Source of the DNA: a virus
Taxonomy: Duplodnaviria > Heunggongvirae > Uroviricota > Caudoviricetes
Length of the DNA stretch: 23,456 nt
Reading direction: 5' to 3' (one strand)
IMG/VR virus record: IMGVR_UViG_2526164646_000006
Part shown: positions 1 through 23,456 of the stretch, piece by piece
How positions within the stretch are numbered: position 1 is the first letter of the stretch
Layout of the letters: the number at the start of each line of letters is the position of its first letter
Made by a program: the position numbers and the translations under genes
Notes under the pieces: model-generated
What the model was told of the DNA's origin: nothing
The model's database searches: none
Seen by the model: the letters and a program-made list of their open reading frames with translations, nothing else

Positions 1-206
1 CGATAACCATACGTGGGCAGCTCTCCGATAACATGGTGTATACGGAGAAGCACATCCGTATCATCAGTGTGACGACTGCGGCGGCCATCCATCCAGTCAT
101 CGGTTCGTCTGAGAATGACGTGCAACTGCGCACGCGACACCCGGAGACAACGGCTGACTAAGCTTACTCCCCATCCCCGGGCAATAAGGGCGCGTGCGCT
201 ATCCAC
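1..206 (-). CDS. insD: IS2 insD (orfB transposase), 5' portion only, cut by window edge
   Basis: Minus-strand translation from GTG at 206 reads [38 protein letters not shown]..., -1 frame relative to insC. Confidence 0.8.
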
Positions 207-528
207 TTTTTTGCCCGTCCATATTCAACGGCTTCTTTGAGGAGTTCATTTTCCATCGTTTTCTTGCCGAGCAGGCGCTGGAGTTCTTTAATCTGCTTCA
301 TGGCGGCAGCAAGTTCAGAGGCAGGAACAACCTGTTCTCCGGCGGCCACAGCAGTAAGACTTCCTTCCTGGTATTGCTTACGCCAGAGAATAACTGGCTG
401 GCTGCTACACCATGTTGCCGGGCAACGAGGGAGACCGTCATCCCCGGTTCAAAGCTCTGCTGAACAATTGCGATCTTTTCCTGTGTGGTACGCCGTCTGC
501 GTTTCTCCGGCCCTAAGACATCAATCAT
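164..528 (-). pseudogene. insC: IS2 insC (orfA) split across two reading frames by an apparent 1-nt deletion
   Basis: ORF 298-573 carries the InsC N-terminus ([13 protein letters not shown]...ASQLF) and ORF 164-349 the C-terminus (...[12 protein letters not shown]...PGDGE) in a different frame; the junction lies near 381-396. Confidence 0.7.
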
Positions 529-616
529 CTGTTCTCCAATGACTAGTCTAAAAACTAGTATTAAGACTATCACTTAAATAAGTGATACTGGTTGTCTGGA
601 GATTCAGGGGGCCAGT

Positions 617-1216
617 CTAGACCTTTAATGCCTCATAGAAGCAACCTTTCAGATTGTTGAACTGACGCCCATTTAGCAGGCCGTGTTCAGTCAGCATGTT
701 GTGTAATTTCCATGCCGCGTCGTTTACTTCGCTGGATGACAGGGGAGGCAACTTGTAAGTTTGGCTTACAGTTTCGGCACCATGAAGCATGGCGTCGCTC
801 CGCTCTATGCCATCCAGCGCGATTCGCAGTGCCTGAATTGTGGTAGAGCTATCGTTTGGGGCTATTCCATATCGCTCGAATACAGCTAAATGGTTGCGCA
901 TAATCTCAGGCGTAAGCTCTTTGTAAGCATAAGCAAGAGGCTCTGATGCATTATCCGGCACAACCGACGCAGGCGCGGCAGCATAAACAGGAATAACGTC
1001 CGCTTGCTCTTTATTGCTTTCATCCGTTAAAGCCCAGAATAATTTCCCGGCAGGATGTTTGAAAATATAAGCAACTGGTTCTGCTTCCAGCGATGCCAGA
1101 GCAATTCGTGCCAGTTCTTCCGCTTCTTCTGCTGGCAGTTCAACGTTGCTACCAGGTCCGTATGTTTCGCGCCACTGCTTGATTGTCAGTAGTCGCTCTT
1201 TGGTCATAGTGGTCAT
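617..1216 (-). CDS. hypothetical phage protein (199 aa) whose stop codon is supplied by the first 3 nt of IS2; probably C-terminally truncated
   Basis: ATG at 1216 directly after the upstream stop with AAGGAGAG RBS; ORF ends with TAG at 617-619, which is the start of the IS2 terminal repeat. Confidence 0.6.
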   Translation of the reverse strand: MTTMTKERLLTIKQWRETYGPGSNVELPAEEAEELARIALASLEAEPVAYIFKHPAGKLFWALTDESNKEQADVIPVYAAAPASVVPDNASEPLAYAYKELTPEIMRNHLAVFERYGIAPNDSSTTIQALRIALDGIERSDAMLHGAETVSQTYKLPPLSSSEVNDAAWKLHNMLTEHGLLNGRQFNNLKGCFYEALKV

Positions 1217-1217
1217 A

Positions 1218-1946
1218 TCACTCTCCTTTGATGCGAAAGCCAGCTGCGCTTGCTGATTCTTCATATGCGCGTTTAGCAGCGTTAAGGATTGCTGCCAGTG
1301 GCGTATAGCCGCCATCCATTCGGATTGTGTTGTGGATGCCAGCCATTGTGTTGCGCAATTTTCTGTGGCTAGCAGACAGTTCTGCTATGCGCTTCTCTGC
1401 GGCTTCCAGCTTCTCGCGCATATCGTCAACGTACTCGACCAGAGAACCGCCAGCAGGAATTTCGCACTCCTCGACCAGTTGGAAGTAGATATCAGCTGCG
1501 GCCCGTGTGTTGCTATGCCTAGCGTCGCCCATCTCACCTTCACGAAGAGCATCGCGTTCGGCGGTAAGATTGGCTATTTTGCTGTCTTTGCCTTCCAGCT
1601 CAACGCGCAGCTTCCCTACCGTTAGCGCAATTTCCTCGTTCTCCTGATCGCGGCGTTTTATGTATTGCTGGTTTCTTTCCAGCTCATCCAGCAGTGCCAG
1701 CACGGTAGCTGGACTGGCTGCGGCGATGAATTCAGCATTGGCCTGCTGTTCCATTTGGAAATCTTCATCGAAACCGCTTTCAGGATGCGCTCCTTCAATT
1801 CTGCAAATGGGAATATATCCAGCAGCCTCGCGATGAATTAGGGCATCATCACCATCAAATCGGCTCTCTCCATATTCGAGCGACCACTCACCACACGTTG
1901 CTTTCTCTGCCTTGGCACGCAGTGCCTGATAGTCAATCTTGCTCAC
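1218..1946 (-). CDS. coiled-coil protein, possibly Ead/Ea22-like
   Basis: GTG at 1946 preceded by AGGAGG with 7-nt spacer; 242 codons; coiled-coil rich; family assignment from recall only. Confidence 0.5.
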   Translation of the reverse strand: MSKIDYQALRAKAEKATCGEWSLEYGESRFDGDDALIHREAAGYIPICRIEGAHPESGFDEDFQMEQQANAEFIAAASPATVLALLDELERNQQYIKRRDQENEEIALTVGKLRVELEGKDSKIANLTAERDALREGEMGDARHSNTRAAADIYFQLVEECEIPAGGSLVEYVDDMREKLEAAEKRIAELSASHRKLRNTMAGIHNTIRMDGGYTPLAAILNAAKRAYEESASAAGFRIKGE

Positions 1947-2166
1947 TGTTTGCCTCCTTTGCTCGCTGATTCCACTCTGCTCTAACCTCTGAATAAAAAA
2001 TCGCGCAGTCATTTCCAGGCGCTGCATATTTGCTACCAGATTGAGCGCGACACGTACCGCATCGAACGAAATAGAATCGACCGCCAGAGCCATATTCAGG
2101 GTGATCTGCTTCGCTGGCAACGTGCGCTGCACCGCCACAGAATGGACATGGTAGTAGGTTGCTCAT
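1933..2166 (-). CDS. Lar-family restriction-alleviation-like small zinc-ribbon protein
   Basis: Translation [12 protein letters not shown]...CGTC... with paired Cys motifs; start ATG overlaps upstream stop as ATGA at 2163-2166. Confidence 0.55.
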   Translation of the reverse strand: MSNLLPCPFCGGAAHVASEADHPEYGSGGRFYFVRCGTCRAQSGSKYAAPGNDCAIFYSEVRAEWNQRAKEANSEQD

Positions 2167-2723
2167 GAATGCACTCCCTTGTGAAGCTGTTCCGCACAAT
2201 GCAGCAGGGCGTCAGTCGCCTCTTTCACCGTAACGCAGTCGCCATCGTCCAGCCCGGACACCGACGCGTGCTTAACGAACGCCGCGCAAAGGTCATCAAA
2301 CGCCTTAGCCCGGACTTCAGTCAGGAAAGCATCGGTGGCTGGGGTGTCTGATTGCATAGACTTTGCGCGATAGTCATTCCACCCTCTTGCATACATGGGA
2401 TTAACTTGCACTCCATCTTTTACGCAATATGCCTGCCCTCCACGGTTGATAACCTTGATTTCGTCCATAGCGCCAGACTTCAGCCCCGCATTCTCCGCTG
2501 CCAGTGCCGAAAACTTCTCGTGTGCCAACTTAACAGCCGAATCAGCCTGCTTAATTGACTCAATCGCTTTCTGTTGGTCTTCGGCCAGCGCCAAAATCTT
2601 GGCCTCCGCTTCAGCAAATTTACGCACCAGATATTCAGCGTTTGTTTCGTTAACATTTAAATCTCGTGGGATGCATTTACCTTTCAGAAAACCATCCATC
2701 TCAATTAGTGACATTTGTTTCAT
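2163..2723 (-). CDS. hypothetical protein (186 aa)
   Basis: Open frame starting [11 protein letters not shown]...; ATG overlaps upstream stop (ATGA at 2720-2723). Confidence 0.6.
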
Positions 2724-2902
2724 TTCTTCCCACTCCGCCACATCGCATTCAGATATTTGTTTTGATTCACTGATGGAAACGAGTTTCGCTTAAGCAATTC
2801 CTCTCTCGATGGCATTGGCTTTACGCGTTGGCGAATAATCATTTCTGCCGGAAGAATGCCGGGATTGTATGCAAGTCCTCTCATGGTAAATTCCTCAGTC
2901 AT
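2720..2902 (-). CDS. small hypothetical protein (60 aa)
   Basis: ATG at 2902 overlapping end of upstream gene; no clear RBS; likely translationally coupled. Confidence 0.35.
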
Positions 2903-3191
2903 TACTGATAGCGCCATAGCGTGATCGATAATTACGCAGACGCGGGTCGATATATTCAGGGAAGTGGGTATATGTGGCTTTGCGGAATGGTCGGATTGAT
3001 GTCTGGTAAATTCGCTCGCGTTCTTCTTTCTCTGCAAGCCATATACAGTGGCGAAATTCCTTTTCCTCTTTCGTTTCCTGCGGTAGCGACATTATCCGAT
3101 CGTAGTTTTTTCTGAATTTATCCAGCACCTCCGATACGGAATTGCCGGAACAGCGGCGCGGGTCATCCGCACCATACAGAGGCGCTGGCAT
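2895..3191 (-). CDS. hypothetical protein (98 aa)
   Basis: ATG at 3191 with AGGAG RBS 6 nt upstream. Confidence 0.55.
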
Positions 3192-3207
3192 GTTTTTCTC
3201 CTGTTGA

Positions 3208-3756
3208 TTATTTAGCTAACTTTTTCCAGATCGCTGAAACGTATTTGGCTTGGTGAATGGCATCATCAAGAGCGTTGTGGCGAGTTCCTTTGAATGGCAT
3301 ATCTCGCTTAGGGTCGAATCCTATTGCCTTCCCAAGTTCGACGATTGTTCTTACGTCGCGGTCATTCCACCACTGCCACGGAACTGGCTGCCCTGTCAGC
3401 GAATAACTGTTGCGGAGAATAACGCAGTCAAATGATGCTCCATTCCCCCAAACCTGAACGAATTTGTGGTTAGCGTTCTTTATGATGAATTCAGATAACC
3501 ATGAAAGAGCCGTTGAAAGCTCCTGAGTGTTGCTGGTTAGCGATTTCCTGGCTTCTTCACTCTGTTCCAGCCACCATAAAATCGTTGAAGCGTCAGGACG
3601 CGCTCGATATCGCATTGATGATTCAAGCGAGATATTTACCGAGAACTCTTCTCCTGTTTCTCCGGTATTCGGGTCAAAGAATACCGCCCCAATAGAAATA
3701 ACTGGCGCGTATGGCCCGTTGCCCATTGTTTCAAGGTCAACCATCAAGTGATTCAT
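3208..3756 (-). CDS. DnaQ-like DEDDh 3'-5' exonuclease
   Basis: Motifs DLETMG, FD and HNALDDA in the translation; sits beside SSB and the annealase. Confidence 0.75.
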   Translation of the reverse strand: MNHLMVDLETMGNGPYAPVISIGAVFFDPNTGETGEEFSVNISLESSMRYRARPDASTILWWLEQSEEARKSLTSNTQELSTALSWLSEFIIKNANHKFVQVWGNGASFDCVILRNSYSLTGQPVPWQWWNDRDVRTIVELGKAIGFDPKRDMPFKGTRHNALDDAIHQAKYVSAIWKKLAK

Positions 3757-3764
3757 GTAAGTCC

Positions 3765-4280
3765 TTAAATTGCGTGAATAGCGTGACGAGGGAAGGGGAG
3801 AGTTACTGGTGCAAAGGGGATATCGTCGTCAAAATCCATAGGTGGTTCGCTGTGATTTCCCTGCTGCTGAGGTTGCTGTCTTTGTTGCTGACCATTATTT
3901 CGCTGAGGTGAAGACTGTTCATTGCCTCCTTGCTTGCCACCAAGCATTTGCATGGTTCCACCAACGCCCACGATGACTTCGGTAGTGAACCGATCCTGTC
4001 CGCTTTGATCCTGCCATTTTCTTGTCCGCAATTTGCCTTCAAGATAAACCTCAGAGCCTTTTCGCAGATATTCGCTGGCAATTTCTGCCAGTTTCCCGCT
4101 CATTACCACGCGGTGCCACTCCGTCTGCTCCTTTTGCTCTCCAGTTTTCTTATCACGCCATTGTTCTGACGTAGCAACGGTAAGGTTTGCAAATGCCGTT
4201 CCTGATGGTGAATATCTGATTTCTGGATCATGCCCAAGGCGACCAATAATGATCACCTTATTTACGCCTCTGCTTGCCAT
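3765..4280 (-). CDS. ssb: single-stranded DNA-binding protein with 15-residue extension after the DDDIPF tail
   Basis: OB-fold SSB N-terminus, Gly/Gln-rich linker, [10 protein letters not shown] followed by [15 protein letters not shown] before the TAA at 3765-3767. Confidence 0.9.
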
Positions 4281-4988
4281 TTATGCCGCCTGTTTTAGTT
4301 CGTTAACTCTGATGTTCATTACCTGAACGCATTTAGCCTGCGCCTCCTCGTTGCCAGCCATTAATTGCCAGTCACGCTGATAACGCTCGATGAGTTTTTT
4401 CTTGTCAGTTTCTGTTGACGCATAATCGCTGAAGTCTTTCAGGATTTGTTCGCAGTCAACCGATGGAGATTTCTGGTTGGTATTTTCTGGTGATGGTTTG
4501 TTATCTGATGCTGGGATTGCCCATCCCGGCAGCGATGGAGGGAGCCAGTAAAATCCTGTTCCATCCTTGAGTTTTGCCCTGTGCCATCCCTGCTTTTTAT
4601 CGAGAGATGTTTGTGCAAAACCTTCCTCAAGGTTATACAGATACCGACCGATCCCCCACTGAACGGCAGCGCGCTTCATTGCACCGGAACGACCACCTTT
4701 GACGGCTTCTACCTGCGTGTTTTCAGCAGCATCCCATTTGGTTACCCATTCGGAATCAATCCTGATTGATATGCCGCATTCAACGCCTCCGTTGTTGGGA
4801 ATATCGCGGTATTCATTGCGCCATCCTGCTTTGCCGCAAACATCGTCCAGGCGTTTCATGATTGCCCGGTTCGTGACATAAGCCAGCACCATAGCCCACA
4901 CTTTGCCATCGCGTGTTTTACCGCTTTGCTGTATTCGCCATTCGATATCTTCAGGGCTGAATGGCTTATCGAATTTATTCAAATCCAT
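4281..4988 (-). CDS. Rad52/22-family single-strand annealing recombinase
   Basis: 235 aa; central region resembles Rad52-type annealases; GAGGTGA RBS; stop abuts ssb start. Confidence 0.65.
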   Translation of the reverse strand: MDLNKFDKPFSPEDIEWRIQQSGKTRDGKVWAMVLAYVTNRAIMKRLDDVCGKAGWRNEYRDIPNNGGVECGISIRIDSEWVTKWDAAENTQVEAVKGGRSGAMKRAAVQWGIGRYLYNLEEGFAQTSLDKKQGWHRAKLKDGTGFYWLPPSLPGWAIPASDNKPSPENTNQKSPSVDCEQILKDFSDYASTETDKKKLIERYQRDWQLMAGNEEAQAKCVQVMNIRVNELKQAA

Positions 4989-5087
4989 AATTCACCTCAG
5001 AATGGACATGGCCCAAGGAAATAACGCTGGTTTAATACTTCGACTCTGGACAAATTAAGGCATACCCGCATTCCTTCGCGGTCACCA

Positions 5088-5246
5088 TTATGGCGATACC
5101 AGAGAGCTTTCTGCGTGTACATGCGTCTCTGTAACTTGCTCTCCTTCACTGTGGTTGCAAGTGACATGAATATCTCCTTCGTTACCGATTAATTCTTTCA
5201 TATGACGAATGAATTCTTCGTCTGACCAGTTATCTGTAAAACTCAT
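5088..5246 (-). CDS. small hypothetical protein (52 aa)
   Basis: ATG at 5246 overlaps the Kil-like stop (ATGA). Confidence 0.3.
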   Translation of the reverse strand: MSFTDNWSDEEFIRHMKELIGNEGDIHVTCNHSEGEQVTETHVHAESSLVSP

Positions 5247-5395
5247 TTCCTGCGACACCACGGAAGGTTGATAGCTGATTTCATCGCTTTATTTGCTTCA
5301 AGCCACATTTTTGAATCACCAATAAATCTGGCTATTACTGCTTTGTTCTGTGCAGCACGAAGCATCTGATGATTTATGGCTATTTCATTGCGCAT
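5243..5395 (-). CDS. kil: Kil-like small protein (50 aa)
   Basis: Translation MRNEIAINHQMLRAAQNKAVIARFIGDSKMW... with position immediately downstream of cIII. Confidence 0.45.
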   Translation of the reverse strand: MRNEIAINHQMLRAAQNKAVIARFIGDSKMWLEANKAMKSAINLPWCRRK

Positions 5396-5511
5396 AATAA
5401 GACCTCAACTCTTTTCCATCCGTCACGTAATTTACGGGTGATTCGTTCAAGTAAAGATTCATTTAGTTGGAAGGCACCCATGCGAGCGCCTCCCGCGATT
5501 GCGTAAATCAT
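5380..5511 (-). CDS. cIII: CIII-like small protein (43 aa)
   Basis: Contains ESLLERITRKLRDGWKR, matching the lambda CIII core as recalled; AAGGAA RBS. Confidence 0.7.
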   Translation of the reverse strand: MIYAIAGGARMGAFQLNESLLERITRKLRDGWKRVEVLLCAMK

Positions 5512-5535
5512 GGGTGGTTCCTTATGTTGGTTTTA

Positions 5536-6504
5536 TTAGTAGGTTATTTTTGTTGCGAATACTTCGCCTTTTACGATGGCTGTTATGATATTTTTAGCAA
5601 CATCTTCTGATGCACCAACCTTGATAAGGTCAGCAAGTATTTTGTTATTTACTTCTTTCCGGTGAGCTTTATCCTTTGCTCTACGCTCTTCTTCTTCCTT
5701 GATTCTTTTTTCTTCTGCTATTCTGGCTTGCTCTTTTGCTTCAGCATCGCGACGGATTCGTTCAGCCTCCTCCTGTGCTTTTCTGCGTTCTGCTTCAATT
5801 GCTGCCTGCTTTTCTCTTTCAGCTCGTTCTGCTGCCTCTTTTGCTTCGCGCTGTGCTCGCTGCTCGGCTTCAATGCGTTCACGCTCTGCACGTTCCGCTG
5901 CGGCCTTAGCTTCTGCTTCTCGCCTTGCTGCTGCTTCAATTTCGGCTTTTGCCTTTGCTTCGGCTTCTGCTCTGGCTTTCTCTTCAGCTTCTCTTTTTAA
6001 GCGTTCTTCATGCTCTCGCTTTTCCTGCTCCGCTTTGAGTCTTGCCTCTTCTCTTTGGCGGTCAAATTCGCGATCCATCAAAATAGCTATTTCATGGTCA
6101 GACTCAATTTGCTTTGCGAGAGCTTCAGCTGCTGCCTTAGCTTCTTCTTCGGCTTTAATCCGCGCCTGTTCTTCCTCATAATCAGTAAGAGGCTGGCGCG
6201 CCTTGGCTTTCAGTTCATCAAGGCGATCGCGCACTGTCTTGCGGTTAGCATCAATTAGCTTTGGAATTTCCTTCAGTTCAGCAACAAGGTCTTTGCCAAG
6301 ACCATCGAGATATGTTTTCGTCTGCGCAACTTTATACGCCAGAGAAGCGATCTCCTTTCTGCCCTTTGCCGTTGTGATATCAGGCACAAAGGACATAACT
6401 TCACGTTCAACCTTTTGAAGGATTTCTTCAATCTGGTCGGCAGACTGAAATACAGTCATTGCATTTGCTTTTTCAATAACAACTAAATCTGTTACTTCAC
6501 TCAT
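5536..6504 (-). CDS. charged coiled-coil protein with E/A/K/R-rich low-complexity core (322 aa)
   Basis: ATG at 6504 with GGAGGA RBS; long AEAKAKAE/ERAERE repetitive segment. Confidence 0.6.
   Translation of the reverse strand: MSEVTDLVVIEKANAMTVFQSADQIEEILQKVEREVMSFVPDITTAKGRKEIASLAYKVAQTKTYLDGLGKDLVAELKEIPKLIDANRKTVRDRLDELKAKARQPLTDYEEEQARIKAEEEAKAAAEALAKQIESDHEIAILMDREFDRQREEARLKAEQEKREHEERLKREAEEKARAEAEAKAKAEIEAAARREAEAKAAAERAERERIEAEQRAQREAKEAAERAEREKQAAIEAERRKAQEEAERIRRDAEAKEQARIAEEKRIKEEEERRAKDKAHRKEVNNKILADLIKVGASEDVAKNIITAIVKGEVFATKITY
5607..6117 (-). repeat. imperfect short tandem repeats encoding the E/A/K/R-rich segment
   Basis: Recurrent gcttctgc/ttcggcttc-type units on the plus strand; produces low-complexity shadow ORFs in other frames. 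Confidence 0.5.
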
Positions 6505-6514
6505 ATATCCTCCG

Positions 6515-6545
6515 TCAAAAAAATTGCCCTCACACTGGAGGGCAA
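6515..6545 (-). terminator. intrinsic terminator just upstream of the coiled-coil gene
   Basis: Minus-strand 8-bp stem (6524-6531 / 6538-6545) with 6-nt loop followed by a U-run (plus-strand A-run 6515-6523). Confidence 0.5.
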
Positions 6546-6679
6546 AGAAGATTTCCAATAATCAGAACAAGTCGGCTCCTGTTTAGTTACGAGCGACATT
6601 GCTCCGTGTATTCACTCGTTGGAATGAATACACAGTGCAGTGTTTATTCTGTTGTTTATGCCAAAAATAAAGGCCACCG

Positions 6680-6880
6680 TCAGGCAGCCTTGTTGTTCAG
6701 TTTACCAAGTTCTCTGGCAATCATTGCCGTCGTTCGTATTGCCCATTTATCGACATATTTCCCATCTTCCATTACAGGAAACATTTCTTCAGGCTTAACC
6801 ATGCATTCCGATTGCAGCTTGCATCCATTGCATCGCTTGAATTGTCCACACCATTGATTTTTATCAATGGTCGTAGTCAT
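6680..6880 (-). CDS. ral: Ral restriction-alleviation protein
   Basis: 66-aa translation MTTTIDKNQWCGQFKRCNGCKLQSECMVKPEEMFPVMEDGKYVDKWAIRTTAMIARELGK matches lambda Ral as recalled. Confidence 0.9.
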   Translation of the reverse strand: MTTTIDKNQWCGQFKRCNGCKLQSECMVKPEEMFPVMEDGKYVDKWAIRTTAMIARELGKLNNKAA

Positions 6881-6950
6881 ACGGATAGTCCTGGTATTGT
6901 TCCATCACATCCTGAGGATGCTCTTCGAACTCTTCAAATTCTTCTTCCAT
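6864..6950 (-). CDS. small acidic ORF (28 aa) between N and ral
   Basis: MEEEFEEFEEHPQDVMEQYQDYPYDYDH; stop overlaps ral start. Confidence 0.4.
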   Translation of the reverse strand: MEEEFEEFEEHPQDVMEQYQDYPYDYDH

Positions 6951-6958
6951 ATATCACC

Positions 6959-7285
6959 TCAAATAAGTGGTTTGCTGCCTAATTTCATTTTCTGGCGACC
7001 AACACAAGTCACACCCATTTCACTGCGTGGCTTGCTGTACCATGTGCGCTGATTCTTGCGCTCAATACGCTGCAGGTTGCTTTCAATCTGTTCGTGGTAT
7101 TCAGCCAGCACCGTAAGGTCTATCGGATTCAGTGCGCTTTCTACTCGTGATTTCGGTTTGCGATTCAGCGAGAGAATAGGGCGGTTAACTGGTTTTGCGC
7201 TTACCCCAACCAACAGGGGATTTGCTGCTTTCCATTGAGCCTGTTTCTCTGCGCGACGTTCGCGGCGGCGTGTTTGAGAGTCCAT
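6959..7285 (-). CDS. N: N transcription antitermination protein
   Basis: 108 aa; MDSQTRRRERRAEKQAQWKAANPLL... arginine-rich motif and near identity to lambda N as recalled; GAGGA RBS. Confidence 0.95.
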   Translation of the reverse strand: MDSQTRRRERRAEKQAQWKAANPLLVGVSAKPVNRPILSLNRKPKSRVESALNPIDLTVLAEYHEQIESNLQRIERKNQRTWYSKPRSEMGVTCVGRQKMKLGSKPLI

Positions 7286-7326
7286 ATATCATCCTCAGAT
7301 AAATGGCCCCTCAGCGGGGCCGACAG

Positions 7327-7455
7327 TTATTGGCAGGTTGCGTACTTGCTGATGCAGGAGAAGATTTCCACGATTCGCGTCATTGTTGTTTCAGGACGCT
7401 TTGCTTCATCACGCATTGACTTCAACCAAGCCATAAAGTGTTCGTTATGTTTCAT
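7327..7455 (-). CDS. small ORF (42-44 aa) in the N leader
   Basis: ATG at 7455 six nt after AGGAG (second ATG at 7461); ends 40 nt before N. Confidence 0.3.
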   Translation of the reverse strand: MKHNEHFMAWLKSMRDEAKRPETTMTRIVEIFSCISKYATCQ

Positions 7456-7473
7456 GTTCATCTCCTGTCAGTT

Positions 7474-7703
7474 AGCTTTGGTGGTGTGGTGGCTGGTAGT
7501 CTAGCTCCAGCTTGTTGAGTCTCATTCGGAGGGGTATAACCGGCACCCCAGCGATTTTTCCATGCGACAACGTGCGCGTTATGGCGGCCTTATCGCCCGC
7601 GGCTCCCCATCTCGTCCACGCTATTGCTAGCGTTGGGAGCGCTTCACCGCTCAACAGTAGGTAAGCACTTGCCAGTGACTAGCTGGCTTCACCACACCCC
7701 AAA
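7474..7703 (-). promoter_or_regulatory. N-leader long-range inverted repeat, candidate RNase III-type regulatory stem
   Basis: About 30-nt imperfect inverted repeats at 7474-7510 and 7668-7703 enclosing a GC-rich segment with local hairpins. Confidence 0.45.
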
Positions 7704-7722
7704 GCCTTCTGCTTTGAATGCT

Positions 7723-7752
7723 GCCCTTCTTCAGGGCTTAATTTTTAAGAGC
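7723..7752 (-). promoter_or_regulatory. nutL (boxA + boxB)
   Basis: Minus strand reads GCTCTTAAAAATTAA then GCCCTGAAGAAGGGC. Confidence 0.85.
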
Positions 7753-7797
7753 CTCACCTTCATGGTGGTCAGTGCGTCCTGCTGATGGCTTAAAATT

Positions 7798-7865
7798 ACA
7801 AGAAAGATTGTATGTTGTAAACAAGAAATATTGTAAAAAGGGGCGTGAAAAACAAACTCCATTGT
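7798..7865. promoter_or_regulatory. OL operator cluster / pL region (434-type ACAA-N6-TTGT sites)
   Basis: ACAAGAAAGATTGT 7798-7811, ACAAGAAATATTGT 7821-7834, ACAAACTCCATTGT 7852-7865. Confidence 0.65.
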
Positions 7866-7914
7866 TTTTAAATGAAAAATAGTTTGTTTTTGGTTATCGA
7901 GATTGAGGTGGGGA

Positions 7915-9267
<1,353 letters not shown>

Positions 9268-9275
9268 GACATTCC

Positions 9276-9307
9276 CGCTCTTACACATCCCAGCCCTGAA
9301 AAAGGGC
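9276..9307 (+). promoter_or_regulatory. nutR (boxA + boxB)
   Basis: CGCTCTTACA at 9276-9285 and GCCCTGAAAAAGGGC at 9293-9307. Confidence 0.8.
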
Positions 9308-9383
9308 ATTACCAGAAACAAATCTCTATGGTTTTGCGTTTCTTTGCGAAGCCAACTCTATCTAATCATTAAGGAAATTATCT

Positions 9384-9665
9384 ATGGGTACTATTGCAAC
9401 TAAAAGCAAGAAAGCGGCTCGCATCGAGTCAGCCTTGCTGAACAAACTGGCACTGATGGGGCAGAAGACATTCGCTCGAGCAATGGGGGTTCCTGAATAT
9501 CAGGTAAGCCGATGGAAGAATGGTTTCTTCTCGCAGGTAAGCATGATGCTTGCTGTTCTGGAATACGGAATCGAAGACGATGAAATGGCTGAATTGACTA
9601 AGCGGCTTGCCGATTACCTGACAAAAGAAAAAGCCCCGAAGAACGGCGAATTCTTCGAGGCCTAA
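9384..9665 (+). CDS. cII: CII transcriptional activator
   Basis: [11 protein letters not shown]...SRWK...[10 protein letters not shown] resembles lambda CII; AAGGA RBS. Confidence 0.9.
9621..9661 (-). terminator. possible oop-type antisense terminator at the cII 3' end
   Basis: Minus-strand 11-bp stem with one mismatch (9633-9643 / 9651-9661) followed by a U-run (plus A-run 9621-9632). Confidence 0.4.
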
Positions 9666-9699
9666 TGTAGAAAGACTGGATCAATCCACGGGAGTAATT

Positions 9700-9846
9700 A
9701 TGACAAAACAACTCAGTCCTTACCAGGACAAAATTCACAAACACATACTACGTGATCGCTTCCTGTCCAGCTTCAAGCAGCATGGTCGATTCCGGGCTGA
9801 GTTGGAAAAAGTGAAGCTGATGCAGAAGGAGAAAGGTCATGAGTAA
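9700..9846 (+). CDS. small ORF (48 aa) overlapping the O start
   Basis: ATG at 9700 preceded by GGGAG; basic peptide. Confidence 0.4.
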
Positions 9847-10675
9847 TCTTGCAACCGTAACACATTTAAGGCCTTCACAACGGCCTGTGGAGCGTCGTGT
9901 GGCAGAAGTTGAAGATGGTTATACCCGTCTTGCAAATGCCCTGTATGAAGAGCTTATCGGCGCAGATTTAACGAAAAATCAGAGCAAGGTTGCCCACGCC
10001 ATATGCCGTAAAACATACGGCTACGGTAAAAAGATGGATCGCATCTCTGATAGTCAGTTAGCTCAAATTACCAGGCTGCCAAGACAGAAGGTAAACAAGG
10101 CCAAGAATGAGCTTATCGCGATGAAGGTTATCCTTCGCGAAGGCCAGCAAATCGGGCCTAACAAGAACATCGAGGAATGGCAAATAGAAGGGTGTCACTA
10201 CTCTGGTGATAATGTCACTGCATTGGTGACAAAAAGTGTCACCAAAACAGGGACACACAAAAGAAACTATTACAAAAGAAAAAGAAATAATAAAAACACT
10301 ATGTCCGAAAGTGTTCGGACGGAGTGTGAAAAATCACATGACCGTCACGAAGAAACCGACAAGGCATTCGAGGAAATATTCTGGTGTGCAGGCATGCGGA
10401 AAGCCGGGAAGAAAAACGCAGCTTCGGCATTCAGAACACAGTTCAGGGAATGGCGTAAAACTACCAGGGGTACGGCAAGCGAGTTTGCCACGATGCTGGC
10501 AGAAGACATCGCATGCAGGAATGGTAAGCAGTTCGGATTCGACAGGTTGTTACCATCGAGCTACCTGAACGGTCAACGCTGGAACGACGAGAAGCCAGAA
10601 ACTATTCAACCACAATCCAAACCATCATCCGCAATCACCGTATCGAAAACTGGCTACGTGTTTTTCGACAGGTGA
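9839..10675 (+). CDS. O: replication initiator, lambda O-like N-terminal domain with an unrelated C-terminus
   Basis: N-terminus [13 protein letters not shown]...[32 protein letters not shown] resembles lambda O; iteron-like repeats lie inside the gene. Confidence 0.85.
10190..10300. other. putative replication origin: TGTCAC-N6-GTGACA-type iterons plus AT-rich tract
   Basis: Three palindromic ~18-bp units at 10193-10256, AT-rich run 10257-10300, inverted repeat 10303-10320. Confidence 0.5.
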
Positions 10676-10782
10676 ACCATGAAATCAAAAATCAAATCGC
10701 TACTGGTTGCTGGTTATAACCACGGCTGGTTAAGTATTTCGTTTGTCGATTTCTGGTTTAAAAATCTCAATCTGAGGGAATC

Positions 10783-12309
10783 ATGACGCCAAGTGAACTT
10801 AGCGACCTGCTTTGGGCGCAGGTTGACAGGGTGGCTCCGCACCTGTTGCCAAACGGCAAGAAAGAGGGGCATGAGTGGGTTGCCGGTAACGTCAATGGTG
10901 ACAAGGGAAACAGCCTTAAGGTCAACCTTAGCGGCAAGAAAAAATGGGCTGATTTCGCTGAGGGAGACGGCGGTGACATGCTTGATTTGTGGATGGCATG
11001 TCGTGGAATTAACCTGCATCAGGCTATGCAGGAAGCGAAAGCATTTCTCGGTATCAAGGATGACGATCACCATTTCGATGCCAAACGTGAGAAAAAATTC
11101 TCCAGACCTGATCGCAAGAAAATCGCCCGCTACGTTACCAGAACAGAATCCCATCTTGAGTACCTGCAATCGCGTGGCATATCGCCAGAAGTCGTAAAGC
11201 GCTACGAGGTTGTCAGCGGCAAGGTGTGGAATGGAGAACGAGAACTTGATGCACTGGTGCTTCCGTACAAACGCGATGGTGAGTTGTTGCAGGTCAAGCG
11301 AATCAGCACTGAGCGCCCGGACGGGAAGAAAGTCATTATGGCAGAAGGTGATTGCGAACCTTGTCTGTTCGGATGGCAGGCTCTGGACGCTGGCGTGAGG
11401 GCGGTTGTACTTTGCGAAGGCGAAATTGATTGTATGAGCTATGCGCAATACGGCATCTCGGCGTTATCCGTGCCGTTTGGTGGAGGGAAAGGCGCTAAGC
11501 AACAGTGGATTGAGTTTGAGTACCACAACCTCGACAGGTTTGAGGAAATATTCATCTCGATGGACGTTGATGATGTTGGTCGTGAAGCCGCAAGGGAAAT
11601 CGCAAGCCGACTCGGTGAACATCGTTGCCGTCTTGTTACTCTGCCGTACAAAGACATCAACGAATGCCTGATGAACGGTGTTACCGAGGATGAAATCTGG
11701 CAGTACATCGGCACGGCATCCTACTTTGATCCTGAAGAACTCTACAGCGCGCGAGAGTTTTACCAGGACACTATCAACGCTTTCTACGGCAAGCAGCAGT
11801 ATCTGTTTAATCCACCGTGGGAATCTCTGGCAGATAAATTCCAGTTTCGTGAGGCCGAGTTGACGCTGGTCAATGGTGTGAACGGTCACGGAAAAACGGA
11901 GGTTGTCGGGCATATGGCACTTGAGGCAATGCGTCAGGGTGTGAAGACGTGCATCGCGTCACTTGAGCTGAAGCCTGGTATTCTCCTTAAGCGCCTTACC
12001 CGTCAGGCGACGTGCTGCAAGATGCCGCCAGTGCTGGAAATTGACTCTGCATTTAAATTTTATGACGAAAGACTTTGGGTGTTTGGCCTGACTGGAACGG
12101 CGAAAGCCGACAGGCTGATCGAAATATTCGACTACGCTCGCCGCCGATACGGCATCCAGTTATTCATCATCGACAGCCTGATGAAATGCGGCATAGGTGA
12201 CGATGACTATAACGGGCAGAAAGCATTTGTTGACTCGATTTGTGACTTCAAAAACAAACAAACTCCCACGTCATTCTCGTTACTCACTCCAGAAAAGGAG
12301 ATAGCGAAG
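10783..12309 (+). pseudogene. bifunctional primase-helicase (Toprim + SF4 RecA-fold helicase, T7 gp4-like), 5' portion; frameshifted near 12262-12268 and cut by IS911
   Basis: Toprim motifs CEGEID...DVDD; Walker A GVNGHGKT; Walker B LFIIDSL; downstream motif [11 protein letters not shown] is only readable in the -1 frame. Confidence 0.85.
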
Positions 12310-12350
12310 TGAAGTGGCACACTGAATTTGGCCACCTGAACAGAGGTGAT

Positions 12351-13549
<1,199 letters not shown>

Positions 13550-13557
13550 CCACTTCA

Positions 13558-13913
13558 AAGAAAAACCAACCGGGAAAATGGACGTAAAAGGCTCTGGAGC
13601 GATAACAGACCTGACAGACAACCTTTTTATCATCTGGCGTAACAAGGCTCGCGAGAGAGCGTTACAGAGAGTTCAGAGTGGTGAAAAGATGTCAGAGAAG
13701 GACGAACAGCTACTGGCATCTCCGGCATCTGTTTTGATGCTTGAAAAACAACGTAACGGCGAAGGTTGGGAAGGTGGTGTCCCGTTGTTCCTTGACGAGC
13801 AATCGCACCAGTTCCTGCAACTTGAATCAGGATCGCCTTATAGCTACATCGCCAATATGCCGAAATCGGAATATGACGAGGCGTGGCGACAGGAAAACGT
13901 GACGGAGTATTAA
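13558..13913 (+). pseudogene. primase-helicase 3' portion (helicase C-terminal motifs) downstream of IS911
   Basis: EKPTGKMDVKGSGAITDLTDNLFIIWRNK...LEKQRNGE aligns with the gp4/DnaB helicase H3/H4 region and joins the pre-insertion frame across the duplication. Confidence 0.8.
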
Positions 13914-13942
13914 ATGACCATCTACATCACTGAGCTTGTAAC

Positions 13943-13975
13943 AGGCCTGCTGGTAATCGCAGGCCTTTTTATTTG
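13943..13975 (+). terminator. intrinsic terminator after the helicase gene
   Basis: Perfect 8-bp stem AGGCCTGC/GCAGGCCT with 8-nt loop followed by TTTTTATTT. Confidence 0.7.
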
Positions 13976-13989
13976 GGGGAGAGTAAATC

Positions 13990-14196
13990 GTGGCTGAGCT
14001 GATTTTCTCTGCATTGAGGCTTCTCGGTGCGTCGTGGATGGTGGTGACGTTCATTGTGATTGCCAGCAGTTTTATCCGGTTGGTAGGTGAAGGTAAAGAC
14101 ATGGTGGGTGTGCTTTTCGGTAGCACTCTCATGTGGGTGATTATCGGTGTTGCGCCTGTCGCTGTTGCAAAAATGGCGTGGCGTTTTGTGAGTTGA
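13990..14196 (+). CDS. small predicted membrane protein (68 aa, two hydrophobic helices)
   Basis: GTG start with GGAG-type RBS; hydrophobic segments MVVTFIVIASSFI and LMWVIIGVAPVAVA. Confidence 0.4.
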   Translation: MAELIFSALRLLGASWMVVTFIVIASSFIRLVGEGKDMVGVLFGSTLMWVIIGVAPVAVAKMAWRFVS

Positions 14197-14213
14197 ACTG
14201 AGGATAAGTATCG

Positions 14214-14528
14214 ATGGACGAATCAAGAAAGCAGTTTGAAGAAAGTTGGTTGCGACGTGGGGGCGAATCTTCAGACCTTATCCGTTACCCTGAAAATCAC
14301 CATGAAATTGGCAGCGGTAATATTGGTGGTCAATACGTGATGGACGATGTTCAAGGCCACTGGCAAACGTGGCAGGCATCGAGAGCAGCTATTGAAATTG
14401 AGCTGCAAAAGCCAAAGAAAGGCCCACTTCCCGGTGATTATCACATTGGCTATGACTCAGGTGCAGAATCACAATACGAAAGCGATGTAGAGGCCATCCG
14501 CACTGCTGGAGTCAAAGTGAAGGAGTGA
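14214..14528 (+). CDS. hypothetical protein (104 aa)
   Basis: ATG with AGGA-type RBS; stop followed 2 nt later by the next start. Confidence 0.55.
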   Translation: MDESRKQFEESWLRRGGESSDLIRYPENHHEIGSGNIGGQYVMDDVQGHWQTWQASRAAIEIELQKPKKGPLPGDYHIGYDSGAESQYESDVEAIRTAGVKVKE

Positions 14529-14530
14529 GT

Positions 14531-14695
14531 ATGAGCGCATACGAAGAAATCATGTTAGCCCTGCGATTCTTTTTCGGTGTGGAAGAAGATGAAAACGTAA
14601 ATGAGATTATCGGGCAAGACCATGACCCGATAGGGACTATTGCAGCTGCACTTGACGATTACAGGAGCGTAAATGGTGAGGAAACTAACGTTTGA
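14531..14695 (+). CDS. small acidic protein (54 aa)
   Basis: ATG at 14531 with AAGGAG RBS; overlaps ninB start. Confidence 0.4.
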   Translation: MSAYEEIMLALRFFFGVEEDENVNEIIGQDHDPIGTIAAALDDYRSVNGEETNV

Positions 14696-15116
14696 ACTAA
14701 GAAGCCCCATCCATCAGCAGAACGCCATTCAAGCTATCCAGAAAATTCTTCCAGACCCAACCAAACCAATCGTAGTAACCATTCAGGAACGCAACCGCAG
14801 CTTAGACCAAAACAGGAAGCTATGGGCCTGCTTAGGTGACGTCTCTCGTCAGGTTGAATGGCATGGGCGTTGGCTGGATGCAGAAAGCTGGAAGTGTGTG
14901 TTTACCGCAGCATTAAAGCAGCAGGACGTTGTTCCTAACCTTGCCGGGAATGGCTTTGTGGTAATAGGCCAGTCAACCAGCAGGATGCGTGTAAGCGAAT
15001 TTGCGGAGCTATTAGAGCTTATACAGGCATTCGGTACAGAGCGTGGCGTTAAGTGGTCAGACGAAGCGCGACTGGCTCTGGAGTGGAAAGCGCGATGGGG
15101 AGACCGGGCAGCATGA
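14673..15116 (+). CDS. ninB: NinB (Orf-family recombination mediator)
   Basis: Translation ...[65 protein letters not shown]... close to lambda NinB as recalled. Confidence 0.95.
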
Positions 15117-15286
15117 TGCGATGTTATCGGTGCGGTGAATGCAAAGAAGATAACCGCTTCCGACCAAATCAACCTTACTGGAATCGATGGTGTCTCCGGT
15201 GTGAAAGAACACCAACAGGGGTGTTACCACTACCGCAGGAAAAGGAGGACGTGTGGCGAGACAGCGACGAAGTATCACCGACATAA
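15113..15286 (+). CDS. ninD: NinD-like zinc-ribbon protein (57 aa)
   Basis: [32 protein letters not shown]; ATGA overlap with ninB stop. Confidence 0.65.
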
Positions 15287-15429
15287 TCTGTGAAAACTGC
15301 AAATACCTTCCAACGAAACGCTCCAGAAATAAACGCAAGCCAATCCCAAAAGAATCTGACGTAAAAACCTTCAACTACACGGCTCACCTGTGGGATATCC
15401 GGTGGCTAAGACATCGTGCGAGGAAATGA
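15253..15429 (+). CDS. ninE: NinE-like protein (58 aa, GTG start)
   Basis: [52 protein letters not shown]; AGGAGG upstream. Confidence 0.55.
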
Positions 15430-15815
15430 CAATGGATTATTCACAGTTAAGTGATTTTGAAATTAACGTGGCGGTATTCGAAGCCATTCATAACGGATCA
15501 CCGGATTACAAAGAAGGTGAGAATGGCGCGATGGTGTTTATCTCATTTGAGGGAGACATTGTAAACGGAGACGCAGTTGAAGTAGAGGTTGAGCGCGGAT
15601 CCTTTAACCCATGCGCAAACCCAGCAGACGCATGGCCGATTATCACTGAAAACAACATCAGCATAATTTTAGACAATCCCTCAATGCCGTGCGCTACAGA
15701 CAACGCAAGGGACTTGTTTGATGATGCCGGACCGAATGTTGGTGTCGCATATGACAATCCACTCCGTGCCGCCATGATTGTCTTTCTCATGATGCAGGAC
15801 GCCAATAATGCTTAG
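15426..15815 (+). CDS. hypothetical nin-region protein (129 aa)
   Basis: ATG overlaps ninE stop (ATGA). Confidence 0.55.
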
Positions 15816-15987
15816 CCCATCCCAATCCCTTCAATACCAGAAAGAAAGCGTCGAGCGGGCTTTAACGTGCGCTAACTGCGGTCAGAAGCTGCATGTGCTG
15901 GAAGTTCACATGTGTGAGCACTGCTGCGCAGAACTGATGAGCGATCCGAATAGCTCAATGTACGAGGAAGAAGACGATGGTAATTAG
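15808..15987 (+). CDS. ninF: NinF-like Cys-rich small protein (59 aa)
   Basis: [46 protein letters not shown]. Confidence 0.6.
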   Translation: MLSPSQSLQYQKESVERALTCANCGQKLHVLEVHMCEHCCAELMSDPNSSMYEEEDDGN

Positions 15988-16369
15988 CCGATACGGACAA
16001 ATAACGTTTAAACATTTTCAAGACAATCCAACATGGGCTGCTGCGGCTGGATATGACTTTAATTATTTTGATTGTCTGTCAGTCGCATGTATTGCAACTA
16101 CCAATGTTGCTAACAACATAATCGATGAATTCTTGGATTTTCCAGACTATCAGGTCAGAGAGTTGCCTGCATTTTTTGTGAAAGTATCTGTTGCTACAGC
16201 TCTGTTATTTATTTTGTTATTCGCATATCCATTGCTTGCCGTATTTGTTTATGTGAGATGCAAACACTCACAAAAGAAATACAGCGGAGAGCATACCGAT
16301 ATTACCAGCCAAAATATGCGAGTGTGGTTGAGGAGATGCCAAGAGAAATGGGGGAGACGTCATGGCTAA
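15977..16369 (+). CDS. putative membrane protein in an AT-rich segment (130 aa)
   Basis: Hydrophobic segment LPAFFVKVSVATALLFILLFAYPLLAVFVYV; competing overlapping ORF at 16258-16491, so start and extent are uncertain. Confidence 0.35.
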   Translation: MVISRYGQITFKHFQDNPTWAAAAGYDFNYFDCLSVACIATTNVANNIIDEFLDFPDYQVRELPAFFVKVSVATALLFILLFAYPLLAVFVYVRCKHSQKKYSGEHTDITSQNMRVWLRRCQEKWGRRHG

Positions 16370-16652
16370 CCTACGCAAAGAAGCGCGCGGAAGAGAATGC
16401 CAGGTACGTATTTACGGCGTATGCAATGGAAATCCTGAAACTACAGTTCTGGCACATTACCGGATGGCTGGAATTTGCGGAACTGGAATGAAGCCTGACG
16501 ACCTGATCGGGGCATGGGCTTGTAGCGCGTGTCACGATGAAATCGACCGACGCACCCATAATCTCGACAACAAAGACGCCAGACTTTACCACCTCGAAGG
16601 CGTGATCAGGACGCAGGCGATACTGCTGAAGGAGGGAAAGATTAAGCCATGA
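16362..16652 (+). CDS. YbcO-like (DUF1364) putative nuclease
   Basis: MANLRKEARGRECQVRIYGVCNGNPETTVLAHYR...WACSACHDEIDRR; GGGGAGA RBS. Confidence 0.7.
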   Translation: MANLRKEARGRECQVRIYGVCNGNPETTVLAHYRMAGICGTGMKPDDLIGAWACSACHDEIDRRTHNLDNKDARLYHLEGVIRTQAILLKEGKIKP

Positions 16653-17011
16653 ACGAATATCAGTTTGTGCTTCCATACCCGCCGTCGGTGAACACCTACT
16701 GGCGAAGACGGGGAAGCCAATACTACATCAGCGATAAAGGCCAGAAATACCGAAAAGACGTTCAGAAAATCATCCGCCAACTCAAGTTAGACATTTTCAC
16801 CAAATCACGACTCCGCATCAAAGTAATCGCAGACGTTCCAGACTCCCGCCGCCGCGACCTCGATAACATCCTGAAAGGTTTACTCGACTCACTTATCCAC
16901 GCCGGATTTGCGGAAGACGACGAGCAATTCGATGACATTCGCGTAATTCGTGGTGTGAAAGTACCAGGCGGAAGGCTTGGAATAAAAATCACCGAACTGG
17001 AGAACGCATGA
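16649..17011 (+). CDS. rusA: RusA Holliday-junction resolvase
   Basis: LPYPPSVNTYW...DRRRRDLDNILK...IKITELE matches RusA as recalled. Confidence 0.9.
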   Translation: MNEYQFVLPYPPSVNTYWRRRGSQYYISDKGQKYRKDVQKIIRQLKLDIFTKSRLRIKVIADVPDSRRRDLDNILKGLLDSLIHAGFAEDDEQFDDIRVIRGVKVPGGRLGIKITELENA

Positions 17012-17196
17012 ACGCCACAATTCAAACGATACCAGAGCTTCTTATCCAGACACGAGGAAATCAGACCGAAGTGGCGAGGATGCTTTCCTGCGCAAGAGGA
17101 ACAGTGCTCAAGTACAACCGAGACAGCAAAGGCGAGCGTCACGTAATAGTTAACGGCGTCCTGATGGTCAAACAGGGCAAAAGGGGAAGGCCATGA
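17008..17196 (+). CDS. ninH: NinH-like small DNA-binding protein
   Basis: GNQTEVARMLSCARGTVLKY HTH-like segment. Confidence 0.6.
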   Translation: MNATIQTIPELLIQTRGNQTEVARMLSCARGTVLKYNRDSKGERHVIVNGVLMVKQGKRGRP

Positions 17197-17816
17197 GACT
17201 CGAAAGCGTAGCTAAATTTCATTCGCCAAAAAGCCCGATGATGAGCGACTCACCACGGGCCACGGCTTCTGACTCTCTTTCCGGTACTGATGTGATGGCT
17301 GCTATGGGGATGGCGCAATCACAAGCCGGATTCGGAATGGCTGCATTCTGCGGTAAGCATGAACTCAGCCAGAACGACAAACAAAAGGCTATCAACTATC
17401 TGATGCAATTTGCACACAAAGTATCGGGGAAATACCGTGGTGTGGCAAAGCTCGAAGGAAATACTAAGGCAAAGGTACTGCAAGTGCTCGCAACATTCGC
17501 TTATGCGGATTATTGCCGTAGTGCCGCGACGCCGGGCGCAAGATGCAGAGATTGCCACGGTACAGGCCGTGCGGTTGATATAGCCAAAACAGAGCAGTGG
17601 GGGAGAGTTGTTGAGAAAGAGTGCGGAAGATGCAAAGGTGTCGGCTATTCAAGAATGCCAGCAAGCGCTGCATATCGCGCTGTAACGATGCTAATCCCAA
17701 ACCTTACCCAACCCACCTGGTCACGCACTGTTAAGCCGCTGTATGACGCTCTGGTGGTGCAATGCCACAAAGAAGAGTCAATCGCAGACAACATTTTGAA
17801 TGCGGTCACACGTTAG
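17193..17816 (+). CDS. Q: Q late antiterminator, lambda type
   Basis: 207-aa translation beginning MRLESVAKFHSPKSPMMSDSPRATASDSLSGTDVMAAMGMAQSQAG... essentially as recalled for lambda Q. Confidence 0.95.
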   Translation: MRLESVAKFHSPKSPMMSDSPRATASDSLSGTDVMAAMGMAQSQAGFGMAAFCGKHELSQNDKQKAINYLMQFAHKVSGKYRGVAKLEGNTKAKVLQVLATFAYADYCRSAATPGARCRDCHGTGRAVDIAKTEQWGRVVEKECGRCKGVGYSRMPASAAYRAVTMLIPNLTQPTWSRTVKPLYDALVVQCHKEESIADNILNAVTR

Positions 17817-17858
17817 CAGCATGATTGCCACGGATGGCAACATATTAACGGCATGATA

Positions 17859-17888
17859 TTGACTTTTTGAATAAAGTTGGGTAAATTT
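17859..17888 (+). promoter_or_regulatory. pR' late promoter with overlapping qut region
   Basis: TTGACT at 17859-17864, 17-nt spacer, TAAATT at 17882-17887. Confidence 0.8.
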
Positions 17889-17920
17889 GACTCAACGATG
17901 GATAAATGCACTCGTTAAAT

Positions 17921-17957
17921 AAAGCCCTGAGTTAATAGCTCGGGGCTTTTTGCGTTT
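17921..17957 (+). terminator. intrinsic terminator about 60 nt downstream of pR' (tR'-like)
   Basis: 11-bp stem with one G-U pair (17921-17931 / 17939-17949), 7-nt loop, then TTTTTGCGTTTT. Confidence 0.7.
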
Positions 17958-18249
17958 TAAGCACGACCTTTCTGAAAGCGCATCAAACCAAATACCAGAC
18001 AGACCAAAATAATCACCTTATCCGCTGTGGCTACGGTGCGGTGTGCTTTGCATAAAAGAAAACCAGCTCAATGGCTGGCTTCGTGAAAGCGGGTGGCAAG
18101 AGGTTGCGCTAACAACCTGATGCCGTTTTGCCCGTGCATATCGGTCACGAACAAATCTGATTACTAAACACAGTAGCCTGGATTTGTTCTATCAGTAATC
18201 GACCTTATTCCTAATTAAATAGAGCAAATCCCCTTATTGGGGGTAAGAC

Positions 18250-18573
18250 ATGAAGATGCCAGAAAAACATGACCTGTTAGCCGCCATTCTCGCGGCAAAG
18301 GAACAAGGCATCGGGGCAATCCTTGCGTTTGCAATGGCGTACCTTCGCGGCAGATATAATGGCGGTGCGTTTACAAAAACAGTAATCGACGCAACGATGT
18401 GCGCCATTATCGCCTGGTTCATTCGTGACCTTCTCGACTTCGCCGGACTAAGTAGCAATCTCGCTTATATAACGAGCGTGTTCATCGGCTACATCGGTAC
18501 TGACTCGATTGGTTCGCTTATCAAACGCTTCGCTGCTAAAAAAGCCGGAGTAGAAGATGGTGGAAATCAATAA
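18250..18573 (+). CDS. S: holin S with dual-start motif
   Basis: [34 protein letters not shown]...; Met1 and Met3 starts. Confidence 0.95.
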
Positions 18574-19033
18574 TCAACGTAAGGCGTTCCTCGATATGCT
18601 GGCGTGGTCGGAGGGAACTGATAACGGACGTCAGAAAACCAGAAATCATGGTTATGACGTCATTGTTGGCGGAGAGCTATTCACTGATTACTCCGATCAC
18701 CCTCGCAAACTTGTCACGCTAAACCCCAAACTCAAATCAACAGCAGCCGGACGTTACCAGCTTCTTTCCCGTTGGTGGGATGCCTATCGTAAGCAGCTTG
18801 GCCTGAAAGACTTCTCTCCGAAAAGCCAGGACGCTGTGGCACTGCAACAGATTAAGGAACGTGGCGCTTTACCGATGATTGATCGCGGTGATATCCGTCA
18901 GGCAATCGACCGTTGCAGCAATATCTGGGCTTCACTGCCGGGCGCTGGTTATGGTCAGTTCGAGCATAAGGCTGACAACCTGATTGCAAAATTCAAAGAA
19001 GCTGGCGGAACGGTCAGAGAGATTGAGGTATGA
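18557..19033 (+). CDS. R: endolysin R (lytic transglycosylase)
   Basis: [49 protein letters not shown]... Confidence 0.95.
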
Positions 19034-19467
19034 GCAGAGTCACCGAGATTATCTCCGCTCTGGTTATCTGCATCATCGTCTGCCTGTCATGGGCTGTTAA
19101 TCATTACCGTGATAATGCAATCGCCTACAAAGAGCAGCGCGATAAAGCCACATCCATCATCGCTGATATGCAGAAGCGTCAACGTGATGTAGCTGAACTC
19201 GATGCCAGATACACAAAGGAGCTTGCTGATGCTAACGCGACTATCGAAAGTCTCCGTACTGATGTCTCTGCTGGTCGTAAGCGCTTGCAAATCGCCGCCA
19301 CCTGTGCAAAGTCAACGACCGGAGCCAGCGGCATGGGCGATGGAGAAAGCCCAAGACTTACAGCAGATGCTGAACTCAATTATTACCGTCTCCGAAGTGG
19401 AATCGACAGGATAACCGCGCAGGTTAACTACCTGCAGGAATACATCAGGACGCAATGCCTTCGATGA
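19030..19467 (+). CDS. Rz: Rz i-spanin
   Basis: N-terminal membrane helix then coiled-coil; contains embedded Rz1. Confidence 0.9.
19229..19414 (+). CDS. Rz1: Rz1 o-spanin lipoprotein, embedded in Rz in the +1 frame
   Basis: AAGGAG RBS; lipobox VSAC; proline-rich mature region. Confidence 0.85.
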
Positions 19468-19607
19468 TAGCGATAATTTTACTCATCATCCTTCACATCT
19501 GGCTCTGTAGACAGGGTGGTGATCACTTCTGGAGTGAATCCAGATTAAACATCTCATTGCTGATGCTTGATATTGAGCATCTGGCGCGCGGTAAGGGGCT
19601 GCGTTGA
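19464..19607 (+). CDS. small hydrophobic ORF (47 aa) overlapping the Rz stop
   Basis: [14 protein letters not shown]... begins at ATGA overlap with Rz. Confidence 0.25.
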
Positions 19608-19848
19608 GATAAGAGCCAGTTCATTACAAAGCCTATCTACTGGTGGGCTTGATAATGAAACCGGAATTTATTCTGGGCAACCAGTTACGGCAGTACCGCG
19701 AAACAACCCAAGCCAGTAAGTGGGGAAATAACACTGGCAGCCACTGAAAGATGAACCTCCAGCCTTATGGCAAAAAAGATTCTTTGTGGTGGCGGACTGA
19801 TGGAAAGACATCCGCTGAATCGATGATAAACAAGTGGAAGAGGTTGCG

Positions 19849-20022
19849 ATGGTTTCCGTGAACAAAGATCCGAAGGAAGGCGTTGAATACATCACTGGTG
19901 CTGATGGTGTGAAAAGACCAATGGCTTATTACAAAGCGGCTGAAGAGAGGGCAAGAATAGAAAATCCCCCTAAATGCGGATCATTTTTCGACATGCTGAA
20001 TCTTCAACAATGGAAGTTGTGA
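19849..20022 (+). CDS. small hypothetical protein (57 aa)
   Basis: ATG at 19849 with AAGAGG-like RBS. Confidence 0.3.
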   Translation: MVSVNKDPKEGVEYITGADGVKRPMAYYKAAEERARIENPPKCGSFFDMLNLQQWKL

Positions 20023-20161
20023 ACAATTAACAGGTCGCTCAGGTGGCCTTTTTTATTGCCATCACAAAAGCCATTCCCTACAGAGTGGCTTTGATAATGG
20101 CTTATACCCTACACGGGATAACTTAACTGATATCCCTTTTAACGGATAAACGGAGCCAACA

Positions 20162-20404
20162 ATGGCAGAGATTATTCCCATGACTGAAGAACAGAAATTC
20201 CAGTTAGAGATTTACAAACTGGTCATGAACCAGAACGCAGCCGCGGAGGAAGCATTTCAATTCATTGGCACTGACGAACTGAAGCTTGAGCTATTCAAAA
20301 TTCACTTCCAGTCAGGCGGCGCGAATTCAGATATCACGATCCGCACATTCGAAGCGGTGCGTAAATCGAAGGAAGCGTTAGACCTGTTCACTACCGGAGC
20401 ATAA
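20162..20404 (+). CDS. hypothetical protein (80 aa)
   Basis: ATG with GGAG RBS 7 nt upstream. Confidence 0.5.
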   Translation: MAEIIPMTEEQKFQLEIYKLVMNQNAAAEEAFQFIGTDELKLELFKIHFQSGGANSDITIRTFEAVRKSKEALDLFTTGA

Positions 20405-20483
20405 ACATGGCAACTCAAGGTTTCGACAACCCATCCAAATTCCGCGATGAATGGGATAAGCAAGCAGAAGGGAAATAATCAAT

Positions 20484-20972
20484 ATGGCAGCACCAAAGGG
20501 CAACCGATTTTGGGAGGCCCGCAGTAGTCATGGGCGAAATCCTAAATTCGAATCGCCTGAGGCGCTGTGGGCTGCTTGTTGTGAATACTTCGAGTGGGTG
20601 GAAGCTAACCCGCTATGGGAGATGAAGGCGTTCTCGTATCAGGGTGAAGTGATACAAGAGCCTATCGCCAAGATGCGAGCGATGACCATTACCGGCCTCA
20701 CTCTGTTCATTGATGTGACGCTTGAAACATGGCGCACATATCGCCTGCGAGAAGATTTATCTGAAGTCGTTACGCGAGCAGAGCAGGTCATCTACGATCA
20801 GAAATTCTCTGGCGCAGCCGCTGACCTTCTCAACGCTAACATCATCGCCCGTGATTTGGGCCTCAAAGAGCAGTCGCAAGTTGAAGACGTGACACCTGAT
20901 AAGGGAGATCGCGATAAGCGACGCTCTCGTATCAAGGAGCTATTCAACCGTGGAACTGGACGCGATTCTTGA
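20484..20972 (+). CDS. terminase small subunit, P22 gp3-like
   Basis: 162 aa, the same length as P22 gp3 as recalled; immediately upstream of and overlapping the large terminase. Confidence 0.8.
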
Positions 20973-22449
20973 TAACCTGAGCGATGAAGAGCAAATCGAA
21001 TTGCTCGAGCTACTCGAAGAAGAAGAGAACTACCGGAACACACACCTGCTATATGAATTTACGCCATACAGCAAACAGCGTGAGTTCATCGACGCCGGGC
21101 ATGACTATCCAGAGCGATGTTTTATGGCTGGTAACCAGCTTGGTAAGTCATTTACTGGTGCTGCTGAAGTCGCGTTTCACCTTACCGGGCGTTATCCGGG
21201 AACAAAAGGCTATCCGGCAGATGGTAAATATGGCGGGGAGTGGAAAGGTAAGCGTTTCTATGAGCCTGTTGTCTTCTGGATTGGTGGCGAGACAAACGAG
21301 ACTGTAACTAAAACGACTCAACGCATCCTGTGCGGTCGTATCGAAGAGAATGACGAGCCAGGCTACGGTTCCATACCGAAAGAGGACATCATTAGCTGGA
21401 AGAAGTCTCCTTTCTTTCCGAACCTTGTTGATCATCTTCTGGTTAAGCATCACACGGCTGATGGCGTTGAAGATGGCATTTCAATCTGCTACTTCAAGCC
21501 ATACTCGCAAGGCCGCGCTCGCTGGCAGGGTGACACAATCCACGGCGTGTGGTTTGACGAAGAGCCACCATACAGCATTTATGGCGAAGGTCTTACCCGT
21601 ACCAACAAATACGGGCAATTCTCAATTCTGACGTTTACCCCGCTGATGGGGATGTCTGACGTTGTTACCAAGTTCCTGAAGAATCCAAGCAAGTCGCAGA
21701 AAGTGGTCAACATGACCATCTACGACGCTGAGCACTACACAGACGAACAGAAAGAGCAAATCATCGCATCTTATCCTGAGCATGAGAGAGAGGCGCGTGC
21801 TCGCGGTATTCCTACGATGGGTAGTGGTCGAATCTTCCAGATACCGGAAGAGACGATTAAGTGTCAGCCGTTCGAGTGTCCTGATCACTTCTACGTAATT
21901 GGCGGTATGGATTTCGGATGGGATCACCCACAGGCGCAGGTTCAGCTTTGGTGGGATAAGGAGGCAGACACAATCTACGTTTCACGCGTGTGGAAGGCGA
22001 AAGAAAAGACAGCCGTTCAGGCGTGGGGAGCCGTTAAATCATGGGCGCATAAAGTGCCAACCGCATGGCCTCATGATGGAAACCAGCACGAGAAGGGCGG
22101 CGGTGAGCAGCTCAAAGGGCAGTATGCAGATGCTGGATTTATGATGTTGCAGGAGCATGCGACATGGCCTGATGGCGGTAACGCTGTTGAGCCAGGCATC
22201 ACTGAATTGCGCGACATGATGCTCGATGGTCGCTTCAAAGTATTCAATACCTGTGAGCCATTCTTTGAGGAGTTCCGCCTCTATCACCGTGATGAAAACG
22301 GGAAGATCGTCAAGCTTAACGACGACGTGCTATCCGCCGTTCGCTATGCATACATGATGCGCCGCTTCGCAAAAATGATGCGCGACATCAAAAAACCAAA
22401 AGAGAAAAAGATACCAGCCCCAATCAGGCCCATCGCACGGAGAACTTAA
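20950..22449 (+). CDS. terminase large subunit, P22 gp2-like
   Basis: 499 aa, the same length as P22 gp2 as recalled; ATPase and nuclease regions in translation. Confidence 0.9.
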
Positions 22450-23456
22450 ATGGCCGACGAAAACAGACTCAATTCCATTCTGTGTAAGTTTGACGCAGAC
22501 TGGATGGCGAGCGATGAAGCCAGAACCGAGGCGACAAATGACCTGTATTTTAGCCGAGTGTCGCAATGGGATGACTGGCTATCAAACTACACTACCCTGC
22601 AATATCGCGGACAATTCGATGTTGTTCGCCCGGTGGTCAGGAAACTGGTCGCAGAGATGCGCCGGAACCCTATCGACGTTCTCTTCCGACCCAAAGACGG
22701 TGCTAATCCTGATGCAGCCGATGTGTTGATGGGGATGTATCGTACTGATATGCGCCATAATACGGCAAAAATTGCCGTTAACGTTGGCGTTCGTGAGCAG
22801 ATAGAGTCCGGCGTTGGTGCATGGCGTCTGGTCACGCAGTACGAAGACAACGATCCAACAAGCAACAATCAGGTAATCCGACGCCTGCCAATTCATGAAG
22901 CCTGCTCACACGTCATATGGGACGCCAACAGCAAGCAGATGGATAAGAGCGACGCTAAGCACTGCACGGTGATTAACGCCTTGTCGCGCAATGGCTGGAA
23001 AGAGTTCGCAGAGGATTACGGTATTGATCCGGACACCTTGCCATCTTTCCAGAATCCGAACGATACATGGCTGTTTCCGTGGGTATCGAATGATGTCGTC
23101 TACGTCGCTGAGTATTACGAGGTCGAAGAGAAGAAAGAGAAAGTCTTCATCTACCGCGACCCGCTGACAGGTGAGCCAGTCAGCTATTACCAGCAGGATA
23201 TCAAAGACGTCATCGACGACCTGGCTAATCGTGGATTCATTAAGGCAGCAGAGCGTAAGGTGAAGCGTCGGCGTGTGTATAAGTCGATCATCACCTGCAC
23301 GCAGATACTGAAAGACCGCGAGAAGATAGCCGGAGAGCATATTCCAATCGTTCCAGTGTATGGCGAATGGTCATTCGCTGGTGACAAGGAGTGCTACGAA
23401 GGAGTGGTAAGGCTGACGAAAGACGGTCAACGCCTTCGTAACATGATCATGTCGTT
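22450..23456 (+). CDS. portal protein, P22 gp1-like, partial (runs off window end)
   Basis: Translation from ATG at 22450 ([18 protein letters not shown]...[17 protein letters not shown]) matches P22 portal N-terminal region as recalled. Confidence 0.9.

Follow-up and report, generated by a model that had tools for sequence, protein, structure and literature searches.

The window, that is, the whole 23,456-nucleotide stretch of DNA analyzed here (IMG/VR record IMGVR_UViG_2526164646_000006), is the entire draft contig AGRC01000012.1 of assembly GCA_000281795.1 and derives from a Shigella flexneri prophage; the part of the contig that was fetched for comparison (L005) is the reverse complement of window positions 1-11216. 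By sequence the prophage is Sf101/Sf6-like and belongs to the P22-like phages (Lederbergvirus); 53% of the window matches phage Sf101 at 98% identity, and 41% matches Sf6 at 97.5%. The genes run in the order ea genes, abc2, recombination genes, kil, cIII, N, cI, a cro-like gene, cII, O, primase-helicase and nin, followed by Q, lysis genes, gp3, terminase and portal, and the window ends before further virion genes. Rfam and tRNA scans of the window found no RNA genes. The following features lie at its left end:

Positions 1-619, minus strand: left 619 bp of IS2, recognized by near-identity to other IS2 copies; the remainder lies beyond window position 1
Positions 164-528, minus strand: orfA of this IS2
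From about position 206 and off the window end, minus strand: start of orfB of this IS2
Positions 389-390, minus strand: 1-nt homopolymer shortening in IS2 orfA, AA where the two other IS2 copies compared have AAA
Positions 617-1216, minus strand: truncated gene of 199 codons plus an IS-supplied stop, the 5' two-thirds of a mosaic ea-region gene whose intact form has about 294 amino acids and a C-terminal DUF551
Positions 617-619, minus strand: TAG stop of the truncated gene, made up of the first three IS2 bases at the left end of the element (read directly)
Positions 620-624, minus strand: one copy of the target-site duplication, AGGTC on the gene strand (gacct on the plus strand), coding for the final K-V residues
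Positions 1218-2138, minus strand: gene for an Ead/Ea22-like protein, the upstream neighbor in the same leftward early operon, with its stop 1 nt before the start of the truncated gene

The element at the left end is IS2. Window positions 1-619 have thousands of E. coli matches at 98-99% identity whose records bear the annotation "IS3-like element IS2 family transposase," and differ from the IS2 of the finished S. flexneri chromosome CP026792.1 by a single 1-nt indel over the 619 bp (99.8% identical). Positions 573-619, read as ...ctggttgtctggagattcagggggccagtcta, are the reverse complement of TAGACTGGCCCCCTGAATCTCCAGACAACC, the left terminal repeat of IS2; the beginning of that repeat, TAGACTGGCCCCCTGAATCTCC, occurs as its reverse complement at 590-619, the same end is found in CP026792.1, and the tip of the left inverted repeat, TAGACTGG, can be read directly at window position 619. 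The preliminary description of this DNA placed the other IS2 junction outside the window, and indeed the window contains only the first 619 bp of the element; it starts inside IS2 because the draft contig breaks in this multi-copy sequence. The products of the corresponding IS2 genes match the Pfam families HTH_Tnp_1 and rve, and in the CP026792.1 copy these domains lie in ORFs of 121 and 301 amino acids, respectively. A "programmed frameshift" is annotated by RefSeq on the IS2 of E. coli strain 205; in the window, orfB is partial and orfA is broken. The run of A's at 389-390 (plus strand) has two members in the window and three in the IS2 copies of CP026792.1 and of E. coli strain 205, so that orfA of the window copy is frameshifted after ...AASQLF. 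This shortening may be a draft-assembly or sequencing error, since the contig has several other homopolymer indels, and these several 1-nt differences from its relatives may likewise be errors of draft sequencing. If the frameshift is real, the window IS2 copy is transposase-defective.

The gene to which IS2 is joined starts with the ATG at 1214-1216, one base past the TGA of the Ead/Ea22-like gene; this start is preferred to one at 1315 because it is preceded by a Shine-Dalgarno motif (AAAGGAGAG) and agrees with the starts of homologs and with public gene calls. A 232-aa ORF that begins at 1315 was rejected, as it lies inside the Ead/Ea22-like gene. Gene callers applied to public assemblies give the same 199-aa product. 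That this gene ends in a TAG at 617-619 made of the first three bases of IS2, as first described, is borne out by direct reading; predicted translation ends right after Val199, with zero IS-encoded residues in the product. The in-frame TAG is uninformative in itself, since IS2 begins with TAG and in this orientation will give a stop in one of three frames. A Pfam search with the 199-aa product matched no family, PF04448 (DUF551) included; PHROG 6847 and PHROG 60, both annotated as of unknown function, match it.

Uninterrupted alleles show what the gene looks like without the element. E. coli 2017.15.01CC carries an IS-free allele that is 99.5% identical to the window over positions 620-1400; its insertion point reads ...ttgcgcattgc gacct ttaatgcc..., with gacct present once only. 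In this strain and in plasmid pTB423 the empty site reads AAAGGTCGCAATG, and the target AGGTC is again single-copy. Past the junction the E. coli protein continues as ...EALKV/AMRNYPVTQDSW...PLPEPPL (in a longer view of the ORF, ...FYEALKV/AMRNYPVTQDSWISCSERMP...THWMPLPEPPL), 95 residues beyond the last residue of the window product. In the intact protein, Pfam assigns DUF551 (PF04448) to residues 210-293 with a score of 43.4 bits; the homolog on pTB423, annotated as a 275-aa DUF551 protein, runs across the insertion point and scores 76.7 bits against the same family. A 281-nt probe with the insertion site at its position 142 matches 278 E. coli genomes (most of the matches cover probe positions 69-281), and the matches listed are annotated as DUF551 protein genes. 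In addition, 30 phage records gave alignments that span 80% or more of the intact 294-aa protein, those listed covering residues 1-293. IS-free homologs thus read straight through the site into about 95 more codons that carry DUF551, and the DNA surveys of these 278 E. coli genomes and 30 phage records found no homolog that ends at ...EALKV without an IS, which is the case that would have spoken against the original proposal. By comparison with these alleles the window gene is a domain-less remnant of a DUF551 gene. The notion that 199 amino acids is a natural short form, IS2 having landed just past a native stop, is conceivable in principle given the mosaicism of ea-region genes, but it deserves practically no credence and is refuted by the empty-site sequences: the TAG belongs to IS2, the 99.5%-identical allele has no stop there and reads on into DUF551, and the probe across the site matches 278 E. 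coli genomes, with DUF551 protein genes annotated at the matches listed.

In mosaic ea-region proteins, for example the V2 variant of Ea22 and YfdS, DUF551 is known as a portable domain at the C-terminus (PMC10834534; PMC4776307). The intact allele is built in the same manner as Ea22 V2 of Stx phages and YfdS of the cryptic prophage CPS-53, with a variable N-terminal part followed by a C-terminal DUF551 (PF04448), and it sits between recombination genes and xis in the mosaic portable-domain pattern described in those two reports; the window product differs from these modular proteins in being entirely without DUF551. In E. coli 2017.15.01CC, RefSeq splits the continuous 294-codon ORF (positions 2713-3597 of L001) into a "partial" DUF551 pseudogene and a separate 77-aa DUF551 protein, which looks like an annotation artifact of a mosaic gene.

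The junction itself is not peculiar to this contig. An exact-protein look-up finds the identical 199-aa product in 18 contigs on record, and all five of those that were fetched have the junction ...AAAGGTC/TAGACTGGCCCCC; three short-read contigs with the identical junction end 18-26 nt into IS2. A nucleotide search found the junction in no complete E. coli genome, and a search for the exact 34-nt junction among GTDB species representatives returned nothing. That the contig ends in a repeat and has several homopolymer indels resembling sequencing errors might raise the suspicion of a chimeric contig end created by a collapsed multi-copy IS, but an assembly artifact of this kind has a vanishingly small probability and is refuted by the occurrence of the same junction in independent short-read assemblies and in a finished genome.

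That finished genome, CP026792.1, is S. flexneri 61-4982, which is listed as serotype 4b in a published strain table (PMC9455713). Over 11.2 kb only 3 positions distinguish it from the window, and it contains the second IS2 junction. In CP026792.1 (L004 numbering) the gene ends ...GCATTAAAGGTC/TAGACTGG with IS2 starting at 10598; the element occupies 10598-11928 (1331 bp), its right end reads ...GGGGCAAATCCA, and the flank beyond it is AGGTC GCA ATG CGC AAC.... The two copies of AGGTC, at 10593-10597 and 11929-11933, constitute a perfect 5-bp duplication, so the inspection of the other IS2 end and its target duplication that the preliminary description recommended gives a 1331-bp IS2 with AGGTC on both sides. 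Downstream of IS2 lie a 94-aa ORF with DUF551 (PF04448), an eag-like gene and then a 66-aa torI-like excisionase gene; E. coli 2017.15.01CC has identical versions of the last two, and there the excisionase is annotated as TorI. Removal in silico of this IS2 together with one AGGTC gives an open 294-codon gene. Because AGGTC flanks IS2 on both sides and the 94-aa DUF551 fragment follows it, the C-terminal coding part, as read in this genome, is displaced by 1336 bp and not deleted. The earlier suggestion that the native C-terminus has been replaced by the insertion is supported, with one refinement: the C-terminus is missing from the product, as the IS-free alleles that read on make clear, but its coding part lies intact beyond IS2 in CP026792.1 and has not been replaced. 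Given the near-identity of the two sequences, the strain from which the window comes probably has the same far junction.

This far junction also bears on the idea that IS2 marks the endpoint of a deletion or rearrangement, by which the 3' part of the gene, and perhaps the end of the prophage, were lost from the strain that supplied the window. In Shigella genomes, IS copies are the sites of heavy rearrangement, the window stops within IS2, and the far junction is outside it. The near-identical complete genome, however, has the 5-bp duplication at both junctions, followed by the 3' fragment of the gene, eag and xis, and we regard such an endpoint as very improbable.

Farther along in CP026792.1 (L004 12830-12960), the E. 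coli prophage end ceases to be matched 82 bp past the torI-like gene. Directly adjoining this point is a gene for a PapD-type fimbrial chaperone, which may be a 5'-shortened yraI, and then comes an IS-interrupted usher gene; in the E. coli relative, the prophage is flanked there by a gene for an oligosaccharide MFS transporter. The prophage boundary in S. flexneri 61-4982 may thus be rearranged or a different one.

It is very probable, then, that the locus is the product of a single simple IS2 transposition into the coding sequence of an accessory gene, with an in-frame TAG and with the DUF551 part stranded beyond the element. IS2, an IS3 family member with a DDE transposase (OrfAB), would have moved by its copy-out and paste-in route through a circular intermediate into a non-essential accessory gene that lies between the Ead/Ea22-like gene and eag/xis in the leftward early "ea" region, and its 5-bp target AGGTC would have been duplicated on insertion. 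IS2 is oriented as the gene, and its leading TAG lies in frame, so that predicted translation stops straight after Val199; the remaining 95 codons, which hold the whole DUF551 domain, are left 1336 bp downstream on the far side of IS2, as read in CP026792.1. The disrupted gene is presumably functionally inactivated, and with a 1.3 kb element in the operon, eag and the torI-like excisionase gene downstream of it may be transcribed less. The insertion probably represents neutral decay of the kind typical of the IS expansion in Shigella.

Two readings assign more than a simple knockout to the insertion, and both are unlikely. One is that the insertion was selected and is not neutral: separating the excisionase gene from the early leftward promoter, IS2 would damp excision and so help to fix the prophage in the lineage. 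IS2 insertions in operons are classically polar; the order of ea genes, IS2, eag and torI-like xis at the prophage end is the appropriate one, and the insertion is common to 18 contigs as compared with one for the IS911-truncated product discussed below. Common descent explains such sharing equally well, however; the N-mediated antitermination of lambdoid phages may read through IS2, and a consensus scan of the IS2 copy in CP026792.1 revealed no terminator-like site within it. The other reading, to which we would give an equally small chance, is that the 199-aa module, the DUF551 fragment or both are expressed with altered activity, or that IS2 exerts a polar block on the excisionase that locks the prophage in an S. 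flexneri lineage. As DUF551 proteins are modular (PMC10834534), an active N-terminal product of 199 aa is still conceivable. The DUF551 fragment retains the native Met201 ATG, 8 nt past IS2 and with an AAGG motif 5 nt upstream; a consensus scan of the IS2 right end in CP026792.1 for a hybrid outward promoter that could drive the fragment found none.

The proposed simple transposition is a routine and already-known kind of IS-driven gene disruption in a Shigella prophage. It shares with the known gene-disrupting insertions of IS2 (IS3 family) in E. coli and Shigella the element itself, its 1331-bp length, the termini TAGACTGG...AATCCA, the 5-bp duplication, and orfA and orfB with their HTH_Tnp_1 and rve domains. 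It is particular only in its target, a DUF551 ea-region gene of an Sf101/Sf6-like prophage, and does not differ in kind; the window copy also has the 1-nt orfA frameshift, which is possibly a sequencing error. E. coli strain 205 (NZ_CM132944.1, L002 positions 2285-3625) provides an independent case, in which IS2 has the same orientation relative to the gene and is flanked by the 5-bp duplication CTTCC. The target there is a mosaic ea-region gene that has its N-terminal approximately 45 residues in common with the window gene; site and frame are different, the ORF running 15 codons into IS2 with the TAG out of frame. There are, accordingly, two separate IS2 insertions in this ea gene family, one in the window's lineage and one in E. 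coli strain 205. The value of the window case lies mainly in annotation: the leftmost gene of the contig is a pseudogene fragment made by IS2, and a single disrupted DUF551 gene should be annotated in place of separate 199-aa and 94-aa ORFs. With 18 contigs on record, the IS2 junction could also act as a lineage marker.

A second IS3-family element lies in the replication region of the prophage, where the features are:

Positions 10783-13913, plus strand: Toprim/helicase replication gene (homolog of Sf101 gp45, 626 aa), split by IS911 into 10783-12309 and 13561-13913
Positions 12310-13557, plus strand: IS911, 1248 bp, in the primase-helicase gene; its ends were read, and the IS911 annotated in phage Sf6 matches it at 99.8% identity
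Positions 12307-12309 and 13558-13560: 3-bp target duplication AAG of IS911, read on both flanks

The ends of IS911 in the window are TGAAGTGG...CCACTTCA, and its removal in silico gives the Sf101 gp45 gene save for two substitutions and one 1-nt deletion in an A-run. The AAG duplication and the restored gp45 gene corroborate the report of an IS911 in the helicase gene, and the splitting of that gene should prevent phage DNA replication. The two IS3-family insertions agree with the initial view of the prophage as IS-colonized and probably defective, with the qualification that, within the window, it is only the helicase disruption that speaks for "defective." Two such insertions in one prophage accord with the IS expansion and the decay of prophages that are well documented in Shigella. 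IS911 looks to be the younger insertion, because the truncated helicase product is on record in one contig only (the one studied here) and the gene call for the primase-helicase in CP026792.1 is 626 aa.

A TGA at 12310-12312 was considered as a second in-frame stop supplied by an IS, this time IS911, and was rejected: it comes into frame only through the 1-nt A-run deletion at about 12255, some 55 nt upstream. The native helicase frame runs on into IS911, and the TGA ends only a shifted 509-aa ORF. The start of orfA in this IS911 reads ATGAAAAAAG, a frame that gives M-K-K-E-I-L, and the neighboring IS911 frame is the one that the native helicase frame enters. Canonical IS911 is presumably 1250 bp long with one more A in the run at the orfA start.

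Replication gene O (window positions 9839-10675) is an intact 278-aa ORF in the window. It was compared with positions 430-1378 of the CP026792.1 sequence (L004); the gene calls in CP026792.1 and a Logan contig give a product of only 150 aa, and there is a 1-nt T difference in the stretch (position 934 of the fetched contig part, L005). The replication module may thus be damaged at different places in different members of the lineage, or their sequences may contain different errors. The IS911 of Shigella phage Sf6 is likewise an IS3-family element resident in a P22-like phage and is nearly the same in sequence as the window copy (see the feature lines above), but it lies in the nin region by a ninG-like gene, whereas the IS911 of the window splits the primase-helicase gene.

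Follow-up and report, generated by a model that had tools for sequence, protein, structure and literature searches.

Does the IS2 copy at the left end of this Shigella prophage contig carry a broken insC gene, and if it does, does the break belong to the organism or only to the deposited sequence? The window, i.e. the stretch of DNA analyzed here at its full length, is the whole 23,456-bp contig AGRC01000012.1 of the assembly GCA_000281795.1 from Shigella flexneri 6603-63. The same assembly includes the contig AGRC01000042.1, on which the S. flexneri 6603-63 protein EJL14066.1 is encoded.

Identity and structure of the IS2 copy

The following features of the element were recognized in the window:

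1-619, minus strand: left 619 bp of IS2 (IS3 family), 99.0% identical to nt 1-620 of K-12 IS2A
619, minus strand: outer end of IS2; on the inner side the element is cut off by the contig edge, at IS2 nt 620
579-619, minus strand: left inverted repeat (IRL), differing from nt 1-41 of K-12 IS2A in A>G at nt 32 only
528-526, minus strand: start codon ATG of insC, in place
206-212, minus strand: heptamer AAAAAAG (A6G) of the programmed -1 frameshift in the insC/insD overlap, intact
1-206, minus strand: insD (orfB) codons 1-68, after which the contig ends, with a translation identical to the N-terminus of K-12 InsD

The nucleotide alignment of this copy with nt 1-620 of K-12 IS2A included five mismatches and one gap. 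By the ISfinder convention, elements that are more than about 95% identical are the same IS, and an IS2 query found 21,371 matching places across E. coli genomes. The five substitutions (IS2 nt 32, 42, 43, 274 and 606) are all common in Shigella-type IS2; the A>G at nt 32 of the IRL is a common IS2 polymorphism, and the C>G at nt 274, near the deletion described below, is silent. The window copy thus shares with IS2A of K-12 MG1655 (insC1/insD1, NC_000913.3 381260-382590) the IRL, the insC start, the A6G site and the InsD N-terminus, and differs from it in the five substitutions, in being one T short at nt 228-230 and in comprising the left 619 bp only.

The insD frame follows AAAAAAG at 206-212. 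In IS2, programmed -1 frameshifting at the A6G motif joins two overlapping frames and yields the OrfAB transposase (PMC3219604). IS911, the best-studied model of regulation in the IS3 family, has the same gene layout, a helix-turn-helix (HTH) and a leucine zipper in OrfA, and a fusion protein made by -1 frameshifting at A6G (PMC3219604, PMC2909936). IS911 and IS2 are nevertheless distinct elements, and the window includes a separate copy of IS911 at 12310-13557. The DDE (rve) domain, the right inverted repeat and the target duplication fall outside the window but were found in sibling and orthologous IS2 copies; a 301-aa rve protein (insD) is present in two sibling copies of the same assembly (L004 and L020) and in the orthologue in CP026792.1. 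By every feature assessable in the window, positions 1-619 are, as judged from their sequence, the left end of an ordinary IS2.

The one-base deletion

The initial annotation had placed the N- and C-terminal halves of InsC in different frames overlapping at 298-349, and had taken this as consistent with a one-nucleotide deletion near 386-390. Both points agree with the open reading frames and with the alignment, and the relevant features are these:

389-390, minus strand: site of the missing base; plus-strand AA (coding TT) in the window, AAA (TTT) at IS2 nt 228-230 in the reference
298-528, minus strand: insC frame as written, 76 aa, of which 47 codons are native and 29 out of frame, ending in TGA at 298-300
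164-388, minus strand: insC codons 48-121 and stop, in a frame different from that of the N-terminus (from the ORF list and the alignment)

In the ORF list the minus-strand frame 298-573 gives 91 aa from an upstream GTG and 76 aa from the insC ATG at 528, and the C-terminal half of InsC is reported as a 61-aa ORF from a GTG at 164-349. The latter had no match in a Pfam search. It was tried as a marker of the deleted allele and rejected, since over 1,000 collection blocks contained it, and 10 sampled loci all had other lesions, namely 5' truncations, loss of a CCAG unit or divergent copies.

The alignment with the reference, which the annotation had proposed as a check, was made with K-12 IS2A and with another E. 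coli copy. The coding strand reads CAGTTA-TTCTCTGG in the window and CAGTTATTTCTCTGG in the references, and the lost T belongs to TTATTTCTC, coding for Phe47/Leu48 of insC (codon Phe47). The gap, in the plus-strand A-run at 389-390, is the only indel in the 619-bp stretch, and it is the window copy that is short. If the reference IS2 had been found to read the same at this position, the claim of a deletion would have fallen, and instead TTT was present both in the reference and in about 13,400 other IS2 copies. When one base was restored in silico, the frame gave a 121-aa InsC 100% identical to that of K-12. Chance has no bearing on the call, since the deletion is read base by base against a well-known reference.

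Two overlapping frames are genuine in IS2 (PMC3219604), and so the layout could be read as the normal orfA/orfB -1 frameshift mistaken for a lesion. This reading was rejected outright: the A6G site is intact at 206-212, the break lies 180 nt upstream of it and within insC, and it corresponds to a gap against every reference.

Predicted effect on InsC and InsCD

The DNA-binding domain of the IS2 protein is formed by helices at residues 13-26, 32-38 and 43-55/58 (Lewis et al. 2011, PMC3219604), and a leucine-zipper-like motif extends over residues 70-103 of InsC (PMC3219604). The HTH is required for binding of the IS2 ends; W49R or R50H alone abolishes transposition, which is also much reduced by L58I and by S57G (PMC3219604). 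In the window the break comes after Phe47, so that residues 49, 50, 57 and 58 are all lost from the product. The Pfam domain HTH_Tnp_1 (PF01527) accordingly matches positions 2-46 of 75 in the 76-aa product, as against 2-74 in K-12 InsC. Past the deletion the N-terminal frame enters the third frame, which is neither that of insC nor that of insD, and stops at 298-300. Since nothing downstream shares the frame of the 47 N-terminal codons, any InsCD fusion would lack its N-terminus. As written, and to judge from its reading frames, the deletion is a null allele, with InsC predicted to be cut in the HTH recognition helix and no InsCD to be made.

The annotation had further held that InsC and InsCD would be inactivated. 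This applies to the deposited sequence; for the organism it is doubtful, as is the deletion itself there, because an orthologue of the same insertion is intact. Its description of the copy as non-autonomous likewise holds at face value, neither InsC nor InsCD being encoded, with the reservation that the contig stops at IS2 nt 620, before most of insD and the right end.

One further feature lies at the end of the shifted frame:

298-301, minus strand: ATGA overlap of the shifted-frame stop TGA with the ATG of InsC Met77, read from the sequence

Any functional role of this overlap is speculative. The deleted allele might in principle be functional through ribosomal recoding, or through reinitiation at Met77 after the TGA, which would give an HTH-less, zipper-only peptide of 45 aa or, together with the A6G site, an HTH-less transposase acting as a regulator. 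The overlap itself and the recurrence of the deletion at several loci are consistent with such a role. However, no slippery motif is present between 298 and 388 and no Shine-Dalgarno sequence precedes Met77; W49R and R50H each suffice to abolish transposition, and end binding needs the HTH (PMC3219604). There is also no conservation signal, the allele being rare and occurring on wild-type haplotypes. We regard a functional allele as very improbable.

Comparison with orthologous insertions

The complete PacBio Shigella chromosome CP026792.1 has an IS2 at the same site, in the same orientation, with the same junction and in the same cut phage gene. This orthologue has TTT and encodes a 121-aa insC followed by a 301-aa insD, both intact. 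Over 3,217 bp around the IS2, TTT in place of TT is the only difference between CP026792.1 and the window; over 11,217 bp the two differ by one SNP and two homopolymer indels. A comparison of the same kind was possible for the deleted IS2 of the S. flexneri draft AFHB (L006). The orthologues in SFBU1023 and ECMA0423 share three private IS2 SNPs with it, and the deletion is the sole IS2 difference. With intact orthologues in both assessable cases, the deletion is either younger than the insertion or not real.

Distribution of the deletion

The same DNA deletion is present in three contigs of GCA_000281795.1: the window, L004 (between yiiM and kdgT) and L020 (within an IS66-family transposase gene), the latter two being on AGRC01000056.1 and AGRC01000042.1. 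The three copies differ at other positions, which shows that no single consensus was pasted three times. Two, both full-length, lie between perfect 5-bp target duplications (GGGAT and ATCCC), and one of these two insertion sites is empty in SFBU1023. The exact 76-aa product was called at five places in four assemblies, with close variants elsewhere too.

Outside this assembly, carriers of the deletion are two or three further drafts of S. flexneri (by DNA 2747-71 and SFJ17B; by protein 4343-70), S. dysenteriae 1617, E. coli HE964769.1 and CP026832.1, and by protein E. coli 99.0741. The PacBio assembly CP026832.1 represents S. dysenteriae 14 ATCC 49346 (PMC10132075); one of its IS2 copies has the identical deletion and the target duplication ATCCT. 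The deleted copy of HE964769.1 is flanked by ATCTG, and no orthologue of it was found in RefSeq E. coli. Across all assemblies, a perfect 5-bp target duplication flanks five of the full-length deleted copies (GGGAT, ATCCC, ATCCT, CTACC and ATCTG). In the draft locus AFOW01000019.1 (L008), deleted and intact IS2 copies lie side by side. Most of the assemblies with the deletion date from the 2011-13 era.

The deletion occurs on at least five IS2 SNP haplotypes, each of them identical to a wild-type haplotype. In the wild-type IS2 copies of one genome, two marker sites were found in all four combinations, which points to recombination among IS2 copies. A single old deleted allele spread by transposition was rejected as the sole explanation because of these haplotypes and because the orthologous sites are wild type.

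The exact or near-exact search did not find the deletion at any of 11,501 IS2 places in 5,426 complete E. coli genomes, and it was also absent from 1,853 plasmid IS2 places, including 161 Shigella plasmids. An exact scan of the GTDB representative genomes was negative as well, while the wild-type control pattern matched 57 times there, 23 of these in S. flexneri SFBU1023. Neither the exact scan nor the junction scans of IMG/VR and the JGI metagenomes detected the deletion. The frameshift tail was in no protein from the Logan re-assemblies of SRA runs; these include SRR060746, from the same or a near-identical strain, in which an 11.3-kb contig matches the window everywhere but at one homopolymer.

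Other frameshift alleles of insC were also present. In one of them, a CCAG unit of AGCCAGCCAG is lost (nt 219-226), 8 nt upstream of the site at 389-390. This allele was found at two loci (L018 1234-2560 and L019 1234-2560; UAUR01000003.1, one NCTC assembly), flanked by CCAGC/CCAGC (a perfect 5-bp repeat) at one locus and by CTGAG/CCGAG (4/5) at the other. Further insC frameshifts near codon 55 occur in public assemblies. Both kinds resemble the deletion in the window in being -1-type breaks that fall within the HTH recognition helix or just behind it and in leading to the same out-of-frame tail. They involve other nucleotides, and the junctions read …SYFSGV… and …WRKQYRKEV…, in contrast to …SQLFSGV… in the window.

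In addition, exact IS2 matches were obtained on 558-bp and 1,543-bp contigs (L065, L073) of the Streptosporangium vulgare and Lamprocystis purpurea assemblies. These tiny contigs are most likely E. coli-derived contamination of the drafts.

Origin of the deletion

The base is probably missing from the deposited consensus only, and not from the organism. The intact orthologue of the same insertion in CP026792.1 argues for this, and the orthologues of the AFHB copy in SFBU1023 and ECMA0423 show the same pattern. The absence of the allele from complete E. coli genomes, plasmids, GTDB representatives, IMG/VR and JGI metagenomes points in the same direction, as do the Logan proteins without the frameshift tail. 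Its presence on at least five haplotypes does not fit a single inherited allele. We infer a technical rather than a biological origin of the difference between the record, in which the deletion and its coding effect are plain, and the intact orthologue. A homopolymer-length error would have arisen in a multi-copy repeat near the end of a draft contig, and the actual element would then probably have an intact insC, like the orthologue in the sister strain.

Consensus error is favored also by other homopolymer anomalies in the drafts that carry the deletion. In their IS-rich DNA, one-base run anomalies include C5>C4 and GGGCCGG>GGCCGGG in the first 111 nt of L020, T5>T4 in a copy of AFOW01000019.1 (L008a), and four one-base shortfalls in 8 kb of the AFHB locus in comparison to a complete genome. 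The dates and the error profile suggest that the drafts in question are 454-era assemblies; for 454 data, per-site error rates above 50% have been documented at certain positions (PMC3116506).

Several observations do not fit easily with an error. A run of three T is short for a homopolymer error, and the same base was hit repeatedly, unlike what is expected of random errors. The coexistence of deleted and intact copies in AFOW01000019.1 means that the effect is not fully systematic. The unique part of the window contig appears accurate, without demonstrable error in 11 kb. The identical deletion is also present in the PacBio assembly CP026832.1, in S. dysenteriae 1617 and in E. coli HE964769.1, and in S. 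dysenteriae 14 it is most simply taken as a real mutation.

It is possible, if on the doubtful side, that the deletion is real in 6603-63 and arose after the insertion, by slippage in situ or by short-patch gene conversion from a deleted IS2 copy. The three deleted contigs of the assembly, with copies otherwise different and two of them in perfect target duplications, are in line with this, as are the site empty in SFBU1023, the duplication-flanked deleted copies in CP026832.1 and HE964769.1, the accuracy of the rest of the contig, and the marker combinations that point to recombination among IS2 copies. The CCAG deletion at two loci indicates that multi-locus defective IS2 alleles may well exist. 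However, near-identical genomes have intact orthologues, none of about 13,400 IS2 copies of modern assemblies shows the deletion, and the same drafts show other homopolymer anomalies. A real deletion would also imply that one and the same base had been hit independently in different strains, several times and very recently. If it were real, the copy would make neither InsC nor InsCD, and with intact ends it would be a non-autonomous element that intact IS2 copies could mobilize in trans.

An extension of this explanation, which we consider unlikely, is a real null allele of insC in Shigella, either recurrent or spreading by gene conversion, whose full-length non-autonomous copies are mobilized in trans. 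It is suggested by the deleted copies flanked by target duplications, one of them at a site where another strain has no insertion; in such a case the ATGA overlap might also give an HTH-less zipper peptide modulating transposition. A quasi-palindrome, looked for by eye as a template of the deletion, was unsupported: the stem is at most 5 bp (GCCAG/CTGGC) and the deletion does not improve it. Anything more exotic than an error or a real recent change has only a very small probability.

Prophage context

The insertion into the phage gene is described by two features:

617-1315, minus strand: prophage gene cut by IS2; its stop TAG is formed by the first three bases of IS2
620-624: expected 5-bp IS2 target GACCT, the right end being outside the window

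The cut gene breaks after 'EALKV', and in an uninterrupted E. coli homologue the frame runs about 95 codons further, the extension being annotated as a DUF551-domain protein. In CP026792.1 a 94-aa DUF551 remainder lies beyond the IS2. The 199-aa truncated phage protein, specific to the insertion, was found in CP026792.1 and in the re-assemblies of at least 16 SRA runs (among them SRR6249502, SRR10212902, SRR5330557 and ERR832454), which makes the insertion itself a lineage marker.

Beyond the IS2 stretch, the contig consists of a P22/Sf6-like lambdoid prophage. Its genes include the recombination genes of Erf/Rad52 type, SSB and Abc2, together with N, cI/Cro/cII, O and a primase-helicase gene split by IS911, as well as the nin-region, Q, lysis and terminase genes and, at 22451-23456, the first part of a P22-type portal gene, which the right contig edge interrupts. 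Both contig ends are inside genes, the left one in a repeat (IS2) and the right one in the portal gene. The IS911 copy is complete, with AAG/AAG flanks, and splits the primase-helicase gene into 10783-12312 and 13558-13913. Its removal in silico gave a 626-aa ORF, the length annotated in CP026792.1, and the strain of CP026792.1 therefore seems to be without the IS911 insertion.

Two homopolymers of the prophage differ between records. At 5701-5706 the window has T6 and the Logan contig of SRR060746 T5, with phage homologues supporting T6; at about 10284, in the replication gene O, the window has T5 (in frame) and CP026792.1 T6, which splits the gene. A 210-aa cI-type repressor ORF at 8316-8948 (minus strand), with HTH and Peptidase_S24 domains in the identical Logan and CP026792.1 calls, does not figure among the genes called on the GenBank contig.

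The locus AFOW01000019.1 contains three IS2 copies within 10 kb of prophage (1-410, 7733-9062 and 9910-10231). One full IS2 there is bordered by GTACC at its left and CTGGT at its right end, which do not form a target duplication; the right flank of this copy equals the left flank of the inverted neighboring copy. The arrangement of these flanking sequences suggests an IS2-mediated inversion.

Significance in Shigella

IS2 is one of the five IS types that have massively expanded in all species of Shigella (PMC7373316). Defective IS copies are commonplace in the genus, and nothing in the window is a new kind of thing: the deletion is routine and of little consequence whether it is an error or real. 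If it is an artefact, frameshifts of multi-copy IS elements in older draft genomes should not be read as pseudogenization unless sequencing reads or finished orthologues agree. If it is real, it would be a further instance of IS decay in a Shigella genome and would at most indicate that intact IS2 copies can carry defective ones with them.

Follow-up and report, generated by a model that had tools for sequence, protein, structure and literature searches.

Ral and a Lar-family zinc-ribbon gene in the probable early-left operon of a P22/Sf6-like prophage

The window is a 23,456-nucleotide stretch of Caudoviricetes DNA (IMG/VR record IMGVR_UViG_2526164646_000006) that carries ral and a gene for a Lar-like zinc-ribbon protein among a run of leftward genes. 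This raises the question of whether the region is an anti-defence island or an ordinary lambdoid operon. A sequence-only reading had favoured an island with two restriction-alleviation genes, in contrast to a minimal lambda-type delayed-early set. Positions 617-7865 are very probably the early-left (pL) operon, under N antitermination, of an E. coli or Shigella prophage that resembles P22 and Sf6 (Lederbergvirus-type, 434-immunity), and the features are, from the promoter leftward:

7798-7865, minus: putative OL operators and pL promoter, 434/Sf6 immunity type, by annotation transfer from the identical O_L/P_L of Sf6 (NC_005344)
7723-7753, minus: nutL, identical to the nutL annotated in Sf6, boxA-like GCTCTTAA and boxB hairpin GCCCTGAAGAAGGGC (7737-7723), the hairpin found by pattern scan
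6959-7285, minus: antiterminator N, lambda-N type, 108 aa, aligned over its full length with lambda N; Sf6p37 is annotated as N
6864-6950, minus: orf28, 28 aa, very acidic, 27/28 identical to lambda orf28
6680-6880, minus: ral, restriction alleviation/modification enhancement (type IA R-M), 66 aa, PF11058 E 2.2e-48
6670-6691, minus: terminator-like hairpin and T-run over the ral stop codon, pattern match only
6524-6545, minus: terminator-like hairpin and T-run just upstream of the gp33-type gene, from a pattern scan
5536-6504, minus: charged coiled-coil protein of Sf6 gp33 type, 322 aa, PHROG 1376/21365 (unknown function), 99% to Sf6 gene 33
5380-5511, minus: cIII (FtsH inhibitor, lysogeny), 100% identical to PF02061 Lambda_CIII genes in three other loci; annotated as Sf6p32
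5243-5395, minus: kil (FtsZ/cell-division inhibitor), PF06301 E 1.7e-20
5088-5246, minus: HK97 gp42.1-type ORF, 52 aa, PHROG 2123 E 8.5e-41, in the place taken by arf (Erf cofactor) in P22
4997-5167, minus: HK97 gp42-type ORF, 56 aa, PHROG 1723, overlapping the gp42.1-type ORF by 80 nt
4281-4988, minus: Erf/Rad52-type single-strand annealing protein, PF04098 E 3.9e-26; Sf6p28
3765-4280, minus: phage SSB, PF00436 E 3.7e-38
3208-3756, minus: DEDDh 3'-5' exonuclease, Rv2179c-like, PF16473 E 6.9e-74, PHROG 255, in the P22 abc1 slot
2895-3191, minus: abc2, anti-RecBCD, PF11043 E 4.3e-62, 92.9% identical to P22 Abc2
2720-2884, minus: DUF2737 protein, P22 orf56/HK620 hkaI family, 54 aa, PF10930 E 2.6e-31, 75% identical to P22 orf56
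2163-2723, minus: EaE-like protein, 186 aa, PHROG 614 (unknown function), P22 EaE/HK620 hkaH family
1933-2166, minus: Lar-family zinc-ribbon protein, 77 aa, PF14354 38.5 bits against a GA of 28.6
1218-1946, minus: Ead/Ea22-like protein, PF13935 E 1.8e-30, profile position 1 at residue 2
617-1216, minus: EaA-like protein, C-terminus cut by IS2, 41% identical to the P22 EaA N-terminus
1-633, no strand assigned: end of IS2 (IS3 family), matching the IS2 copies of many E. coli genomes at 98-99% identity

The operon is assigned to the P22/Sf6 type because megablast resolves the DNA into mosaic pieces with 97-98% identity to Sf6, HK633, Sf101, and other P22-like phages, the gene order matches the Sf6 and P22 annotations, and every base of the pL/OL/nutL stretch is the same as in its Sf6-annotated counterpart. 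The gene-family assignments, the lambda-like Ral, the P22-like Abc2, and the tight gene spacing support the same assignment. Every gene from N down to 617 lies on the minus strand, and neighbouring genes are separated by gaps of at most 24 nt or have overlapping stop and start codons; orf28 and the start of ral share 17 nt. The sole exception is a 175-nt gap after ral, which contains two terminator-like hairpins. The hairpin at 6524-6545 corresponds in relative position to Sf6 tL2A, which is annotated just upstream of Sf6 gene 33. With pL, nutL, and N ahead of these closely spaced genes, the proposal that ral and the Lar-like gene lie in one leftward operon is borne out. At the distal end the EaA-like ORF enters the IS2 sequence, which ends near 633 and features InsC-like ORFs at 298-573 and 164-349, and IS2 breaks the operon at the point where xis, int, and the rest of the ea genes should follow.

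A minimal lambda-type set is a false point of contrast, since phage lambda has its own ral, orf28, ea10, gam, kil, ea22, and ea8.5 as well as several orfs. The lambda pL operon has the order N - orf28 - ral ... cIII - kil - gam/bet/exo ... ea22 - ea8.5 - xis - int, and in both cases pL serves counter-defence, recombination, and accessory genes alike. The window and lambda are almost identical in ral, orf28, the boxB of nutL, and the N-type antiterminator; the boxB we take to be the lambda nutL boxB itself, and the differences between the two N proteins are concentrated near the C-terminus. However, lambda uses Exo/Bet/Gam whereas the window has Erf, SSB, the DEDDh exonuclease, and Abc2, the immunity is of the 434/Sf6 type, the ea block is P22-like, and lambda sieB and ea10 are missing from the window. 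The same contrast fails against Salmonella phage P22, which also has ral and ea genes; the P22-like early-left operon has been described as comprising about 20 genes, few of them with a known function (PMC8022706). The P22 order is 24 - ral - ... c3 - kil - arf - erf - abc1 - abc2 - orf56 - eaE - orf45 - eaF - eaD - eaI - eaA ..., and the window shares with it ral, cIII, kil, a small ORF, erf, abc2, and DUF2737 (orf56) in one order, which continues through EaE-like, small Cys-rich, EaD-like, and EaA-like genes. P22 differs in having abc1 in place of SSB and the exonuclease, orf45 and eaF in place of the 77-aa Lar-family gene, and additionally sieB and gene 17. The P22 orf45 product (45 aa, PCKICGG) matches the Lar-like protein at only E 0.011. 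The early-left stretch is real, ordinary, and already known, its genes and arrangement being annotated in sequenced phages.

The small proteins at 2163-3191 and 5088-5246, previously read as unassigned, are encoded by real ORFs, but these belong largely to assigned families, and 2163-3191 lumps together three separate genes, including abc2. By sequence reading the EaE-like gene has an ATGA stop/start overlap at each end. Its product is 31% identical to P22 EaE over 103 aa, and the AF2 model is poor (pLDDT 60.6). Homologues are annotated as 'EaE protein', and the matches fall into more than 8000 database clusters, every one hypothetical. Across more than 80 copies of the gp42.1-type ORF, 7 variable sites are synonymous and 1 is non-synonymous, and the only feature in common with P22 Arf is the SDEEFI motif (E 0.18). 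The true start of the gp42-type ORF may lie further downstream, because 3/3 variable sites in its frame are non-synonymous inside the 80-nt overlap and third positions carry most of the variation past it. The gp33-type gene, whose start was set at ATG 6504, encodes a protein that matched no family in a Pfam search. Proteins of this type are often mislabelled 'TolA'.

The ral ORF scores 162 bits against PF11058 (cut-off 25), its product agrees with lambda Ral at 65/66 residues, and over 458 bp of ral-orf28 the DNA identity to lambda is 97.8%. By its sequence, Ral is lambda's own anti-restriction protein, and this half of the claim of two restriction-alleviation genes stands.

The Lar-like protein also carries its proposed family label. 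It matches Pfam PF14354 Lar_restr_allev (E 1.4e-9) and PHROG 599 'Lar-like restriction alleviation protein' (E 8e-13), and the NCBI name for the identical protein is 'Lar family restriction alleviation protein'; NCBIfam TIGR03655 gives 29.4 bits, which is below its cut-off of 39.6. The Lar family alone is above threshold, and no unrelated zinc-ribbon family accounts for the protein, the best match among other such families being E 0.095. The ORF is overlapped by a 306-aa ORF (1218-2138), and extended starts with no separate Lar CDS are annotated for ST104 orf8 and HF4s EaD, so that 1933-2166 could be read as an N-terminal extension of Ead/Ea22 in another frame and not as a gene. This is extremely improbable. 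The Lar family is matched in three libraries, homologues from Vibrio phages are 48-50% identical, the Ead Pfam domain begins at GTG 1946, and the Lar-like start codon overlaps the stop codon of the gene before it (ATGA). In comparisons with diverged copies, most substitutions are silent in the Lar frame (23 and 19 synonymous changes, against 2-3 in the overlapping extension frame), and the extension frame has 3 stop codons in those copies over the Lar overlap. The substitution pattern and these stops effectively refute the non-gene reading and identify the Lar frame as the coding frame. The GTG start of Ead overlaps the Lar stop by 14 nt, and the same overlap is called in 8/10 other contexts.

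The function of the Lar-like protein is less firmly indicated. It features four cysteines, C7, C10, C36, and C39 (CPFC...CGTC), followed by W65-N66-x-R68, and the AF2 model (pLDDT 81.5) predicts three strands and a C-terminal helix. Lar/RalR of the E. coli K-12 Rac prophage (b1348) shares the Pfam family, the xPCPFCG N-terminal knuckle, the second CxxC, and the W-N-x-R C-terminal helix, and it is likewise a small protein of a lambdoid prophage, encoded beside recombination genes in the leftward operon. However, no more than 26% of residues are identical over 42 aa, the protein in the window is longer at its tail and contains 8 inserted residues (HPEYGSGG), and the neighbours are recT/rcbA in Rac and EaE/Ead in the window. 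Additionally, the activity of the founding Lar is disputed between King and Murray 1995 (as cited in PMC4041452) and Guo et al. 2014. Because of this low identity, the failed NCBIfam cut-off, and the dispute, the claim of two restriction-alleviation genes is overstated, and the second is such a gene by family label only. RalR is reported to be a non-specific DNase with an sRNA antitoxin, RalA (PMC4041452), and since RalR and the Lar-like protein are in one Pfam family, the latter could be a DNase toxin like RalR, one half of a type I toxin-antitoxin pair, with no role in anti-restriction. This is improbable. The relationship to RalR is distant, a RalA-like antisense sequence is absent from the window (best match 10 nt, E 3), no Rfam family reaches its gathering score there, the gene is translationally coupled in a lytic operon with EaE-like and Ead genes on either side, and a search with the predicted fold found no specific nuclease relative. 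Judged by family membership only, the likeliest though still tentative role is that of a small zinc-dependent modulator acting on a host DNA-processing enzyme, for which type I R-M is the best candidate.

Whether Ral and the Lar-like protein form a pair was judged from their distribution. Copies of the Lar-like protein with the identical sequence are present in 573 index blocks. The order DUF2737, EaE-like, Lar-like, Ead is kept in 10/10 distinct other contexts, while ral was present in 0/10 of these contexts and within 9 kb in 0/73 diverse Lar-family viral loci. Because of these counts, the two genes are concluded to assort independently and not to form a unit. The proposed "anti-defence and accessory island" is right in that the operon carries counter-defence and accessory genes, but not in treating Ral and the Lar-like protein as a unit. 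A dedicated double anti-restriction island, in which both genes are co-selected through joint action or complementary type I R-M families and their small neighbours are also anti-defence, is unlikely. In its favour, both family labels are found, Abc2 is a counter-defence protein too, ST104 and Sf6 likewise pair ral with a Lar-family gene, and the accessory regions in which ral and abc2 lie, regarded in the literature as counter-defence regions, are enriched in such genes (bioRxiv 10.1101/2023.04.06.535777). However, ral and the Lar-like gene are 4.5 kb apart with the recombination module between them, restriction alleviation by this Lar-like subgroup is putative, and a Lar-family protein in the gene table of Silas et al. 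is not among the hits named in the main text (bioRxiv 10.1101/2023.04.06.535777).

The combination of ral with a Lar-family gene is not unusual. Shigella phage Sf6 has 97-98% DNA identity over most of 1677-9000 and carries ral together with a gene annotated 'Lar-like restriction alleviation protein'; its Sf6p20 product, however, is a 100-aa protein of another subgroup (29% identity) encoded downstream of ead, and Sf6 has the extra genes 34 (in the gp33-ral interval), 22, and 24. Salmonella phage ST104 (NC_005841) has ral and the same Lar-like ORF (97.4% aa identity) between the EaE-like orf9 and ead, although the ORF was left unannotated. The pL operons of lambda and P22 are equally non-minimal.

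In the P22/Sf6-type operon, transcription would start at pL, and N acting on nutL would allow RNA polymerase to pass the hairpin terminators after ral, with read-through continuing over about 20 closely packed and often translationally coupled genes until the IS2 insertion that cuts the distal end. The products would form three layers. The first is counter-defence with established mechanisms, in which Ral would relieve restriction by causing type IA restriction-modification enzymes to methylate DNA that lacks modification, and Abc2 would bind RecC and redirect RecBCD. The second would be a recombination and host-takeover core of the Erf-type annealing protein, SSB, the DEDDh exonuclease, the Arf-position ORF, Kil, and cIII, and the third a mosaic 'ea' accessory block of DUF2737, EaE-like, Lar-family zinc-ribbon, Ead/Ea22, and EaA-like proteins with putative roles. 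The pairing of Ral with the Lar-like protein would be an outcome of lambdoid mosaicism rather than a functional pair.

Compared by megablast with phage genomes, window 1-9000 is a mosaic of pieces with 97-98% identity to the Shigella phage Sf6, to the Escherichia phages HK633, Huey, and N7, and to Sf101, all of which are P22-like or lambdoid temperate phages. Parts of it are shared by thousands of E. coli prophages, and no complete E. coli genome was found that holds at least 80% of window 1-9000 at one site. Sf6 has annotated counterparts, identical in sequence, of both the repressor gene (8316-8948) and the operator/promoter/nutL stretch. All of the genes discussed here lie on the minus strand, and from N (6959-7285) through the last ORF (617-1216) they overlap or are separated by 24 nt or less, with the single exception of a 175-nt gap 3' of ral that features two terminator-like sites. 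This continuous minus-strand string bears out the proposal, made earlier from the sequence alone, that Ral and the Lar-like gene share one leftward operon. The short elements of the region are as follows.

Short elements of the pL operon
7737-7723, minus strand: boxB hairpin GCCCTGAAGAAGGGC
6864-6950, minus strand: orf28, 28 aa, extremely acidic (MEEEFEEFEEHPQDVMEQYQDYPYDYDH), 27/28 residues identical to lambda orf28
6691-6670, minus strand: terminator-like hairpin with T-run, from a pattern scan
6545-6524, minus strand: terminator-like hairpin with T-run, from the same scan

The hairpin at 6545-6524 has the same relative position as the Sf6 'tL2A' terminator, just upstream of the gp33-type gene; in the pattern scan overall, promoter and terminator sites were no commoner than expected by chance. 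The identity of pL, OL, and nutL to Sf6, the presence of an N gene, the hairpins, and the gene packing are the features of an N-antiterminated lambdoid pL operon, and the layout as read from the DNA is the classical arrangement of this kind. Transcription would pass through the hairpins of the 175-nt gap by analogy with lambda and P22 biology. Between nutL and N there is a 44-aa ORF (7327-7461, minus strand) with a Shine-Dalgarno-like sequence, followed by a GC-rich hairpin at 7321-7305 (GGCCCCGCTGAGGGGCC) just upstream of the N start. Another ORF (7915-8391, minus strand), located between pL and the repressor gene, occupies the position of rexAB in lambda, is the counterpart of Sf6 gene 38, and has a signal-peptide-like N-terminus. 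It has no match in Pfam or PADLOC and is a candidate for a lysogen-expressed moron or exclusion protein. At the other end, the end of an IS2 (IS3-family) element occupies window 1-633 and abuts the operon, the EaA-like ORF (617-1216) reads into it, and the insC frame is apparently split into ORFs 298-573 and 164-349, through a frameshift or else an error in sequencing. The window lacks xis, int, and the other ea genes that are expected at the IS2 end, and excision of the prophage may therefore be impossible.

The Ral ORF (6680-6880) matches Pfam PF11058 with an E value of 2.2e-48 and 162 bits, compared to a cut-off of 25, and 65 of its 66 residues are as in lambda Ral. The DNA around ral, including orf28, is 97.8% identical to lambda. 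The gene lies just 3' of N in the pL operon, which is the location characteristic of ral, and its start is overlapped by orf28. The latter begins 8 nt past the N stop codon with a good ribosome-binding site and shares 17 nt with the start of ral. The assignment of Ral by the sequence-only reading is thus confirmed, both for the gene and for its placement. Lambda Ral is described by Loenen and Murray (1986) as relieving restriction and enhancing modification by type IA R-M enzymes, and its near-identity to the protein encoded here suggests that the latter would have the same two activities.

The second gene is the Lar-like ORF at 1933-2166, whose 77-residue product features CPFC and CGTC pairs. 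Because this ORF is overlapped in a different frame by a longer one (1218-2138), the substitution pattern was used to determine which frame is coding. Compared to the diverged copies in two other loci (L009 and L010), 23 and 19 changes are synonymous in the Lar frame and 2-3 are synonymous in the other frame; in addition, the frame of ORF 1218-2138 is interrupted by three stop codons in the Lar-overlapping part of the diverged copies. The Pfam domain of Ead/Ea22 starts at the GTG at 1946, and the ATG of the Lar-like ORF overlaps the stop codon of the upstream gene (ATGA). The alternative that 1933-2166 is part of an extended Ead ORF is ruled out by the substitution pattern, and 1933-2166 is a genuine gene of its own. 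An ORF that is 97-100% identical is present without annotation in phages ST104 (L005:6501-6731) and HF4s (L004:6501-6731), where the downstream ead/EaD was given an upstream-extended start in the other frame; by the substitution pattern, the coding frame is that of Lar. The extended start assigned to ead is the reason that the Lar-like ORF is unannotated in ST104.

The family assignment of this protein was determined by domain searches. It scores 38.5 bits with Pfam PF14354 (Lar_restr_allev), above the gathering score of 28.6, and it matches PHROG 599, the 'Lar-like restriction alleviation protein'. The score with NCBIfam TIGR03655 ('anti_R_Lar') is 29.4 bits, which is under the subfamily cut-off of 39.6. 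A Pfam search with E values up to 10 returned other zinc-ribbon families (among them Zn_ribbon_IS1595, Com, and FdhE_central), all of which were sub-threshold with E values of at least 0.095. Since the best rival reaches only an E of 0.095, the possibility that the protein belongs to an unrelated zinc-ribbon family, which the sequence-only reading had named as its own refutation, did not materialize. In the databases, an identical protein recorded for E. coli and Shigella flexneri bears the name 'Lar family restriction alleviation protein'. In the alignment C7, C10, C36, C39, and W65 are invariant, R68 is nearly so, and N66 is found in most sequences. The AF2 model features strands at residues 14-20, 30-36, and 42-48 and a helix at 55-75, and the protein has the four-cysteine zinc-ribbon pattern of PCPFCG, a second CxxC, and a following W-N-x-R helix. 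The same PCPFCG knuckle, second CxxC, and W-N-x-R in the C-terminal helix are shared with Rac Lar (RalR) of E. coli K-12, to which the protein is 26% identical over 42 of its 77 residues (pairwise E of 7e-5). A sequence search of the PDB gave one chance match only (E of 1.2).

There are some discrepancies regarding the function that this family name implies. Rac Lar is the only member of the family that has been studied experimentally. King and Murray (1995), as cited in PMC4041452, reported restriction alleviation by Lar, and the protein's own activity is contested by Guo et al., who describe a nuclease-type activity for RalR (PMC4041452). RalR has a reported sRNA antitoxin, RalA; no RalA-like sequence was detected in the window (best match of 10 nt, E of 3) and an Rfam search of the whole window gave no match. 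An adjacent antisense antitoxin of the RalA type is therefore absent from what these searches covered, and a novel, unrelated antisense RNA is possible. Judged by sequence, the protein can soundly be placed in the Lar family, but this placement is not evidence of function. The earlier claim of two restriction-alleviation genes holds for Lar-family membership (PF14354), but not for function, given the 26% identity to Rac Lar, the failure to reach the TIGR03655 cut-off, and a founder whose activity is disputed. One can also speculate that the Lar-like, EaE-like, and Ead proteins form a conserved three-gene accessory module in which the Lar-like protein acts on a target other than type IA restriction, either against another defense system or through a RalR-type nuclease activity, which we consider unlikely. 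If it were true, the database-spread label 'Lar = restriction alleviation' would be wrong for this Lar-like subgroup.

The small proteins in the operon that were previously listed as unassigned are real ORFs, but they can be assigned: they are Abc2, a DUF2737 protein, an EaE-like protein, and an HK97 gp42.1-type protein. The ORF at 2895-3191 encodes the anti-RecBCD protein Abc2, which matches PF11043 over profile positions 1-97 of 97 (E of 4.3e-62, 206.8 bits versus a cut-off of 25) and is 92.9% identical to P22 Abc2. The adjacent ORF (2720-2884) belongs to the DUF2737 family of P22 orf56 and HK620 hkaI. The EaE-like ORF (2163-2723, 186 aa) matches PHROG 614, its homologues bear the EaE annotation, and its alignment with P22 EaE gives 31% identity over 103 aa (E of 8.6e-6). 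This similarity, together with its slot between orf56/DUF2737 and eaD in 10/10 of the contexts listed, places it in the P22 EaE family. More than 8000 database clusters contain this protein, every one hypothetical, and the AF2 model is poor, consisting of a long coiled-coil helix with a pLDDT of 60.6 and a pTM of 0.27. The ORF at 5088-5246 is of the HK97 gp42.1 type (PHROG 2123), and 7/8 of its variable sites are synonymous in a comparison of more than 80 copies, which shows that it is coding. It occupies the slot of P22 arf (the Erf cofactor), between kil and erf; its resemblance to P22 Arf is limited to an SDEEFI motif close to the N-terminus and is not significant (E of 0.18). A gp42-type ORF (4997-5167) overlaps it by 80 nt, and in this overlap the variation, at three sites, is entirely synonymous in the gp42.1 frame and entirely non-synonymous in that of gp42. 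The gp42 frame is unconstrained in the overlap and coding-like downstream, so that the real gp42 start is probably downstream of 5167; position 5071 is polymorphic (ATG/GTG).

The other genes in the span encode cIII, Kil, an Erf/Rad52 annealing protein, an SSB, and a DEDDh 3'-5' exonuclease. The exonuclease (3208-3756, minus strand) is Rv2179c-like and lies between ssb and abc2, which is the slot of abc1 in P22; its Sf6 counterpart is labelled 'endonuclease'. It may serve recombination or counter-defense, and no relevant paper was found in a search for what Rv2179c-like exonucleases do in phages. The Sf6 gp33-type ORF (5536-6558, minus strand) encodes a highly charged coiled coil of 322 aa that has no Pfam family and is annotated as 'TolA' or as 'Gam antitoxin (phi80 Agt-like)' in relatives. 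The mechanically assigned ORF start at 6558 falls inside a terminator-like hairpin, which makes the ATG at 6504 the likelier start. A search of ten products with the PADLOC defense models gave nothing meaningful, with only weak DEDDh and LmuB coiled-coil matches.

The conservation of the neighborhood was determined from the identical 77-aa Lar-like protein, for which the index of the assembly collection lists 573 blocks. The gene overlaps EaE-like upstream and Ead/Ea22 downstream via stop and start codons. The order DUF2737, EaE-like, Lar-like, and Ead is kept in all 10 of the distinct contexts listed, and a 14-nt overlap between the Ead start and the Lar stop is found in 8 of them. By tblastn, ral was found in 0/10 of these contexts, and it was found within 9 kb of 0/73 diverse Lar-family loci in viral contigs. 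In these samples, Ral and the Lar-like gene are not linked. The combination in the window is not unique, since ST104 carries ral with a Lar-like ORF that is 97.4% identical to this one and Sf6 carries ral with a Lar-like gene of a different kind. Two comparison loci that contain the same Lar-like gene also feature a second ORF of 59 aa near xis with a weak Lar_restr_allev match (L163:8960-9139 and L165:8262-8441), which indicates that pL operons with two or more Lar-type zinc ribbons are not unusual. In a further prophage (L003), an ORF of this length at a similar place bears the annotation 'Eag protein'. In P22, the slot of the Lar-like gene between eaE and eaF/eaD is occupied by orf45 (L007:4331-4468; 45 aa, PCKICGG...HKCEG). 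Its similarity to the Lar-like protein is faint (E of 0.011), and it may be a degenerate or an unrelated small zinc-binding ORF.

The sequence-only reading also described the early-left region as an anti-defense and accessory island that departs from a minimal lambda-type set. The operon is indeed accessory and anti-defense-rich, but this is the textbook state and not a departure. The lambda pL operon itself features ral, orf28, ea10, gam, kil, cIII, ea22, ea8.5, and several small orfs, and the P22 early-left operon features ral, gene 17, c3, kil, arf, erf, abc1, abc2, orf56, and ea genes; both are equally rich, and the contrast with a minimal lambda set falls away. Public annotations of phages and prophages already contain these genes, with the same order and labels. 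Taken together, the region is an ordinary mosaic, annotated before, of early-left modules of the P22-like and lambda kinds, and its distal end is cut by IS2. Accessory regions with ral or abc2 were treated as counter-defense by Silas et al., who screened their genes experimentally (bioRxiv 10.1101/2023.04.06.535777); the gene table of that work lists a Lar-family protein, and the main-text hits do not name one (bioRxiv 10.1101/2023.04.06.535777). As a discovery the region carries little weight, because the genes, order, and labels are known and ral/abc2 regions have already been screened. Three modest practical points remain. The Lar-like ORF is a genuine gene, and in some phage annotations an over-extended Ead start takes its place. 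The 'Lar-like restriction alleviation' label goes back to one distant, disputed founder and does not denote a second proven anti-restriction function. Finally, the fixed order of DUF2737, EaE-like, Lar-like, and Ead offers a cheap, well-defined gene set for anti-defense screening.

Follow-up and report, generated by a model that had tools for sequence, protein, structure and literature searches.

Layout of the recombination module

The window, i.e. the whole stretch of 23,456 nt that was analysed, carries a compact recombination (Rec) module. The interval from 3208 to 4988 is filled exactly by three open reading frames on the minus strand, coding for a single-strand annealing protein (annealase), a single-stranded DNA-binding protein (SSB) and an exonuclease. 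A sequence-only reading had assigned them to the Rad52/22 annealases, the SSBs and the DEDDh exonucleases, and matches to PF04098, PF00436 and PF16473, with scores well outside the range of chance, bear these assignments out. The same reading had described a module of three genes and thereby missed a fourth one, abc2, at 2895-3191. The features of the region are:

5380-5511, minus strand: cIII-like open reading frame (synteny only, by comparison with the annotated loci of mEp235 and Sf6)
5243-5395, minus strand: kil (PF06301, Lambda_Kil, E=1.7e-20)
4997..5261, minus strand: two small overlapping open reading frames between kil and the annealase gene, at the position of P22 arf
5088-5261, minus strand: the 57-aa small open reading frame, with a 7-residue "SDEEFI" match to P22 Arf (E=0.014)
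4997-5167, minus strand: the 56-aa small open reading frame (phrog_1723 "recombinase", E=9e-36)
4281..4988, minus strand: single-strand annealing protein, 235 aa (PF04098), with a Rad52/Sak-type N-domain and a P22-Erf-type C-domain
4581..4979, minus strand: Rad52_Rad22 annealing domain, aa 4-136 (Pfam, profile positions 7-153 of 153)
4284..4466, minus strand: C-terminal three-helix domain, aa 175-235, common to P22 Erf, presumed to bind a partner
3765..4280, minus strand: bacterial-type SSB, 171 aa (PF00436 and TIGR00621)
3768..3812, minus strand: 15-codon extension of the SSB past the ...DFDDDIPF tip, the empty site of an HNH cassette
3208..3756, minus strand: DEDDh (DnaQ-like) 3'-5' exonuclease, 182 aa, Rv2179c/DexA family (PF16473), an optional single-gene cassette
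2895..3191, minus strand: Abc2, anti-RecBCD or RecBCD-hijacking protein, 98 aa, fourth gene of the module (PF11043, E=4.3e-62)

The genes are closely packed. The TAA stop codon of the annealase gene abuts the ATG of ssb, and the gaps between ssb and the exonuclease gene (exo) and between exo and abc2 amount to 8 and 16 nt, respectively. We propose that kil, the small open reading frames, the annealase gene, ssb, exo and abc2 would be transcribed leftward from pL as one tight unit. Promoter- and terminator-like sites at positions 2000-9400 do not exceed their frequency in shuffled sequence, and none of the terminator-like sites lies within the module. The possibility that the 57-aa open reading frame encodes an Arf homologue of the P22 type was rejected, the 7-residue match being its sole support.

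As in lambda and P22, kil and the cIII-like open reading frame (5243..5511) form the upstream border of the module. Following cIII and kil in the leftward early operon, the module occupies the slot that gam-bet-exo occupies in lambda. No match to lambda Exo, Bet or Gam at E<=1e-3 was detected by tblastn anywhere in the 23.4 kb. The earlier statement that the module differs from lambda Red is upheld. The N-domain of Erf and Abc1 were likewise not found in the window, and no YqaJ-type 5'-3' exonuclease was present among the open reading frames scanned.

The window also encodes a P22-type gp3 small terminase and a large terminase. This pair implies headful packaging with terminal redundancy and, consequently, a need for recombinational circularisation. 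Chi sites are absent from the whole 23.4-kb window, in agreement with the Chi avoidance reported for phages encoding Abc2 (PMC3784561). We take the region to be the Rec module of a lambdoid prophage from E. coli or Shigella, P22-like and of the Sf6/Sf101 type. We give this explanation a probability of roughly 0.6, a figure that expresses joint confidence in the identity of the module and in the mechanism proposed below.

The annealase joins a Rad52-type and an Erf-type domain

The N-terminal part of the annealase is matched by the Pfam model Rad52_Rad22 with E=3.9e-26 (92.2 bits, cutoff 20.3). The Pfam models for ERF (PF04404) and RecT/Redbeta gave no match to the annealase even at E<=10, whereas the N-terminal part of P22 Erf itself matches PF04404 with E=4.6e-46. 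In the AlphaFold2 model (pLDDT 82.7) the N-domain consists of strands at residues 15-24, 30-38, 56-62, 69-77 and 80-85 and a helix at 40-51. Chains of Mgm101 and human RAD52 make up all of the top 17 Foldseek matches in the PDB (E 3.6e-4 to 2e-2, probability 0.91-1.00), and RecT/Redbeta is absent from these 17; as the search was run with the complete chain, the TM-scores are low (0.22-0.45). Sequence searches against PDB chains, with the single sequence as well as with a 36-sequence profile of close homologues, did not retrieve RAD52, so that the connection to Rad52 is based on Pfam and the fold search. The sole PDB sequence match, a WW-domain-like one around residues 131-162, was below threshold (E~0.09-0.1) and was discarded.

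BLASTP aligns the annealase with P22 Erf over aa 157-235 only (79 aa, 63% identity, E=2e-30). The model predicts three helices here, at 179-192, 196-209 and 214-234, with a pLDDT of about 90. Modelled alone (pLDDT 88), the C-domain matched only generic three-helix bundles (best E=1.2), and this fold search gave no link to the C-terminal domain of Redbeta or to a known partner-binding domain. Judged from its sequence, the annealase is a chimera in which a Rad52-type N-domain is fused to the C-terminal domain of P22 Erf (about 60-79 aa). Regarding the question whether the protein belongs to the RecT or Erf families instead of Rad52, the answer is divided: the annealing domain is of the Rad52 type and matches neither ERF nor RecT, but the C-terminal domain is that of P22 Erf. 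The latter accounts for the label "Erf-like" in databases. The Erf-type C-domain is found on two unrelated annealing domains, each time upstream of abc2. Identical annealase proteins are recorded from Shigella flexneri and E. coli and are named "Rad52/Rad22 family DNA repair protein" at NCBI; NCBIfam contains no model for the annealase, the exonuclease or Abc2.

Relation to known phages

The gene set as such is already known. It was described in 2008 for Salmonella phage epsilon34 (PMC2629481), whose genes 33-36 (Abc2, nuclease, SSB and "Erf") are the same four genes in the same order as in the window. In the genome paper the nuclease is termed "unusual in this context", and the homology of the epsilon34 "Erf" to P22 Erf is said to be confined to the C-terminal 56 aa (PMC2629481). 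In 2025 the DnaQ-like nucleases of lambdoid Rec modules were catalogued, with epsilon34 cited as an example (PMC12315714); both the swap of the Erf C-terminal domain and the presence of such nucleases are published (PMC2629481, PMC12315714). The same gene order recurs in coliphages mEp235 and mEpX2 and in many prophages of E. coli. At the DNA level the module is 86% identical to that of epsilon34 and 92% identical to that of mEp235, the differences being only allelic. All four genes are already named in RefSeq, the module occurs in 140 of 5,426 complete E. coli genomes, and its occurrence in P22-like prophages from E. coli, Shigella and Salmonella is on record. As a find, the module is of minor importance.

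P22 itself (arf-erf-abc1-abc2) shares with the window the operon position, headful packaging, Abc2 (93% identity) and the C-domain of the annealase (63%). It differs in that the annealing domain of the window is of the Rad52/Sak and not of the ERF type, that ssb and exo stand in place of abc1, and that there is no clear arf. From the annealase of the window, gp28 of Shigella phage Sf6 (genes 25-28; 98% DNA identity) deviates in a single residue. The ssb and abc2 of the window recur in Sf6 and in coliphage HK75 (genes 30-32), but in Sf6 an HNH endonuclease takes the place of the exonuclease and the SSB ends in ...DIPF, and HK75 has no nuclease whatever.

With lambda Red (gam-bet-exo) the module shares its place after cIII and kil and its task, RecA-independent recombination by single-strand annealing; Bet falls into a single structural superfamily with the Rad52-type annealases (PMC9870868). 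In contrast to lambda, where Gam blocks RecBCD, the host enzyme would be co-opted via Abc2, and the only phage nuclease is the optional DEDDh 3'-5' enzyme. The Sak protein of lactococcal phage ul36, the reference phage Rad52 homologue (PMC2896510), is likened to the annealase by family (PF04098). Unlike ul36 Sak and other Rad52-family annealases, the annealase has an Erf-type C-domain and is linked to abc2, features of the enterobacterial P22-like group.

Identity of the exonuclease

The exonuclease matches the full profile of the Rv2179c-like family PF16473 with E=6.9e-74. In an alignment with five phage homologues (29-60% identity) the residues D7, E9, D110, H160 and D165, the DEDDh signature, are invariant. 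The only solved-structure match is PDB 8kel, a chain of 227 aa named "Exodeoxyribonuclease" (E=1.5e-13); the T4-type DexA of phage Aplg8 has the length of this chain and is 29% identical to our protein. We infer the 3'-5' polarity and the kind of substrate (DNA or RNA, single- or double-stranded) from the family only. Compared with DexA, the exonuclease is 45 aa shorter, several DexA segments lie opposite gaps, and it is encoded in the Rec module of a temperate phage.

The databases label the protein "3'-5' exoribonuclease", and the best Pfam family is named after such an enzyme, its founding member being Rv2179c. The enzyme could accordingly act on RNA and, while the phage replicates, shorten 3' ends at R-loops or on primers, independently of annealing. 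We regard this as extremely improbable: the structure match is to a deoxyribonuclease by name, DexA, the T4-type homologue in the alignment, is an exonuclease acting on DNA (PMC12153337), and the genomic context is one of DNA recombination, with no RNA-related neighbours seen.

The exonuclease is most likely an optional cassette

Among the 79 loci in IMG/VR with an annealase at least 99% identical to that of the window, 41 are nuclease-free, 19 have only an HNH endonuclease, 17 only the exonuclease, and 2 carry the two together; since close loci are near-identical and some contigs belong to both locus sets, these and the following counts do not represent independent events. The exonuclease is thus missing from 60 of 79 near-identical annealase-ssb-abc2 modules, and also from the characterised phages Sf6, HK75 and P22. 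Seen from the other side, all 80 loci with an exonuclease at least 90% identical have abc2 downstream, and the annealase and ssb lie upstream wherever the sequence reaches that far (73 of 80). This constant context speaks for a functional link of some kind with recombination. In the DNA alignment exo stands out as a precise insertion of one gene, bounded on one side by the stop codon of ssb or of the HNH gene and on the other by the ribosome-binding site of abc2.

We considered whether the DEDDh enzyme could be the resection nuclease of the module. It would then digest 3' strands and provide the annealase with 5' tails, as a mirror image of lambda Exo/Bet, and the sequence-only reading had presented it as a counterpart of lambda Exo with opposite polarity. 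Its place beside ssb and the annealase gene, the invariable Rec-module context of its close homologues and the lack of any 5'-3' exonuclease found in the window would fit. However, the gene is missing from 60 of 79 near-identical modules, 41 of which are nuclease-free; abc2, which is always present, offers RecBCD for resection; and relatives of the exonuclease with 57-62% identity adjoin xis/int with no annealase nearby. The proposal is very unlikely and we do not retain it.

Abc2 provides the more plausible source of resection. The protein is 93% identical to P22 Abc2 and retains Pro68 (PpiB binding). P22 Abc2 binds RecC and was proposed to turn RecBCD into a resection engine for the phage recombinase; phages encoding Abc2 apparently do without an exonuclease because the co-opted RecBCD would supply one, although the P22 model, in which RecBCD-Abc2 loads Erf, is still a hypothesis (PMC9836394). 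As Abc2 hijacks the host RecBCD for end resection, the job of lambda Exo would most likely be filled by RecBCD-Abc2, and the exonuclease is most likely an optional one-gene extra and not a stand-in for lambda Exo with reversed polarity.

Such a mobile single-gene cassette could also serve purposes outside recombination. EcD, an E. coli homologue of DexA, breaks down the DNA of T4 and shields cells against this phage; in DexA, W152 and D169 are the proposed 5hmC-recognition residues and D90 is tied to tetramer formation (PMC12153337). The exonuclease could correspondingly be an HREX-type weapon against the 5hmC DNA of competing T-even phages, a mere passenger of the early operon. W130 is kept opposite W152 of DexA and D90 lies opposite a gap, so that no Asp is found there; the position of D169 is taken by Ala144. 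EcD, however, is another protein of the same Pfam family: its cloning primers give a protein starting with MIDTET and ending in TIPETY, and it is missing from the 120 clusters closest to the exonuclease (all at least 57% identical), none of which contains a protein with this start or end. A search with the 20-nt reverse primer for EcD (HAK9828821.1) gave one chance match each in viral and genome contigs. PADLOC assigned no defence system and returned for the exonuclease only a generic DEDDh match (E=2e-4). An own promoter of exo was considered and rejected, as there is one promoter-like match (9/12) inside ssb and the regional count is below the shuffle expectation. With its promoter at chance level and the pL operon under repressor control, exo should be silent in the lysogen. 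We consider a defence function unlikely.

A further possibility is that the exonuclease aids the mobility of the HNH endonuclease, which is of the homing type, by widening the double-strand gap and the co-conversion tracts. DexA contributes to I-TevI-initiated intron homing in T4 (PMC12153337), and the slots of HNH and exo are adjacent, both being filled in Bas106 and roughly 16 IMG/VR loci. Against this, exo-carrying loci are mostly HNH-free (74, including the window, versus 16 with HNH) and the annealase-anchored HNH loci are mostly exo-free (19 versus 2), which renders such a partnership very improbable indeed.

Proposed mechanism

Taking the exonuclease as an optional extra, we propose the following course of events. 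First, Abc2 bound to RecC would block the response to Chi, and RecBCD would then unwind and resect the ends of the phage DNA; this step has been shown for P22 Abc2 and is transferred to the Abc2 of the window because of its 93% identity to the P22 protein, which has been studied both biochemically and structurally. Second, the exposed single strands would be coated by the phage SSB. Third, the Rad52-type annealase, probably recruited via its Erf-type three-helix domain, would join complementary strands; by analogy with P22 Erf, the terminally redundant, headful-packaged genome would be circularised in this way and concatemers or recombinants could be formed. Fourth, the DEDDh exonuclease would act where present as an accessory which does not make the recombinogenic strand, most likely by trimming 3' single-stranded ends. 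Its targets could, for instance, be the non-homologous 3' tails or flaps of annealed intermediates, or 3' overhangs at which RecBCD would be unable to enter.

The exact role of the exonuclease is the least certain step. Since 3'-5' ssDNA exonucleases usually lower recombination (PMC12315714), a positive role in trimming is conjecture. The same authors consider the DnaQ-like nuclease of epsilon34 "very likely" to be a legitimate member of the Rec module (PMC12315714). The natural variants differ by single cassettes and so constitute a ready-made deletion series, and the module, an annealase with its cognate SSB plus or minus exo and abc2, is a compact candidate for recombineering.

The tail of the SSB and the HNH cassette

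The SSB matches PF00436 with E=3.7e-38 and TIGR00621 with E=4e-54 (183 bits, cutoff 54), and both models predict an OB-fold ssDNA-binding domain; the TIGR00621 alignment stops at aa 156. In the SSB of E. coli the acidic ...DDDIPF sequence stands at the very C-terminus and forms the partner-binding tip. In the SSB of the window the motif is present and is followed by 15 more residues. As the tip contacts annealases and many repair enzymes, this capping is a small, testable oddity.

Alignment of the DNA with Sf6 and Bas106 places the insertion point of the HNH cassette exactly at the ...DDDIPF tip. The empty site reads GATATCCCCTTT/GCACCAGTAACT, where the oblique marks the insertion junction. 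One could speculate that the capped SSB and the DEDDh exonuclease together give the phage a private means of handling 3' ends, on which we found no published work and which we consider decidedly unlikely. If it existed, an SSB with its tip under 15 extra residues might fail to bring those host enzymes that depend on the tip (ExoI, RecQ, RecO and PriA) to the single strands of the phage, the phage's own 3'-5' exonuclease would provide controlled trimming for annealing driven by Abc2-RecBCD, and the HNH cassette would toggle the SSB between a capped and a canonical form. The extension of 15 residues is found in 115 of 118 HNH-free loci, and over 153 loci the state of the SSB tail correlates perfectly with the presence of HNH.

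Composition of the recombination module

The interval 3208-4988 is wholly occupied by exactly three minus-strand open reading frames, and the gene for an anti-RecBCD protein follows directly:

4281-4988, minus: annealase, 235 aa; Rad52_Rad22 (PF04098, E=3.9e-26, full-length profile, aa 4-136; Pfam)
3765-4280, minus: SSB, 171 aa; PF00436, E=3.7e-38 (Pfam)
3208-3756, minus: exonuclease (exo), 182 aa; Rv2179c-like 3'-5' exonuclease (PF16473, E=6.9e-74; Pfam)
2895-3191, minus: abc2, directly downstream of exo; PF11043, E=4e-62; product 93% identical to P22 Abc2, Pro68 kept

The sequence-only reading had proposed a Rad52/22-family annealase, a phage SSB and a 3'-5' DnaQ-like exonuclease. HMM, fold and catalytic-residue evidence establishes that both this observation and the names of the three families are correct. 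The exonuclease matched the PDB chain 8kel, a solved 227-aa 'Exodeoxyribonuclease', at E=1.5e-13, and is 29% identical to the T4-type DexA of phage Aplg8, which has the same length as 8kel. In an alignment the DEDDh signature (D7, E9, D110, H160, D165) is kept across five phage homologues of 29-60% identity. The 17 top PDB matches of an AlphaFold2 model of the annealase (input alignment of 36 homologues, pLDDT 82.7) were all chains of yeast Mgm101 or human RAD52.

Assignment of the annealase to the RecT or Erf families was also checked. No ERF or RecT/Redbeta model was matched even at E<=10 in a relaxed Pfam search, so that the Rad52 assignment stood, but the C-terminal part is Erf-like: in BLASTP only aa 157-235 align with P22 Erf (63% identity, E=2e-30). 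PF04404 represents the N-terminal domain of P22 Erf itself. By these matches the annealase is a chimera of a Rad52-type N-terminal domain and a P22 Erf-type C-terminal part; the latter accounts for its being labelled 'Erf-like' in PHROGs and GenBank. The C-terminal part is confidently predicted by AlphaFold2 as a three-helix bundle, for which a structural-neighbour search gave nothing informative. P22 has the Erf C-terminal domain and Abc2 in common with the window but possesses neither a phage SSB nor an exonuclease; the partner of this domain is therefore more likely to be Abc2-RecBCD or a host factor, e.g. the host SSB. Between the Rad52 domain and a disordered linker, aa 131-160 (window 4509-4598, GWHRAKLKDGTGFYWLPPSLPGWAIPA) gave a sub-threshold match to Prp40 WW domains (E~0.09-0.13); short beta-strands modelled there at high AlphaFold2 confidence may belong to the Rad52 fold or form a small additional module.

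Genomic setting

The window spans the early and early-late part of a P22-like lambdoid prophage. The repressor gene is followed by cII, the replication protein O, a Toprim-domain replication protein, NinB, NinX, YbcO, RusA, antiterminator Q, holin and Rz, and the window ends with a P22-type gp3 small terminase and the large terminase.

8316-8948: S24-type repressor

The best whole-phage matches are Sf101, IME10 and mEp043, with 96-98% identity across about half the window. The module lies in the leftward early operon 3' of a cIII-like ORF and kil (PF06301), in the slot that is occupied by gam-bet-exo in lambda and by arf-erf-abc1-abc2 in P22. The annealase stop codon touches the ssb start, the remaining intergenic gaps measure 8 nt and 16 nt, and no terminator-like sites were found inside the module. 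From this near-contiguity, which includes abc2, we conclude that the functional unit comprises at least four genes rather than three. Promoter-like sites between 2000 and 9400 were not more frequent than expected by chance.

The stretch between kil and the annealase gene (4997-5261, minus) contains two small ORFs in different frames, 56 and 57 aa long, with an overlap of 80 nt; the pair also occurs in Sf6 (gp29/gp30) and mEp235. The upstream ORF has only a 'SDEEFI' motif in common with P22 Arf, and the downstream one resembles epsilon34 gp37, with the C-terminus ...PF.

Two optional cassettes between ssb and abc2

When the window was aligned at the DNA level with mEp235, Bas106 and Sf6, two independent single-gene cassettes became apparent in the ssb-abc2 interval, an HNH endonuclease gene and exo, both with clean edges at stop codons and ribosome-binding sites. 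IMG/VR loci were sorted by tblastn into two sets, with annealases at least 99% identical (79 loci) or exonucleases at least 90% identical (80 loci); since the loci are closely related and some contigs are common to both sets, the counts are descriptive only. In the annealase set 41 of 79 loci carry no nuclease, 19 HNH only, 17 exo only and 2 both. In the exonuclease set abc2 lies downstream in 80/80, and a Rad52N-ErfCTD annealase with ssb lies upstream in 73/80, i.e. in every locus with enough upstream sequence. Exo is an optional part of the module.

The HNH cassette affects the end of the SSB.

3768-3812, minus: SSB tail, 15 residues after the canonical ...DFDDDIPF tip

In Sf6 and Bas106 the SSB ends in ...DIPF, and it is the HNH endonuclease whose C-terminal end consists of the same 14 residues. 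According to the DNA alignment the cassette is inserted directly 3' of the Phe codon of ssb; stop codon, ribosome-binding site and start codon come with the cassette, whose own end is read from the old ssb tail. Besides the window, this observation covers 2316-2805 in locus L002, 2876-3365 in locus L003 and the IMG/VR loci L011-L169. Just 5' of the junction, the ssb codons of occupied alleles are not those of empty ones (DFDDDIPF versus NFDDSDIPF; DFDDDIPF in the window, which is empty). Over the 153 loci compared, HNH presence and tail state are completely correlated: with HNH the SSB ends in IPF (35/35), without it the 15-residue tail is present (115/118, the exceptions being two point variants and one frameshift). 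The arrangement suggests a homing-type insertion at the 3' end of ssb; the partner-binding tip of the common empty-site SSB is accordingly capped. That the exonuclease assists HNH homing, as DexA does in T4 intron homing, is very unlikely, as the two cassettes mostly occur apart.

More distantly related exonucleases are found in varied settings. In other prophages they adjoin xis/int together with DndB, DUF2303 and YfdP genes; elsewhere they have as neighbours a Gp2.5-like annealase with a DNA polymerase, or a helicase with a primase further downstream, and in T4-like phages they are present as dexA. The family is therefore a general phage DNA-metabolism exonuclease, not one dedicated to Rad52-type annealases. 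In Salmonella and Klebsiella prophages (loci L175-L180) a conserved block, YfdP - DUF2303 - (ParB-like) - DndB-like - exonuclease - excisionase/integrase, is a second recurrent setting of the family; these exonucleases are ~60% identical to that of the window, and no recognisable annealase adjoins them.

Proposed mechanism and the role of the exonuclease

[quoted passage not shown] In the present module RecBCD-Abc2 would likewise take the job of lambda Exo, because the window Abc2 is nearly that of P22, because no lambda Exo homologue was found in the window and the scanned ORFs included no other recognisable 5'-3' exonuclease, and because many natural modules carry no nuclease. The single strands would be coated by the phage SSB and annealed by the Rad52-type protein. 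The DEDDh enzyme would most plausibly trim 3' single-stranded tails or flaps, or blunt 3' overhangs, which is the weakest link. We assign this overall picture a probability of about 0.6, and considerably less to any specific role of the exonuclease. Headful packaging, implied by the P22-type gp3 small terminase and the large terminase, yields terminally redundant ends, which as in P22 need to recombine for the genome to circularise.

The sequence-only reading had instead put an exonuclease of opposite polarity in the place of lambda Exo. A mirror-image resection model of this kind, with 3' strands digested for the annealase, we consider very unlikely, since the gene is optional and abc2 offers RecBCD. 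The initial interpretation is supported in part: the family assignments hold and no lambda Exo homologue was found in the window, but the exonuclease is optional and the module extends to a fourth gene, abc2. A defence role of the HREX type is suggested by EcD, an E. coli DexA homologue which breaks down T4 DNA and confers protection on cells (PMC12153337). However, EcD (termini derived from primers) is a different protein and not among the 120 nearest clusters, only one of two proposed 5hmC-recognition residues aligns, and exo lies in a repressed operon, so that such a role appears unlikely. RNA as the substrate is conceivable but very unlikely.

No Chi site (GCTGGTGG) occurs on either strand of the 23.4 kb (window 1-23456), consistent with the Chi avoidance reported for Abc2-encoding phages (PMC3784561); as only ~0.7 sites are expected from base composition, this absence alone is weak evidence.

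Relation to known modules

The annotations of epsilon34, g341c, mEp235, mEpX2 and Bas106 contain this set of four genes. The epsilon34 genome paper of 2008 listed Abc2, a nuclease 'unusual in this context' and a bacterial-type SSB, noted that the homology of its 'Erf' to P22 Erf is confined to the C-terminal 56 aa, and referred to earlier discussions of Erf domain swaps (PMC2629481). Its DnaQ-type gene has since been cited as an example of a Rec module with such a nuclease, with the remark that enzymes of this type usually inhibit recombination (PMC12315714). RefSeq uses the names 'Rad52/Rad22 family DNA repair protein', 'ssb', '3'-5' exonuclease' and 'phage anti-RecBCD protein'. Of 5,426 complete E. 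coli genomes, 140 contain 80% or more of the module, and the exact window proteins occur on hundreds of contigs. At the level of description of the initial reading the finding is therefore already known.

Other features of the window

Insertion-sequence material was found at 12309-13549, where an ORF with rve integrase-core domains (12710-13549, plus) and a 124-aa ORF before it lie directly 3' of the Toprim replication gene, and at the left edge (164-573, minus), where the ORFs 164-349 and 298-573, each in a different frame, resemble a frameshifted IS2-type orfA. Among the window ORFs examined none was recognised as an integrase or excisionase gene, and the prophage may therefore be rearranged or truncated on that side.

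In an ORF just 3' of the repressor gene and overlapping its end (7915-8391, minus), an internal Met precedes a hydrophobic, signal-peptide-like stretch. The ORF matched neither Pfam nor PADLOC and may encode a lysogen-expressed secreted protein or lipoprotein moron. At the Sf6 gene 33 position, between N and cIII, a 340-aa protein (5536-6558, minus) with a long central Glu/Ala/Lys/Arg-rich coiled-coil-like region gave matches to functionally uncharacterised PHROG families and none in Pfam. The nin region (plus strand) encodes NinB/Orf (PF05772, 14673-15116), the putative nuclease YbcO (PF07102, 16362-16652) and the Holliday-junction resolvase RusA (PF05866, 16649-17011), so that the recombination toolkit of the phage is fuller than the pL module alone.

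What the first reader, a model, noticed from the sequence alone, without database searches (positions are those of the whole stretch)
5536..6545. Repetitive charged coiled-coil protein immediately behind an intrinsic terminator
A 322-aa protein with a long E/A/K/R repeat core (encoded by imperfect DNA repeats, 5607-6117) starts 4 nt after a hairpin and U-run terminator on the same strand. Expression would therefore depend on N antitermination. Its function is unknown, and the repeat DNA could also promote slippage and length variation.
Basis: partly seen in the sequence, partly recalled or inferred. Interest (0 to 1): 0.45.

Follow-up and report, generated by a model that had tools for sequence, protein, structure and literature searches.

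The report
Phage rod protein behind PreS terminator
This is an ordinary, already annotated piece of a lambda-like prophage: a 322-residue early protein of unknown function, built around a long charged helical rod, sits directly behind the known lambda terminator tL2a, which is also the 3' end of the phage small RNA PreS.

Summary
On the minus strand, a 322-aa ORF (6504 to 5536) follows an 8-bp GC hairpin and a U7 run (6545-6517).

Both features are already known. The hairpin and U-run, and the whole ral-proximal spacer, are almost identical to lambda. This is terminator tL2a, recently shown to be the 3' end of the Hfq-dependent sRNA PreS/LPR1. Identity to lambda stops exactly after the U-run, which marks a mosaic joint. 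There the gene replaces lambda ea10.

The gene is 98-99% identical to Sf6 gene 33 and its HK544, mEp234 and CUS-3 homologues (PHROG 1376, unknown function). It occurs in about 10% of complete E. coli genomes. The NCBI name "TolA" is a composition artefact.

The protein has three parts:
- a conserved ~118-aa N-domain;
- a charged, Ala-rich helix with hendecad rather than heptad periodicity (ER/K-like);
- a conserved ~40-aa C-domain.

Close alleles differ only by in-frame indels inside the rod (+11 to -77 aa), at short direct repeats. The predicted length variation therefore exists.

Dependence on N follows from homology (lambda-type N, nutL, two terminators) and was not tested. Function remains unknown; a spacer or tether role in the early programme is my best guess. 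Interest is low.

The parts
5536..6504 (-). CDS, 322 aa plus stop. Sf6 gene-33 / PHROG 1376 family early protein, misnamed 'TolA' by NCBI.
   Evidence: Translation. PHROG 1376 E = 8e-110 over the full length. 98-99% DNA identity to HK544, mEp234, CUS-3 and Sf6 gene 33. Present in 530 of 5426 complete E. coli genomes.
6151..6504 (-). Conserved N-terminal helical domain (aa 1-118).
   Evidence: phmmer with aa 1-125: 5002 clusters at E <= 1e-3 and 3562 at E <= 1e-10. Invariant residues are F19, R49, K63, G70, K71, K78, D85, R88, L95, P105 and E110. AF2 helices 12-20, 22-37 and 46 onward, pLDDT 83-90.
5659..6150 (-). Charged Ala-rich helical rod (aa 119-282), ER/K-like with hendecad periodicity; about 26 nm if fully helical.
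   Evidence: One continuous helix in both AF2 models, pLDDT about 90 or higher. Composition, a/d occupancy and salt-bridge excess (91 against 56 +/- 5.7). Periodicity of 3.67 residues.
5770..6132 (-). Indel-prone part of the rod (aa about 125-245), where all natural length variants map.
   Evidence: Alignment of 19 alleles. DNA junctions with 5-11-nt microhomology and a 33-nt tandem duplication.
5539..5658 (-). Conserved C-terminal domain (aa 283-322), consensus HRkxINxxAxxxLxxxGxxExxAKxxxxAIAxGxIxxVxIxY, ending in a near-invariant Tyr.
6509..6513 (-). Shine-Dalgarno GGAGG, starting 4 nt after the U-run and 4 nt before the ATG.
   Evidence: Read directly from the sequence.
6517..6545 (-). Intrinsic terminator tL2a: 8-bp stem, 6-nt loop and U7. 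Also the Hfq-type 3' module of sRNA PreS.
   Evidence: Scan. One substitution and one extra U relative to lambda. Annotated 'tL2A' in Sf6. Identified as the LPR1/PreS 3' end in bioRxiv 10.1101/2024.10.31.621285.
6517..6605 (-). Predicted PreS (LPR1) sRNA, about 89 nt. The 5' end is approximate; a processed ~68-nt form would start near 6585.
   Evidence: The 88-nt lambda sequence upstream of and including tL2a is identical except G->A in the stem and one extra U. Sizes come from the northern blots in the preprint.
6670..6691 (-). Second terminator-like hairpin, overlapping the ral stop codon.
   Evidence: conserved with lambda.
6680..6880 (-). ral (66 aa), lambda allele.
   Evidence: PF11058, 162 bits. 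Near-identical to lambda.
6959..7285 (-). Lambda-type antiterminator N (108 aa).
   Evidence: PF11438, 90 bits.
7723..7737 (-). nutL boxB (GCCCUGAAGAAGGGC), with boxA-like GGCUCUUA upstream.
   Evidence: The match to lambda nutL is from my own knowledge of the lambda sequence.
5380..5511 (-). cIII (43 aa, Sf6 type), 24 nt downstream of the gene.
   Evidence: Synteny with Sf6 and mEp234. Core 48 nt identical to lambda cIII.
5243..5395 (-). kil (50 aa).
   Evidence: PF06301, 72.6 bits.

Best explanation
The window is the early-left (pL) operon of a mosaic Sf6/P22-like lambdoid prophage of E. coli.

**The terminator.** The hairpin and U-run in front of the gene is lambda terminator tL2a. In lambda it forms the Hfq-binding 3' end of the lytic-cycle sRNA PreS (LPR1), which boosts host dnaN translation and represses alaS. 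The window carries an essentially identical PreS (about 6605-6517, minus strand).

**The mosaic joint.** Similarity to lambda ends exactly at the last U. There, the gene studied here replaces lambda ea10. It belongs to the Sf6 gene-33 / PHROG 1376 family.

**Expression.** Transcripts that stop at tL2a end before the gene's ribosome-binding site. The protein should therefore be made only from pL transcripts that read through, which means N-modified polymerase. This makes it a delayed-early, lytic-cycle product. (Inferred.)

**The protein.** It is soluble and acidic (36.8 kDa). A conserved helical N-domain and a small conserved C-domain are held apart by a single long, highly charged, Ala-rich helix of about 170 residues (about 26 nm). 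This helix has ER/K-type i/i+4 salt-bridge density and 11/3 (hendecad) apolar periodicity, not heptads.

**Length variation.** The reiterated GAA/GCN/CGN/AAR codons offer short direct repeats. Recombination or slippage between them produces in-frame rod-length alleles of 245-333 aa.

**Proposed role.** The protein most likely acts as a rigid spacer or tether linking two partners during the early DNA-metabolism and host-takeover programme. It is always encoded just upstream of cIII, kil and the recombinase/SSB module. The partners are unknown. (Inferred, weakest step.)
For: **Shown by tools**
- ORF, hairpin, U-run and Shine-Dalgarno sequence.
- The ral-to-U-run stretch is near-identical to lambda, Sf6 and mEp234, and the break in identity falls exactly after the U-run.
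- Sf6 annotates the hairpin as 'homology to lambda tL2A' plus boundary sequence bsq4. mEp234 annotates two rho-independent terminators.
- Lambda-type N, nutL, ral, cIII, kil, Rad52-like recombinase, SSB and Abc2 are all on the same strand.
- The protein matches PHROG 1376 over its full length.
- The same gene order holds in Sf6, mEp234 and HK633, in the natural alleles, and in 30 loci from many genera: gene, then 1-3 small ORFs, then Erf/RecT/Rad52/Sak4 with SSB or an exonuclease.
- Three-part architecture is conserved across 85 diverse members, 256-387 aa long.
- AF2 gives one long helix, mean pLDDT 90 for the 245-aa allele.
- There is no transmembrane segment (maximum Kyte-Doolittle score 1.03) and the pI is 5.5.
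- Alleles and their DNA junctions are.

**From the literature**
- LPR1/PreS lies between ral and ea10. Its 3' end is tL2a. It is expressed in the lytic cycle only, is Hfq-dependent, up-regulates dnaN, and is conserved in 2,537 genomes (bioRxiv 10.1101/2024.10.31.621285).

**Inferred**
- N dependence.
- The spacer/tether role.
Against: - The synteny with recombination genes may only reflect the general layout of lambdoid pL operons.
- PreS accumulates in the lytic cycle, when N is present. Termination or processing at tL2a is therefore only partly suppressed, and the degree of N dependence of the downstream gene is unknown.
- A weak promoter between 6517 and 6700 cannot be excluded by a consensus scan.
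- The oligomeric state of the rod (single helix or hendecad dimer) cannot be decided from sequence.
- The 245-aa allele lacks the conserved DHEIAILM..FDR patch, so not every part of the rod is needed, if that allele is functional.
Confidence: 0.6

Rival explanations
1. The protein is a genuine TolA homologue or mimic, acting at the cell envelope (for example by interfering with the Tol-Pal system, colicin entry or phage entry), as the NCBI product name 'cell envelope biogenesis protein TolA' implies.
For: NCBI/PGAP names most family members TolA. The E/A/K-rich helix resembles TolA domain II in composition.
Against: - TIGR02794 (tolA_full) scores 8.6 bits against a cutoff of 59.45, at E = 0.98.
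- There is no N-terminal membrane anchor; the maximum hydrophobic window scores 1.03.
- No TolA C-terminal domain or any other Pfam hit was found.
- The gene lies behind terminators in the lytic pL operon. It is therefore not expected in lysogens, where an exclusion function would act.
Confidence: 0.02
2. The protein is an anti-defence or host-takeover factor, like its neighbours Ral, cIII, Kil and Abc2. It would bind and neutralise a host protein, possibly an SMC/Rad50-like or other long-helix defence or repair complex. Rod-length polymorphism would then be driven by an arms race.
For: - It occupies the accessory slot between ral and cIII, where lambda carries a different gene, ea10.
- Its neighbours are host-directed inhibitors.
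- Length alleles segregate in natural populations.
- There is a very weak LmuB-like match in PADLOC, E = 0.031.
Against: - The N-domain is unusually conserved and widespread for a counter-defence gene: 50-60% identity across genera and more than 5000 clusters.
- 322 aa is by far the dominant allele: 70 of 77 IMG/VR loci, and one NCBI cluster of 471 members.
- The PADLOC hit is compositional and far from significant.
- No defence system is known to be inhibited by this family.
Confidence: 0.2
3. The central region is a canonical left-handed, heptad-based dimeric coiled coil, so the protein is a structural or scaffolding fibre.
Against: - Best-register a/d hydrophobic occupancy is 0.12-0.25 over aa 155-280.
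- There is no 3.5-residue periodicity: z > 2 in 1 of 82 members, against 42 of 82 at 3.67.
- Natural indels are out of heptad phase in 10 of the 11 length classes.
- An early-operon location does not fit a virion or scaffold role.
Confidence: 0.08
4. The hairpin is only a chance or decorative structure, and the gene has its own promoter, so its expression does not depend on N.
For: The fold z-score of the 76-nt region is only -1.56. Terminator-like sites are common in this region, 10 found against 5.4 expected.
Against: - The hairpin is conserved nearly base for base with lambda tL2a, a mapped termination site and sRNA 3' end.
- No promoter-like site was found on the minus strand between 6504 and 6900.
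- The ribosome-binding site starts 4 nt after the U-run, leaving no room for a promoter downstream of the terminator.
Confidence: 0.04

Closest known systems
Lambda terminator tL2a / sRNA PreS (LPR1)
   Same: Position is the same: directly after ral and before the next pL gene. The sequence matches lambda over 88 nt except for one substitution and one extra U. It has the same GC hairpin and poly-U (bioRxiv 10.1101/2024.10.31.621285).
   Different: The stem base is U-A instead of U-G, and there are 7 U instead of 6, making it marginally stronger. The gene that follows is not ea10. Expression and Hfq binding were not tested for this prophage.
Shigella phage Sf6 gene 33 and homologues (mEp234_033, HK633_043, CUS-3, IME10 Orf53; 'similar to D3 Orf53'); PHROG 1376
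   Same: 98-99% DNA identity, 322 aa, same flanks (tL2a upstream, cIII and kil downstream).
   Different: Essentially nothing; this is the same gene. HK633 carries the -22-aa allele.
Lambda ea10 (the gene behind tL2a in lambda)
   Same: Same slot in the pL operon, starting about 12 nt after the same terminator with a similar GAGGA Shine-Dalgarno sequence.
   Different: The sequence is unrelated and the size differs (122 aa). No homology was found; it is a positional analogue only.
E. coli TolA domain II
   Same: A long E/A/K-rich helical segment, which is the source of the NCBI name.
   Different: No membrane anchor and no TolA domain III. The TolA HMM scores 8.6 bits against a cutoff of 59. 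The protein is cytoplasmic.
ER/K single alpha-helix (SAH) domains (myosin VI/X, caldesmon and others) and hendecad right-handed stalks such as the F-ATPase b subunit
   Same: 57% charged residues, a strong excess of i/i+3 and i/i+4 opposite-charge pairs, few large hydrophobic residues, and an apolar (Ala) stripe with an 11/3 period. Such rods work as rigid spacers or stators (my own knowledge).
   Different: No sequence homology. The oligomeric state is unknown. About 25% Ala is higher than in classic ER/K motifs.

Membership tests
Lambda tL2a terminator / PreS sRNA | Sequence identity to the lambda ral-ea10 intergenic RNA | tested here: met
   The 88-nt lambda segment differs from the window by one substitution and one extra U.
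Lambda tL2a terminator / PreS sRNA | GC-rich hairpin followed by poly-U at the 3' end (intrinsic terminator, Hfq-type module) | tested here: met
   8-bp stem with 5 GC pairs, 6-nt loop and U7 at 6545-6517.
Lambda tL2a terminator / PreS sRNA | Location in the pL operon directly downstream of ral | tested here: met
   ral at 6680-6880 (PF11058) and N at 6959-7285.
Lambda tL2a terminator / PreS sRNA | Accumulation as an ~88/68-nt Hfq-bound RNA in the lytic cycle, with regulation of dnaN and alaS | not testable with these tools
   Shown only for lambda in the preprint.
Sf6 gene 33 / PHROG 1376 family | Full-length match to the family HMM | tested here: met
   phrog_1376 E = 8.4e-110 over residues 1-322. 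phrog_17211 covers the N-domain and phrog_21365 covers 111-322.
Sf6 gene 33 / PHROG 1376 family | N-domain, charged rod and C-terminal ...I-x-Y domain; position upstream of cIII/kil and the recombination module | tested here: met
TolA (TIGR02794) | HMM score above the curated cutoff | tested here: not met
   8.6 bits against 59.45.
TolA (TIGR02794) | N-terminal transmembrane anchor and C-terminal domain III | tested here: not met
   No hydrophobic segment; maximum Kyte-Doolittle score 1.03. No Pfam domain.
Canonical heptad coiled coil | Hydrophobic residues at a/d positions with 3.5-residue periodicity | tested here: not met
   a/d occupancy is 0.12-0.25 over aa 155-280. No 3.5 peak in the window protein or in 81 of 82 relatives.
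ER/K single alpha-helix | High E/K/R content with excess i/i+4 opposite-charge pairs and few hydrophobic residues | tested here: met
   57% charged residues. 91 pairs against 56 +/- 5.7 in shuffles. 9.8% strong hydrophobic residues.
ER/K single alpha-helix | Monomeric, stable isolated helix in solution | not testable with these tools
   Needs CD, SEC-MALS or SAXS.
Hendecad (11/3) right-handed rod, F-ATPase b-like | Apolar periodicity of 3.67 residues | tested here: inconclusive
   The peak is at 3.68, reached by 5 of 1000 shuffles. z > 2 in 42 of 82 relatives. Dimerisation is untested, and the signal rests mostly on Ala.
N-dependent delayed-early gene of a lambdoid pL operon | N gene and nutL upstream on the same strand, intrinsic terminator(s) between them and the gene, and no intervening promoter | tested here: met
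   Absence of a promoter rests only on a consensus scan.
N-dependent delayed-early gene of a lambdoid pL operon | Loss of expression in N- or nutL- mutants | not testable with these tools
   This is an experiment.

The most novel reading that the evidence does not exclude
The gp33-family protein would be a length-tunable molecular ruler: a hendecad/ER-K rod of 14-28 nm whose natural alleles set the distance between two conserved binding heads. It would also form a functional unit with the PreS sRNA encoded immediately upstream. One version: it tethers replication or recombination factors, while Hfq bound at the PreS hairpin and U-tail, 4 nt from the Shine-Dalgarno sequence, gates its translation on read-through mRNA.
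Probability: 0.07. Interest if true: 0.55.

Novelty: already known. Interest (0 to 1): 0.22.

Why it matters
It matters little for discovery, because the terminator (tL2a/PreS), the mosaic joint and the gene (Sf6 gene 33) are all in the public record. The practical value is corrective.
- Thousands of database entries call this protein 'TolA', which the HMM score and the missing membrane anchor contradict.
- The 'terminator in front of a gene' is really an sRNA gene, which annotation pipelines and Rfam do not yet capture.
- A very large phage protein family (more than 5000 clusters at 50% identity, about 10% of complete E. coli genomes) still has no Pfam model, no structure and no function.
- Its non-heptad charged rod and its natural in-frame length alleles make it a tractable small project.

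Tried and rejected
**Searches for a function that returned nothing specific**
- Pfam on the full protein, on 87 relatives, and on the isolated N- and C-domains: no family.
- NCBIfam and PADLOC: only sub-threshold compositional hits.
- PHROGs: four families, all 'unknown function'.
- PDB sequence search with the protein and with an N-domain profile: nothing below E = 0.02.
- Foldseek against the PDB: nothing at E <= 0.001.
- BFVD: only unnamed homologues.
- The AFDB library was unavailable.
- A C-domain profile search for other domain architectures returned only fragments of the same family.
- Literature searches by accession, PHROG id, 'TolA + cIII + kil' and accessory-gene screens found no functional study of the protein.

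**Other negative results**
- Rfam at gathering thresholds finds nothing in the window, so PreS is not in Rfam 15.

**Ideas rejected**
- An intramolecular helical hairpin that brings the N- and C-domains together. Natural deletions are not centred on the rod midpoint.
- The plus-strand ORFs 5662-6000 and 5699-6181. These are shadows of the low-complexity codon repeats.
- The apparent fusions of the N-domain to other C-termini (P0130, P0132). These look like chimeric assemblies.
Full report
**1. What is in the sequence**

The feature lies on the minus strand. The ORF starts at ATG 6504 and ends with TAA at 5538-5536, giving 322 aa.

Upstream, reading 5'->3' on the minus strand, the order is:
- an 8-bp stem UUGCCCUC/GAGGGCAA (6545-6538 / 6531-6524) with a 6-nt loop;
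- seven U (6523-6517);
- GAC;
- the Shine-Dalgarno GGAGG (6513-6509);
- AUAU, then the ATG.

The ribosome-binding site therefore begins 4 nt after the U-run, and the start codon begins 12 nt after it. The consensus scan lists this hairpin, and a second one at 6691-6670.

Residues 109-282 are 28% E, 25% A, 16% R and 10% K.

The 'imperfect DNA repeats' exist only as weak, short codon reiterations. TRF scores are 43-48, and repeat families of 27-37 nt show 66-89% identity.

**2. Context**

Pfam identifies these neighbours on the same strand:
- a lambda-type N (6959-7285);
- ral (6680-6880);
- kil (5243-5395);
- a Rad52-like recombinase;
- SSB;
- an Rv2179c-like exonuclease;
- Abc2.

An S24/HTH repressor lies further upstream. 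A 43-aa cIII sits at 5511-5380. nutL boxB (GCCCUGAAGAAGGGC) is at 7737-7723.

The window as a whole is a mosaic Sf6/P22-like lambdoid prophage. The best phage match, Sf101, covers 52% of it.

**3. The terminator is lambda tL2a, the 3' end of sRNA PreS**

I aligned the ral-to-ATG stretch with lambda, Sf6 and mEp234. From within ral to the last U of the U-run the sequences are nearly identical. Immediately after the U-run, lambda (ea10) and the window diverge completely. This is a mosaic joint, and Sf6 annotates it as boundary sequence bsq4.

The Sf6 GenBank record labels the hairpin 'homology to phage lambda; tL2A'. mEp234 annotates both hairpins as rho-independent terminators.

A 2024 preprint (bioRxiv 10.1101/2024.10.31.621285) reports the following for the RNA between ral and ea10:
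- It is an Hfq-dependent sRNA, LPR1/PreS, of ~88 nt, processed to ~68 nt.
- Its GC hairpin and poly-U 3' end 'corresponds to ... tL2a'.
- It is made only in the lytic cycle.
- It activates dnaN translation, represses alaS and supports phage DNA replication.
- It is conserved at >=92% identity in 2,537 genomes.

The window's last 89 nt before the Shine-Dalgarno sequence differ from lambda's 88 nt by one G->A change (turning a U-G pair into U-A) and one extra U. The predicted fold is the same. Rfam 15 has no model for it.

**4. Expression logic (inferred)**

Transcripts that end at tL2a stop 4 nt before the Shine-Dalgarno sequence. No promoter-like site lies between ral and the ATG. The gene should therefore be translated only from pL read-through transcripts.

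In lambda, such read-through requires N acting at nutL (established lambda biology, my own knowledge). Both N and nutL are present here. PreS accumulates while N is active, so read-through is not complete.

**5. The gene is known**

- Megablast finds 98-99% identical DNA in HK544, mEp234, CUS-3, IME10, Sf6 (gene 33), Sf101 and many Stx phages.
- The gene occurs in 530 of 5426 complete E. coli genomes.
- It matches PHROG 1376 over its full length, a family of unknown function.
- PGAP calls it 'cell envelope biogenesis protein TolA'. However, the TolA HMM scores 8.6 bits against a cutoff of 59.45. There is no hydrophobic anchor and no Pfam domain. The name is an artefact of E/A/K composition.

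**6. Family and architecture**

- A phmmer search with residues 1-125 against 1.84 billion representatives gives 5002 clusters at E <= 1e-3 and 3562 at E <= 1e-10.
- Members are typically 256-387 aa long. All share the same plan: the N-domain, a charged stretch of variable length, and a ~45-aa C-terminal domain ending ...I-x-Y.
- AlphaFold2 on the natural 245-aa allele, with an 87-sequence alignment, gives mean pLDDT 90. It predicts two short helices, one uninterrupted helix from residue 46 to 218, and a short C-terminal helix.
- No solved or predicted structure with a known function resembles the end domains.

**7. The rod is not a heptad coiled coil**

- Over residues 155-280, the best-register a/d hydrophobic occupancy is 0.12-0.25.
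- Opposite-charge i/i+3 and i/i+4 pairs number 91, against 56 +/- 5.7 in shuffles. This is an ER/K single-helix signature.
- The apolar (Ala plus ILVMF) pattern peaks at 3.68 residues. Only 5 of 1000 shuffles reach this value, and nothing is seen at 3.5.
- In 82 diverse relatives, z > 2 at 11/3 in 42 cases and at 7/2 in 1 case.

This is a hendecad-type or single-helix rod. If fully helical it is about 26 nm long in the 322-aa form and about 14.5 nm in the 245-aa form. Whether it is monomeric or a hendecad dimer cannot be decided here.

**8. Length polymorphism**

- Alleles at least 98% identical in aligned columns differ by in-frame indels of +11, -13, -16, -18, -20, -22, -26, -32, -47, -53 and -77 aa.
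- All indels lie within residues ~125-245. The two end domains never change length.
- At the DNA level, the -22, -47 and -77 deletions lie between direct repeats with 5-11 nt of exact microhomology, and longer imperfect homology beyond that. The +11 allele is a perfect 33-nt tandem duplication.
- The 322-aa form dominates: 70 of 77 IMG/VR loci and one NCBI cluster of 471 members.
- The recurrent variants (245 and 300 aa) and the 333-aa allele keep the 11-residue phase, whereas most singletons do not. Five of 11 fall within 35 degrees (binomial P = 0.045). The events are not independent, so this is only a hint.

**9. Synteny beyond E. coli**

I examined 30 loci from Erwinia, Yersinia, Providencia, Proteus, Morganella, Xenorhabdus, Klebsiella/Raoultella, Methylococcaceae, Chitinilyticum, Thiohalocapsa and others, plus more distant IMG/VR loci.
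- The gene sits on the same strand 5-13 genes after a cI-like repressor.
- It is followed, after 1-3 small ORFs, by Erf, RecT, Rad52-like or Sak4-type recombinases with SSB or an exonuclease.

This fits an early DNA-metabolism or host-takeover role, but it may simply reflect pL operon architecture.

**10. Verdict**

Both elements are already known, so the arrangement is ordinary for lambdoid phages.

New here are:
- the link of the hairpin to PreS in this prophage;
- rejection of the TolA name;
- the non-heptad, hendecad/ER-K nature of the rod;
- documentation of natural in-frame rod-length alleles.

The protein's function remains unknown. My best guess is a rigid spacer or tether between two partners in the early lytic programme. 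I put that at roughly one in four, against an anti-defence role at about one in five. Confidence in the identity of the terminator and gene is about 0.9.

Noticed in passing
window 7461-7720 (minus strand): A ~260-nt untranslated leader lies between nutL boxB and the N region. It is 100% identical in Sf6, HK544, HK633, mEp213, Sf101 and others, and is unannotated there. No Rfam family matches.
   Followed up: partly
window 7305-7455 (minus strand): A 42-aa ORF (MKHNEHFMAWLKSMRDEAKRPETTMTRIVEIFSCISKYATCQ, 7455-7327) and a GC hairpin without a U-run (7321-7305) are inserted just upstream of the lambda-type N Shine-Dalgarno sequence. There is no megablast match in the phage collection. Only 6 of 5426 E. 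coli genomes cover at least 80% of the 6900-7470 query that spans N and this insert, and they annotate the ORF as 'hypothetical protein'.
   Followed up: partly
window 6670-6691 (minus strand): A second terminator-like hairpin (9-bp stem, then UAUUUUUGG) overlaps the ral stop codon. It is conserved with lambda and annotated as rho-independent in mEp234. PreS thus sits between two terminators.
   Followed up: partly
window 6495-6570 (minus strand): In the minimum-free-energy fold, AUCUUCU just 5' of the terminator stem pairs with the gene's Shine-Dalgarno GGAGGAU. This would sequester the ribosome-binding site on read-through mRNA. The z-score is only -1.56, so it may be chance.
   Followed up: no
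protein P0121 (222 aa; found): The family N-domain (aa 1-124, 100% identical to the window) is fused to an Ead/Ea22-like C-terminus. This is either a natural deletion that fuses two pL-operon rod proteins or an assembly artefact. P0130 and P0132 look like chimeric assemblies.
   Followed up: partly
loci L090-L115, 2-3 genes upstream of the family gene; also L012, L015, L085: A conserved ~75-aa ORF family (MSKETGGPAFP...ADAMLKAR) recurs just upstream of this gene in 11 of 30 distant prophages. It has no Pfam match and is absent from this window.
   Followed up: partly
window 3208-3756 (minus strand): A 182-aa Rv2179c-like 3'-5' exonuclease (PF16473, 248 bits) lies between SSB and the Abc2 anti-RecBCD gene inside the recombination module.
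   Followed up: no
window 5380-5511 compared with lambda cIII: The cIII allele is the divergent Sf6 type. Only a 48-nt core (GAATCTTTACTTGAACGAATCACCCGTAAATTACGTGACGGATGGAAA) is identical to lambda. The two terminator-like elements that lambda has between ea10 and cIII are absent here.
   Followed up: no

What the first reader, a model, noticed from the sequence alone, without database searches (positions are those of the whole stretch)
7286..7722. Extended, structured N leader with an extra small ORF and a hairpin on the N ribosome-binding site
nutL to the N start spans about 440 nt. It contains long imperfect inverted repeats (7474-7510 and 7668-7703) that can pair over roughly 30 bp, GC-rich local hairpins including a CGCUA-GCAA-UAGCG stem-loop, and a 42-44-codon ORF (7327-7455) that uses the AGGAG where I would expect N to initiate. 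N itself has a separate GAGGA RBS immediately after a 6-bp GC hairpin (7305-7321). Lambda N translation is known to be controlled by an RNase III site in its leader, so this may be an elaborated version of that control.
Basis: partly seen in the sequence, partly recalled or inferred. Interest (0 to 1): 0.5.

Follow-up and report, generated by a model that had tools for sequence, protein, structure and literature searches.

The report
Extra small gene before lambda N
This lambda-like prophage carries a conserved but uncharacterised 42-codon gene between the N-loading site and the N gene, where it has taken over the ribosome start site that N uses in lambda; this variant has apparently not been described, and what it does is unknown.

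Summary
The window is a lambdoid prophage with 434 immunity. The distance from the pL start to the N AUG is 501 nt, against 222 nt in lambda.

The extra length has two sources:
- The interior of the leader hairpin is the HK446/Sf6-type variant, which adds 110 nt. This variant is already in sequenced phages.
- A 169-nt net insertion follows the lambda N Shine-Dalgarno sequence. It carries a 42-codon ORF, a GC hairpin, a new Shine-Dalgarno sequence and altered N codons 2-3.

The long-range stem (7706-7690 with 7491-7474) has 17 bp and one bulge. It is homologous to the base of lambda's leader hairpin. It is kept across 12 different lambdoid leaders, with compensatory changes in 11 of 17 pairs.

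The ORF is a real gene:
- About 40 protein clusters are related to it.
- dN/dS is about 0.1.
- AlphaFold2 predicts a confident two-helix hairpin.
- No named family matches it.

In phages the gene sits upstream of the first known early-left gene, which is usually one of several unrelated N types. It also occurs in Pseudomonas plasmids and genomic islands.

At the ORF-N junction two mutually exclusive hairpins are predicted, and one of them buries the N AUG. No covariation test is possible for them.

The protein's function and the effect on N control are inferred, not shown. I class it as a new variant of a known kind, of moderate interest.

The parts
7786..7799 (-). pL -10 hexamer (GTAATT, 7799-7794) and the transcript start (A at 7786)
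   Evidence: Placed by alignment to the annotated pL -10 signal and first transcribed nucleotide of phage 434. The generic sigma-70 scan did not call it.
7746..7753 (-). nutL boxA (GGCTCTTA)
   Evidence: Identical to 434 and HK446. Lambda has CGCTCTTA.
7723..7737 (-). nutL boxB (GCCCTGAAGAAGGGC)
   Evidence: Identical to lambda nutL boxB. It forms a hairpin in the minimum-free-energy fold.
7690..7706 (-). 5' arm of the closing stem of the leader hairpin (GGCUUUGG GGUGUGGUG)
   Evidence: Pairs with 7491-7474 in the minimum-free-energy fold. Across 12 leaders, 92.5% of cells are paired against about 43% in the slid controls, and 11 of 17 pairs carry compensatory changes. The same closing stem is predicted in 13 leader variants.
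7492..7689 (-). Variable interior of the leader hairpin, HK446/Sf6 type. It includes the GNRA hairpin CGCUA-GCAA-UAGCG at 7632-7619.
   Evidence: 100% identical to phage HK446 and 99.8% identical to Sf6 and HK633. Other leaders that share the same flanks have unrelated interiors.
7474..7491 (-). 3' arm of the closing stem (CACCACACC A CCAAAGCU, with a bulged A)
7462..7466 (-). Shine-Dalgarno AGGAG. This is the N Shine-Dalgarno sequence in lambda and HK446; here it serves the small ORF.
   Evidence: The alignment shows homology to lambda and HK446 ending right after AGGAGA. It lies 6 nt from the ATG at 7455.
7327..7455 (-). Small gene of 42 codons plus TAA: MKHNEHFMAWLKSMRDEAKRPETTMTRIVEIFSCISKYATCQ. 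RefSeq lists it as WP_000682198.1, hypothetical protein.
   Evidence: Annotated in 8 complete E. coli genomes. The family has about 40 clusters. dN/dS is about 0.1, and close pairs show 13 synonymous and 0 non-synonymous differences. AlphaFold2 predicts a two-helix hairpin with pLDDT 91.6.
7277..7460 (-). The cassette absent from lambda and HK446: small gene, hairpin, new N translation start and altered N codons 2-3 (GAC UCU in place of GAU GCA). Net insertion is 169 nt.
   Evidence: Alignments. In L013 it is 100% identical except for one loop base, although the adjacent N gene differs by about 10%. The lambda translation start combined with GAC UCU was not found in about 850 E. coli genomes.
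7305..7321 (-). Hairpin A: GGCCCC-GCUGA-GGGGCC, followed by AUUUAUCU (7304-7297). It looks like a terminator.
   Evidence: Called by the terminator scan. Free energy is -14.7 kcal/mol and z = -2.6. Its 5' arm starts 5 nt after the ORF stop codon.
7275..7313 (-). Hairpin B, mutually exclusive with A: UGAGGG/CUCUCA, CCAU/AUGG and UAUC/GAUA around the loop UGAGGAU. It pairs the N AUG, and the Shine-Dalgarno sequence lies in the loop.
   Evidence: Free energy is -16.1 kcal/mol, z = -3.3, and 0 of 200 shuffles fold as well. When N codons are included, the AUG is unpaired with probability only 0.05. This is a thermodynamic prediction only.
7292..7296 (-). New N Shine-Dalgarno sequence, GAGGA
   Evidence: Read directly from the sequence. 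It lies 6 nt before the ATG at 7285.
6959..7285 (-). Antiterminator N, 108 aa
   Evidence: 90% identical to lambda N. A3S is the only change in the first 63 residues. It matches Pfam N36 at E = 5e-26.

Best explanation
The region is the 5' end of the early-left (pL) operon of a lambda-type prophage. An optional one-gene cassette has been recombined in between the leader hairpin and N.

**Order of events on the pL transcript.**
1. A lambda-identical nutL (boxA, boxB) loads N and the Nus factors.
2. A large hairpin domain follows. Its 17-bp closing stem is the homologue of lambda's RNase III-sensitive stem. Its 198-nt interior is the interchangeable HK446/Sf6-type module.
3. The ancestral N translation start, AGGAG at 7466-7462 just 3' of the stem, now starts a 42-residue protein.
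4. N follows 41 nt after that gene's stop codon, with its own GAGGA Shine-Dalgarno sequence.

**Shown here.**
- The homology and the mosaic boundaries.
- Covariation support for the closing stem.
- The small ORF is a conserved protein-coding gene, predicted to be a two-helix hairpin.
- In phages the gene lies upstream of the first known early-left gene, ahead of at least four different N types and, in one lineage, a CsrA homologue.
- The gene is present in some members and absent in others of two N lineages.

**Inferred.**
- The small protein acts in trans and is made at the same time as N or earlier, with no need for antitermination. By analogy with other accessory early-left genes and with its plasmid and island relatives, it may be a host-takeover or anti-defence factor.
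- Whatever lambda-type control acts on the translation start next to the stem (activation by RNase III cleavage, repression by the N-Nus complex at nutL) now falls on the small gene first.
- N translation is set separately, by competition between hairpin A, which leaves the N start open, and hairpin B, which pairs the AUG.
- The cassette spreads by homologous recombination, using the conserved leader 3' end and the conserved 5' end of N as flanks.
For: **Identity of the locus.** The window encodes the 434 cI, cro and hex genes and has nutL and N.

**Mosaic structure.**
- The leader is identical to HK446 up to AGGAGA. A 175-nt stretch then replaces 6 nt.
- The same cassette is joined to the leader interior seen here and to at least three others, and to several repressors.
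- Eight of 5426 complete E. coli genomes carry it.

**Closing stem.** Searches cover the stem. HL15 adds one more compensated variant.

**Coding status.**
- A full HMMER scan finds 9 relatives at the 50% representative level, and a profile search finds 40 clusters.
- The alignment keeps E17, A18, R27 and I31 invariant.
- pS is 0.54-0.99 against pN of 0.10-0.23. Near-identical pairs show 13 synonymous and 0 non-synonymous changes.
- AlphaFold2 gives pLDDT 91.6.

**Synteny.** The order repressor, pL, leader, small gene, N-like gene is seen in L017, L026, L027-L030 and L037.

**Presence or absence in a second N lineage.** HL15 lacks the gene, while L028 and L030 have it.

**Hairpins A and B.**. 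Lambda's own N start is unstructured at -4.9 kcal/mol, z = +0.4.

**Background on N autoregulation.** Binding of N and Nus factors at nutL represses N translation, and the intervening RNA is highly structured. This is as summarised in PMC5725501.
Against: - No expression or processing data exist. RNase III cleavage and N-mediated repression are carried over from lambda.
- The cleavage positions come from my memory of Steege 1987, Kameyama 1991 and Wilson 2002. Two of these papers could not be opened and the other two were not looked up.
- The protein's function is unknown. Pfam, NCBIfam, PHROGs, PADLOC, PDB sequences, PDB folds and BFVD folds all gave nothing. No neighbouring gene is conserved in the island contexts.
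- Hairpins A and B have no covariation support, because all copies of this cassette are identical apart from one loop base.
- An intercistronic hairpin is not a conserved feature of other small-gene/N junctions.
- The arms used for the covariation count were picked by eye, anchored on the UUUGG and CCAAA motifs. This favours the structure somewhat, although the slid controls argue that the signal is specific.
- Terminators predicted after ral (6691-6670 and 6545-6524) mean that genes just downstream of N may also be expressed without N. The 'only immediate-early slot' argument is therefore weak.
Confidence: 0.6

Rival explanations
1. The small ORF and the hairpin form a cis-acting elaboration of lambda's RNase III control of N. 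On this view the ORF is a regulatory upstream ORF, and what matters is that it is translated, not the peptide it encodes.
For: - The ORF uses the translation start that sits next to the RNase III-type stem.
- Its stop codon is 5 nt from hairpin A, so a terminating ribosome would melt A's 5' arm and free A's 3' arm to form hairpin B over the N AUG.
- N codons 2-3 differ from lambda exactly where hairpin B pairs. The GAC UCU start is found only with the cassette.
Against: - The peptide sequence is under strong purifying selection.
- The peptide is conserved in Pseudomonas plasmids and in genomic islands with no N gene nearby. In one phage lineage it precedes a CsrA homologue.
- Other small-gene/N junctions lack a comparable pair of hairpins.
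- A cis effect could still exist alongside a trans-acting protein.
Confidence: 0.15
2. The cassette is a promoterless moron whose hairpin A is a working intrinsic terminator. On this view pL transcripts stop before N unless RNA polymerase has already been modified by N. N synthesis would then start from leaky read-through and amplify itself.
For: - Hairpin A has six G-C pairs and a 5-nt loop and is followed by AUUUAUCU. The terminator scan calls it.
- It is stable on its own: -14.7 kcal/mol, z = -2.6.
- nutL lies upstream, so N-modified polymerase would be expected to read through. This last point rests on established lambda biology.
Against: - The U tract is short and interrupted, with an A directly after the stem and only three consecutive U.
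- The hairpins at the equivalent place in L017 and L027-L030 have no U run, and L037 has a degenerate stem.
- A strong terminator ahead of N would block the lytic cascade.
- Four terminator-like sites were found in 2 kb against 2.2 expected by chance.
Confidence: 0.15
3. The ORF is a chance open frame in a long leader and has no function of its own.
For: It is short, it is annotated only as hypothetical, no sequenced isolated phage carries it, and it matches no family model.
Against: - Homologues of 38-57 aa exist down to about 40% identity, with conserved columns.
- dN/dS is about 0.1, with saturated synonymous sites.
- The Shine-Dalgarno spacing is good.
- The AlphaFold2 model is confident.
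Confidence: 0.02

Closest known systems
Phage lambda pL leader: nutL, the RNase III-sensitive hairpin and the N translation start (N autoregulation; Wilson et al. 1997 and 2002, Kameyama et al. 1991, cited from memory and through PMC5725501)
   Same: - The transcript start region and boxB are identical; boxA differs by one base, as in 434 and HK446.
- The closing stem is the same (GGCUUUGGGGUGUG... with ...CACACCACCAAAGC).
- The same sequence, CUAACUGACAGGAGA, follows the stem.
- N is 90% identical.
   Different: - The hairpin interior is unrelated and about 110 nt longer.
- The translation start after the stem initiates a 42-aa protein, not N.
- N lies 169 nt further downstream with a new Shine-Dalgarno sequence and a predicted hairpin over its AUG. 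Lambda's N start is unstructured.
- The distance from the transcript start to the N AUG is 501 nt against 222 nt.
N leaders of phages HK446, HK633, Sf6 and Sf101 (sequenced phages)
   Same: The sequence is 99.8-100% identical from pL through nutL and the whole hairpin domain to AGGAGA, and again from N codon 4 onward.
   Different: These phages go straight from AGGAGA-AUCCAG to the N AUG. They have no small gene, no hairpin A or B, and they start N with MDA rather than MDS.
Morons, which are single accessory genes inserted between conserved phage genes (Juhala et al. 2000 and Hendrix et al. 2000; from memory, both are listed in the references of PMC3573123)
   Same: This is a single small accessory gene. 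It is present or absent between otherwise near-identical flanks. It is followed by a terminator-like hairpin and is nearly invariant in sequence while its flanks diverge.
   Different: No promoter of its own was detected. It sits inside the early operon upstream of its master regulator, so it is expressed in lytic growth rather than from the repressed prophage.
Small lambda early-left proteins such as cIII (54 aa) and Kil (47 aa)
   Same: They are short, largely helical proteins made from the pL transcript that act on host targets (established knowledge). Both cIII and kil lie downstream in the related loci.
   Different: There is no sequence or profile similarity. The position is upstream of N rather than downstream, and no host target is known.

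Membership tests
Lambda-type N leader (nutL, RNase III hairpin, N start) | nutL with boxA and a lambda-type boxB hairpin downstream of pL | tested here: met
   boxB is identical to lambda. boxA is GGCUCUUA, as in 434 and HK446.
Lambda-type N leader (nutL, RNase III hairpin, N start) | A long closing stem between nutL and the first translation start, homologous to lambda's | tested here: met
   The stem has 17 bp and one bulge, at 7706-7690 with 7491-7474. Eleven of 17 pairs have compensatory changes, 92.5% of cells are paired, and 0 of 500 shuffles reach the observed values. The stem is predicted in 13 variants.
Lambda-type N leader (nutL, RNase III hairpin, N start) | RNase III cleaves the stem | not testable with these tools
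   This needs 5'-end mapping in rnc+ and rnc- cells or an in vitro cleavage assay.
Lambda-type N leader (nutL, RNase III hairpin, N start) | The translation start directly 3' of the stem belongs to N | tested here: not met
   AGGAG at 7466-7462 is followed by the 42-codon gene. The N start is at 7285 and has its own GAGGA.
Lambda-type N leader (nutL, RNase III hairpin, N start) | N and Nus factors bound at nutL repress N translation | not testable with these tools
   This is known for lambda (PMC5725501). Here it would need reporter fusions.
Unnamed small-protein family (WP_000682198.1 and relatives) | A protein of about 40-45 aa matching MKHNEHvMxWLxxLRDEAxxPxxxxxRIIEI...Y | tested here: met
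   The window protein is identical to WP_000682198.1. The family alignment is A5 and the profile hits have E = 1e-16 to 1e-22.
Unnamed small-protein family (WP_000682198.1 and relatives) | Membership of a curated family in Pfam, NCBIfam, PHROGs or PADLOC, or a solved structure | tested here: not met
   There were no significant hits.
Rho-independent (intrinsic) terminator | A G+C-rich hairpin followed directly by a run of U | tested here: inconclusive
   The stem qualifies, with six G-C pairs. The tail AUUUAUCU passes the lax scan but is short and interrupted. Equivalent junctions elsewhere have no U run.
Moron | An accessory gene that is present or absent between conserved neighbouring genes | tested here: met
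Moron | Its own promoter, giving expression from the repressed prophage | tested here: not met
   No sigma-70-like site lies upstream of the ORF on the minus strand. This is a consensus scan only.
Leader-peptide attenuator | Translation of a short ORF decides between alternative downstream RNA structures | tested here: inconclusive
   The geometry fits: the stop codon is 5 nt from hairpin A, and A and B are mutually exclusive. There is no covariation, the feature is not conserved in homologous junctions, and the peptide itself is conserved.

The most novel reading that the evidence does not exclude
The 42-residue protein is an immediate-early effector that has captured the RNase III- and N-controlled translation start of N. 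The mutually exclusive hairpins A and B make N initiation depend on whether ribosomes are terminating on the small gene. This would add an extra timing and feedback layer at the very top of a lambda-type lytic cascade. The protein itself would target a host defence or a host factor.
Probability: 0.15. Interest if true: 0.7.

Novelty: new variant of a known kind. Interest (0 to 1): 0.45.

Why it matters
The lambda pL-nutL-N leader is a standard textbook case of coupled control of transcription and translation. A natural variant has a second cistron on N's own start site, and N has been given a new, structured start. It offers a ready-made test of how far nutL-based translational repression and RNase III activation reach, and of whether N autoregulation is dispensable.

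The small protein belongs to an uncharacterised family found in phages, plasmids and genomic islands. It is a candidate early host-interaction factor, and it is cheap to test because it is only 42 aa.

The comparison also shows that the leader hairpin is a conserved stem with an interior that is swapped wholesale. What that interior is for remains an open question.

Tried and rejected
- **Rfam.** Nothing matched at E <= 1 on window 6500-8500. On six related loci the only hit was the known lambda cIII thermoregulator in L030. Rfam has no model for this leader.
- **tRNA and tmRNA scan.** ARAGORN found nothing in the window or in ten related loci. This rejects a real tRNA in the leader, despite a T-arm-like motif in one variant.
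- **Sequenced phages.** blastn of the cassette and tblastn of a homologue against 50,697 phage records gave no match.
- **Species-representative genomes and metagenomes.** These added only 1 and 2 loci.
- **Protein family and structure searches.**
  - Pfam, PHROGs, NCBIfam and PADLOC gave nothing significant for the small protein.
  - PDB sequences, PDB folds and BFVD folds gave nothing significant either.
  - The weak GCK and methyltransferase hits (E about 0.06-0.08) were rejected as noise.
- **Neighbours in the island contexts.** They match no family, and no partner gene is shared between the loci. A two-gene system is therefore unlikely.
- **Pairing of the ORF's Shine-Dalgarno sequence with 7361-7355.** This is seven perfect pairs. 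It was treated as probably chance, because the complementary codons are not kept in homologues.
- **Literature.** No paper mentions WP_000682198 or an ORF between nutL and N. The primary lambda papers could not be opened.
- **Intercistronic hairpin as a conserved feature of small-gene/N junctions.** Rejected.

Full report
**What the window is.** The finding lies on the minus strand of a lambdoid prophage. The window encodes the phage 434 repressor (8316-8948), 434 Cro and the hex gene. These are followed by pL, nutL and an N gene (6959-7285), then ral. N is 90% identical to lambda N, and A3S is the only change in its first 63 residues. An IMG/VR contig (L015) is 100% identical to the window over 1500 nt.

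**The observation.**
- boxB lies at 7737-7723 and the N ATG at 7285, so 437 nt separate them.
- By alignment to the annotated 434 pL start, transcription begins at 7786. The N AUG is therefore 501 nt downstream, against 222 nt in lambda and 332 nt in HK446.
- The leader folds better than all 100 shuffles, z = -3.4.
- The inverted repeats pair as 7706-7690 with 7491-7474, which is 17 bp with one bulged A. The arms can be forced into about 32 imperfect pairs. Both the co-fold of the two arms and the fold of the whole leader prefer the 17-bp stem plus local hairpins.
- The GNRA hairpin at 7632-7619, the ORF at 7455-7327, hairpin A at 7321-7305 and the GAGGA at 7296-7292 are all as described.

**Where the extra length comes from.** An alignment with lambda, 434 and HK446, and then with eight E. 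coli prophages, shows a mosaic.
- The 5' flank is shared by all. It runs from the transcript start through nutL to GGCUUUGGGGUGUG.
- The 3' flank, CACACCACCAAAGCUAACUGACAGGAGA, is also shared by all.
- Between the flanks lies an interior that is replaced wholesale. Lambda and 434 have one version. The window has the HK446, Sf6 and HK633 version, which is 99.8-100% identical and 110 nt longer. Further unrelated versions occur in other prophages.
- After AGGAGA, the window has 175 nt where lambda and HK446 have 6 nt. This stretch holds the small ORF, hairpin A and a new Shine-Dalgarno sequence.
- Homology resumes at N codon 4. Codons 2-3 therefore read GAC UCU instead of GAU GCA.

**The closing stem is a conserved RNA structure.** I took the two arms from 12 distinct lambdoid leaders. 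These carry lambda-type, PF25694-type and other N genes.
- The 17 pairs are formed in 92.5% of cells, against 37-44% when the 3' partner is slid by 1-3 columns.
- Eleven of the 17 pairs show changes on both sides.
- None of 500 shuffles reaches the observed values.
- Folded on their own, 13 leader variants with hairpin domains of 46-233 nt all close with the same architecture: 8 bp, a bulged A, then 7-11 bp. Their z-scores run from -1.5 to -5.9.
- HL15 adds one more compensated version.
- A caveat applies. I chose the arms by eye, anchored on the UUUGG and CCAAA motifs, so the count leans slightly towards the structure.

The stem is the homologue of the one that RNase III cuts in lambda. That attribution comes from my memory of Steege 1987, Kameyama 1991 and Wilson 2002. 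PMC5725501 confirms only that N and Nus factors at nutL repress N translation and that the intervening RNA is highly structured.

**The small ORF is a real gene.**
- RefSeq annotates it as the hypothetical protein WP_000682198.1 in 8 of 5426 complete E. coli genomes. No sequenced isolated phage carries it.
- A word-indexed search found only its own cluster. A full HMMER scan found relatives down to about 40% identity. A profile search then found 40 clusters of 38-57 aa in Escherichia, Klebsiella, Citrobacter and Pseudomonas.
- The alignment keeps E17, A18, R27 and I31 invariant. N4, H6, W10, L11, L14, E30 and Y38 are nearly invariant.
- Between lambdoid copies the synonymous sites are saturated (pS 0.54-0.99) while pN is 0.10-0.23. 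Close pairs differ by 13 synonymous and 0 non-synonymous changes.
- AlphaFold2 predicts two helices, residues 5-19 and 25-41, with pLDDT 91.6.
- No curated family, solved structure or fold library gives a significant match.

**Genomic context of the family.**
- In lambdoid phages the order is repressor, pL, leader, small gene, a gap of 36-41 nt, then an N-like gene. This holds for four kinds of N:
  - lambda-type N, as in the window;
  - PF25694-type N (L027-L030);
  - a mosaic N in L017 and L037;
  - a short arginine-rich protein in L026.
- In the Citrobacter loci the small gene lies upstream of the GGGGUGUG...CACACC stem rather than downstream.
- In L035 and L036 a CsrA homologue follows it instead of N.
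- In the PF25694 lineage the gene is optional. HL15 has the same pL, nutL and N but lacks it.
- In L017 and L029 the same 13-nt translation start is repeated before the small gene and before N.
- The 45-aa branch of the family sits in Pseudomonas megaplasmids and in genomic islands with integrase, ParA, RadC and UmuDC neighbours. No partner gene is conserved there.
- In L013 the cassette is identical to the window except for one base in the hairpin A loop. The adjacent N gene there differs by about 10% and the leader interior is yet another type.
- Among about 850 E. coli genomes that have the lambda-type N start, none combines it with GAC UCU.

Together these points indicate a self-contained cassette that moves by recombination through its conserved flanks.

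**The junction between the small gene and N.**
- Hairpin A (7321-7305, -14.7 kcal/mol, z = -2.6) starts 5 nt after the stop codon and ends 8 nt before the N Shine-Dalgarno sequence. It is followed by AUUUAUCU, and the terminator scan calls it.
- Hairpin B (7313-7275, -16.1 kcal/mol, z = -3.3) shares the GGGGCC arm with A. It pairs the N AUG and N codons 2-4, and leaves the Shine-Dalgarno sequence in its loop.
- When the N 5' end is included, hairpin B dominates the ensemble, and the AUG is unpaired with probability only 0.05.
- Lambda's own N start is unstructured.
- Only one nucleotide varies among the available copies, so covariation cannot be tested. Other small-gene/N junctions have a different small hairpin, a degenerate one or none at all.
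- I therefore treat A and B as a prediction specific to this cassette, not as an established switch.

**Interpretation.** The structural and evolutionary parts are well supported:
- this is a lambda-type pL leader;
- its closing stem is conserved;
- its interior is an interchangeable module;
- an optional protein-coding cassette sits between the stem and N.

The functional parts are inferred:
- the small protein is made from the ancestral N start, so it is expressed as early as N and is subject to whatever control acts next to the stem;
- N is translated from its own start, which may be gated by hairpins A and B.

It is wrong in treating the ORF as part of a regulatory RNA.

**Verdict.** This is a new variant of a known kind and is moderately interesting. 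The architecture at one of the best-studied regulatory sites in biology is altered in a way that I could not find described. The protein family is uncharacterised, and no function has been shown.

Noticed in passing
window 7492-7689 (-); compare L002, L003, L004, L007, L013, L020, L025-L028, L030 and L033: The interior of the pL leader hairpin is replaced wholesale between phages that share near-identical flanks. At least 13 different interiors exist, in hairpin domains of 46-233 nt, and most of the domains are strongly structured. If both strands of the closing stem are cut, the interior would be released as a discrete RNA. Its purpose is unknown.
   Followed up: partly
L004 about 1715-1745 (the leader type of E. 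coli PRO_A-1504, Ecol_545 and C1); window 7511-7492 has the same stem: One interior variant ends in GCUGG-UUCGACU-CCAGC-CACCACACCACCA. This is a canonical tRNA T-arm and T-loop followed by an acceptor-like strand and CCA. ARAGORN and Rfam call nothing there. The window keeps the GCUGG/CCAGC stem but has a 10-nt loop.
   Followed up: partly
window 7277-7283 (-), N codons 2-3: N starts MDS (GAC UCU) instead of lambda's MDA. Residue 3 lies in the arginine-rich boxB-binding helix. In about 850 E. coli genomes this start was never joined to the lambda-type N translation start, so there it was seen only with the small-gene cassette.
   Followed up: partly
window 6946-6961 (-) and 7281-7297 (-): The translation start of the short acidic ORF after N is UGAGGUGAUAUAUGGA. 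It is almost the same as the new N start, UGAGGAUGAUAUAUGGA, differing by a 1-nt indel. This may be a short linker sequence that guided the recombination which built the cassette junction.
   Followed up: no
window 7355-7364 and 7458-7467: The small gene's Shine-Dalgarno sequence (CAGGAGA) is perfectly complementary to UCUCCUG inside its own coding region. The two pair in the minimum-free-energy fold. The complement is not kept in homologues, so this is probably chance.
   Followed up: partly
L035 2501-2829 and L036 1714-2042: In another phage lineage the small gene is followed 23 nt later by a 58-aa CsrA homologue (Pfam E = 1e-23) in place of N, at the head of an operon with YqaJ and RecT.
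   Followed up: no
L029 about 2825-2960: Between the leader stem and the small gene, L029 has a further insertion of about 130 nt. It carries an 11-codon ORF and a second hairpin. The interval between the stem and N therefore appears to be a hot spot for insertions.
   Followed up: no
L005 and L006 (E. coli Ecol_545 and C1): In two genomes that carry the cassette, an IS21-family element (ISEc12) interrupts N just after its arginine-rich motif. The small gene is left intact.
   Followed up: no
window 5536-6558 (-): This 340-aa ORF has a long, highly charged, low-complexity tract rich in E, A, K and R. It lies in the early-left operon. It was not examined.
   Followed up: no
window about 7845-7890 (-): An A/U-rich hairpin (AAACAAACU...AGUUUGUUUUU) follows the hex stop codon. 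It probably ends the cI-hex transcript before pL. The terminator scan missed it because its G+C content is low.
   Followed up: no

Follow-up and report, generated by a model that had tools for sequence, protein, structure and literature searches.

Background

The origin of phage lambda lies inside the gene of its own initiator. In the RefSeq genome four iterons, to which the O protein binds (PMC7466680), are found within gene O at 39034, 39054, 39078 and 39101, which corresponds to a spacing of 20/24/23 bp. A two-domain model of this protein, in which the N-terminal domain reads the iterons and the C-terminal half recruits the helicase, is established (PMC7466680, PMC8022706). According to PMC7466680, two AT-proximal iterons and the AT tract are enough for DNA unwinding and in vitro replication, and three iterons suffice in vivo and allow normal growth (citing Dodson 1986, Wickner and McKenney 1987, and Moore 1981). 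Two lambda mutants, r93 and r98, carry 24-bp deletions that remove one iteron next to the AT tract; both are origin-defective, and the O allele of r98 cannot complement (PMC6022878).

The number of iterons varies between lambdoid phages. An iteron array inside an O-family gene is also found in P22, whose record places a rep_origin inside gene 18, and in the six-iteron origins of Stx phages. The GenBank record of ES18 has a rep_origin "similar to lambda ori" in gene 59, at the stretch homologous to the one studied here. The nearest isolated relatives of our locus are Sf101, mEp043, SEN22 and vB_EcoP-720R6, with O genes that are 96-97% identical to the one described below. Their records carry no annotated origin, the Sf101 genome paper does not discuss one, and our literature search found no experimental study of the iteron type, TGTCAC-N7-GTGACA, that they have in common.

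The locus and its prophage

The window analysed here is the whole stretch of 23,456 bases, which is the complete contig AGRC01000012.1 of assembly GCA_000281795.1. It holds part of a P22-like (Lederbergvirus-type, Sf101-type) prophage. Between positions 7461 and 13983 the window is 99.4-100% identical to Shigella flexneri phage Sf101, lesions aside, and the immunity and replication block as a whole shows 99.4% identity to that phage. The remaining parts (1-7460 and 13984-23456) are mosaic with respect to Sf101, with patches of 88-98% identity and several segments without a match, and at most 64% of the window is covered by any complete E. coli genome. The gene order around the origin is cI-cro-cII-DUF2740-O-primase/helicase (Table 1).

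The O protein encoded in the window is 97% identical to the "replication protein O" of Sf101. A search of PDB sequences with this protein gave no meaningful match, the best one (E = 0.06) being unrelated. The gene is laid out as an N-terminal origin-binding domain before the repeats and a partner-specific C-terminal half after them, and the iterons begin at codon 119, at the boundary between both parts, where a lambdoid origin is expected.

Table 1 Features of the immunity and replication region in window coordinates
Feature	Position	Strand	Remarks
cI repressor, LexA/S24-type	8316-8948	minus	Full-length ORF of 210 aa; S24 peptidase and HTH domains
cro	9052-9267		
cII	9384-9665		PF05269
DUF2740 gene	9700-9846		
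O-family replication initiator gene, containing the probable origin	9839-10675	+	278 aa; Phage_rep_O (Pfam PF04492, 1.2e-37) at residues 20-114
Iteron 1	10193-10211	.	TGTCACTACTCTGGTGATA; aligns with lambda iteron 1; nearly invariant among 55 distinct homologues
Iteron 2	10213-10231	.	TGTCACTGCATTGGTGACA; best dyad of the units
Iteron 3 of the window copy	10237-10255	.	TGTCACCAAAACAGGGACA; fusion of ancestral iterons 3 and 4
O segment in a different frame from all relatives	10249-10283	+	Between the 23-bp and 1-bp deletions; from protein alignment
AT-rich tract, presumed DNA-unwinding element	10256-10303	+	48 bp; 31 A, 7 T, 6 C, 4 G
Inverted repeat, right edge of the origin	10296-10327	.	Arms 10296-10309 and 10314-10327, 86% complementary
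Primase-helicase gene, 5' part	10783-12309	+	Toprim_2 (2.8e-12); T7-gp4-like; presumed origin-loaded partner
IS911	12310-13557	+	3-bp target duplication (12307-12309 and 13558-13560); boundaries from the Sf101 alignment
Primase-helicase gene, 3' remainder	13558-13913	+	100% identical to Sf101 31312-31737

Anatomy of the putative origin

The initial annotation had proposed a likely replication origin made up of three palindromic TGTCAC-N6-GTGACA-like units, an AT-rich stretch after them and a further inverted repeat, all within an O-like coding sequence and arranged as in lambda. The three units are indeed present (10193-10255), but their spacer is N7 rather than N6: the iteron is a dyad-symmetric unit of 19 bp built as 6 + 7 + 6 (TGTCAC-N7-GTGACA). 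The units follow one another with start-to-start distances of 20 and 24 bp, that is, with the spacing of about two helical turns known from the tandem dyad iterons of lambdoid origins, and the array is one unit short. All the other elements were found as described, and all of them lie inside the Phage_rep_O gene.

When up to two mismatches are allowed, the pattern TGTCAC-N7-GTGACA occurs at four sites in the window, three of which fall inside 63 bp. None of 1000 dinucleotide-preserving shuffles contained at least three sites within 70 bp; on average, a shuffle had 0.84 sites. Since the pattern was taken from the same three units, the test is partly circular, and for the same reason the comparative evidence presented below outweighs it. 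The fourth site (10885-10903, GGTAACGTCAATGGTGACA, two mismatches) is located in the primase-helicase gene and was judged to be a chance occurrence in view of the 0.84 sites found per shuffled window.

The AT-rich, strand-asymmetric tract starts directly to the right of the last iteron, as it does in lambdoid origins. It is biased towards A on the strand shown (79% A+T, GC 20-26%, AT skew +0.73), and at 10253-10302 the GC content over 50 bp drops to 20%, a minimum undercut at only two other places in the window, near 7790 and 7848, both of which are intergenic by reading of the ORF list. The inverted repeat adjoins the right border of the tract, which is again the lambdoid layout. Its core is TCCGAA-agtg-TTCGGA (10304-10319), and as single-stranded DNA it folds with -11.9 kcal/mol (z = -6.8), a value that none of 200 shuffles equalled.

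Comparison with ori-lambda and other named origins

The resemblance to the lambda arrangement was borne out by alignment with ori-lambda. The units of the window line up with iterons 1, 2 and 4 of lambda, and 54 of 63 positions are identical in the segment that begins in the inner half of the last iteron and covers the AT-rich tract (CAAAACAGGG..ACACAAAAGA.ACTATTACAAAAGAAAAA). Both origins are located in the O gene at the domain boundary, both have 19-bp dyad iterons spaced by 20/24(/23) bp, the left part of the AT-rich tract is nearly identical, and an inverted repeat follows on the right. Nevertheless, the iterons themselves differ (ATCCCTC-N5-GAGGGA in lambda, TGTCAC-N7-GTGACA in the window), as do their number (four against three), the sequence of the right-hand inverted repeat and the N-terminal domain of the initiators, which are 36% identical overall. 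The partner is also different: P/DnaB in lambda, a gp4-like primase-helicase in the window. The locus is accordingly no lambda replicon in the strict sense of O, P and host DnaB, as its C-half is of the ES18 type and the downstream gene does not belong to PF06992.

Other phages resemble the window in other parts of the module. ES18 and epsilon34 share with it the right part of the AT-rich tract, the inverted repeat, the C-half of O and the primase-helicase partner, and the second half of their O gene is 93-95% identical at the DNA level; yet ES18 has lambda-type iterons and a lambda-type N-domain, with the mosaic junction at the border between the last iteron and the AT-rich tract. Sf101, mEp043, SEN22 and vB_EcoP-720R6 share both the iteron type and the helicase partner, and differ by their four iterons, an A6 run and an intact primase-helicase gene. 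With P22 gene 18 and the Stx-phage origins the window shares the position of the array inside an O-family gene; the iterons are different in sequence and number, and the partner of P22 is the DnaB-like gp12.

Very probably, a P22-like (Sf101-type) prophage has its lambda-type origin at this locus, in the part of O that codes for the linker; it is a derivative with three of four iterons, and its mechanism is read from homology. The proposal of a likely replication origin agrees with the homology, the conservation described below and the rep_origin annotations of related phages, but it applies to ancestry and mechanism and not necessarily to present activity. By analogy with lambda, dimers of the N-terminal domain of O would bind the 19-bp dyad iterons, wrapping or bending the DNA, and if the DNA is supercoiled the adjacent A-rich tract would be destabilised as a result; the C-half of O would then bring in the phage's own T7-gp4-like primase-helicase, encoded just downstream. 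This kind of origin is already known and the current understanding of lambdoid replication is unchanged. What the assignment provides is the origin of a widespread and unannotated replication module, that of Sf101-, mEp043- and SEN22-type phages and of E. coli genomes; the less usual point is a natural, frame-compensated iteron deletion.

Conservation among relatives

The relatives considered were 80 IMG/VR loci with aligned O proteins, plus isolated phages. The same iterons occur in all 76 loci that carry the window type of initiator, always as four units spaced by 20/24/23 bp. Among the 55 distinct sequences of these 76 loci, one of 28 third-codon positions is variable in the iteron array, compared to 44 of 113 in the upstream N-domain (Fisher p = 1.7e-4). 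Silent sites are near-invariant in the iterons and, therefore, this DNA is conserved beyond what the protein requires. Four iterons are also found in Sf101, mEp043, SEN22 and the PhiR12 phages. The Proteus phage vB_BPM-V3, in which the N-half of O is 67% identical to that of Sf101, likewise has four TGTCAC-type iterons with 20/24/23-bp spacing and the same AT-rich core. The initial annotation had named the absence of such repeats from homologous initiator genes as the observation that would speak against an origin; since the repeats are kept in these genes (the 76 loci and the Proteus phage), down to their silent sites, the origin reading withstands that comparison.

The module is present in about 170 of the 5,426 complete E. 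coli genomes. Of the 173 E. coli genomes with full query coverage, 40 of 40 among the matches listed have four-iteron spans, their length being 244-245 nt against the 221 nt of the query. The three-iteron junction had no exact match in the genome, viral and metagenome contig collections, and the three-iteron allele is known only from contig AGRC01000012.1 and the Logan assembly of SRR060746. The three-unit array is a 23-bp deletion derivative of the four-unit array of the family.

Natural exchange of initiator domains and helicase partners

The distribution of the different parts of the module follows the two domains of the initiator. TGTCAC iterons always travel with the window-type N-domain, and an N-domain of the lambda type is accompanied by lambda-type iterons irrespective of the C-half that follows. 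With the helicase partner, in turn, co-segregate the distal AT tract, the inverted repeat and the C-half of O. Thus the ES18-type C-half of Sf101 and the window is followed by a T7-gp4-like primase-helicase; in PhiR12_1 the window-type N-half and iterons are followed by a C-half of the lambda type and a P gene (PF06992, 1.9e-61); and in vB_BPM-V3 they are joined to a P22-gp18-type C-half and a DnaB-type helicase. In ES18 and the epsilon34-like loci, conversely, the iterons and the N-domain are of the lambda type and the C-half and primase-helicase of the window type. This pattern of swaps is the comparative signature to be expected of an N-domain that reads the iterons and a C-half that recruits the helicase, and the joining of a single N-domain and iteron set to a P, DnaB-type or gp4-type helicase cleanly illustrates the two-domain logic of O. 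For loci L073-L078, a third kind of partner was considered and rejected, as their downstream gene is a diverged member of the same primase-helicase family.

The mosaic joints (loci L003, L087 and L002 compared with window 10256-10290) are all located in the conserved AT-rich core ACACAAAAGA.ACTATTACAAAAGAAA. From the alignments, this core looks like a homologous-recombination joint that swaps iteron/N-domain modules between helicase partners.

Just to the right of the AT tract, the inverted repeat differs from one type of C-half to the next (window 10296-10327; L087 1620-1655; L088 1975-2000; L004 about 855-890). Its sequence is ACACTATGTCCGAA/TTCGGACGGAGTGT in the window and CCCC..TTACCCC..GGGG in P22 and the Proteus phage, and lambda has a sequence of its own. 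The dyad is kept while its sequence changes with the partner, and it might play a role in partner-specific helicase loading.

Lesions of the window copy

Base-by-base comparison with Sf101, as well as the alignments with PhiR12_1 and ET650, shows that the window has a 23-bp deletion of ancestral iteron 3. The end-points are within a 12-nt direct repeat, TGTCACCAAAAC, common to iterons 3 and 4, and the junction falls at some point of this 12-mer, which occupies 10237-10248 in the window. Apart from the iteron 3/4 pair, the homologous 5.3 kb of Sf101 contains no 12-nt direct repeat with copies within 60 bp of each other. The last unit of the window, TGTCACCAAAACAGGGACA, is identical in sequence to ancestral iteron 4. 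A second change is found 42 bp downstream, where an A6 run of the AT-rich tract has lost 1 bp (A5 at 10279-10283); 23 + 1 = 24 bp are missing in total and O stays in frame. In comparison with its relatives the linker has 8 residues fewer and 13 recoded ones: the reframed segment comprises 13 recoded codons, and a stretch of 11 residues stands for one of 19 in Sf101. A +1-frame ORF at 10236-10568 still starts with the ancestral O reading. We propose that ancestral iteron 3 was lost by deletion between the direct repeats of iterons 3 and 4, and that the slip in the A6 run would have restored the frame of O.

The same A6 to A5 change is present alone in E. coli ET650 (L005, NZ_CP100936.1, 1200-2059), which has four iterons and an O gene given in RefSeq as a frameshifted pseudogene. 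The A6 run is therefore a hotspot of slippage or miscalling. The 1-bp differences of the window are in homopolymers and could be sequencing errors; if A5 is such an error, the O gene of the window is truly frameshifted.

The helicase gene has suffered as well. The intact homologue of Sf101 contains Toprim_2, AAA_25 and DnaB_C domains and matches the T7 primase/helicase structures 5ikn/6n7i at about 1e-23. In the window, this gene is split by IS911 and, 55 bp upstream of the insertion, frameshifted by a 1-bp deletion (A4 to A3) near 12255. The deletion is either a further inactivating lesion, independent of the insertion, or a sequencing error in a homopolymer. The IS911 copy is 98.9% identical to elements annotated "IS3-like element IS911 family transposase" and its transposase ORFs (12309-12683 and 12710-13549) appear intact; IS911 is found in 4,903 of the 5,426 E. 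coli genomes. With a frameshifted and IS911-split helicase gene, a missing iteron and a recoded O linker, the window does not have the makings of an active autonomous replication module. Since the helicase gene has been knocked out twice, the module probably cannot replicate autonomously, and the window copy shows a prophage in the process of losing its replication module.

The cis site may still work if the proteins are supplied in trans, because exactly one repeat period was deleted and both the AT-proximal iteron and its junction are preserved. For the protein itself, the recoded linker poses a risk. Since lambda r93 and r98 are defective and the O of r98 is non-complementing, the window copy could also be dead both in cis and in trans. 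As in these mutants, a prophage has lost a single iteron between neighbouring repeats by a small in-frame change. The window copy differs from them in that 23 + 1 bp are lost instead of 24 bp in a single deletion, in that the missing iteron is internal, the AT-proximal one and the junction being kept, and in its natural occurrence.

Evolutionary scenarios for the lesions

In the 6.5-kb immunity and replication block, the window differs from Sf101 by only six substitutions but by four disruptive lesions, each of which lies in O/ori or in the helicase gene. These lesions may stem from selection, either against replication of the prophage or in favour of a compensated initiator, or from plain decay, and the estimates given below fall short of significance. 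That the 23-bp iteron loss and the 1-bp reframing are a natural record of selection on a prophage origin, whether as a host-selected knock-out or as a compensated viable phage, is a tentative reading to which we give a minor share of our confidence. If it were true, each version would offer a natural example of the constraints that an origin and the initiator gene it overlaps place on one another. The clustering of the lesions was considered as significant evidence of selection and rejected as such, since neither their location (about 7% by chance) nor the compensating slip (at most 12%) is more than suggestive.

One possibility is that the three-iteron origin and the reframed O worked in a live phage, in which case the 1-bp deletion would be a compensatory mutation, selected for its rescue of O after the 23-bp deletion, and the helicase lesions would have come later. 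The two deletions add up to 24 bp and restore the frame within 42 bp, although any two indels do so by chance one time in three. Four 6-nt homopolymers are present in the Sf101 block, and by a rough estimate a neutral hit of the right sign would fall on this one in at most about 12% of cases; the occurrence of the same slip alone in ET650, with a frameshifted O, nevertheless indicates a hotspot of slippage or sequencing error at this run. Lambda O tolerates deletions of four and five residues in the same linker and, according to PMC7466680, three iterons suffice for lambda. Yet the allele was found in no other genome searched, and we regard a functional, compensated origin as possible but unlikely.

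Alternatively, the loss of the iteron could be a selected knock-out of the origin, a natural counterpart of the laboratory survivors of lambda "replicative killing", Rambach's r mutants r93 and r98. The host lineage would have survived since the prophage origin could not fire, and the helicase lesions would result from the same selection. The 24-bp one-iteron deletions of r93 and r98 came from exactly such a selection (PMC6022878), the three-iteron form is in no other sequence searched, and the four disruptive lesions, set against six substitutions in the 6.5-kb block, are confined to O/ori and the helicase gene. However, the replication genes make up about half of the block and, by a rough estimate, all four lesions would fall there by chance in about 7% of cases. 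The iteron 3/4 pair, as the only close 12-nt direct repeat in the block, is also where a spontaneous deletion is expected, and the deletion preserves the phase of the array, a kind that lambda tolerates (Moore 1981, as cited in PMC7466680). Moreover, an IS insertion and frameshifts are ordinary prophage decay, and the intact cI (210 aa, S24 and HTH domains) implies a repressed prophage with little toxicity from replication. A selected knock-out thus seems rather improbable.

It is quite improbable that the differences are artefacts of assembly or sequencing, with a collapsed tandem repeat and homopolymer miscalls hiding a true locus of four iterons. Both 1-bp differences do sit in A runs and the window is a draft contig (AGRC01000012.1), but the 23-bp unit is far below the length of any read, which makes a collapse unlikely, and the independent Logan assembly of SRR060746, which may share reads with the contig, matches it without a difference over 6090 nt, the 23-bp deletion and A5 among them.

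Finally, the units do encode a repetitive stretch of peptide (VT-x-x-VTK), but the idea that the repeats are a by-product of that peptide, or of chance, with no role at the DNA level is hardly tenable, given that their silent positions are far more conserved than the flanking coding sequence, that their dyad symmetry and 20/24/23 spacing are those of lambda despite a different iteron sequence, that the last iteron and AT tract of the window have kept their DNA sequence despite a change of reading frame, and that no shuffle out of 1000 produced the cluster.

Other features of the window

A scan of the whole window against Rfam at gathering thresholds returned no family and no match to an oop-like RNA model. 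On the minus strand, an ORF of 158 aa (7915-8391) with a hydrophobic, signal-like N-terminus overlaps the 3' end of cI. This ORF is the counterpart of the hypothetical protein Sf101_0038, whose position is one where lambdoid prophages often have exclusion genes expressed in the lysogen.

Follow-up and report, generated by a model that had tools for sequence, protein, structure and literature searches.

Bifunctional primase-helicases of the T7 gp4/Twinkle family, among them ES18 gp61, mEp043 gp55 and Sf101 gp45, join a Toprim domain to an SF4 helicase of RecA fold, and the same combination is found in the product of the prophage gene described here once its reading frame is repaired. The locus also resembles two described kinds of gene disruption. 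Like the IS911 inactivations of Shigella prophages, it carries a near-identical copy of the element, flanked by a 3-bp direct duplication and absent from a sister prophage; like 454-type draft miscalls, it lacks a single base of a mononucleotide run, privately in one draft. The window, by which we mean the whole stretch of DNA analysed, is the entire contig AGRC01000012.1 (23,456 bp) of the draft assembly GCA_000281795.1 of Shigella flexneri 6603-63. It holds a prophage of the P22-like/lambdoid type with the early and late-left regions present, encoding a Rad52-type recombinase, N, a cI-like repressor, a Cro-like protein, CII, an O-like replication protein and the primase-helicase, together with a nin region, Q, lysis genes, terminase and portal; the start of the contig falls inside an IS2 copy, the IS2 fragment extending from window position 1 to about 560. 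Unlike its relatives in the T7 gp4/Twinkle family, the window gene is interrupted by IS911 and its deposited sequence carries a frameshift, and a helicase product is impossible. We propose, from comparison of sequences, that the shortened run responsible for the frameshift, an A3 at 12256–12258, is probably a homopolymer undercall in the draft and not a mutation, a reading to which we assign a probability of roughly 85%.

As deposited, the 5' part of the primase-helicase gene is an ORF on the plus strand (10783–12312 in the ORF list) encoding 509 aa (EJL17986.1, annotated as 'replication protein P'). The last 18 codons of this product are out of frame, its stop is the TGA at 12310–12312, which is made up of bases 1–3 of IS911, and the exact 509-aa product is on record for AGRC01000012.1 of S. 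flexneri 6603-63 alone. Helicase motif H3 (12267–12299, plus strand) is translated in the -1 frame relative to this upstream ORF. Once IS911 and one AAG copy are removed, the H3 frame runs on across the insertion into the 3' part of the gene (13561–13913, plus strand), which comprises motif H4 onward, ends with TAA at 13911–13913 and is 100% identical to Sf101, mEp043, B7A and CP026792.1. The gene reconstructed in this way measures 1880 bp against 1881 bp in every relative, mEp043 gp55 and Sf101 gp45 included, and it encodes the 626-aa protein except for one missing A. An earlier note on this DNA had described a -1 frame change upstream of IS911 and a conserved helicase motif in the -1 frame that opens after the TGA at 12243–12245 and continues across the insertion; the deposited sequence and its translation bear out both statements.

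A Pfam match to Toprim_2 (PF13155) covers residues 209–296 (E 3e-12, above the curated cut-off), and the repaired 626-aa protein has AAA_25 and DnaB_C helicase matches in addition to Toprim. Residues 192–539 of the repaired protein match the T7 gp4 structures 5IKN (E 2.7e-23), 6N7I and 1Q57, and the protein also aligns with Twinkle. In the alignment, HVILVTHSR of the repaired protein stands opposite VLVVICHLK of T7, and KGSGAITDLTDNLFIIWRN opposite RGSGALRQLSDTIIALERN, the aligned T7 segments being motifs H3 and H4; the H3 motif is aligned with VLVVICHLKNPDKG of T7 gp4 (PDB 5IKN). Judged by its sequence, the gene is a member of the T7 gp4/Twinkle-like primase-helicase family of lambdoid/P22-like phages, of the ES18 gp61 type. 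Only the repaired or sister sequence has Walker A, H3 and H4 in a single frame, as an uninterrupted SF4 helicase domain, and the exact repaired, IS-less protein of 626 aa occurs on at least 1000 contigs. In the window, the frame of the helicase domain shifts at codon 492, four codons short of H3, and IS911 splits the domain after codon 509, between H3 and H4.

Where does the frame change? The TGA at 12243–12245 (plus strand, read directly from the sequence) shuts the -1 frame upstream, and the indel must therefore sit between 12246 and 12266. Alignments place it at 12256–12258 (plus strand), where the window has A3 and every relative A4: one A is the only gap in the alignments with mEp043, Sf101, six reference loci, E. 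coli prophages and CP026792.1, and few substitutions besides this gap separate the window from mEp043 and Sf101. The relatives read GACTTCAAAAACAAAACAAACTCC, with the codons GAC TTC AAA AAC AAA ACA AAC TCC CAC GTC (DFKNKTNSHV), and the window reads GACTTCAAAAAC-AAACAAACTCC. The frame change is located 54 bp upstream of IS911, in the A-rich stretch TTCAAAAACAAAACAAAC. The earlier note had placed the loss around the CCC run at 12265–12267; we rejected this run as the indel site, since it is unchanged in all relatives. The alignment with intact homologues that the note had suggested as a check located a single gap, in the A-run. Of the findings that it said would count against it, homologues one base longer occur for the A-run, not for the C-run, and homologues sharing the frame structure of the window were not found.

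The A3 allele has no identical counterpart among the 290 complete E. coli genomes where the gene occurs, in which the best identity is 99.8% and the difference is the single gap, nor among 39 phage records, in which the best identity of the segment is likewise 99.8%. A 29-mer spanning the A3 allele had 0 matches in IMG/VR and 0 in the GTDB species representatives (185,579 genomes). A gapped pattern derived from the window and lengthened by one base gave 118 matches in IMG/VR, and the extra base was A in 118 of 118. The A3 allele is not chance variation.

The element between H3 and H4 is a 1248-bp IS911 (IS3 family; 12310–13557, plus strand) that the sister prophage lacks. Its ends, which form terminal inverted repeats, are TGAAGTGG...CCACTTCA, with AAG on either side: the left target-site duplication occupies 12307–12309, where the sister genome has a single AAG, and the right one, read from the sequence, 13558–13560 (both plus strand). 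Identity is 99.0% to annotated E. coli IS911 and 99.8–99.9% to S. flexneri copies. In other S. flexneri genomes IS911 abuts remnants of a paralogous primase-helicase gene, a further likeness to IS911 inactivation as described for Shigella prophages. What sets the present insertion apart from others in such prophages is its site, after gene position 1527, of which no second example turned up in other assemblies, and the broken orfA start (A6) of the deposited copy. IS911 genuinely interrupts the gene, and no other break in it is well supported. Because IS911 alone already splits the helicase domain, the A-run lesion is without functional consequence, whether it is real or not.

Within the element, orfB is intact (279 aa), and the start of orfA is out of frame through an A6 run in codons 2–3 (12385–12390, plus strand). 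Of the other IS911 copies compared, one shares the A6 state, L017 from a different S. flexneri draft, and the corresponding locus of 6603-63 reads A7; the remaining copies have A7, among them those of complete genomes and the one on contig AGRC01000020.1 of the 6603-63 assembly. The missing A breaks orfA and thereby creates the annotated 124-aa ORF at 12309–12683, which begins at a GTG spanning the insertion junction and whose named entries all come from S. flexneri draft genomes (K-227, 4343-70). If neither run lacked its A, the truncated primase ORF would extend 30 codons into IS911 and reach 539 aa; with A4 restored but the A6 of IS911 kept, it would fuse in frame to OrfA to give 633 aa. 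An exact look-up of the hypothetical 539-aa product of A4 plus IS911 returned no match. At window position 13208, orfB has T where the other copies compared, including that on AGRC01000020.1, have G (Gly to Cys, in ETRCKPGG), and the exact 279-aa OrfB is found on two contigs, both of the 6603-63 assembly, and on no others. Given that this OrfB variant is confined to the one assembly, an IS911 sub-lineage may have transposed recently within the strain.

The comparison that bears most directly on the missing A is with S. flexneri 61-4982, serotype 4b (chromosome CP026792.1; PMC9455713), in which the same prophage has one AAG and no IS911 at the insertion point, the alignment being continuous across the site. 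This chromosome came to light through a look-up of the small protein encoded at 13990–14193; a look-up of the terminase with a GTG start returned the 6603-63 assembly alone. Window positions 1–12309 are 99.968% identical to CP026792.1, and positions 13558–20196 are 100.000% identical over 6639 bp. The differences over the 18,948 bp aligned come to one substitution and three single-A gaps, at 389–390 (A2/A3), 10279–10283 (A5/A6) and 12256–12258 (A3/A4); each of these bases is absent from the window, which stands alone in this respect at all three positions. The A2 run at 389–390 (plus strand) lies in the IS2 fragment and is A3 in the sister genome and in E. coli IS2 copies. No exact match to the A2 state was found among 19,480 IS2 matches in E. 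coli genomes, the best reaching 99.6–99.7%, and the four listed single-piece IS2 hits have 282 record bases each against 281 query bases. The only substitution relative to 61-4982 is at 9055, where the window has C instead of A, so that codon 2 of the Cro-like HTH gene is CAA (Q) and not AAA (K).

In E. coli mutation accumulation, small indels arise at about a tenth of the substitution rate, or perhaps at a third of it without mismatch repair. Given one substitution in 18.9 kb, 0.1–0.3 real indels are expected, and the Poisson tail for at least three is 1.5e-4 to 3.6e-3; three to four real run deletions are unlikely even with a five-fold higher substitution expectation. Drafts from the early period to which this assembly belongs typically contain 1–2 homopolymer undercalls per 10 kb. 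Taken together, the private run deletions, at about 1–2 per 10 kb, are the signature of flow-based undercalls. The likeness to 454-type miscalls extends to the number of private run deletions (A2/A3, A5/A6, A6/A7, A4/A5 in the paralogue and T6/T7) in the near absence of substitutions, and to a T-run at which two assemblies of one strain disagree. In comparison with the usual 454 trouble spots, the runs of 3–4 here are shorter. Literature searches on strain 6603-63, its WGS prefix and run SRR060746 returned nothing on the platform, which is presumably flow-based; the attribution of the missing bases to sequencing chemistry is inferred.

The principal rival to an undercall is a genuine second lesion, in which replication slippage would have removed one A in the 6603-63 lineage before or after the arrival of IS911. 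The deposited sequence does, after all, lack the base, runs of A are naturally prone to slippage, and with no selection after the IS911 insertion neutral frameshifts can accumulate; in a gene that is already a pseudogene, a real neutral frameshift is not implausible. Moreover, pyrosequencing less typically gives a consensus error at a run of 4 (or of 3 at 389–390) than at runs of 6 or more, and the draft is not uniformly noisy, as 4.2 kb of AGRC01000020.1, from an 8.2-kb stretch, showed no indel in comparison with complete genomes. However, for a genuine lesion three to four private losses of a single A would all have to be real, in about 20 kb that differ from the sister genome by one substitution, and every variant is a singleton of one assembly despite heavy sampling of S. 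flexneri. On balance we regard a genuine second lesion as unlikely.

The O-like replication gene (9839–10675) speaks to both readings. A 23-bp deletion at 10236/10237 takes out one iteron-like repeat (TGTCACCAAAACGGTGACAGCGC) in the origin region, and by itself frameshifts O to give a truncated protein of 150 aa. Contigs with this truncated O, which combines the 23-bp deletion with A6, number 42 and come from several sources; the sister genome and E. coli HVH 30 are among them. In the window, a private single-A deletion leaves A5 at 10279–10283 (plus strand), a very A-rich part of the gene in which all relatives have A6. The change from A6 to A5 restores the frame and yields a 278-aa O (EJL17985.1) with 12 residues out of frame, a product on record only in 6603-63 data, and the A5 state is reproduced by the Logan assembly of SRR060746. 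A -1 change that opens a 278-aa frame and also appears in Logan could be a real compensatory slip, and could mean that A-runs truly slip in this strain. We read the restoration of the frame as a coincidence, since the truncated form is widespread and the restored form limited to this strain.

The Logan assembly, made independently of the deposited draft, carries the private 278-aa O allele and hence represents the same strain. Over 11,321 bp (window 608–11928) it differs from the deposited contig once, with T5 against T6 at 5706; T6 is shared by the deposited contig, the sister genome and the intact 322-aa gene, and the T5 of Logan truncates the product to 284 aa. This disagreement points to homopolymer-length ambiguity in the reads, and a difference in homopolymer length between the Logan and deposited assemblies weighs against a genuine lesion. 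An abundance of apparent frameshifts between Logan and NCBI was rejected as differences between gene callers, the DNA differing at one base. A further candidate, an A7/A6 frameshift at 19772 at first assigned to the Gp49 gene, was also rejected, as the site is unannotated and the complete E. coli genome SRY149 has A6 as well. The Logan contig ends at 11928, at the start of a two-copy repeat, and position 12256 lies beyond it; a look-up of the partial product expected from 11899–12309 returned nothing, as did look-ups of three guessed 133-aa partials.

A second copy of gene positions 1111–1881, with 97.5% identity, is found on AGRC01000020.1 of the same draft, downstream of another IS911 and of an apparent intein remnant. 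This paralogue, truncated by IS911, lacks one A in a neighbouring run (TTC-AAAACAAAAC, A5 to A4), a -1 state absent from other S. flexneri assemblies, and its 151-aa product (EJL16643.1) is recorded for this assembly alone. With the A added back, it encodes a 260-aa protein identical to HCS2577919.1 of a different S. flexneri assembly; a version extended at the N-terminus to 274 aa occurs on 194 contigs. Both copies of the A-rich stretch in the 6603-63 draft carry private -1 calls, in different runs, and a genuine second lesion would thus have to be joined by an independent, real -1 change in the neighbouring run of a paralogue in the same genome. AGRC01000020.1 also has T6 in place of T7 in an IS.

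The paralogue has features of its own. Its 5' boundary (L014, AGRC01000020.1 3370–4177; L015, 1284–4001) falls within ...GYVATHN/TEVVGH, inside Walker A (GHGK/T), the slash marking the boundary, and related intact genes encode 905–968 aa with a weak Pfam hit to LAGLIDADG_3. These observations suggest that in this family of phage proteins an intein may occupy the P-loop of the helicase. In other S. flexneri genomes (L011, L013 and L016–L018), IS911 directly abuts paralogue position 1687; in 6603-63 a further 890 bp or so of the paralogous gene come after the same left flank of IS911. This arrangement fits an IS-adjacent deletion in the other S. flexneri lineages.

Singleton -1 variants also occur in other assemblies within the same 24-nt stretch: A5 to A4 in P0085, A4 to A3 in P0090, and C3 to C2 in the Logan member P0089, the last together with an apparent upstream loss from G4 to G3. 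Their occurrence at different runs indicates that this low-complexity stretch is error-prone or slippage-prone in general, and they could mark a mutational hotspot, as a genuine lesion at 12256–12258 would have it. It is conceivable that the private single-A deletions in the primase-helicase gene, O and the paralogue are all real. They would then reflect a slippage-prone past of 6603-63, for example through mismatch-repair deficiency, or else TTCAAAAACAAAACAAAC would be a recurrent frameshift hotspot that inactivates helicases in Shigella and E. coli prophages. We consider this broader proposal distinctly improbable.

A programmed -1 ribosomal frameshift, or transcriptional slippage, by which the helicase domain would be built from two frames, can hardly be credited. 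The A-rich sequence AAAAACAAAC does look slippery and the downstream frame is -1, but homologues encode the 626 aa in a single frame (39 phage records, 290 E. coli genomes and 118 IMG/VR matches), the two-frame structure occurs in no homologue, no X XXY YYZ heptamer lies in the zero frame, and IS911 cuts the downstream frame 14 codons past the motif in any case. That the window might instead have the ancestral length, with an inserted A in the relatives, including a PacBio-era complete genome, is suggested by the homopolymer errors that a long-read consensus may contain, but it can be set aside, given that A4 is found in Sanger- and Illumina-era phages (mEp043, Sf101), in the 290 E. coli genomes and in the 118 IMG/VR matches, and gives an uninterrupted T7-gp4-like helicase alignment.

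We therefore return to a homopolymer undercall as the preferred account of the A3 run. One A of the A4 run would have been dropped in the reads or in the consensus, an error of the pyrosequencing type, and the true sequence would have the primase frame in H3 register, running straight into IS911. The earlier note had left the choice between a second inactivating lesion and a homopolymer error of the assembly; the sister comparison, the A-run of IS911 and the paralogue favour the error, and the independent lesion is the less supported of the two.

What does the locus mean for the prophage and its host? There is no new biology in it: an ordinary IS911 event with a 3-bp duplication is combined with a known class of miscall, and its importance is limited to annotation hygiene. 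EJL17986.1 (509 aa), EJL17985.1 (the 278-aa O) and the 124-aa 'transposase' are probably not real proteins, and counting two lesions in the gene would overstate the decay of this pseudogene. For checking frameshifts in the 6603-63 draft, the near-identical complete genome of S. flexneri 61-4982 is a useful reference. Even a real deletion would be neutral, IS911 having destroyed the gene already.

What the first reader, a model, noticed from the sequence alone, without database searches (positions are those of the whole stretch)
17859..18124. Lambda-type Q and pR' combined with a very early terminator and a degenerate second hairpin
A strong terminator lies about 60 nt after pR' (17921-17957), which would give a short constitutive late leader RNA. 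Further downstream, a second hairpin (18095-18124) has two internal mismatches and a weak U-tract, looking like a decayed terminator. The late-leader region appears assembled from different sources.
Basis: partly seen in the sequence, partly recalled or inferred. Interest (0 to 1): 0.4.

Follow-up and report, generated by a model that had tools for sequence, protein, structure and literature searches.

The report
Standard P22/HK97-type late-gene terminator cassette
This is the ordinary late-gene switch of P22/HK97-type lambda-like phages (lambda-type Q protein, its promoter and an early terminator), found almost base for base in many known phages, so it is not a new arrangement.

Summary
The described features are all real. 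There is a lambda/P22-type pR' (17859-17887). A strong intrinsic terminator follows it (stem 17921-17949, U-tract to 17958). Further downstream is an imperfect hairpin (18095-18124) with A·A and G·G mismatches.

The arrangement is not unusual. The whole Q-S interval (17817-18249) is colinear with single known phages: HK544 at 98.8%, and HK140, HK022, HK97, mEp phages, Sf101 and Emek at 95-98%. It also occurs in 265 of 5426 complete E. coli genomes.

The early terminator is the homolog of the feature annotated in phage P22 as "t late / tR', antiterminated by gene 23 protein". Q here is 206/207 identical to lambda Q.

The second hairpin is the homolog of a perfect hairpin in lambda (45031-45060). 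In 131 related loci only 17% are perfect. One of the window's two mismatches is a common polymorphism. The other, G18119, was seen in none of the other 130 loci, and it is the only difference from the nearest E. coli relative.

One result goes beyond the finding. The "filler" between the two hairpins (about 17970-18069) is homologous to P22E, a small RNA recently reported from P22. It has a fold that compensatory base changes support. That is the only mildly new aspect.

The parts
17193..17816 (+). Q antiterminator gene (lambda type)
   Evidence: Pfam PF03589 Antiterm, E = 1.3e-57. 206/207 aa identical to lambda Q.
17859..17887 (+). Late promoter pR' (Plate): -35 TTGACT at 17859-64 and -10 TAAATT at 17882-87. 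The Q-binding element (qut/QBE) lies in the spacer at 17865-17885.
   Evidence: Consensus scan. Identical to P22 Plate and 2 spacer mismatches from lambda. Homologous positions are annotated as the PR' promoter and Qut site in HK544 and HK140, and as Plate and qut in P22.
17887..17899 (+). Sigma-70-dependent pause element: -35-like TTGACT (17887-92) and -10-like AACGAT (17894-99). The inferred transcription start is A17894.
   Evidence: Base-for-base identical to lambda and P22 here. P22 annotates the RNA 5' nt at the equivalent position. The role of these elements is described in PMC9388147. The start point is inferred, not measured.
17921..17958 (+). Intrinsic terminator tR' (t late), P22/HK type: 13-bp stem 17921-17949 (GC core 17924-17946) and U-rich tail to 17958. 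The predicted RNA is about 58-62 nt.
   Evidence: The homolog is annotated as tR' in P22 and as a terminator in Emek. It is nearly invariant in 33 related loci.
17970..18069 (+). Structured, CA-rich leader RNA domain, homolog of the P22 small RNA 'P22E'. The closing helix pairs 17975-17984 with 18040-18049. The inner helix pairs 18014-18017 with 18035-18038.
   Evidence: About 70% identical to P22E, which maps 19 nt after P22 tR' (PMC13397905).
18059..18082 (-). Terminator-like hairpin facing leftward (core CCAGC 18063-67 / GCTGG 18074-78, followed on the minus strand by UUUUCUUUU). Its function is unknown.
   Evidence: It is conserved in the P22, ES18 and HK620 lineages, with the stem lengthened by matching insertions on both sides (CCAGC/GCTGG versus CCCAGC/GCTGGG).
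18095..18124 (+). Second hairpin, homolog of lambda 45031-45060: a 10-bp stem with two mismatches (A18099·A18120 and G18100·G18119), then GUUUUG. It is enclosed by an outer helix CGGGU/GCCCG.
   Evidence: G18119 is the only difference from E. coli ISHS7 across the 433-nt interval.
18250..18573 (+). Holin S, the first late gene. Endolysin and Rz follow.
   Evidence: Pfam PF05106, E = 2.4e-30. Annotations of relatives.

Best explanation
This is the normal Q-dependent late-gene regulatory cassette of the P22/HK97/HK022 class of lambdoid phages, carried here by a P22/Sf6-like mosaic phage or prophage.

pR' (17859-17887) fires constitutively. RNA polymerase pauses at the sigma-70-dependent pause element (AACGAT, +1 to +6). 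Without Q it terminates at tR' (stem +28 to +56), releasing an RNA of about 60 nt.

When Q (17193-17816) has accumulated, it binds the QBE in the promoter spacer and loads onto the paused polymerase with NusA. It forms a nozzle on the RNA-exit channel that blocks terminator hairpin formation. The polymerase then reads through tR' and every later hairpin, including 18095-18124, into S, R, Rz and the structural genes.

The 162 nt after about +25 are the P22/HK-type replacement for lambda's 6S-RNA body, tR' and orf-64. They contain a structured RNA domain homologous to P22E. The second hairpin belongs to the S-proximal leader block shared with lambda. Its imperfection reflects one common population polymorphism plus one private base change.

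**Shown here:** the sequence elements, their homology and colinearity, the folding energies, the distribution among phages and genomes, and the covariation.

**Inferred from established lambda/P22 work:** the start site, pausing, termination and Q-dependent readthrough.
For: - Colinearity with single known phages over 433/433 nt: HK544 at 98.8% and many others at 95-97.5%. 68 phage records cover at least 80% of the interval, as do 265 of 5426 complete E. coli genomes.
- P22 RefSeq annotates the homologous promoter, qut site, RNA start and 't late / tR'; antiterminated by gene 23 protein'. Emek annotates a terminator at the same place.
- Q is 206/207 identical to lambda Q and matches PF03589. 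Lambda Q and P22 gp23 are reported to be interchangeable (PMC8022706).
- The QBE, the -35-like element and the pause element are identical to P22 and near-identical to lambda.
- The terminator is strong: 13 bp, -18.6 kcal/mol, z = -4.3. It is nearly invariant across relatives.
- In a sample of viral contigs chosen only for the S-proximal leader, 58 had a lambda-type pR' within reach. Of these, 30 carry this terminator and 26 carry lambda's own initial transcribed region.
- The Q mechanism is described in PMC9388147 and PMC4914094.
- Short Q-regulated RNAs from the P22, 21, 82 and phi80 late promoters are documented (PMC7547250).
Against: - No transcription data exist for this sequence. The start site, termination efficiency and Q-dependence are all inferred by homology.
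- The promoter match on its own is no better than chance.
- HK620's depositors labelled the same hairpin 'qut' rather than a terminator, and placed the late terminator about 630 nt further downstream. Annotators therefore disagree about its role in long-leader relatives.
- The function of the second hairpin remains unassigned.
Confidence: 0.9

Rival explanations
1. One reading: this is an unusual chimeric late leader assembled in this phage from different sources, pairing lambda Q/pR' with a foreign early terminator and leaving a decayed lambda terminator behind.
For: Relative to lambda the interval is three-part. 17817-17918 is 94/102 identical, 17919-18080 is unrelated, and 18081-18249 is 165/169 identical. 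Exchange joints do fall at the terminator. ES18 and Bp96115, which have other Q types, share only the 3' half of the terminator onward. HK620 and HK633 share only up to its end.
Against: The same complete arrangement exists in HK544, HK140, HK022, HK97, mEp phages, Sf101, ECP1 and Emek, and in divergent form in P22. It is also present in 265 E. coli genomes. It is at least as common a partner of lambda-type pR' as lambda's own leader.
Confidence: 0.04
2. The second hairpin is, in its perfect form, a back-up intrinsic terminator. It would catch polymerases that escaped tR' without Q. In this window the two mismatches have weakened it.
For: The lambda copy is a perfect GC-rich 10-bp stem followed by GUUUUG. 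The mismatches cost about 5 kcal/mol. From my own memory, not verified here, tandem terminators downstream of lambda tR' were reported by Luk and Szybalski in 1983; the paper is not in the library.
Against: It fails the scan's U-tract criterion. An outer helix CGGGU/GCCCG sequesters the short U-run in the predicted fold. Only 22 of 131 homologs are perfect, and Watson-Crick pairing at the variable pair is not enriched over random arm combinations (39 observed against 47.8 expected). P22-type copies keep the stem, even with an A-U replacement, but have no U-tract (TGATCTGCCC).
Confidence: 0.2
3. The tR'-terminated RNA of about 60 nt is not just a by-product. It would be a trans-acting regulatory small RNA in lysogens, like StxS of Stx phages.
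For: It has sRNA-like anatomy: a 5' stem, an A/U-rich linker, and a terminator hairpin with a U tail. It is highly conserved. StxS and the speculation about lambda 6S RNA provide a precedent (PMC7547250).
Against: There is no Rfam family, and no expression, Hfq-binding or target data. The conservation is explained equally well by the DNA and RNA signals for pausing and termination. This RNA was not among the ten P22 small RNAs reported in PMC13397905.
Confidence: 0.12

Closest known systems
Phage P22 late control region (gene 23, Plate/PR', qut, t late/tR'), NC_002371 37186-38244
   Same: The order and spacing of all elements match. The promoter, QBE and pause element are identical. The terminator stem is the same, with only the loop differing. 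The downstream conserved block GCGTTTTAAGCACGAC.TTTCTGAAAGC is shared, as are the P22E domain, the leftward hairpin and the second hairpin.
   Different: The middle module is only about 79% identical. The S-proximal leader here is lambda-like rather than P22-like. P22's second hairpin has an A-U pair at the variable position and no U-run.
Coliphages HK544, HK140, HK022, HK97, mEp234, mEpX1, Sf101 and ECP1 (Q-S interval)
   Same: Colinear over the full 433 nt at 95-98.8% identity. This is the same element.
   Different: Only point differences. The window carries a private G at 18119.
Phage lambda pR' - 6S RNA - tR' (44587-44781) and the leader to S
   Same: The same Q (99%), promoter, QBE and pause element, and the same last 169 nt before S, including the hairpin at 45031-45060.
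   Different: Lambda's terminated RNA is 194 nt (a literature value, from memory) and its terminator is unrelated in sequence. 405 nt of lambda (44612-45016, including orf-64) are replaced here by 162 unrelated nt.
StxS, the sRNA processed from the tR'-terminated pR' transcript of Stx phages (PMC7547250)
   Same: The same origin in principle: a constitutive, prematurely terminated late-promoter transcript.
   Different: There is no sequence relation. StxS comes from a different Q/pR' type and a longer precursor processed by RNase E. No function has been shown for the RNA here.
P22E small non-coding RNA (PMC13397905)
   Same: The window segment 17970-18069 aligns with it at about 70% identity, in the same position and on the same strand. 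It shares a covariation-supported fold.
   Different: Expression is known only for P22. The paper places P22E 48 nt from gene 13, whereas its sequence maps 179 nt upstream. No function is known.

Membership tests
Q-dependent late-gene regulatory cassette, lambda/P22 Q type | Gene for a Q-family antiterminator immediately upstream | tested here: met
   PF03589, E = 1.3e-57. 206/207 identical to lambda Q. The gene ends 42 nt before the -35 element.
Q-dependent late-gene regulatory cassette, lambda/P22 Q type | Sigma-70 promoter with the Q-binding element between -35 and -10 | tested here: met
   17859-17887. Identical to P22 and 2 mismatches from lambda's TATTGAATAAAATTGGGTAAA. The same 2-mismatch site is annotated as Qut in HK544.
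Q-dependent late-gene regulatory cassette, lambda/P22 Q type | [quoted passage not shown] | tested here: met
   17887-17899 is identical to lambda and P22. The role of these elements is described in PMC9388147. Pausing itself was not measured.
Q-dependent late-gene regulatory cassette, lambda/P22 Q type | Intrinsic terminator between the pause site and the late genes | tested here: met
   17921-17958. The homolog is annotated as tR' in P22.
Q-dependent late-gene regulatory cassette, lambda/P22 Q type | Lysis and morphogenesis genes downstream on the same strand | tested here: met
   Holin PF05106. Endolysin, Rz/Rz1, terminase and portal are named in relatives' annotation.
Q-dependent late-gene regulatory cassette, lambda/P22 Q type | Termination without Q and readthrough with Q | not testable with these tools
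   Requires in vitro transcription or in vivo RNA mapping.
Intrinsic (rho-independent) terminator, applied to the second hairpin 18095-18124 | GC-rich stem followed immediately by a U-tract (at least 5 U in 8) | tested here: not met
   Not listed by the scan. The tail is GUUUUGCC, with 4 U. The stem has 2 internal mismatches. The U-run is paired in an outer helix in the predicted fold. The P22-type homolog lacks U's.
Lambda 6S RNA | Homology of the terminated transcript body and of tR' | tested here: not met
   Only about the first 25 nt align. The rest is unrelated.
P22E-like leader RNA | Sequence homology and a conserved secondary structure | tested here: met
   70/100 identical. 97% of cells are paired against 31-53% in slid controls, and 4-8 pairs show changes on both sides. 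Two caveats apply: few independent lineages, and alignment A5 was fitted to the model.
P22E-like leader RNA | Accumulation as a discrete small RNA | not testable with these tools
   Reported only for P22 infection (PMC13397905).

The most novel reading that the evidence does not exclude
The about 100-nt CA-rich structured domain immediately after tR' (17970-18069, homolog of P22E) may be a functional RNA element of P22/HK-type late leaders. It could be a processed small RNA, or a cis element that governs the stability or timing of lysis-gene mRNA, or Rho access for polymerases that leak past tR'. It is conserved by compensatory changes across coliphage and Salmonella-phage lineages and has no Rfam family.
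Probability: 0.3. Interest if true: 0.45.

Novelty: already known. Interest (0 to 1): 0.14.

Why it matters
As stated, the finding matters little. It rediscovers the P22-type tR', a textbook arrangement that is annotated in public records and present in hundreds of phages and prophages.

Two by-products have modest value:

1. The "degenerate" hairpin illustrates how mosaic exchange and point mutation leave imperfect stems in most copies. This cautions against reading any single imperfect hairpin as a decayed signal.
2. The leader segment between the hairpins has a covariation-supported fold and matches an abundant P22 small RNA of unknown function. That makes a cheap, testable question about late-leader RNAs in a very well-studied phage group.

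Tried and rejected
- **Rfam.** An E-value search of 16500-19500 and a gathering-threshold search of the whole window gave nothing relevant. The only hit was a chance snoU85 match at E = 0.34. No tRNAs were found.
- **Small hydrophobic ORF on the minus strand** (about 18020-17961, 19 aa, with an SD-like AAGGTGA). I read this by eye and rejected it. A 1-nt deletion removes its start in HK022 and HK97, and P22 keeps only 11 codons (sequences).
- **Annotated 'hypothetical proteins' in this spacer** (HK140_065 on the plus strand, Sf101_0056 on the minus strand). They are interrupted in the window: only ORFs of 22-28 aa remain. They are probably spurious.
- **Minus-strand promoter for a leftward unit** between the two leftward-facing hairpins. 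None was found.
- **RNAalifold on an ungapped MAFFT alignment of 22 diverse variants.** It missed the closing helix because the 3' strands shift register between lineages. I replaced this with per-sequence folding and a covariance-model alignment.
- **Literature.** Luk and Szybalski 1983, Vander Byl and Kropinski 2000, and Guo, Kainz and Roberts 1991 are not held. Whether lambda 45031-45060 was ever mapped as a terminator could not be checked.
- **Genome-contig scan** for the post-terminator motif. It returned only 2 loci and added no diversity.

Full report
**Context**

The window is a mosaic P22/Sf6/HK-type lambdoid phage or prophage. Its best overall matches are Sf101, IME10, mEp043 and Sf6, each covering only 40-52% of the window at 96-98% identity.

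Around the finding, the plus strand carries these genes in order:
- rusA (16649-17011), ninH (17008-17196) and Q (17193-17816);
- a 433-nt spacer;
- holin S (18250-18573), followed by endolysin and Rz/Rz1.

Q matches Pfam PF03589 and is 206/207 identical to lambda Q.

**Checking the observation**

All three described features are present.

*Promoter.* The promoter is TTGACT, 17 nt, TAAATT at 17859-17887. As a consensus match it is no better than chance: 3 sites were found against 3.4 +/- 1.8 expected. Its identification rests on homology. It is identical to P22 Plate and differs from lambda pR' at two spacer positions. Depositors annotate the homologous sites as the PR' promoter and Qut in HK544 and HK140, and as Plate and qut in P22.

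*Pause element and start.* The -35-like TTGACT (17887-92) and the -10-like AACGAT (17894-99) make up the sigma-dependent pause element. Both are identical to lambda and P22. By homology with the annotated P22 RNA 5' nucleotide and with lambda 44587, the start is A17894.

*First terminator.* The terminator has a 13-bp stem (17921-17949) and a U-rich tail reaching 17958. The hairpin alone folds at -18.6 kcal/mol. The 64-nt leader has z = -4.27, with 0 of 200 shuffles folding as well. The stem spans +28 to +56, so the predicted terminated RNA is about 58-62 nt.

*Second hairpin.* This hairpin (18095-18124) has exactly two internal mismatches, A18099·A18120 and G18100·G18119, and a GUUUUG tail. 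It folds at -13.9 kcal/mol against -18.7 for lambda's perfect copy. The terminator scan does not list it.

**What it is**

The whole Q-S interval (17817-18249) is colinear with single known phages:
- 433/433 nt at 98.8% in HK544;
- 95-97.5% in HK140, ECP1, Gally, HK106, HK542, mEp234, mEpX1, mEpX2, HK022, Sf101, mEp213, mEp043 and HK97;
- 97% coverage at 98.1% in Salmonella phage Emek.

In total, 68 phage records cover at least 80% of the interval, as do 265 of 5426 complete E. coli genomes. The nearest genome, strain ISHS7, differs at a single base.

P22 RefSeq annotates the homolog of the early hairpin as 't late or tR'; antiterminated by gene 23 protein action to allow full late transcription'. 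The same record annotates Plate, qut and the RNA start. Emek's depositors also call it a rho-independent terminator. The 'very early terminator' is therefore the known P22-type tR'.

I also sampled 120 viral contigs chosen only because they share the S-proximal leader. Of these, 58 had a lambda-type pR' within reach. Thirty carry this terminator, 27 of them in the same layout of about 275 nt, and 26 carry lambda's own initial transcribed region. The terminator sequence is nearly invariant across 33 such loci.

**Relation to lambda**

The interval is mosaic relative to lambda:
- 17817-17918 is 94/102 identical to lambda 44510-44611.
- 18081-18249 is 165/169 identical to lambda 45017-45185.
- The 162 nt between them are unrelated and replace 405 nt of lambda: the 6S RNA body, tR' and orf-64.

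The terminator is itself an exchange joint. ES18 and Bp96115 have a different Q type and share only the 3' half of the terminator and what follows. HK620 and HK633 share the region up to the end of the terminator and then diverge into a leader of about 700 nt.

**How it most likely works**

This account is inferred from lambda and P22 work; it was not measured here.
1. pR' is constitutive.
2. RNA polymerase pauses at the sigma-dependent element. Without Q it terminates at tR', releasing a short RNA. Such RNAs are documented for lambda, 21, phi80, 82 and P22 (PMC7547250).
3. Q bound at the QBE loads onto the paused complex. With NusA it forms a nozzle on the RNA-exit channel that precludes terminator hairpins (PMC9388147).
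4. Engagement occurs while the nascent RNA is shorter than about 30 nt (PMC4914094). That is compatible with a terminator stem beginning at +28.
5. Lambda Q and P22 gp23 are reported to substitute for each other (PMC8022706).

**The second hairpin**

This hairpin is the homolog of lambda 45031-45060. Among 131 related loci, 22 have a perfect stem, 81 have one mismatch, 26 have two and 2 have three.

Nearly all the variation sits at pair 5. The 5' arm carries G, A or T, and the 3' arm carries C, A or T. Watson-Crick pairing there is no more frequent than random combination of the arms would give: 39 observed against 47.8 expected.

The window's A·A at pair 5 is one of these common combinations. 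Its G·G at pair 6 was seen in none of the other 130 loci. That base is also the single difference from strain ISHS7 across the interval.

P22-type copies keep the stem, with an A-U pair at position 5, but have no U-run.

'Degenerate relative to lambda' is therefore correct. 'Decayed terminator' is unproven. The hairpin fails the U-tract criterion, and its short U-run is enclosed by an outer helix in the predicted fold. I could not retrieve the older lambda literature on tandem late terminators.

**Beyond the finding**

The segment between the hairpins is not featureless. Window 17970-18069 aligns at about 70% identity with P22E, a 101-nt plus-strand small RNA. P22E had the highest read counts (RPM) of the ten P22 small RNAs tabulated in infected Salmonella and their vesicles (PMC13397905). 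Its sequence maps to NC_002371 37964-38064, which is 19 nt after P22 tR'.

A closing helix pairs 17975-17984 with 18040-18049, and an inner helix pairs 18014-18017 with 18035-18038. Both are maintained through compensatory changes in several sequence versions:
- RNAalifold on 10 sequences found 4 pairs changed on both sides.
- On that alignment, 97.8% of cells are paired against 31-46% when partners are slid.
- Thirteen diverse variants each fold into the same architecture on their own.
- A covariance-model alignment of 64 distinct sequences gives 97.1% paired against 32-53%, and 8 pairs with double changes against 1-2.

Two caveats apply. The independent lineages are few, and the last alignment is fitted to the model. 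The enclosed loop is A- and C-rich and G-poor. No Rfam family matches.

**Verdict**

The thing itself is already known. Interest is low. The only modestly new lead is the structured P22E-like leader domain.

Noticed in passing
window 17970-18069 (+): Homolog of the recently reported P22 small RNA 'P22E'. It has a closing helix (17975-84 with 18040-49) and an inner helix (18014-17 with 18035-38) kept by compensatory changes across HK-, P22-, ES18- and other-type leaders. The loop is CA-rich and G-poor. There is no Rfam family.
   Followed up: yes
window 18059-18082 (-) and 17921-17949 (both strands): A terminator-like hairpin faces leftward (GCCAGC...GCTGG followed by UUUUCUUUU on the minus strand). 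It is conserved in the P22, ES18 and HK620 lineages, with matching insertions on both sides of the stem. tR' itself is symmetric, with an A-tract upstream and a T-tract downstream, so it could also stop leftward transcription. No leftward promoter or gene was found between the two.
   Followed up: partly
window 18099/18120 (pair 5 of the second hairpin); 131 related loci: One base pair of an otherwise almost invariant stem is hypervariable (G/A/T against C/A/T), and most copies are mismatched there. In lambda this position lies inside a perfect Shine-Dalgarno-like AGGAGGT. The cause is unexplained: recombination within the loop, or selection against the SD-like motif.
   Followed up: partly
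L012 (IMGVR_UViG_2737471840_000007), homolog of window 18095-18124: The loop of the second hairpin is inverted relative to all other copies (GTTGTTAGCGCAAC instead of GTTGCGCTAACAAC), while the arms are perfect. This suggests a palindrome-mediated inversion.
   Followed up: no
window 17238-17256 (-), inside Q: A minus-strand terminator-like hairpin coincides with the position of the P22 'a23' antisense-RNA terminator (P22 37221-37253, lambda paQ analog). A promoter-like site at 17448-17420 lies near the annotated a23 promoter position, which is equivalent to about 17461-17493, but does not coincide with it.
   Followed up: partly
window 18141-18196 (+): Interleaved complementary segments (GAACAAATC ... 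TGATTACT ... GATTTGTTC ... AGTAATC) lie upstream of S and are shared with lambda. The MFE fold predicts a long stem-loop here, but the order a-b-a'-b' would also allow alternative or pseudoknotted pairings.
   Followed up: no
PMC13397905 versus NC_002371 (L127 972-1072): The paper states that the P22E 3' end is 48 nt from the gene 13 start codon. The published sequence maps 179 nt upstream of gene 13.
   Followed up: yes
L162 (JAEZIN010000021.1, 'MAG: Bacillota bacterium'): A contig binned as Bacillota carries the exact enterobacterial-phage post-terminator motif. This is probably mis-binning or contamination.
   Followed up: no
HK140_065 (L002 1227-1382, +) and Sf101_0056 (L161 14936-15127, -): Hypothetical proteins are annotated inside the Q-S spacer of relatives. 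Their frames are broken in the window, so they are probably not genes.
   Followed up: partly

Follow-up and report, generated by a model that had tools for sequence, protein, structure and literature searches.

Mini-genes and hairpins in the variable lysis-terminase interval of a P22-like prophage

The interval between the lysis genes and the terminase of this P22-like (Lederbergvirus) prophage is probably the known accessory region of these phages, in which genes are swapped in and out, and is organised as a combinatorial array of late-operon cassettes with hairpins as punctuation. On comparison of ~120 related loci, the basis for all coding calls made here, it holds three true mini-genes (ORFs B, C and D) and one doubtful one (ORF A). 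As posed, the finding is an ordinary one: this is the long-known variable lysis-packaging region of P22-like phages, populated by catalogued hypothetical families. The hairpin family and the 23-amino-acid ORF D, neither of which was annotated in the records inspected, are possibly the sole new points.

Short open-reading frames between Rz and the small terminase

In the window (the whole stretch of 23,456 nucleotides analysed), 1016 nt lie between the stop codon of Rz at 19467 (19030–19467, plus strand, PF03245) and the ATG at 20484 of a gp3-type small-terminase gene, terS (20484–20972, plus strand, PF16677 GP3_package). The neighbouring genes are all on the plus strand, with a Q-type antiterminator, holin, Rz and Rz1 on the 5′ side and terS and TerL on the 3′ side. 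A gap of ~1 kb with short ORFs had been described here from the DNA letters alone, and both the gap and every ORF listed are real. Chance ORFs of the same size (20–80 codons) are present in every frame of the window, so the mere presence of ORFs in the interval is uninformative; correctly spaced Shine-Dalgarno motifs were found ahead of all four plus-strand ORFs. Searches of Pfam, NCBIfam and PADLOC gave nothing useful for ORFs A, B and D or the spurious ORFs, DUF2560 in ORF C being the sole useful match. The products had been called unrecognisable, which is incorrect for three of them, as ORFs A, B and C match catalogued uncharacterised families (PHROG 11822, PHROG 5425 and DUF2560, respectively). 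The literature searched held no functional information on DUF2560, orf80, hkbM or boundary sequences.

In this array, Rz is followed by ORF A, hairpin H1, linker S2, slot 3 (ORF B and its terminator), hairpin H2, hairpin H3 with a Shine-Dalgarno motif, the DUF2560 gene, ORF D and terS. The site between ORF A and H1 is slot 1, which is unoccupied here and holds a Rha, KilA-N or Tad2-like gene in relatives. Cassette breakpoints were mapped to 19622–19630, 19812, 20057–20061/20083 and 20243, and dozens of slot combinations occur among the ~120 loci. Late transcription would start at P-late, with polymerase modified by gp23(Q) passing both the internal terminator and the hairpins.

ORF C (20162–20404, plus strand, 80 amino acids) has a GGAG Shine-Dalgarno motif 8 nt on its 5′ side and corresponds to P22 orf80, HK620 hkbM and Sf6 gp67. 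It matches DUF2560 (PF10834) at 143.3 bits (cut-off 25), with residues 5–76 aligned to profile positions 1–72 of 72. Variable sites are distributed 22/10/46 over the three codon positions, and the comparison of loci shows ORF C to be a conserved protein-coding gene on the late strand. The family comprises 90 clusters. A search of the DUF2560 profile against 1.84 billion representative proteins yielded 69 representative clusters, nearly all of them stand-alone proteins of 75–90 amino acids; apparent fusions to GDSL lipase, aldolase or cadherin repeats seem to be artefacts of assembly or of low complexity and were set aside. Stand-alone DUF2560 genes of ~80 codons lie just 5′ of the small terminase in P22, Sf6, Gally, E212, Serratia, Shimwellia and Proteus loci. 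An AF2 model built from the family alignment (pLDDT 59) predicts an all-helical protein with four helices, and neither a sequence search of the PDB nor Foldseek with this weak model (E ≤ 0.001) returned a match.

ORF D (20407–20478, plus strand) is a 23-amino-acid micro-ORF which starts 2 nt past the DUF2560 stop codon and ends 5 nt ahead of the terS ATG. Among the best 80 IMG/VR contigs kept, the peptide is identical throughout, and the three variant DNA sequences differ by four substitutions, all synonymous. Diverged 23-amino-acid homologues were found in HK544/Emek and in Proteus and Providencia phages, with a related ORF in Cronobacter ES2. Taken together, these comparisons show ORF D to be a conserved protein-coding micro-ORF on the late strand. 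It scores 13–15 bits against DUF2740 (PF10872), which is below the cut-off of 27, and four divergent copies match profile positions 19–32; a distant relationship is possible.

With gaps of 2 and 5 nt, ORFs C, D and terS would be translationally coupled, and the same gaps suit a reading in which ORF D is solely a coupling device from DUF2560 to whichever terS follows, its peptide being functionless. The 3′ end of ORF D (GAAGGGAAATAA) is the only Shine-Dalgarno-like sequence for terS, and ORF D stands ahead of small-terminase genes of two unrelated families, joined in each case precisely at the terS ATG; both observations favour such a device. However, the peptide is kept with synonymous changes where its copies are not beside terS (5′ of DUF2560 in HK544, right after Rz in Proteus Pm34, and in Providencia), and the same terS alleles can also follow 37-nt spacers that have no ORF. 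We consider a role confined to coupling rather unlikely.

ORF B (19849–20022, plus strand) encodes 57 amino acids, or 62 if started from the GTG at 19834. It matches PHROG 5425, a family with no assigned function (E = 5e-42, residues 9–62 on profile positions 1–54 of 54), and its relatives form 16 protein clusters that share the invariant core EGVEYI.G.D.VKRPM.YYK, the lowest identity being the 61% seen in Yersinia enterocolitica. Its variable sites fall 4/4/15 over the codon positions and all indels are of 3 nt; like that of ORF C, the protein alignment extends to ~60% identity in other genera. The comparison shows ORF B to be a conserved protein-coding gene on the late strand. Its product lacks a hydrophobic segment and is a small soluble protein, the slot-3 cargo of this prophage. 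The AF2 model from the family alignment (pLDDT 67) has a beta-hairpin followed by two helices, and relatives were found in the PDB neither by Foldseek with this weak model (E ≤ 0.001) nor by profile sequence search. A terminator scan placed an intrinsic terminator at 20032–20055 (plus strand), a 7-bp stem, AGGTCGC-TCAG-GTGGCCT, followed by TTTTTT. Yersinia P22-like prophages have an ORF B homologue in the same slot and keep the terminator behind it, with the stem strengthened.

In relatives, cargo of the anti-defence type occupies these slots, as profile matches show for a Tad2-like protein in phage Huey (86.6 bits) and an Acb2/Tad1 hairpin protein in a Serratia prophage (68.9 bits). Tad1, Tad2 and Acb2 are described in PMC10680739 as sponges for immune signalling molecules. 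As the interval is a hot spot for anti-defence genes (Tad2-like and Acb2/Tad1-like) in relatives, the 57-, 80- and 23-amino-acid proteins are sensible choices when screening for factors in phage-host conflict, and the small proteins may be non-essential factors for host interaction, possibly counter-defence, in preference to components of lysis or packaging. A stronger version holds that ORF B itself encodes a late counter-defence protein, an inhibitor or sponge of the Tad or Acb kind, and that DUF2560 or ORF D perhaps does so too. This is drawn from position alone, and would suit the small, patchy and cassette-borne ORF B, yet none of the proteins resembles any known anti-defence family in sequence or structure (the models being of low confidence), late-operon timing would be unusual for inhibitors needed early, and DUF2560 is near-universal among P22-like phages, not patchy. 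We regard this as unlikely.

ORF A (19455–19607, plus strand, 50 amino acids, or 47 from a second ATG at 19464) overlaps the Rz stop codon by 13 nt at its start and has an AGGA Shine-Dalgarno motif 6 nt on its 5′ side. It is the same gene as Sf6 gene 65 (gp65), was called by PGAP as WP_001139681.1, and matches PHROG 11822 over residues 1–50 of 50 (E = 3.9e-38); the family of 66 clusters is almost exclusively from E. coli. The coding signal is weak, because variable sites fall 9/7/16 over the codon positions and synonymous changes number 13 against 22 non-synonymous. With a signal that is non-significant, the coding status of ORF A, and with it PHROG 11822 as a real protein family, is uncertain. 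The N-terminus is hydrophobic and the translation has no basic n-region, a membrane micro-protein being a possible product; a lipobox, which had been proposed as a check, is absent, the residues before Cys18 in the translation being I-W-L. About half of the related loci lack the ORF A module and have in its place another segment of 310 nt, which contains an unannotated ORF of 100 amino acids.

A hairpin family at the cassette boundaries

Two inverted repeats on the plus strand lie at the edges of the slots. H1 (19620–19659) is built of an outer stem of 7 bp (TTCATTA/TAATGAA) and an inner stem of 9 bp, separated by a 2 × 2 internal loop (CA/GA); it begins 12 nt past the ORF A stop codon, and its 5′ arm at 19622–19630 is the joining point of Rha and KilA-N cassettes in relatives, according to the mapped breakpoints. 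H2 (20058–20101) has an outer stem GCCATCA/TAATGGC, the same CA/GA internal loop and a 10-bp inner stem; it forms the right edge of the variable slot 3 and is always 59–105 nt 5′ of the DUF2560 start. Covariance-model scores were 58.6 bits on the plus strand vs. 12.4 bits on the minus strand for H1, and 55.8 vs. 14.4 bits for H2.

H1 and H2 belong to a single hairpin family in which base changes are compensatory; the copies lie on the gene strand, at cassette boundaries immediately past stop codons, and H1 and H2 each mark the 3′ edge of a variable slot. In a MAFFT alignment of the hairpins, 97.5% of cells were paired (30–52% in slid controls) and both sides were altered in 8 of 17 pairs. Among 61 distinct copies, pairing held in 94.8% of cells and a U.G pair was nearly invariant. 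The H2 stem, for example, is preserved in E212, P22 and Serratia variants via two-sided changes. Most of the loci compared are 93–100% identical and of common ancestry, so independent compensatory events are few (ca. 4–6 allele types), and one of the hairpin alignments was also fitted to the model. All 157 of 157 family matches were on the gene strand. When whole genomes were scanned, two copies were found in the window, one in P22, two in HK97 and none in lambda, all of them inside the lysis-terminase interval, and copies in the window, in HK97 and in five further loci begin 0–24 nt past a stop codon. Rfam gave no matches for the whole interval at the gathering threshold, and the best permissive hits (E = 0.8–3.8) are noise. 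Single-sequence folding gave z-scores of −3.65 and −3.59, mostly due to the hairpins.

Rho-independent termination was rejected as a role for H1 and H2, since the stems are followed by GAUAAUG..., with no U-run, and neither was listed by the terminator scan. Processing sites of RNase III consist of about two turns of double-stranded RNA, with an internal loop where cleavage occurs. The geometry of H1 and H2 (7 plus 9–10 bp with a conserved 2 × 2 CA/GA loop) is compatible with such a site and non-diagnostic of one. The RNase III hairpins of T7 lie between cistrons directly after stop codons and have a helix of ~17–19 bp with a small conserved internal loop; H1 and H2 would be analogous to these in outline, but bear no sequence relation to them, and the T7 loops are larger and asymmetric. 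By this analogy, the hairpins may act in the late mRNA as punctuation, through 3′-end protection or RNase III-like processing. Should the hairpins turn out to signal processing or recombination, they would explain in concrete terms how lambdoid late operons exchange and express mosaic cassettes.

A third hairpin, H3 (20115–20140, plus strand, GGGATA-N10-TATCCC followed by TTTT), was seen in the minimum free energy fold. It sits in the nearly invariant DUF2560 leader (segment diversity 0.010), is absent from the Serratia leader and is a weak terminator-like element.

A broader proposal would make the interval, in both P22-like and HK97-like phages, a dedicated scaffold for cassette exchange, in which RNA hairpins and ultra-conserved linkers punctuate the late mRNA and guide swaps of promoter-less mini-genes (several of them anti-defence), with ORF D a true micro-protein of Enterobacterales phages and ORF B a new counter-defence factor. 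Taken as one statement, we find this distinctly unlikely.

H1 and H2 could instead act as DNA, either as cassette recombination sites (a folded single strand, as in attC) or as targets of site-specific enzymes, which we judge very unlikely. A cassette made of an ORF plus a hairpin, with hairpins exactly at slot edges, suits this reading, as do the HNH and GIY-YIG endonuclease genes in the interval of relatives. Set against this, neither the interval nor its immediate surroundings contain a gene for an integrase or recombinase, and the conserved U.G would be an A.C mismatch on the other strand, which fits a folded top strand, although RNA is simpler. Long flanking homology (S2 and S4) would also be enough for homologous exchange of the Erf/Red type. 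In our preferred reading of a late-operon cassette array, the hairpins, as conserved DNA, would together with the S2 and S4 linkers supply the homology for cassette swaps by phage recombination. Integron cassettes are similar in being a combinatorial array of promoter-less small ORFs in one orientation, with an imperfect inverted repeat after each, but the integrase, attI and attC core motifs are absent here, and the hairpin consensus (ATTACA...GATAAT) is presumably unrelated to attC cores. Homologous recombination at the long conserved linkers is the simpler explanation for the exchange.

The boundary sequences proposed at lambdoid mosaic junctions offer another parallel, being short conserved non-coding stretches between exchangeable modules at recombination junctions, and are cited as a mechanism in PMC3029335. 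H1 and H2 differ in being structured and strand-specific, with compensatory changes, and in being confined to one interval. In the Sf6 record, the bsq annotation does not fall on H1 or H2, and the sole bsq in the stretch shown lies inside Rz.

Related phages, morons and the position of bor

The P22 interval reads gene 15/Rz1, rha, orf25, orf80, orf59c and gene 3 (BK000583), with rha, orf25, orf80 and orf59c belonging to the late operon, downstream of P-late and t-late. The prophage agrees with P22 in position, strand and flanking genes, orf80 DNA is 96% identical to ORF C, and both share the right half of S2 (S2 positions 66–191) and one H2-type hairpin. P22 differs in having rha in slot 1, another slot-3 sequence that includes an unannotated minus-strand ORF, and orf59c in place of ORF D, whilst ORFs A and B are absent. 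Shigella phage Sf6 shares gene 65 (ORF A), gene 67 (DUF2560, hkbM-like; ORF C), both hairpins and S2, but its slot 3 is filled by gp66 of the Gp49/66 family where the prophage has ORF B, and it has a 63-amino-acid gp68 (hkbN-like) instead of ORF D, and a small terminase of a different type. In coliphage HK620, hkbM belongs to the ORF C family and hkbN is the counterpart of Sf6 gp68.

The sequence-only reading had pointed out that lambda carries bor at this site, and this is correct: lambda bor (46459–46752, minus strand) lies directly 3′ of Rz. It had also expected accessory genes here in lambdoid phages, and relatives do hold Rha, KilA-N, Gp49/66, GIY-YIG, HNH, Tad2-like and Acb2/Tad1-like genes. 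Its overall interpretation thus stands for the position and for the habit of carrying accessory genes; the unrecognisable products, any likeness to bor and the minus-strand ORF had to be given up. For bor-like content in particular, the supported genes lie on the late-operon strand, and the interval has neither a Pfam match to Bor nor a sigma70-like plus-strand promoter.

Morons such as lambda bor and HK97 gp15 are likewise small extra genes amid conserved late genes, patchy in relatives and with a terminator of their own. One or more of the ORFs could accordingly be a bor-like lysogenic-conversion moron, expressed from its own promoter in the repressed prophage and altering host surface or fitness. 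Beyond the shared genomic position, ORF B, with its own terminator at 20032–20055 and its presence or absence among otherwise similar phages, and the hydrophobic N-terminus of ORF A are what one would expect of a moron. A classical moron, however, has its own promoter and prophage expression, and a consensus scan of 19000–21000, which weak or activator-dependent sites could escape, found no sigma70-like plus-strand promoter, and so none for ORF B. The genes point the same way as the late operon, which bor opposes; no interval ORF, including the minus-strand one, matches the Bor domain or, DUF2560 in ORF C apart, another Pfam family; ORF A has no lipobox and ORF B no hydrophobic segment. We hold this reading to be highly improbable.

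The conserved linker

Comparison of the loci shows that 19608–19833 is non-coding, because 1-nt indels occur at several places. Three small ORFs in and around S2 (19567–19719, 19643–19747 and 19751–19861) were rejected for 1-nt indels and inconsistent frames. A weak minus-strand ORF had also been noted; the reading frame exists (19668–19895, 75 amino acids), but it is not a gene, as neither its frame nor its extent is conserved, it suffers 1-nt indels and it has no Pfam match.

That the short ORFs are chance frames in a conserved non-coding spacer is scarcely credible for the interval as a whole: ORFs of 20–80 codons do occur in all frames of the window, 19608–19833 is truly non-coding and the coding signal of ORF A is weak, but third-position bias, codon-sized indels and proteins conserved to ~60% in other genera (ORFs B and C), synonymous-only variation in the best 80 IMG/VR contigs with same-length homologues across genera (ORF D), and Shine-Dalgarno motifs at the correct spacing on all four ORFs speak against it, and these comparisons have already disproved it for ORFs B, C and D. 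Such a spacer had been put forward as what would overturn the accessory-gene reading; it describes 19608–19833 and 20023–20161 only.

Within the non-coding sequence, linker S2 (19660–19812) is conserved and common to P22-like and HK97-like phages. RNAalifold found no covariation in S2/S2b (the sequences being too similar), and there was no Rfam match or promoter-like site. Nucleotide diversity is 0.014 in S2, vs. 0.036 in DUF2560 and 0.024 at the 3′ end of Rz. The right ~100 nt of S2 (19711–19812) is nearly invariant, and its end at 19812 is the left edge of slot 3. Extreme conservation was also observed in S2b and S4b.

The lysis-terminase interval as a cassette array

The window comes from a prophage of the P22-like (Lederbergvirus) type. 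Its plus strand encodes a Q-type antiterminator (17193-17816), then holin, endolysin and Rz (19030-19467, PF03245, with Rz1 embedded within it), and further on the gp3-type small terminase terS (20484-20972, PF16677) and the large terminase. The endolysin ORF (18557-19033) had no Pfam match at E ≤ 0.001; its close homologues are annotated by PGAP as glycoside hydrolase family 24/104. Between the end of Rz at 19467 and the start of terS at 20484 lie 1016 nt, and the gap of about 1 kb and all the small ORFs listed in the sequence-only reading were recovered: on the plus strand ORF A (19455-19607, 50 aa, or 47 aa from its second ATG), ORF B (19849-20022, 57 aa, or 62 aa from a GTG upstream), ORF C (20162-20404, 80 aa) and ORF D (20407-20478, 23 aa), and on the minus strand a 75-aa ORF (19668-19895). 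As ORFs of similar size are found in every frame across the whole window, the mere presence of these ORFs is no evidence of coding. About 120 related loci, taken from E. coli genomes, IMG/VR and the phages in GenBank, served for comparison (L-numbers below, each with its own coordinates).

By BLAST mapping the interval is a mosaic, in which junctions recur at 19622-19630, 19812, 20057-20061 or 20083, and 20243. The order is Rz, segment S1 with ORF A, slot 1, hairpin H1, linker S2 (19660-19812), slot 3, hairpin H2, hairpin H3 (20115-20140) with a Shine-Dalgarno site, DUF2560 (ORF C), slot 4 and terS, where the slots are exchangeable cassette positions. Slot 1 is empty in the window and in relatives holds 550-1200 nt with a Rha, KilA-N or Tad2-like gene. 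The cargo of slot 3 is ORF B with its terminator; elsewhere this slot is empty (23 nt) or carries a Gp49/66 family gene, an HK544-type 23-aa ORF, or combinations. In slot 4 lies ORF D, replaced elsewhere by a spacer of 37 nt or by an orf59c/hkbN gene encoding 59-63 aa. Slot combinations are numerous among the related loci, and the exact arrangement of the window recurs in other E. coli prophages, such as that of strain MS14385 (98% identity), whose 50-aa, 61-aa and DUF2560 proteins are hypothetical according to PGAP. In phage Huey (L004, 1190-1687) the cargo of these slots includes a Tad2-like protein (86.6 bits to PF11195), and in a Serratia prophage (L129, 2371-2649) an Acb2/Tad1-hairpin protein (68.9 bits to PF24729); the interval is therefore an accessory and anti-defence hot spot in P22-like phages.

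The nearest known counterparts are the homologous intervals of P22 (rha, orf25, orf80, orf59c) and Sf6 (genes 65-68), and the feature is an ordinary instance of this known variable accessory region. The earlier interpretation, of an interval that carries accessory genes where lambda has bor, is partly right: the positional analogy with bor is correct but does not extend to content. The genes with support lie on the strand of the late operon, and neither a lipobox, a Bor domain nor a promoter was seen. Nor are the products unrecognisable, as had been stated; they belong to catalogued families that lack an assigned function.

In slot 3 of P22 (L125, BK000583) we also observed an unannotated minus-strand ORF (MSDIEQKIAHLEDIIEKMQLD..., about 1947-2261) behind a hairpin, AAAAAAGCCGCTTACTTAGCGGCTT, and a plus-strand fragment, MALTDKQEMFCHEYLIDLNATQAAIWA (2245-2433). 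We take the latter to resemble the N-terminus of a Terminase_2-type small terminase, possibly a terS remnant.

Small genes of the interval

ORF C matches DUF2560 with 143 bits (cut-off 25), a family which includes P22 orf80, HK620 hkbM and Sf6 gp67, and its variable sites are distributed 22/10/46 over the three codon positions. Among 1.84 billion representative proteins, a search with the DUF2560 profile recovered no more than 69 clusters, all of the family itself and essentially all stand-alone proteins of 75-90 aa; the structural model has four helices at low confidence (pLDDT 59). The HK97-like siphoviruses HK544 (L008), mEp234 (L009) and HK97 (L213) have S2, the hairpins, the DUF2560 leader and only the first 27 codons (PHROG 23132) in common with the window (leader and codons equivalent to 20061-20243); beyond this point their sequence is that found upstream of the HNH endonuclease gp74, so a recombination junction lies inside the DUF2560 ORF.

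ORF B (PHROG 5425, E 5e-42) has variable sites of 4/4/15 by codon position and, among related loci, indels of 3 nt only. The family extends down to 61% identity in Yersinia enterocolitica prophages, with an invariant core, EGVEYI.G.D.VKRPM.YYK, and the start kept at ATG 19849; its low-confidence model (pLDDT 67) consists of a beta-hairpin and two helices. A canonical intrinsic terminator behind the gene (20032-20055) moves together with it into Yersinia. ORF B fits the definition of a moron only in part: it brings its own terminator and is present in some relatives and absent from others, but a consensus scan found no promoter for it. Its place in the accessory and anti-defence hot spot makes it a plausible candidate for a host-interaction factor.

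The ORF D peptide is identical in at least 80 IMG/VR contigs, among which three variant DNA sequences have four substitutions, all synonymous. A diverged 23-aa copy (61% identity) sits elsewhere in the order, upstream of DUF2560, in HK544 and Emek, the cores differing by three synonymous codons and one non-synonymous. Phages of Proteus and Providencia have further 23-aa homologues (MA.QGFD.P..FREELDKSIPK.), placed behind an intrinsic terminator and a Shine-Dalgarno site (GGAG), and in Cronobacter phage ES2 a related ORF is found downstream of the Q gene. Two unrelated terS families occur behind ORF D, the junction falling precisely on the ATG of terS. With gaps of 2 nt (DUF2560 to ORF D) and 5 nt (ORF D to terS), the three genes are close enough for translational coupling. 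This conserved 23-codon ORF between DUF2560 and terS may be new, and would be cheap to test.

ORF A corresponds to PHROG 11822 and Sf6 gp65, a family found essentially in E. coli only. It has a hydrophobic N-terminus and a good Shine-Dalgarno site, a codon-position bias of only 9/7/16, and 13 synonymous vs. 22 non-synonymous changes; it is a possible coding gene. In loci without the ORF A module, Rz and H1 are separated by a different segment of 310 nt (L006, E. coli MFDS1019527, 1198-1500; also N7, HK544 and mEp234), with an unannotated 100-aa ORF that has a hydrophobic stretch, no Pfam match and a stop codon abutting the hairpin. Where slot 1 is filled (L001, L020, L090), ORF A does not run directly into H1: a strong intrinsic terminator, AGCCTCGCATTCGCGGGGCTTTTT, follows just after its stop, and the 9-nt CATTACAAA stands at either end of the inserted cassette. 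Foldseek, PDB sequence searches and PADLOC gave no match, and no product could be assigned a function directly.

A hairpin family between Rz and DUF2560

H1 (19620-19659) and H2 (20058-20101), both on the plus strand, are built alike. An outer stem of roughly 7 bp, with ATTA/TAAT as its core, is followed by a conserved 2x2 internal loop (5' side CA, 3' side GA) and by an inner stem of 9-10 bp, which is closed by a loop of 3-6 nt. In alleles from E212/N7/mEp234, P22, a Serratia prophage and Proteus phage Brookers, several pairs are changed on both sides, with the helix kept. When seven copies were aligned by plain MAFFT, 97.5% of cells were paired, vs. 30-52% when the 3' partners were slid by 1-3 columns, and 8 of 17 pairs had changed on both sides, although the loci are closely related and the independent compensatory events few (about 4-6 allele types).

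The 23-kb window gave two matches to a covariance model and no more, both inside the interval (56-59 bits on the plus strand vs. 12-14 on the minus). In 100 related loci the model found 157 copies; every one is on the gene strand between Rz and DUF2560, and some are in Yersinia and Providencia loci outside the model-building set. Among 61 distinct copies 94.8% of cells were paired, the hairpin alignment (A7) being fitted to the covariance model, and a U.G pair was nearly invariant, which on the opposite strand would be an A.C mismatch. Whole-genome counts were one in P22, two in HK97 and none in lambda, always in the lysis-terminase interval. The hairpin starts 0-24 nt past the preceding stop codon in at least seven different contexts.

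Most likely the hairpins act in mRNA, by 3'-end protection or by RNase III-like processing, for which the T7 intercistronic RNase III sites offer an analogy. In addition, as conserved DNA, they would provide patches of homology at which cassettes are exchanged. They failed the terminator test, having no U-tract, and integron attC sites are dismissed as there is no integrase. An interval-specific hairpin family with compensatory changes may be new and would be cheap to test. In P22 the annotated orf25 (L125, 1830-1907) overlies an H2-type hairpin (covariance-model match 1809-1852, 64.7 bits) and is probably not a gene.

Probable late expression and non-coding linkers

The same interval in P22 lies behind P-late and the gp23-antiterminated t-late. 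From position and anatomy, membership of the late operon is the best-supported reading for the interval genes. Their expression would then fall late in lytic growth and depend on an antiterminated polymerase, which would ignore the internal terminator and the hairpins.

Single-base indels occur at several positions of 19608-19833 in many relatives, and the extent and phase of the minus-strand frame vary between loci; the small ORFs of this stretch, and the weak minus-strand ORF at 19668-19895, are therefore ruled out as genes. The right ~100 nt of S2 (19711-19812) and the DUF2560 leader (20102-20161) have a diversity of 0.014 and 0.010, vs. 0.024-0.036 in neighbouring coding DNA; neither showed covariation, an Rfam match or a promoter-like site. 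Sf6-type loci (Sf6, L003, 1172-1228, and many IMG/VR loci) carry a 57-58-nt insertion inside S2, at a point equivalent to 19670/19672 in the window, which contains the palindrome ACAGATTTAACTAAATCTGT and occurs in two sequence variants.
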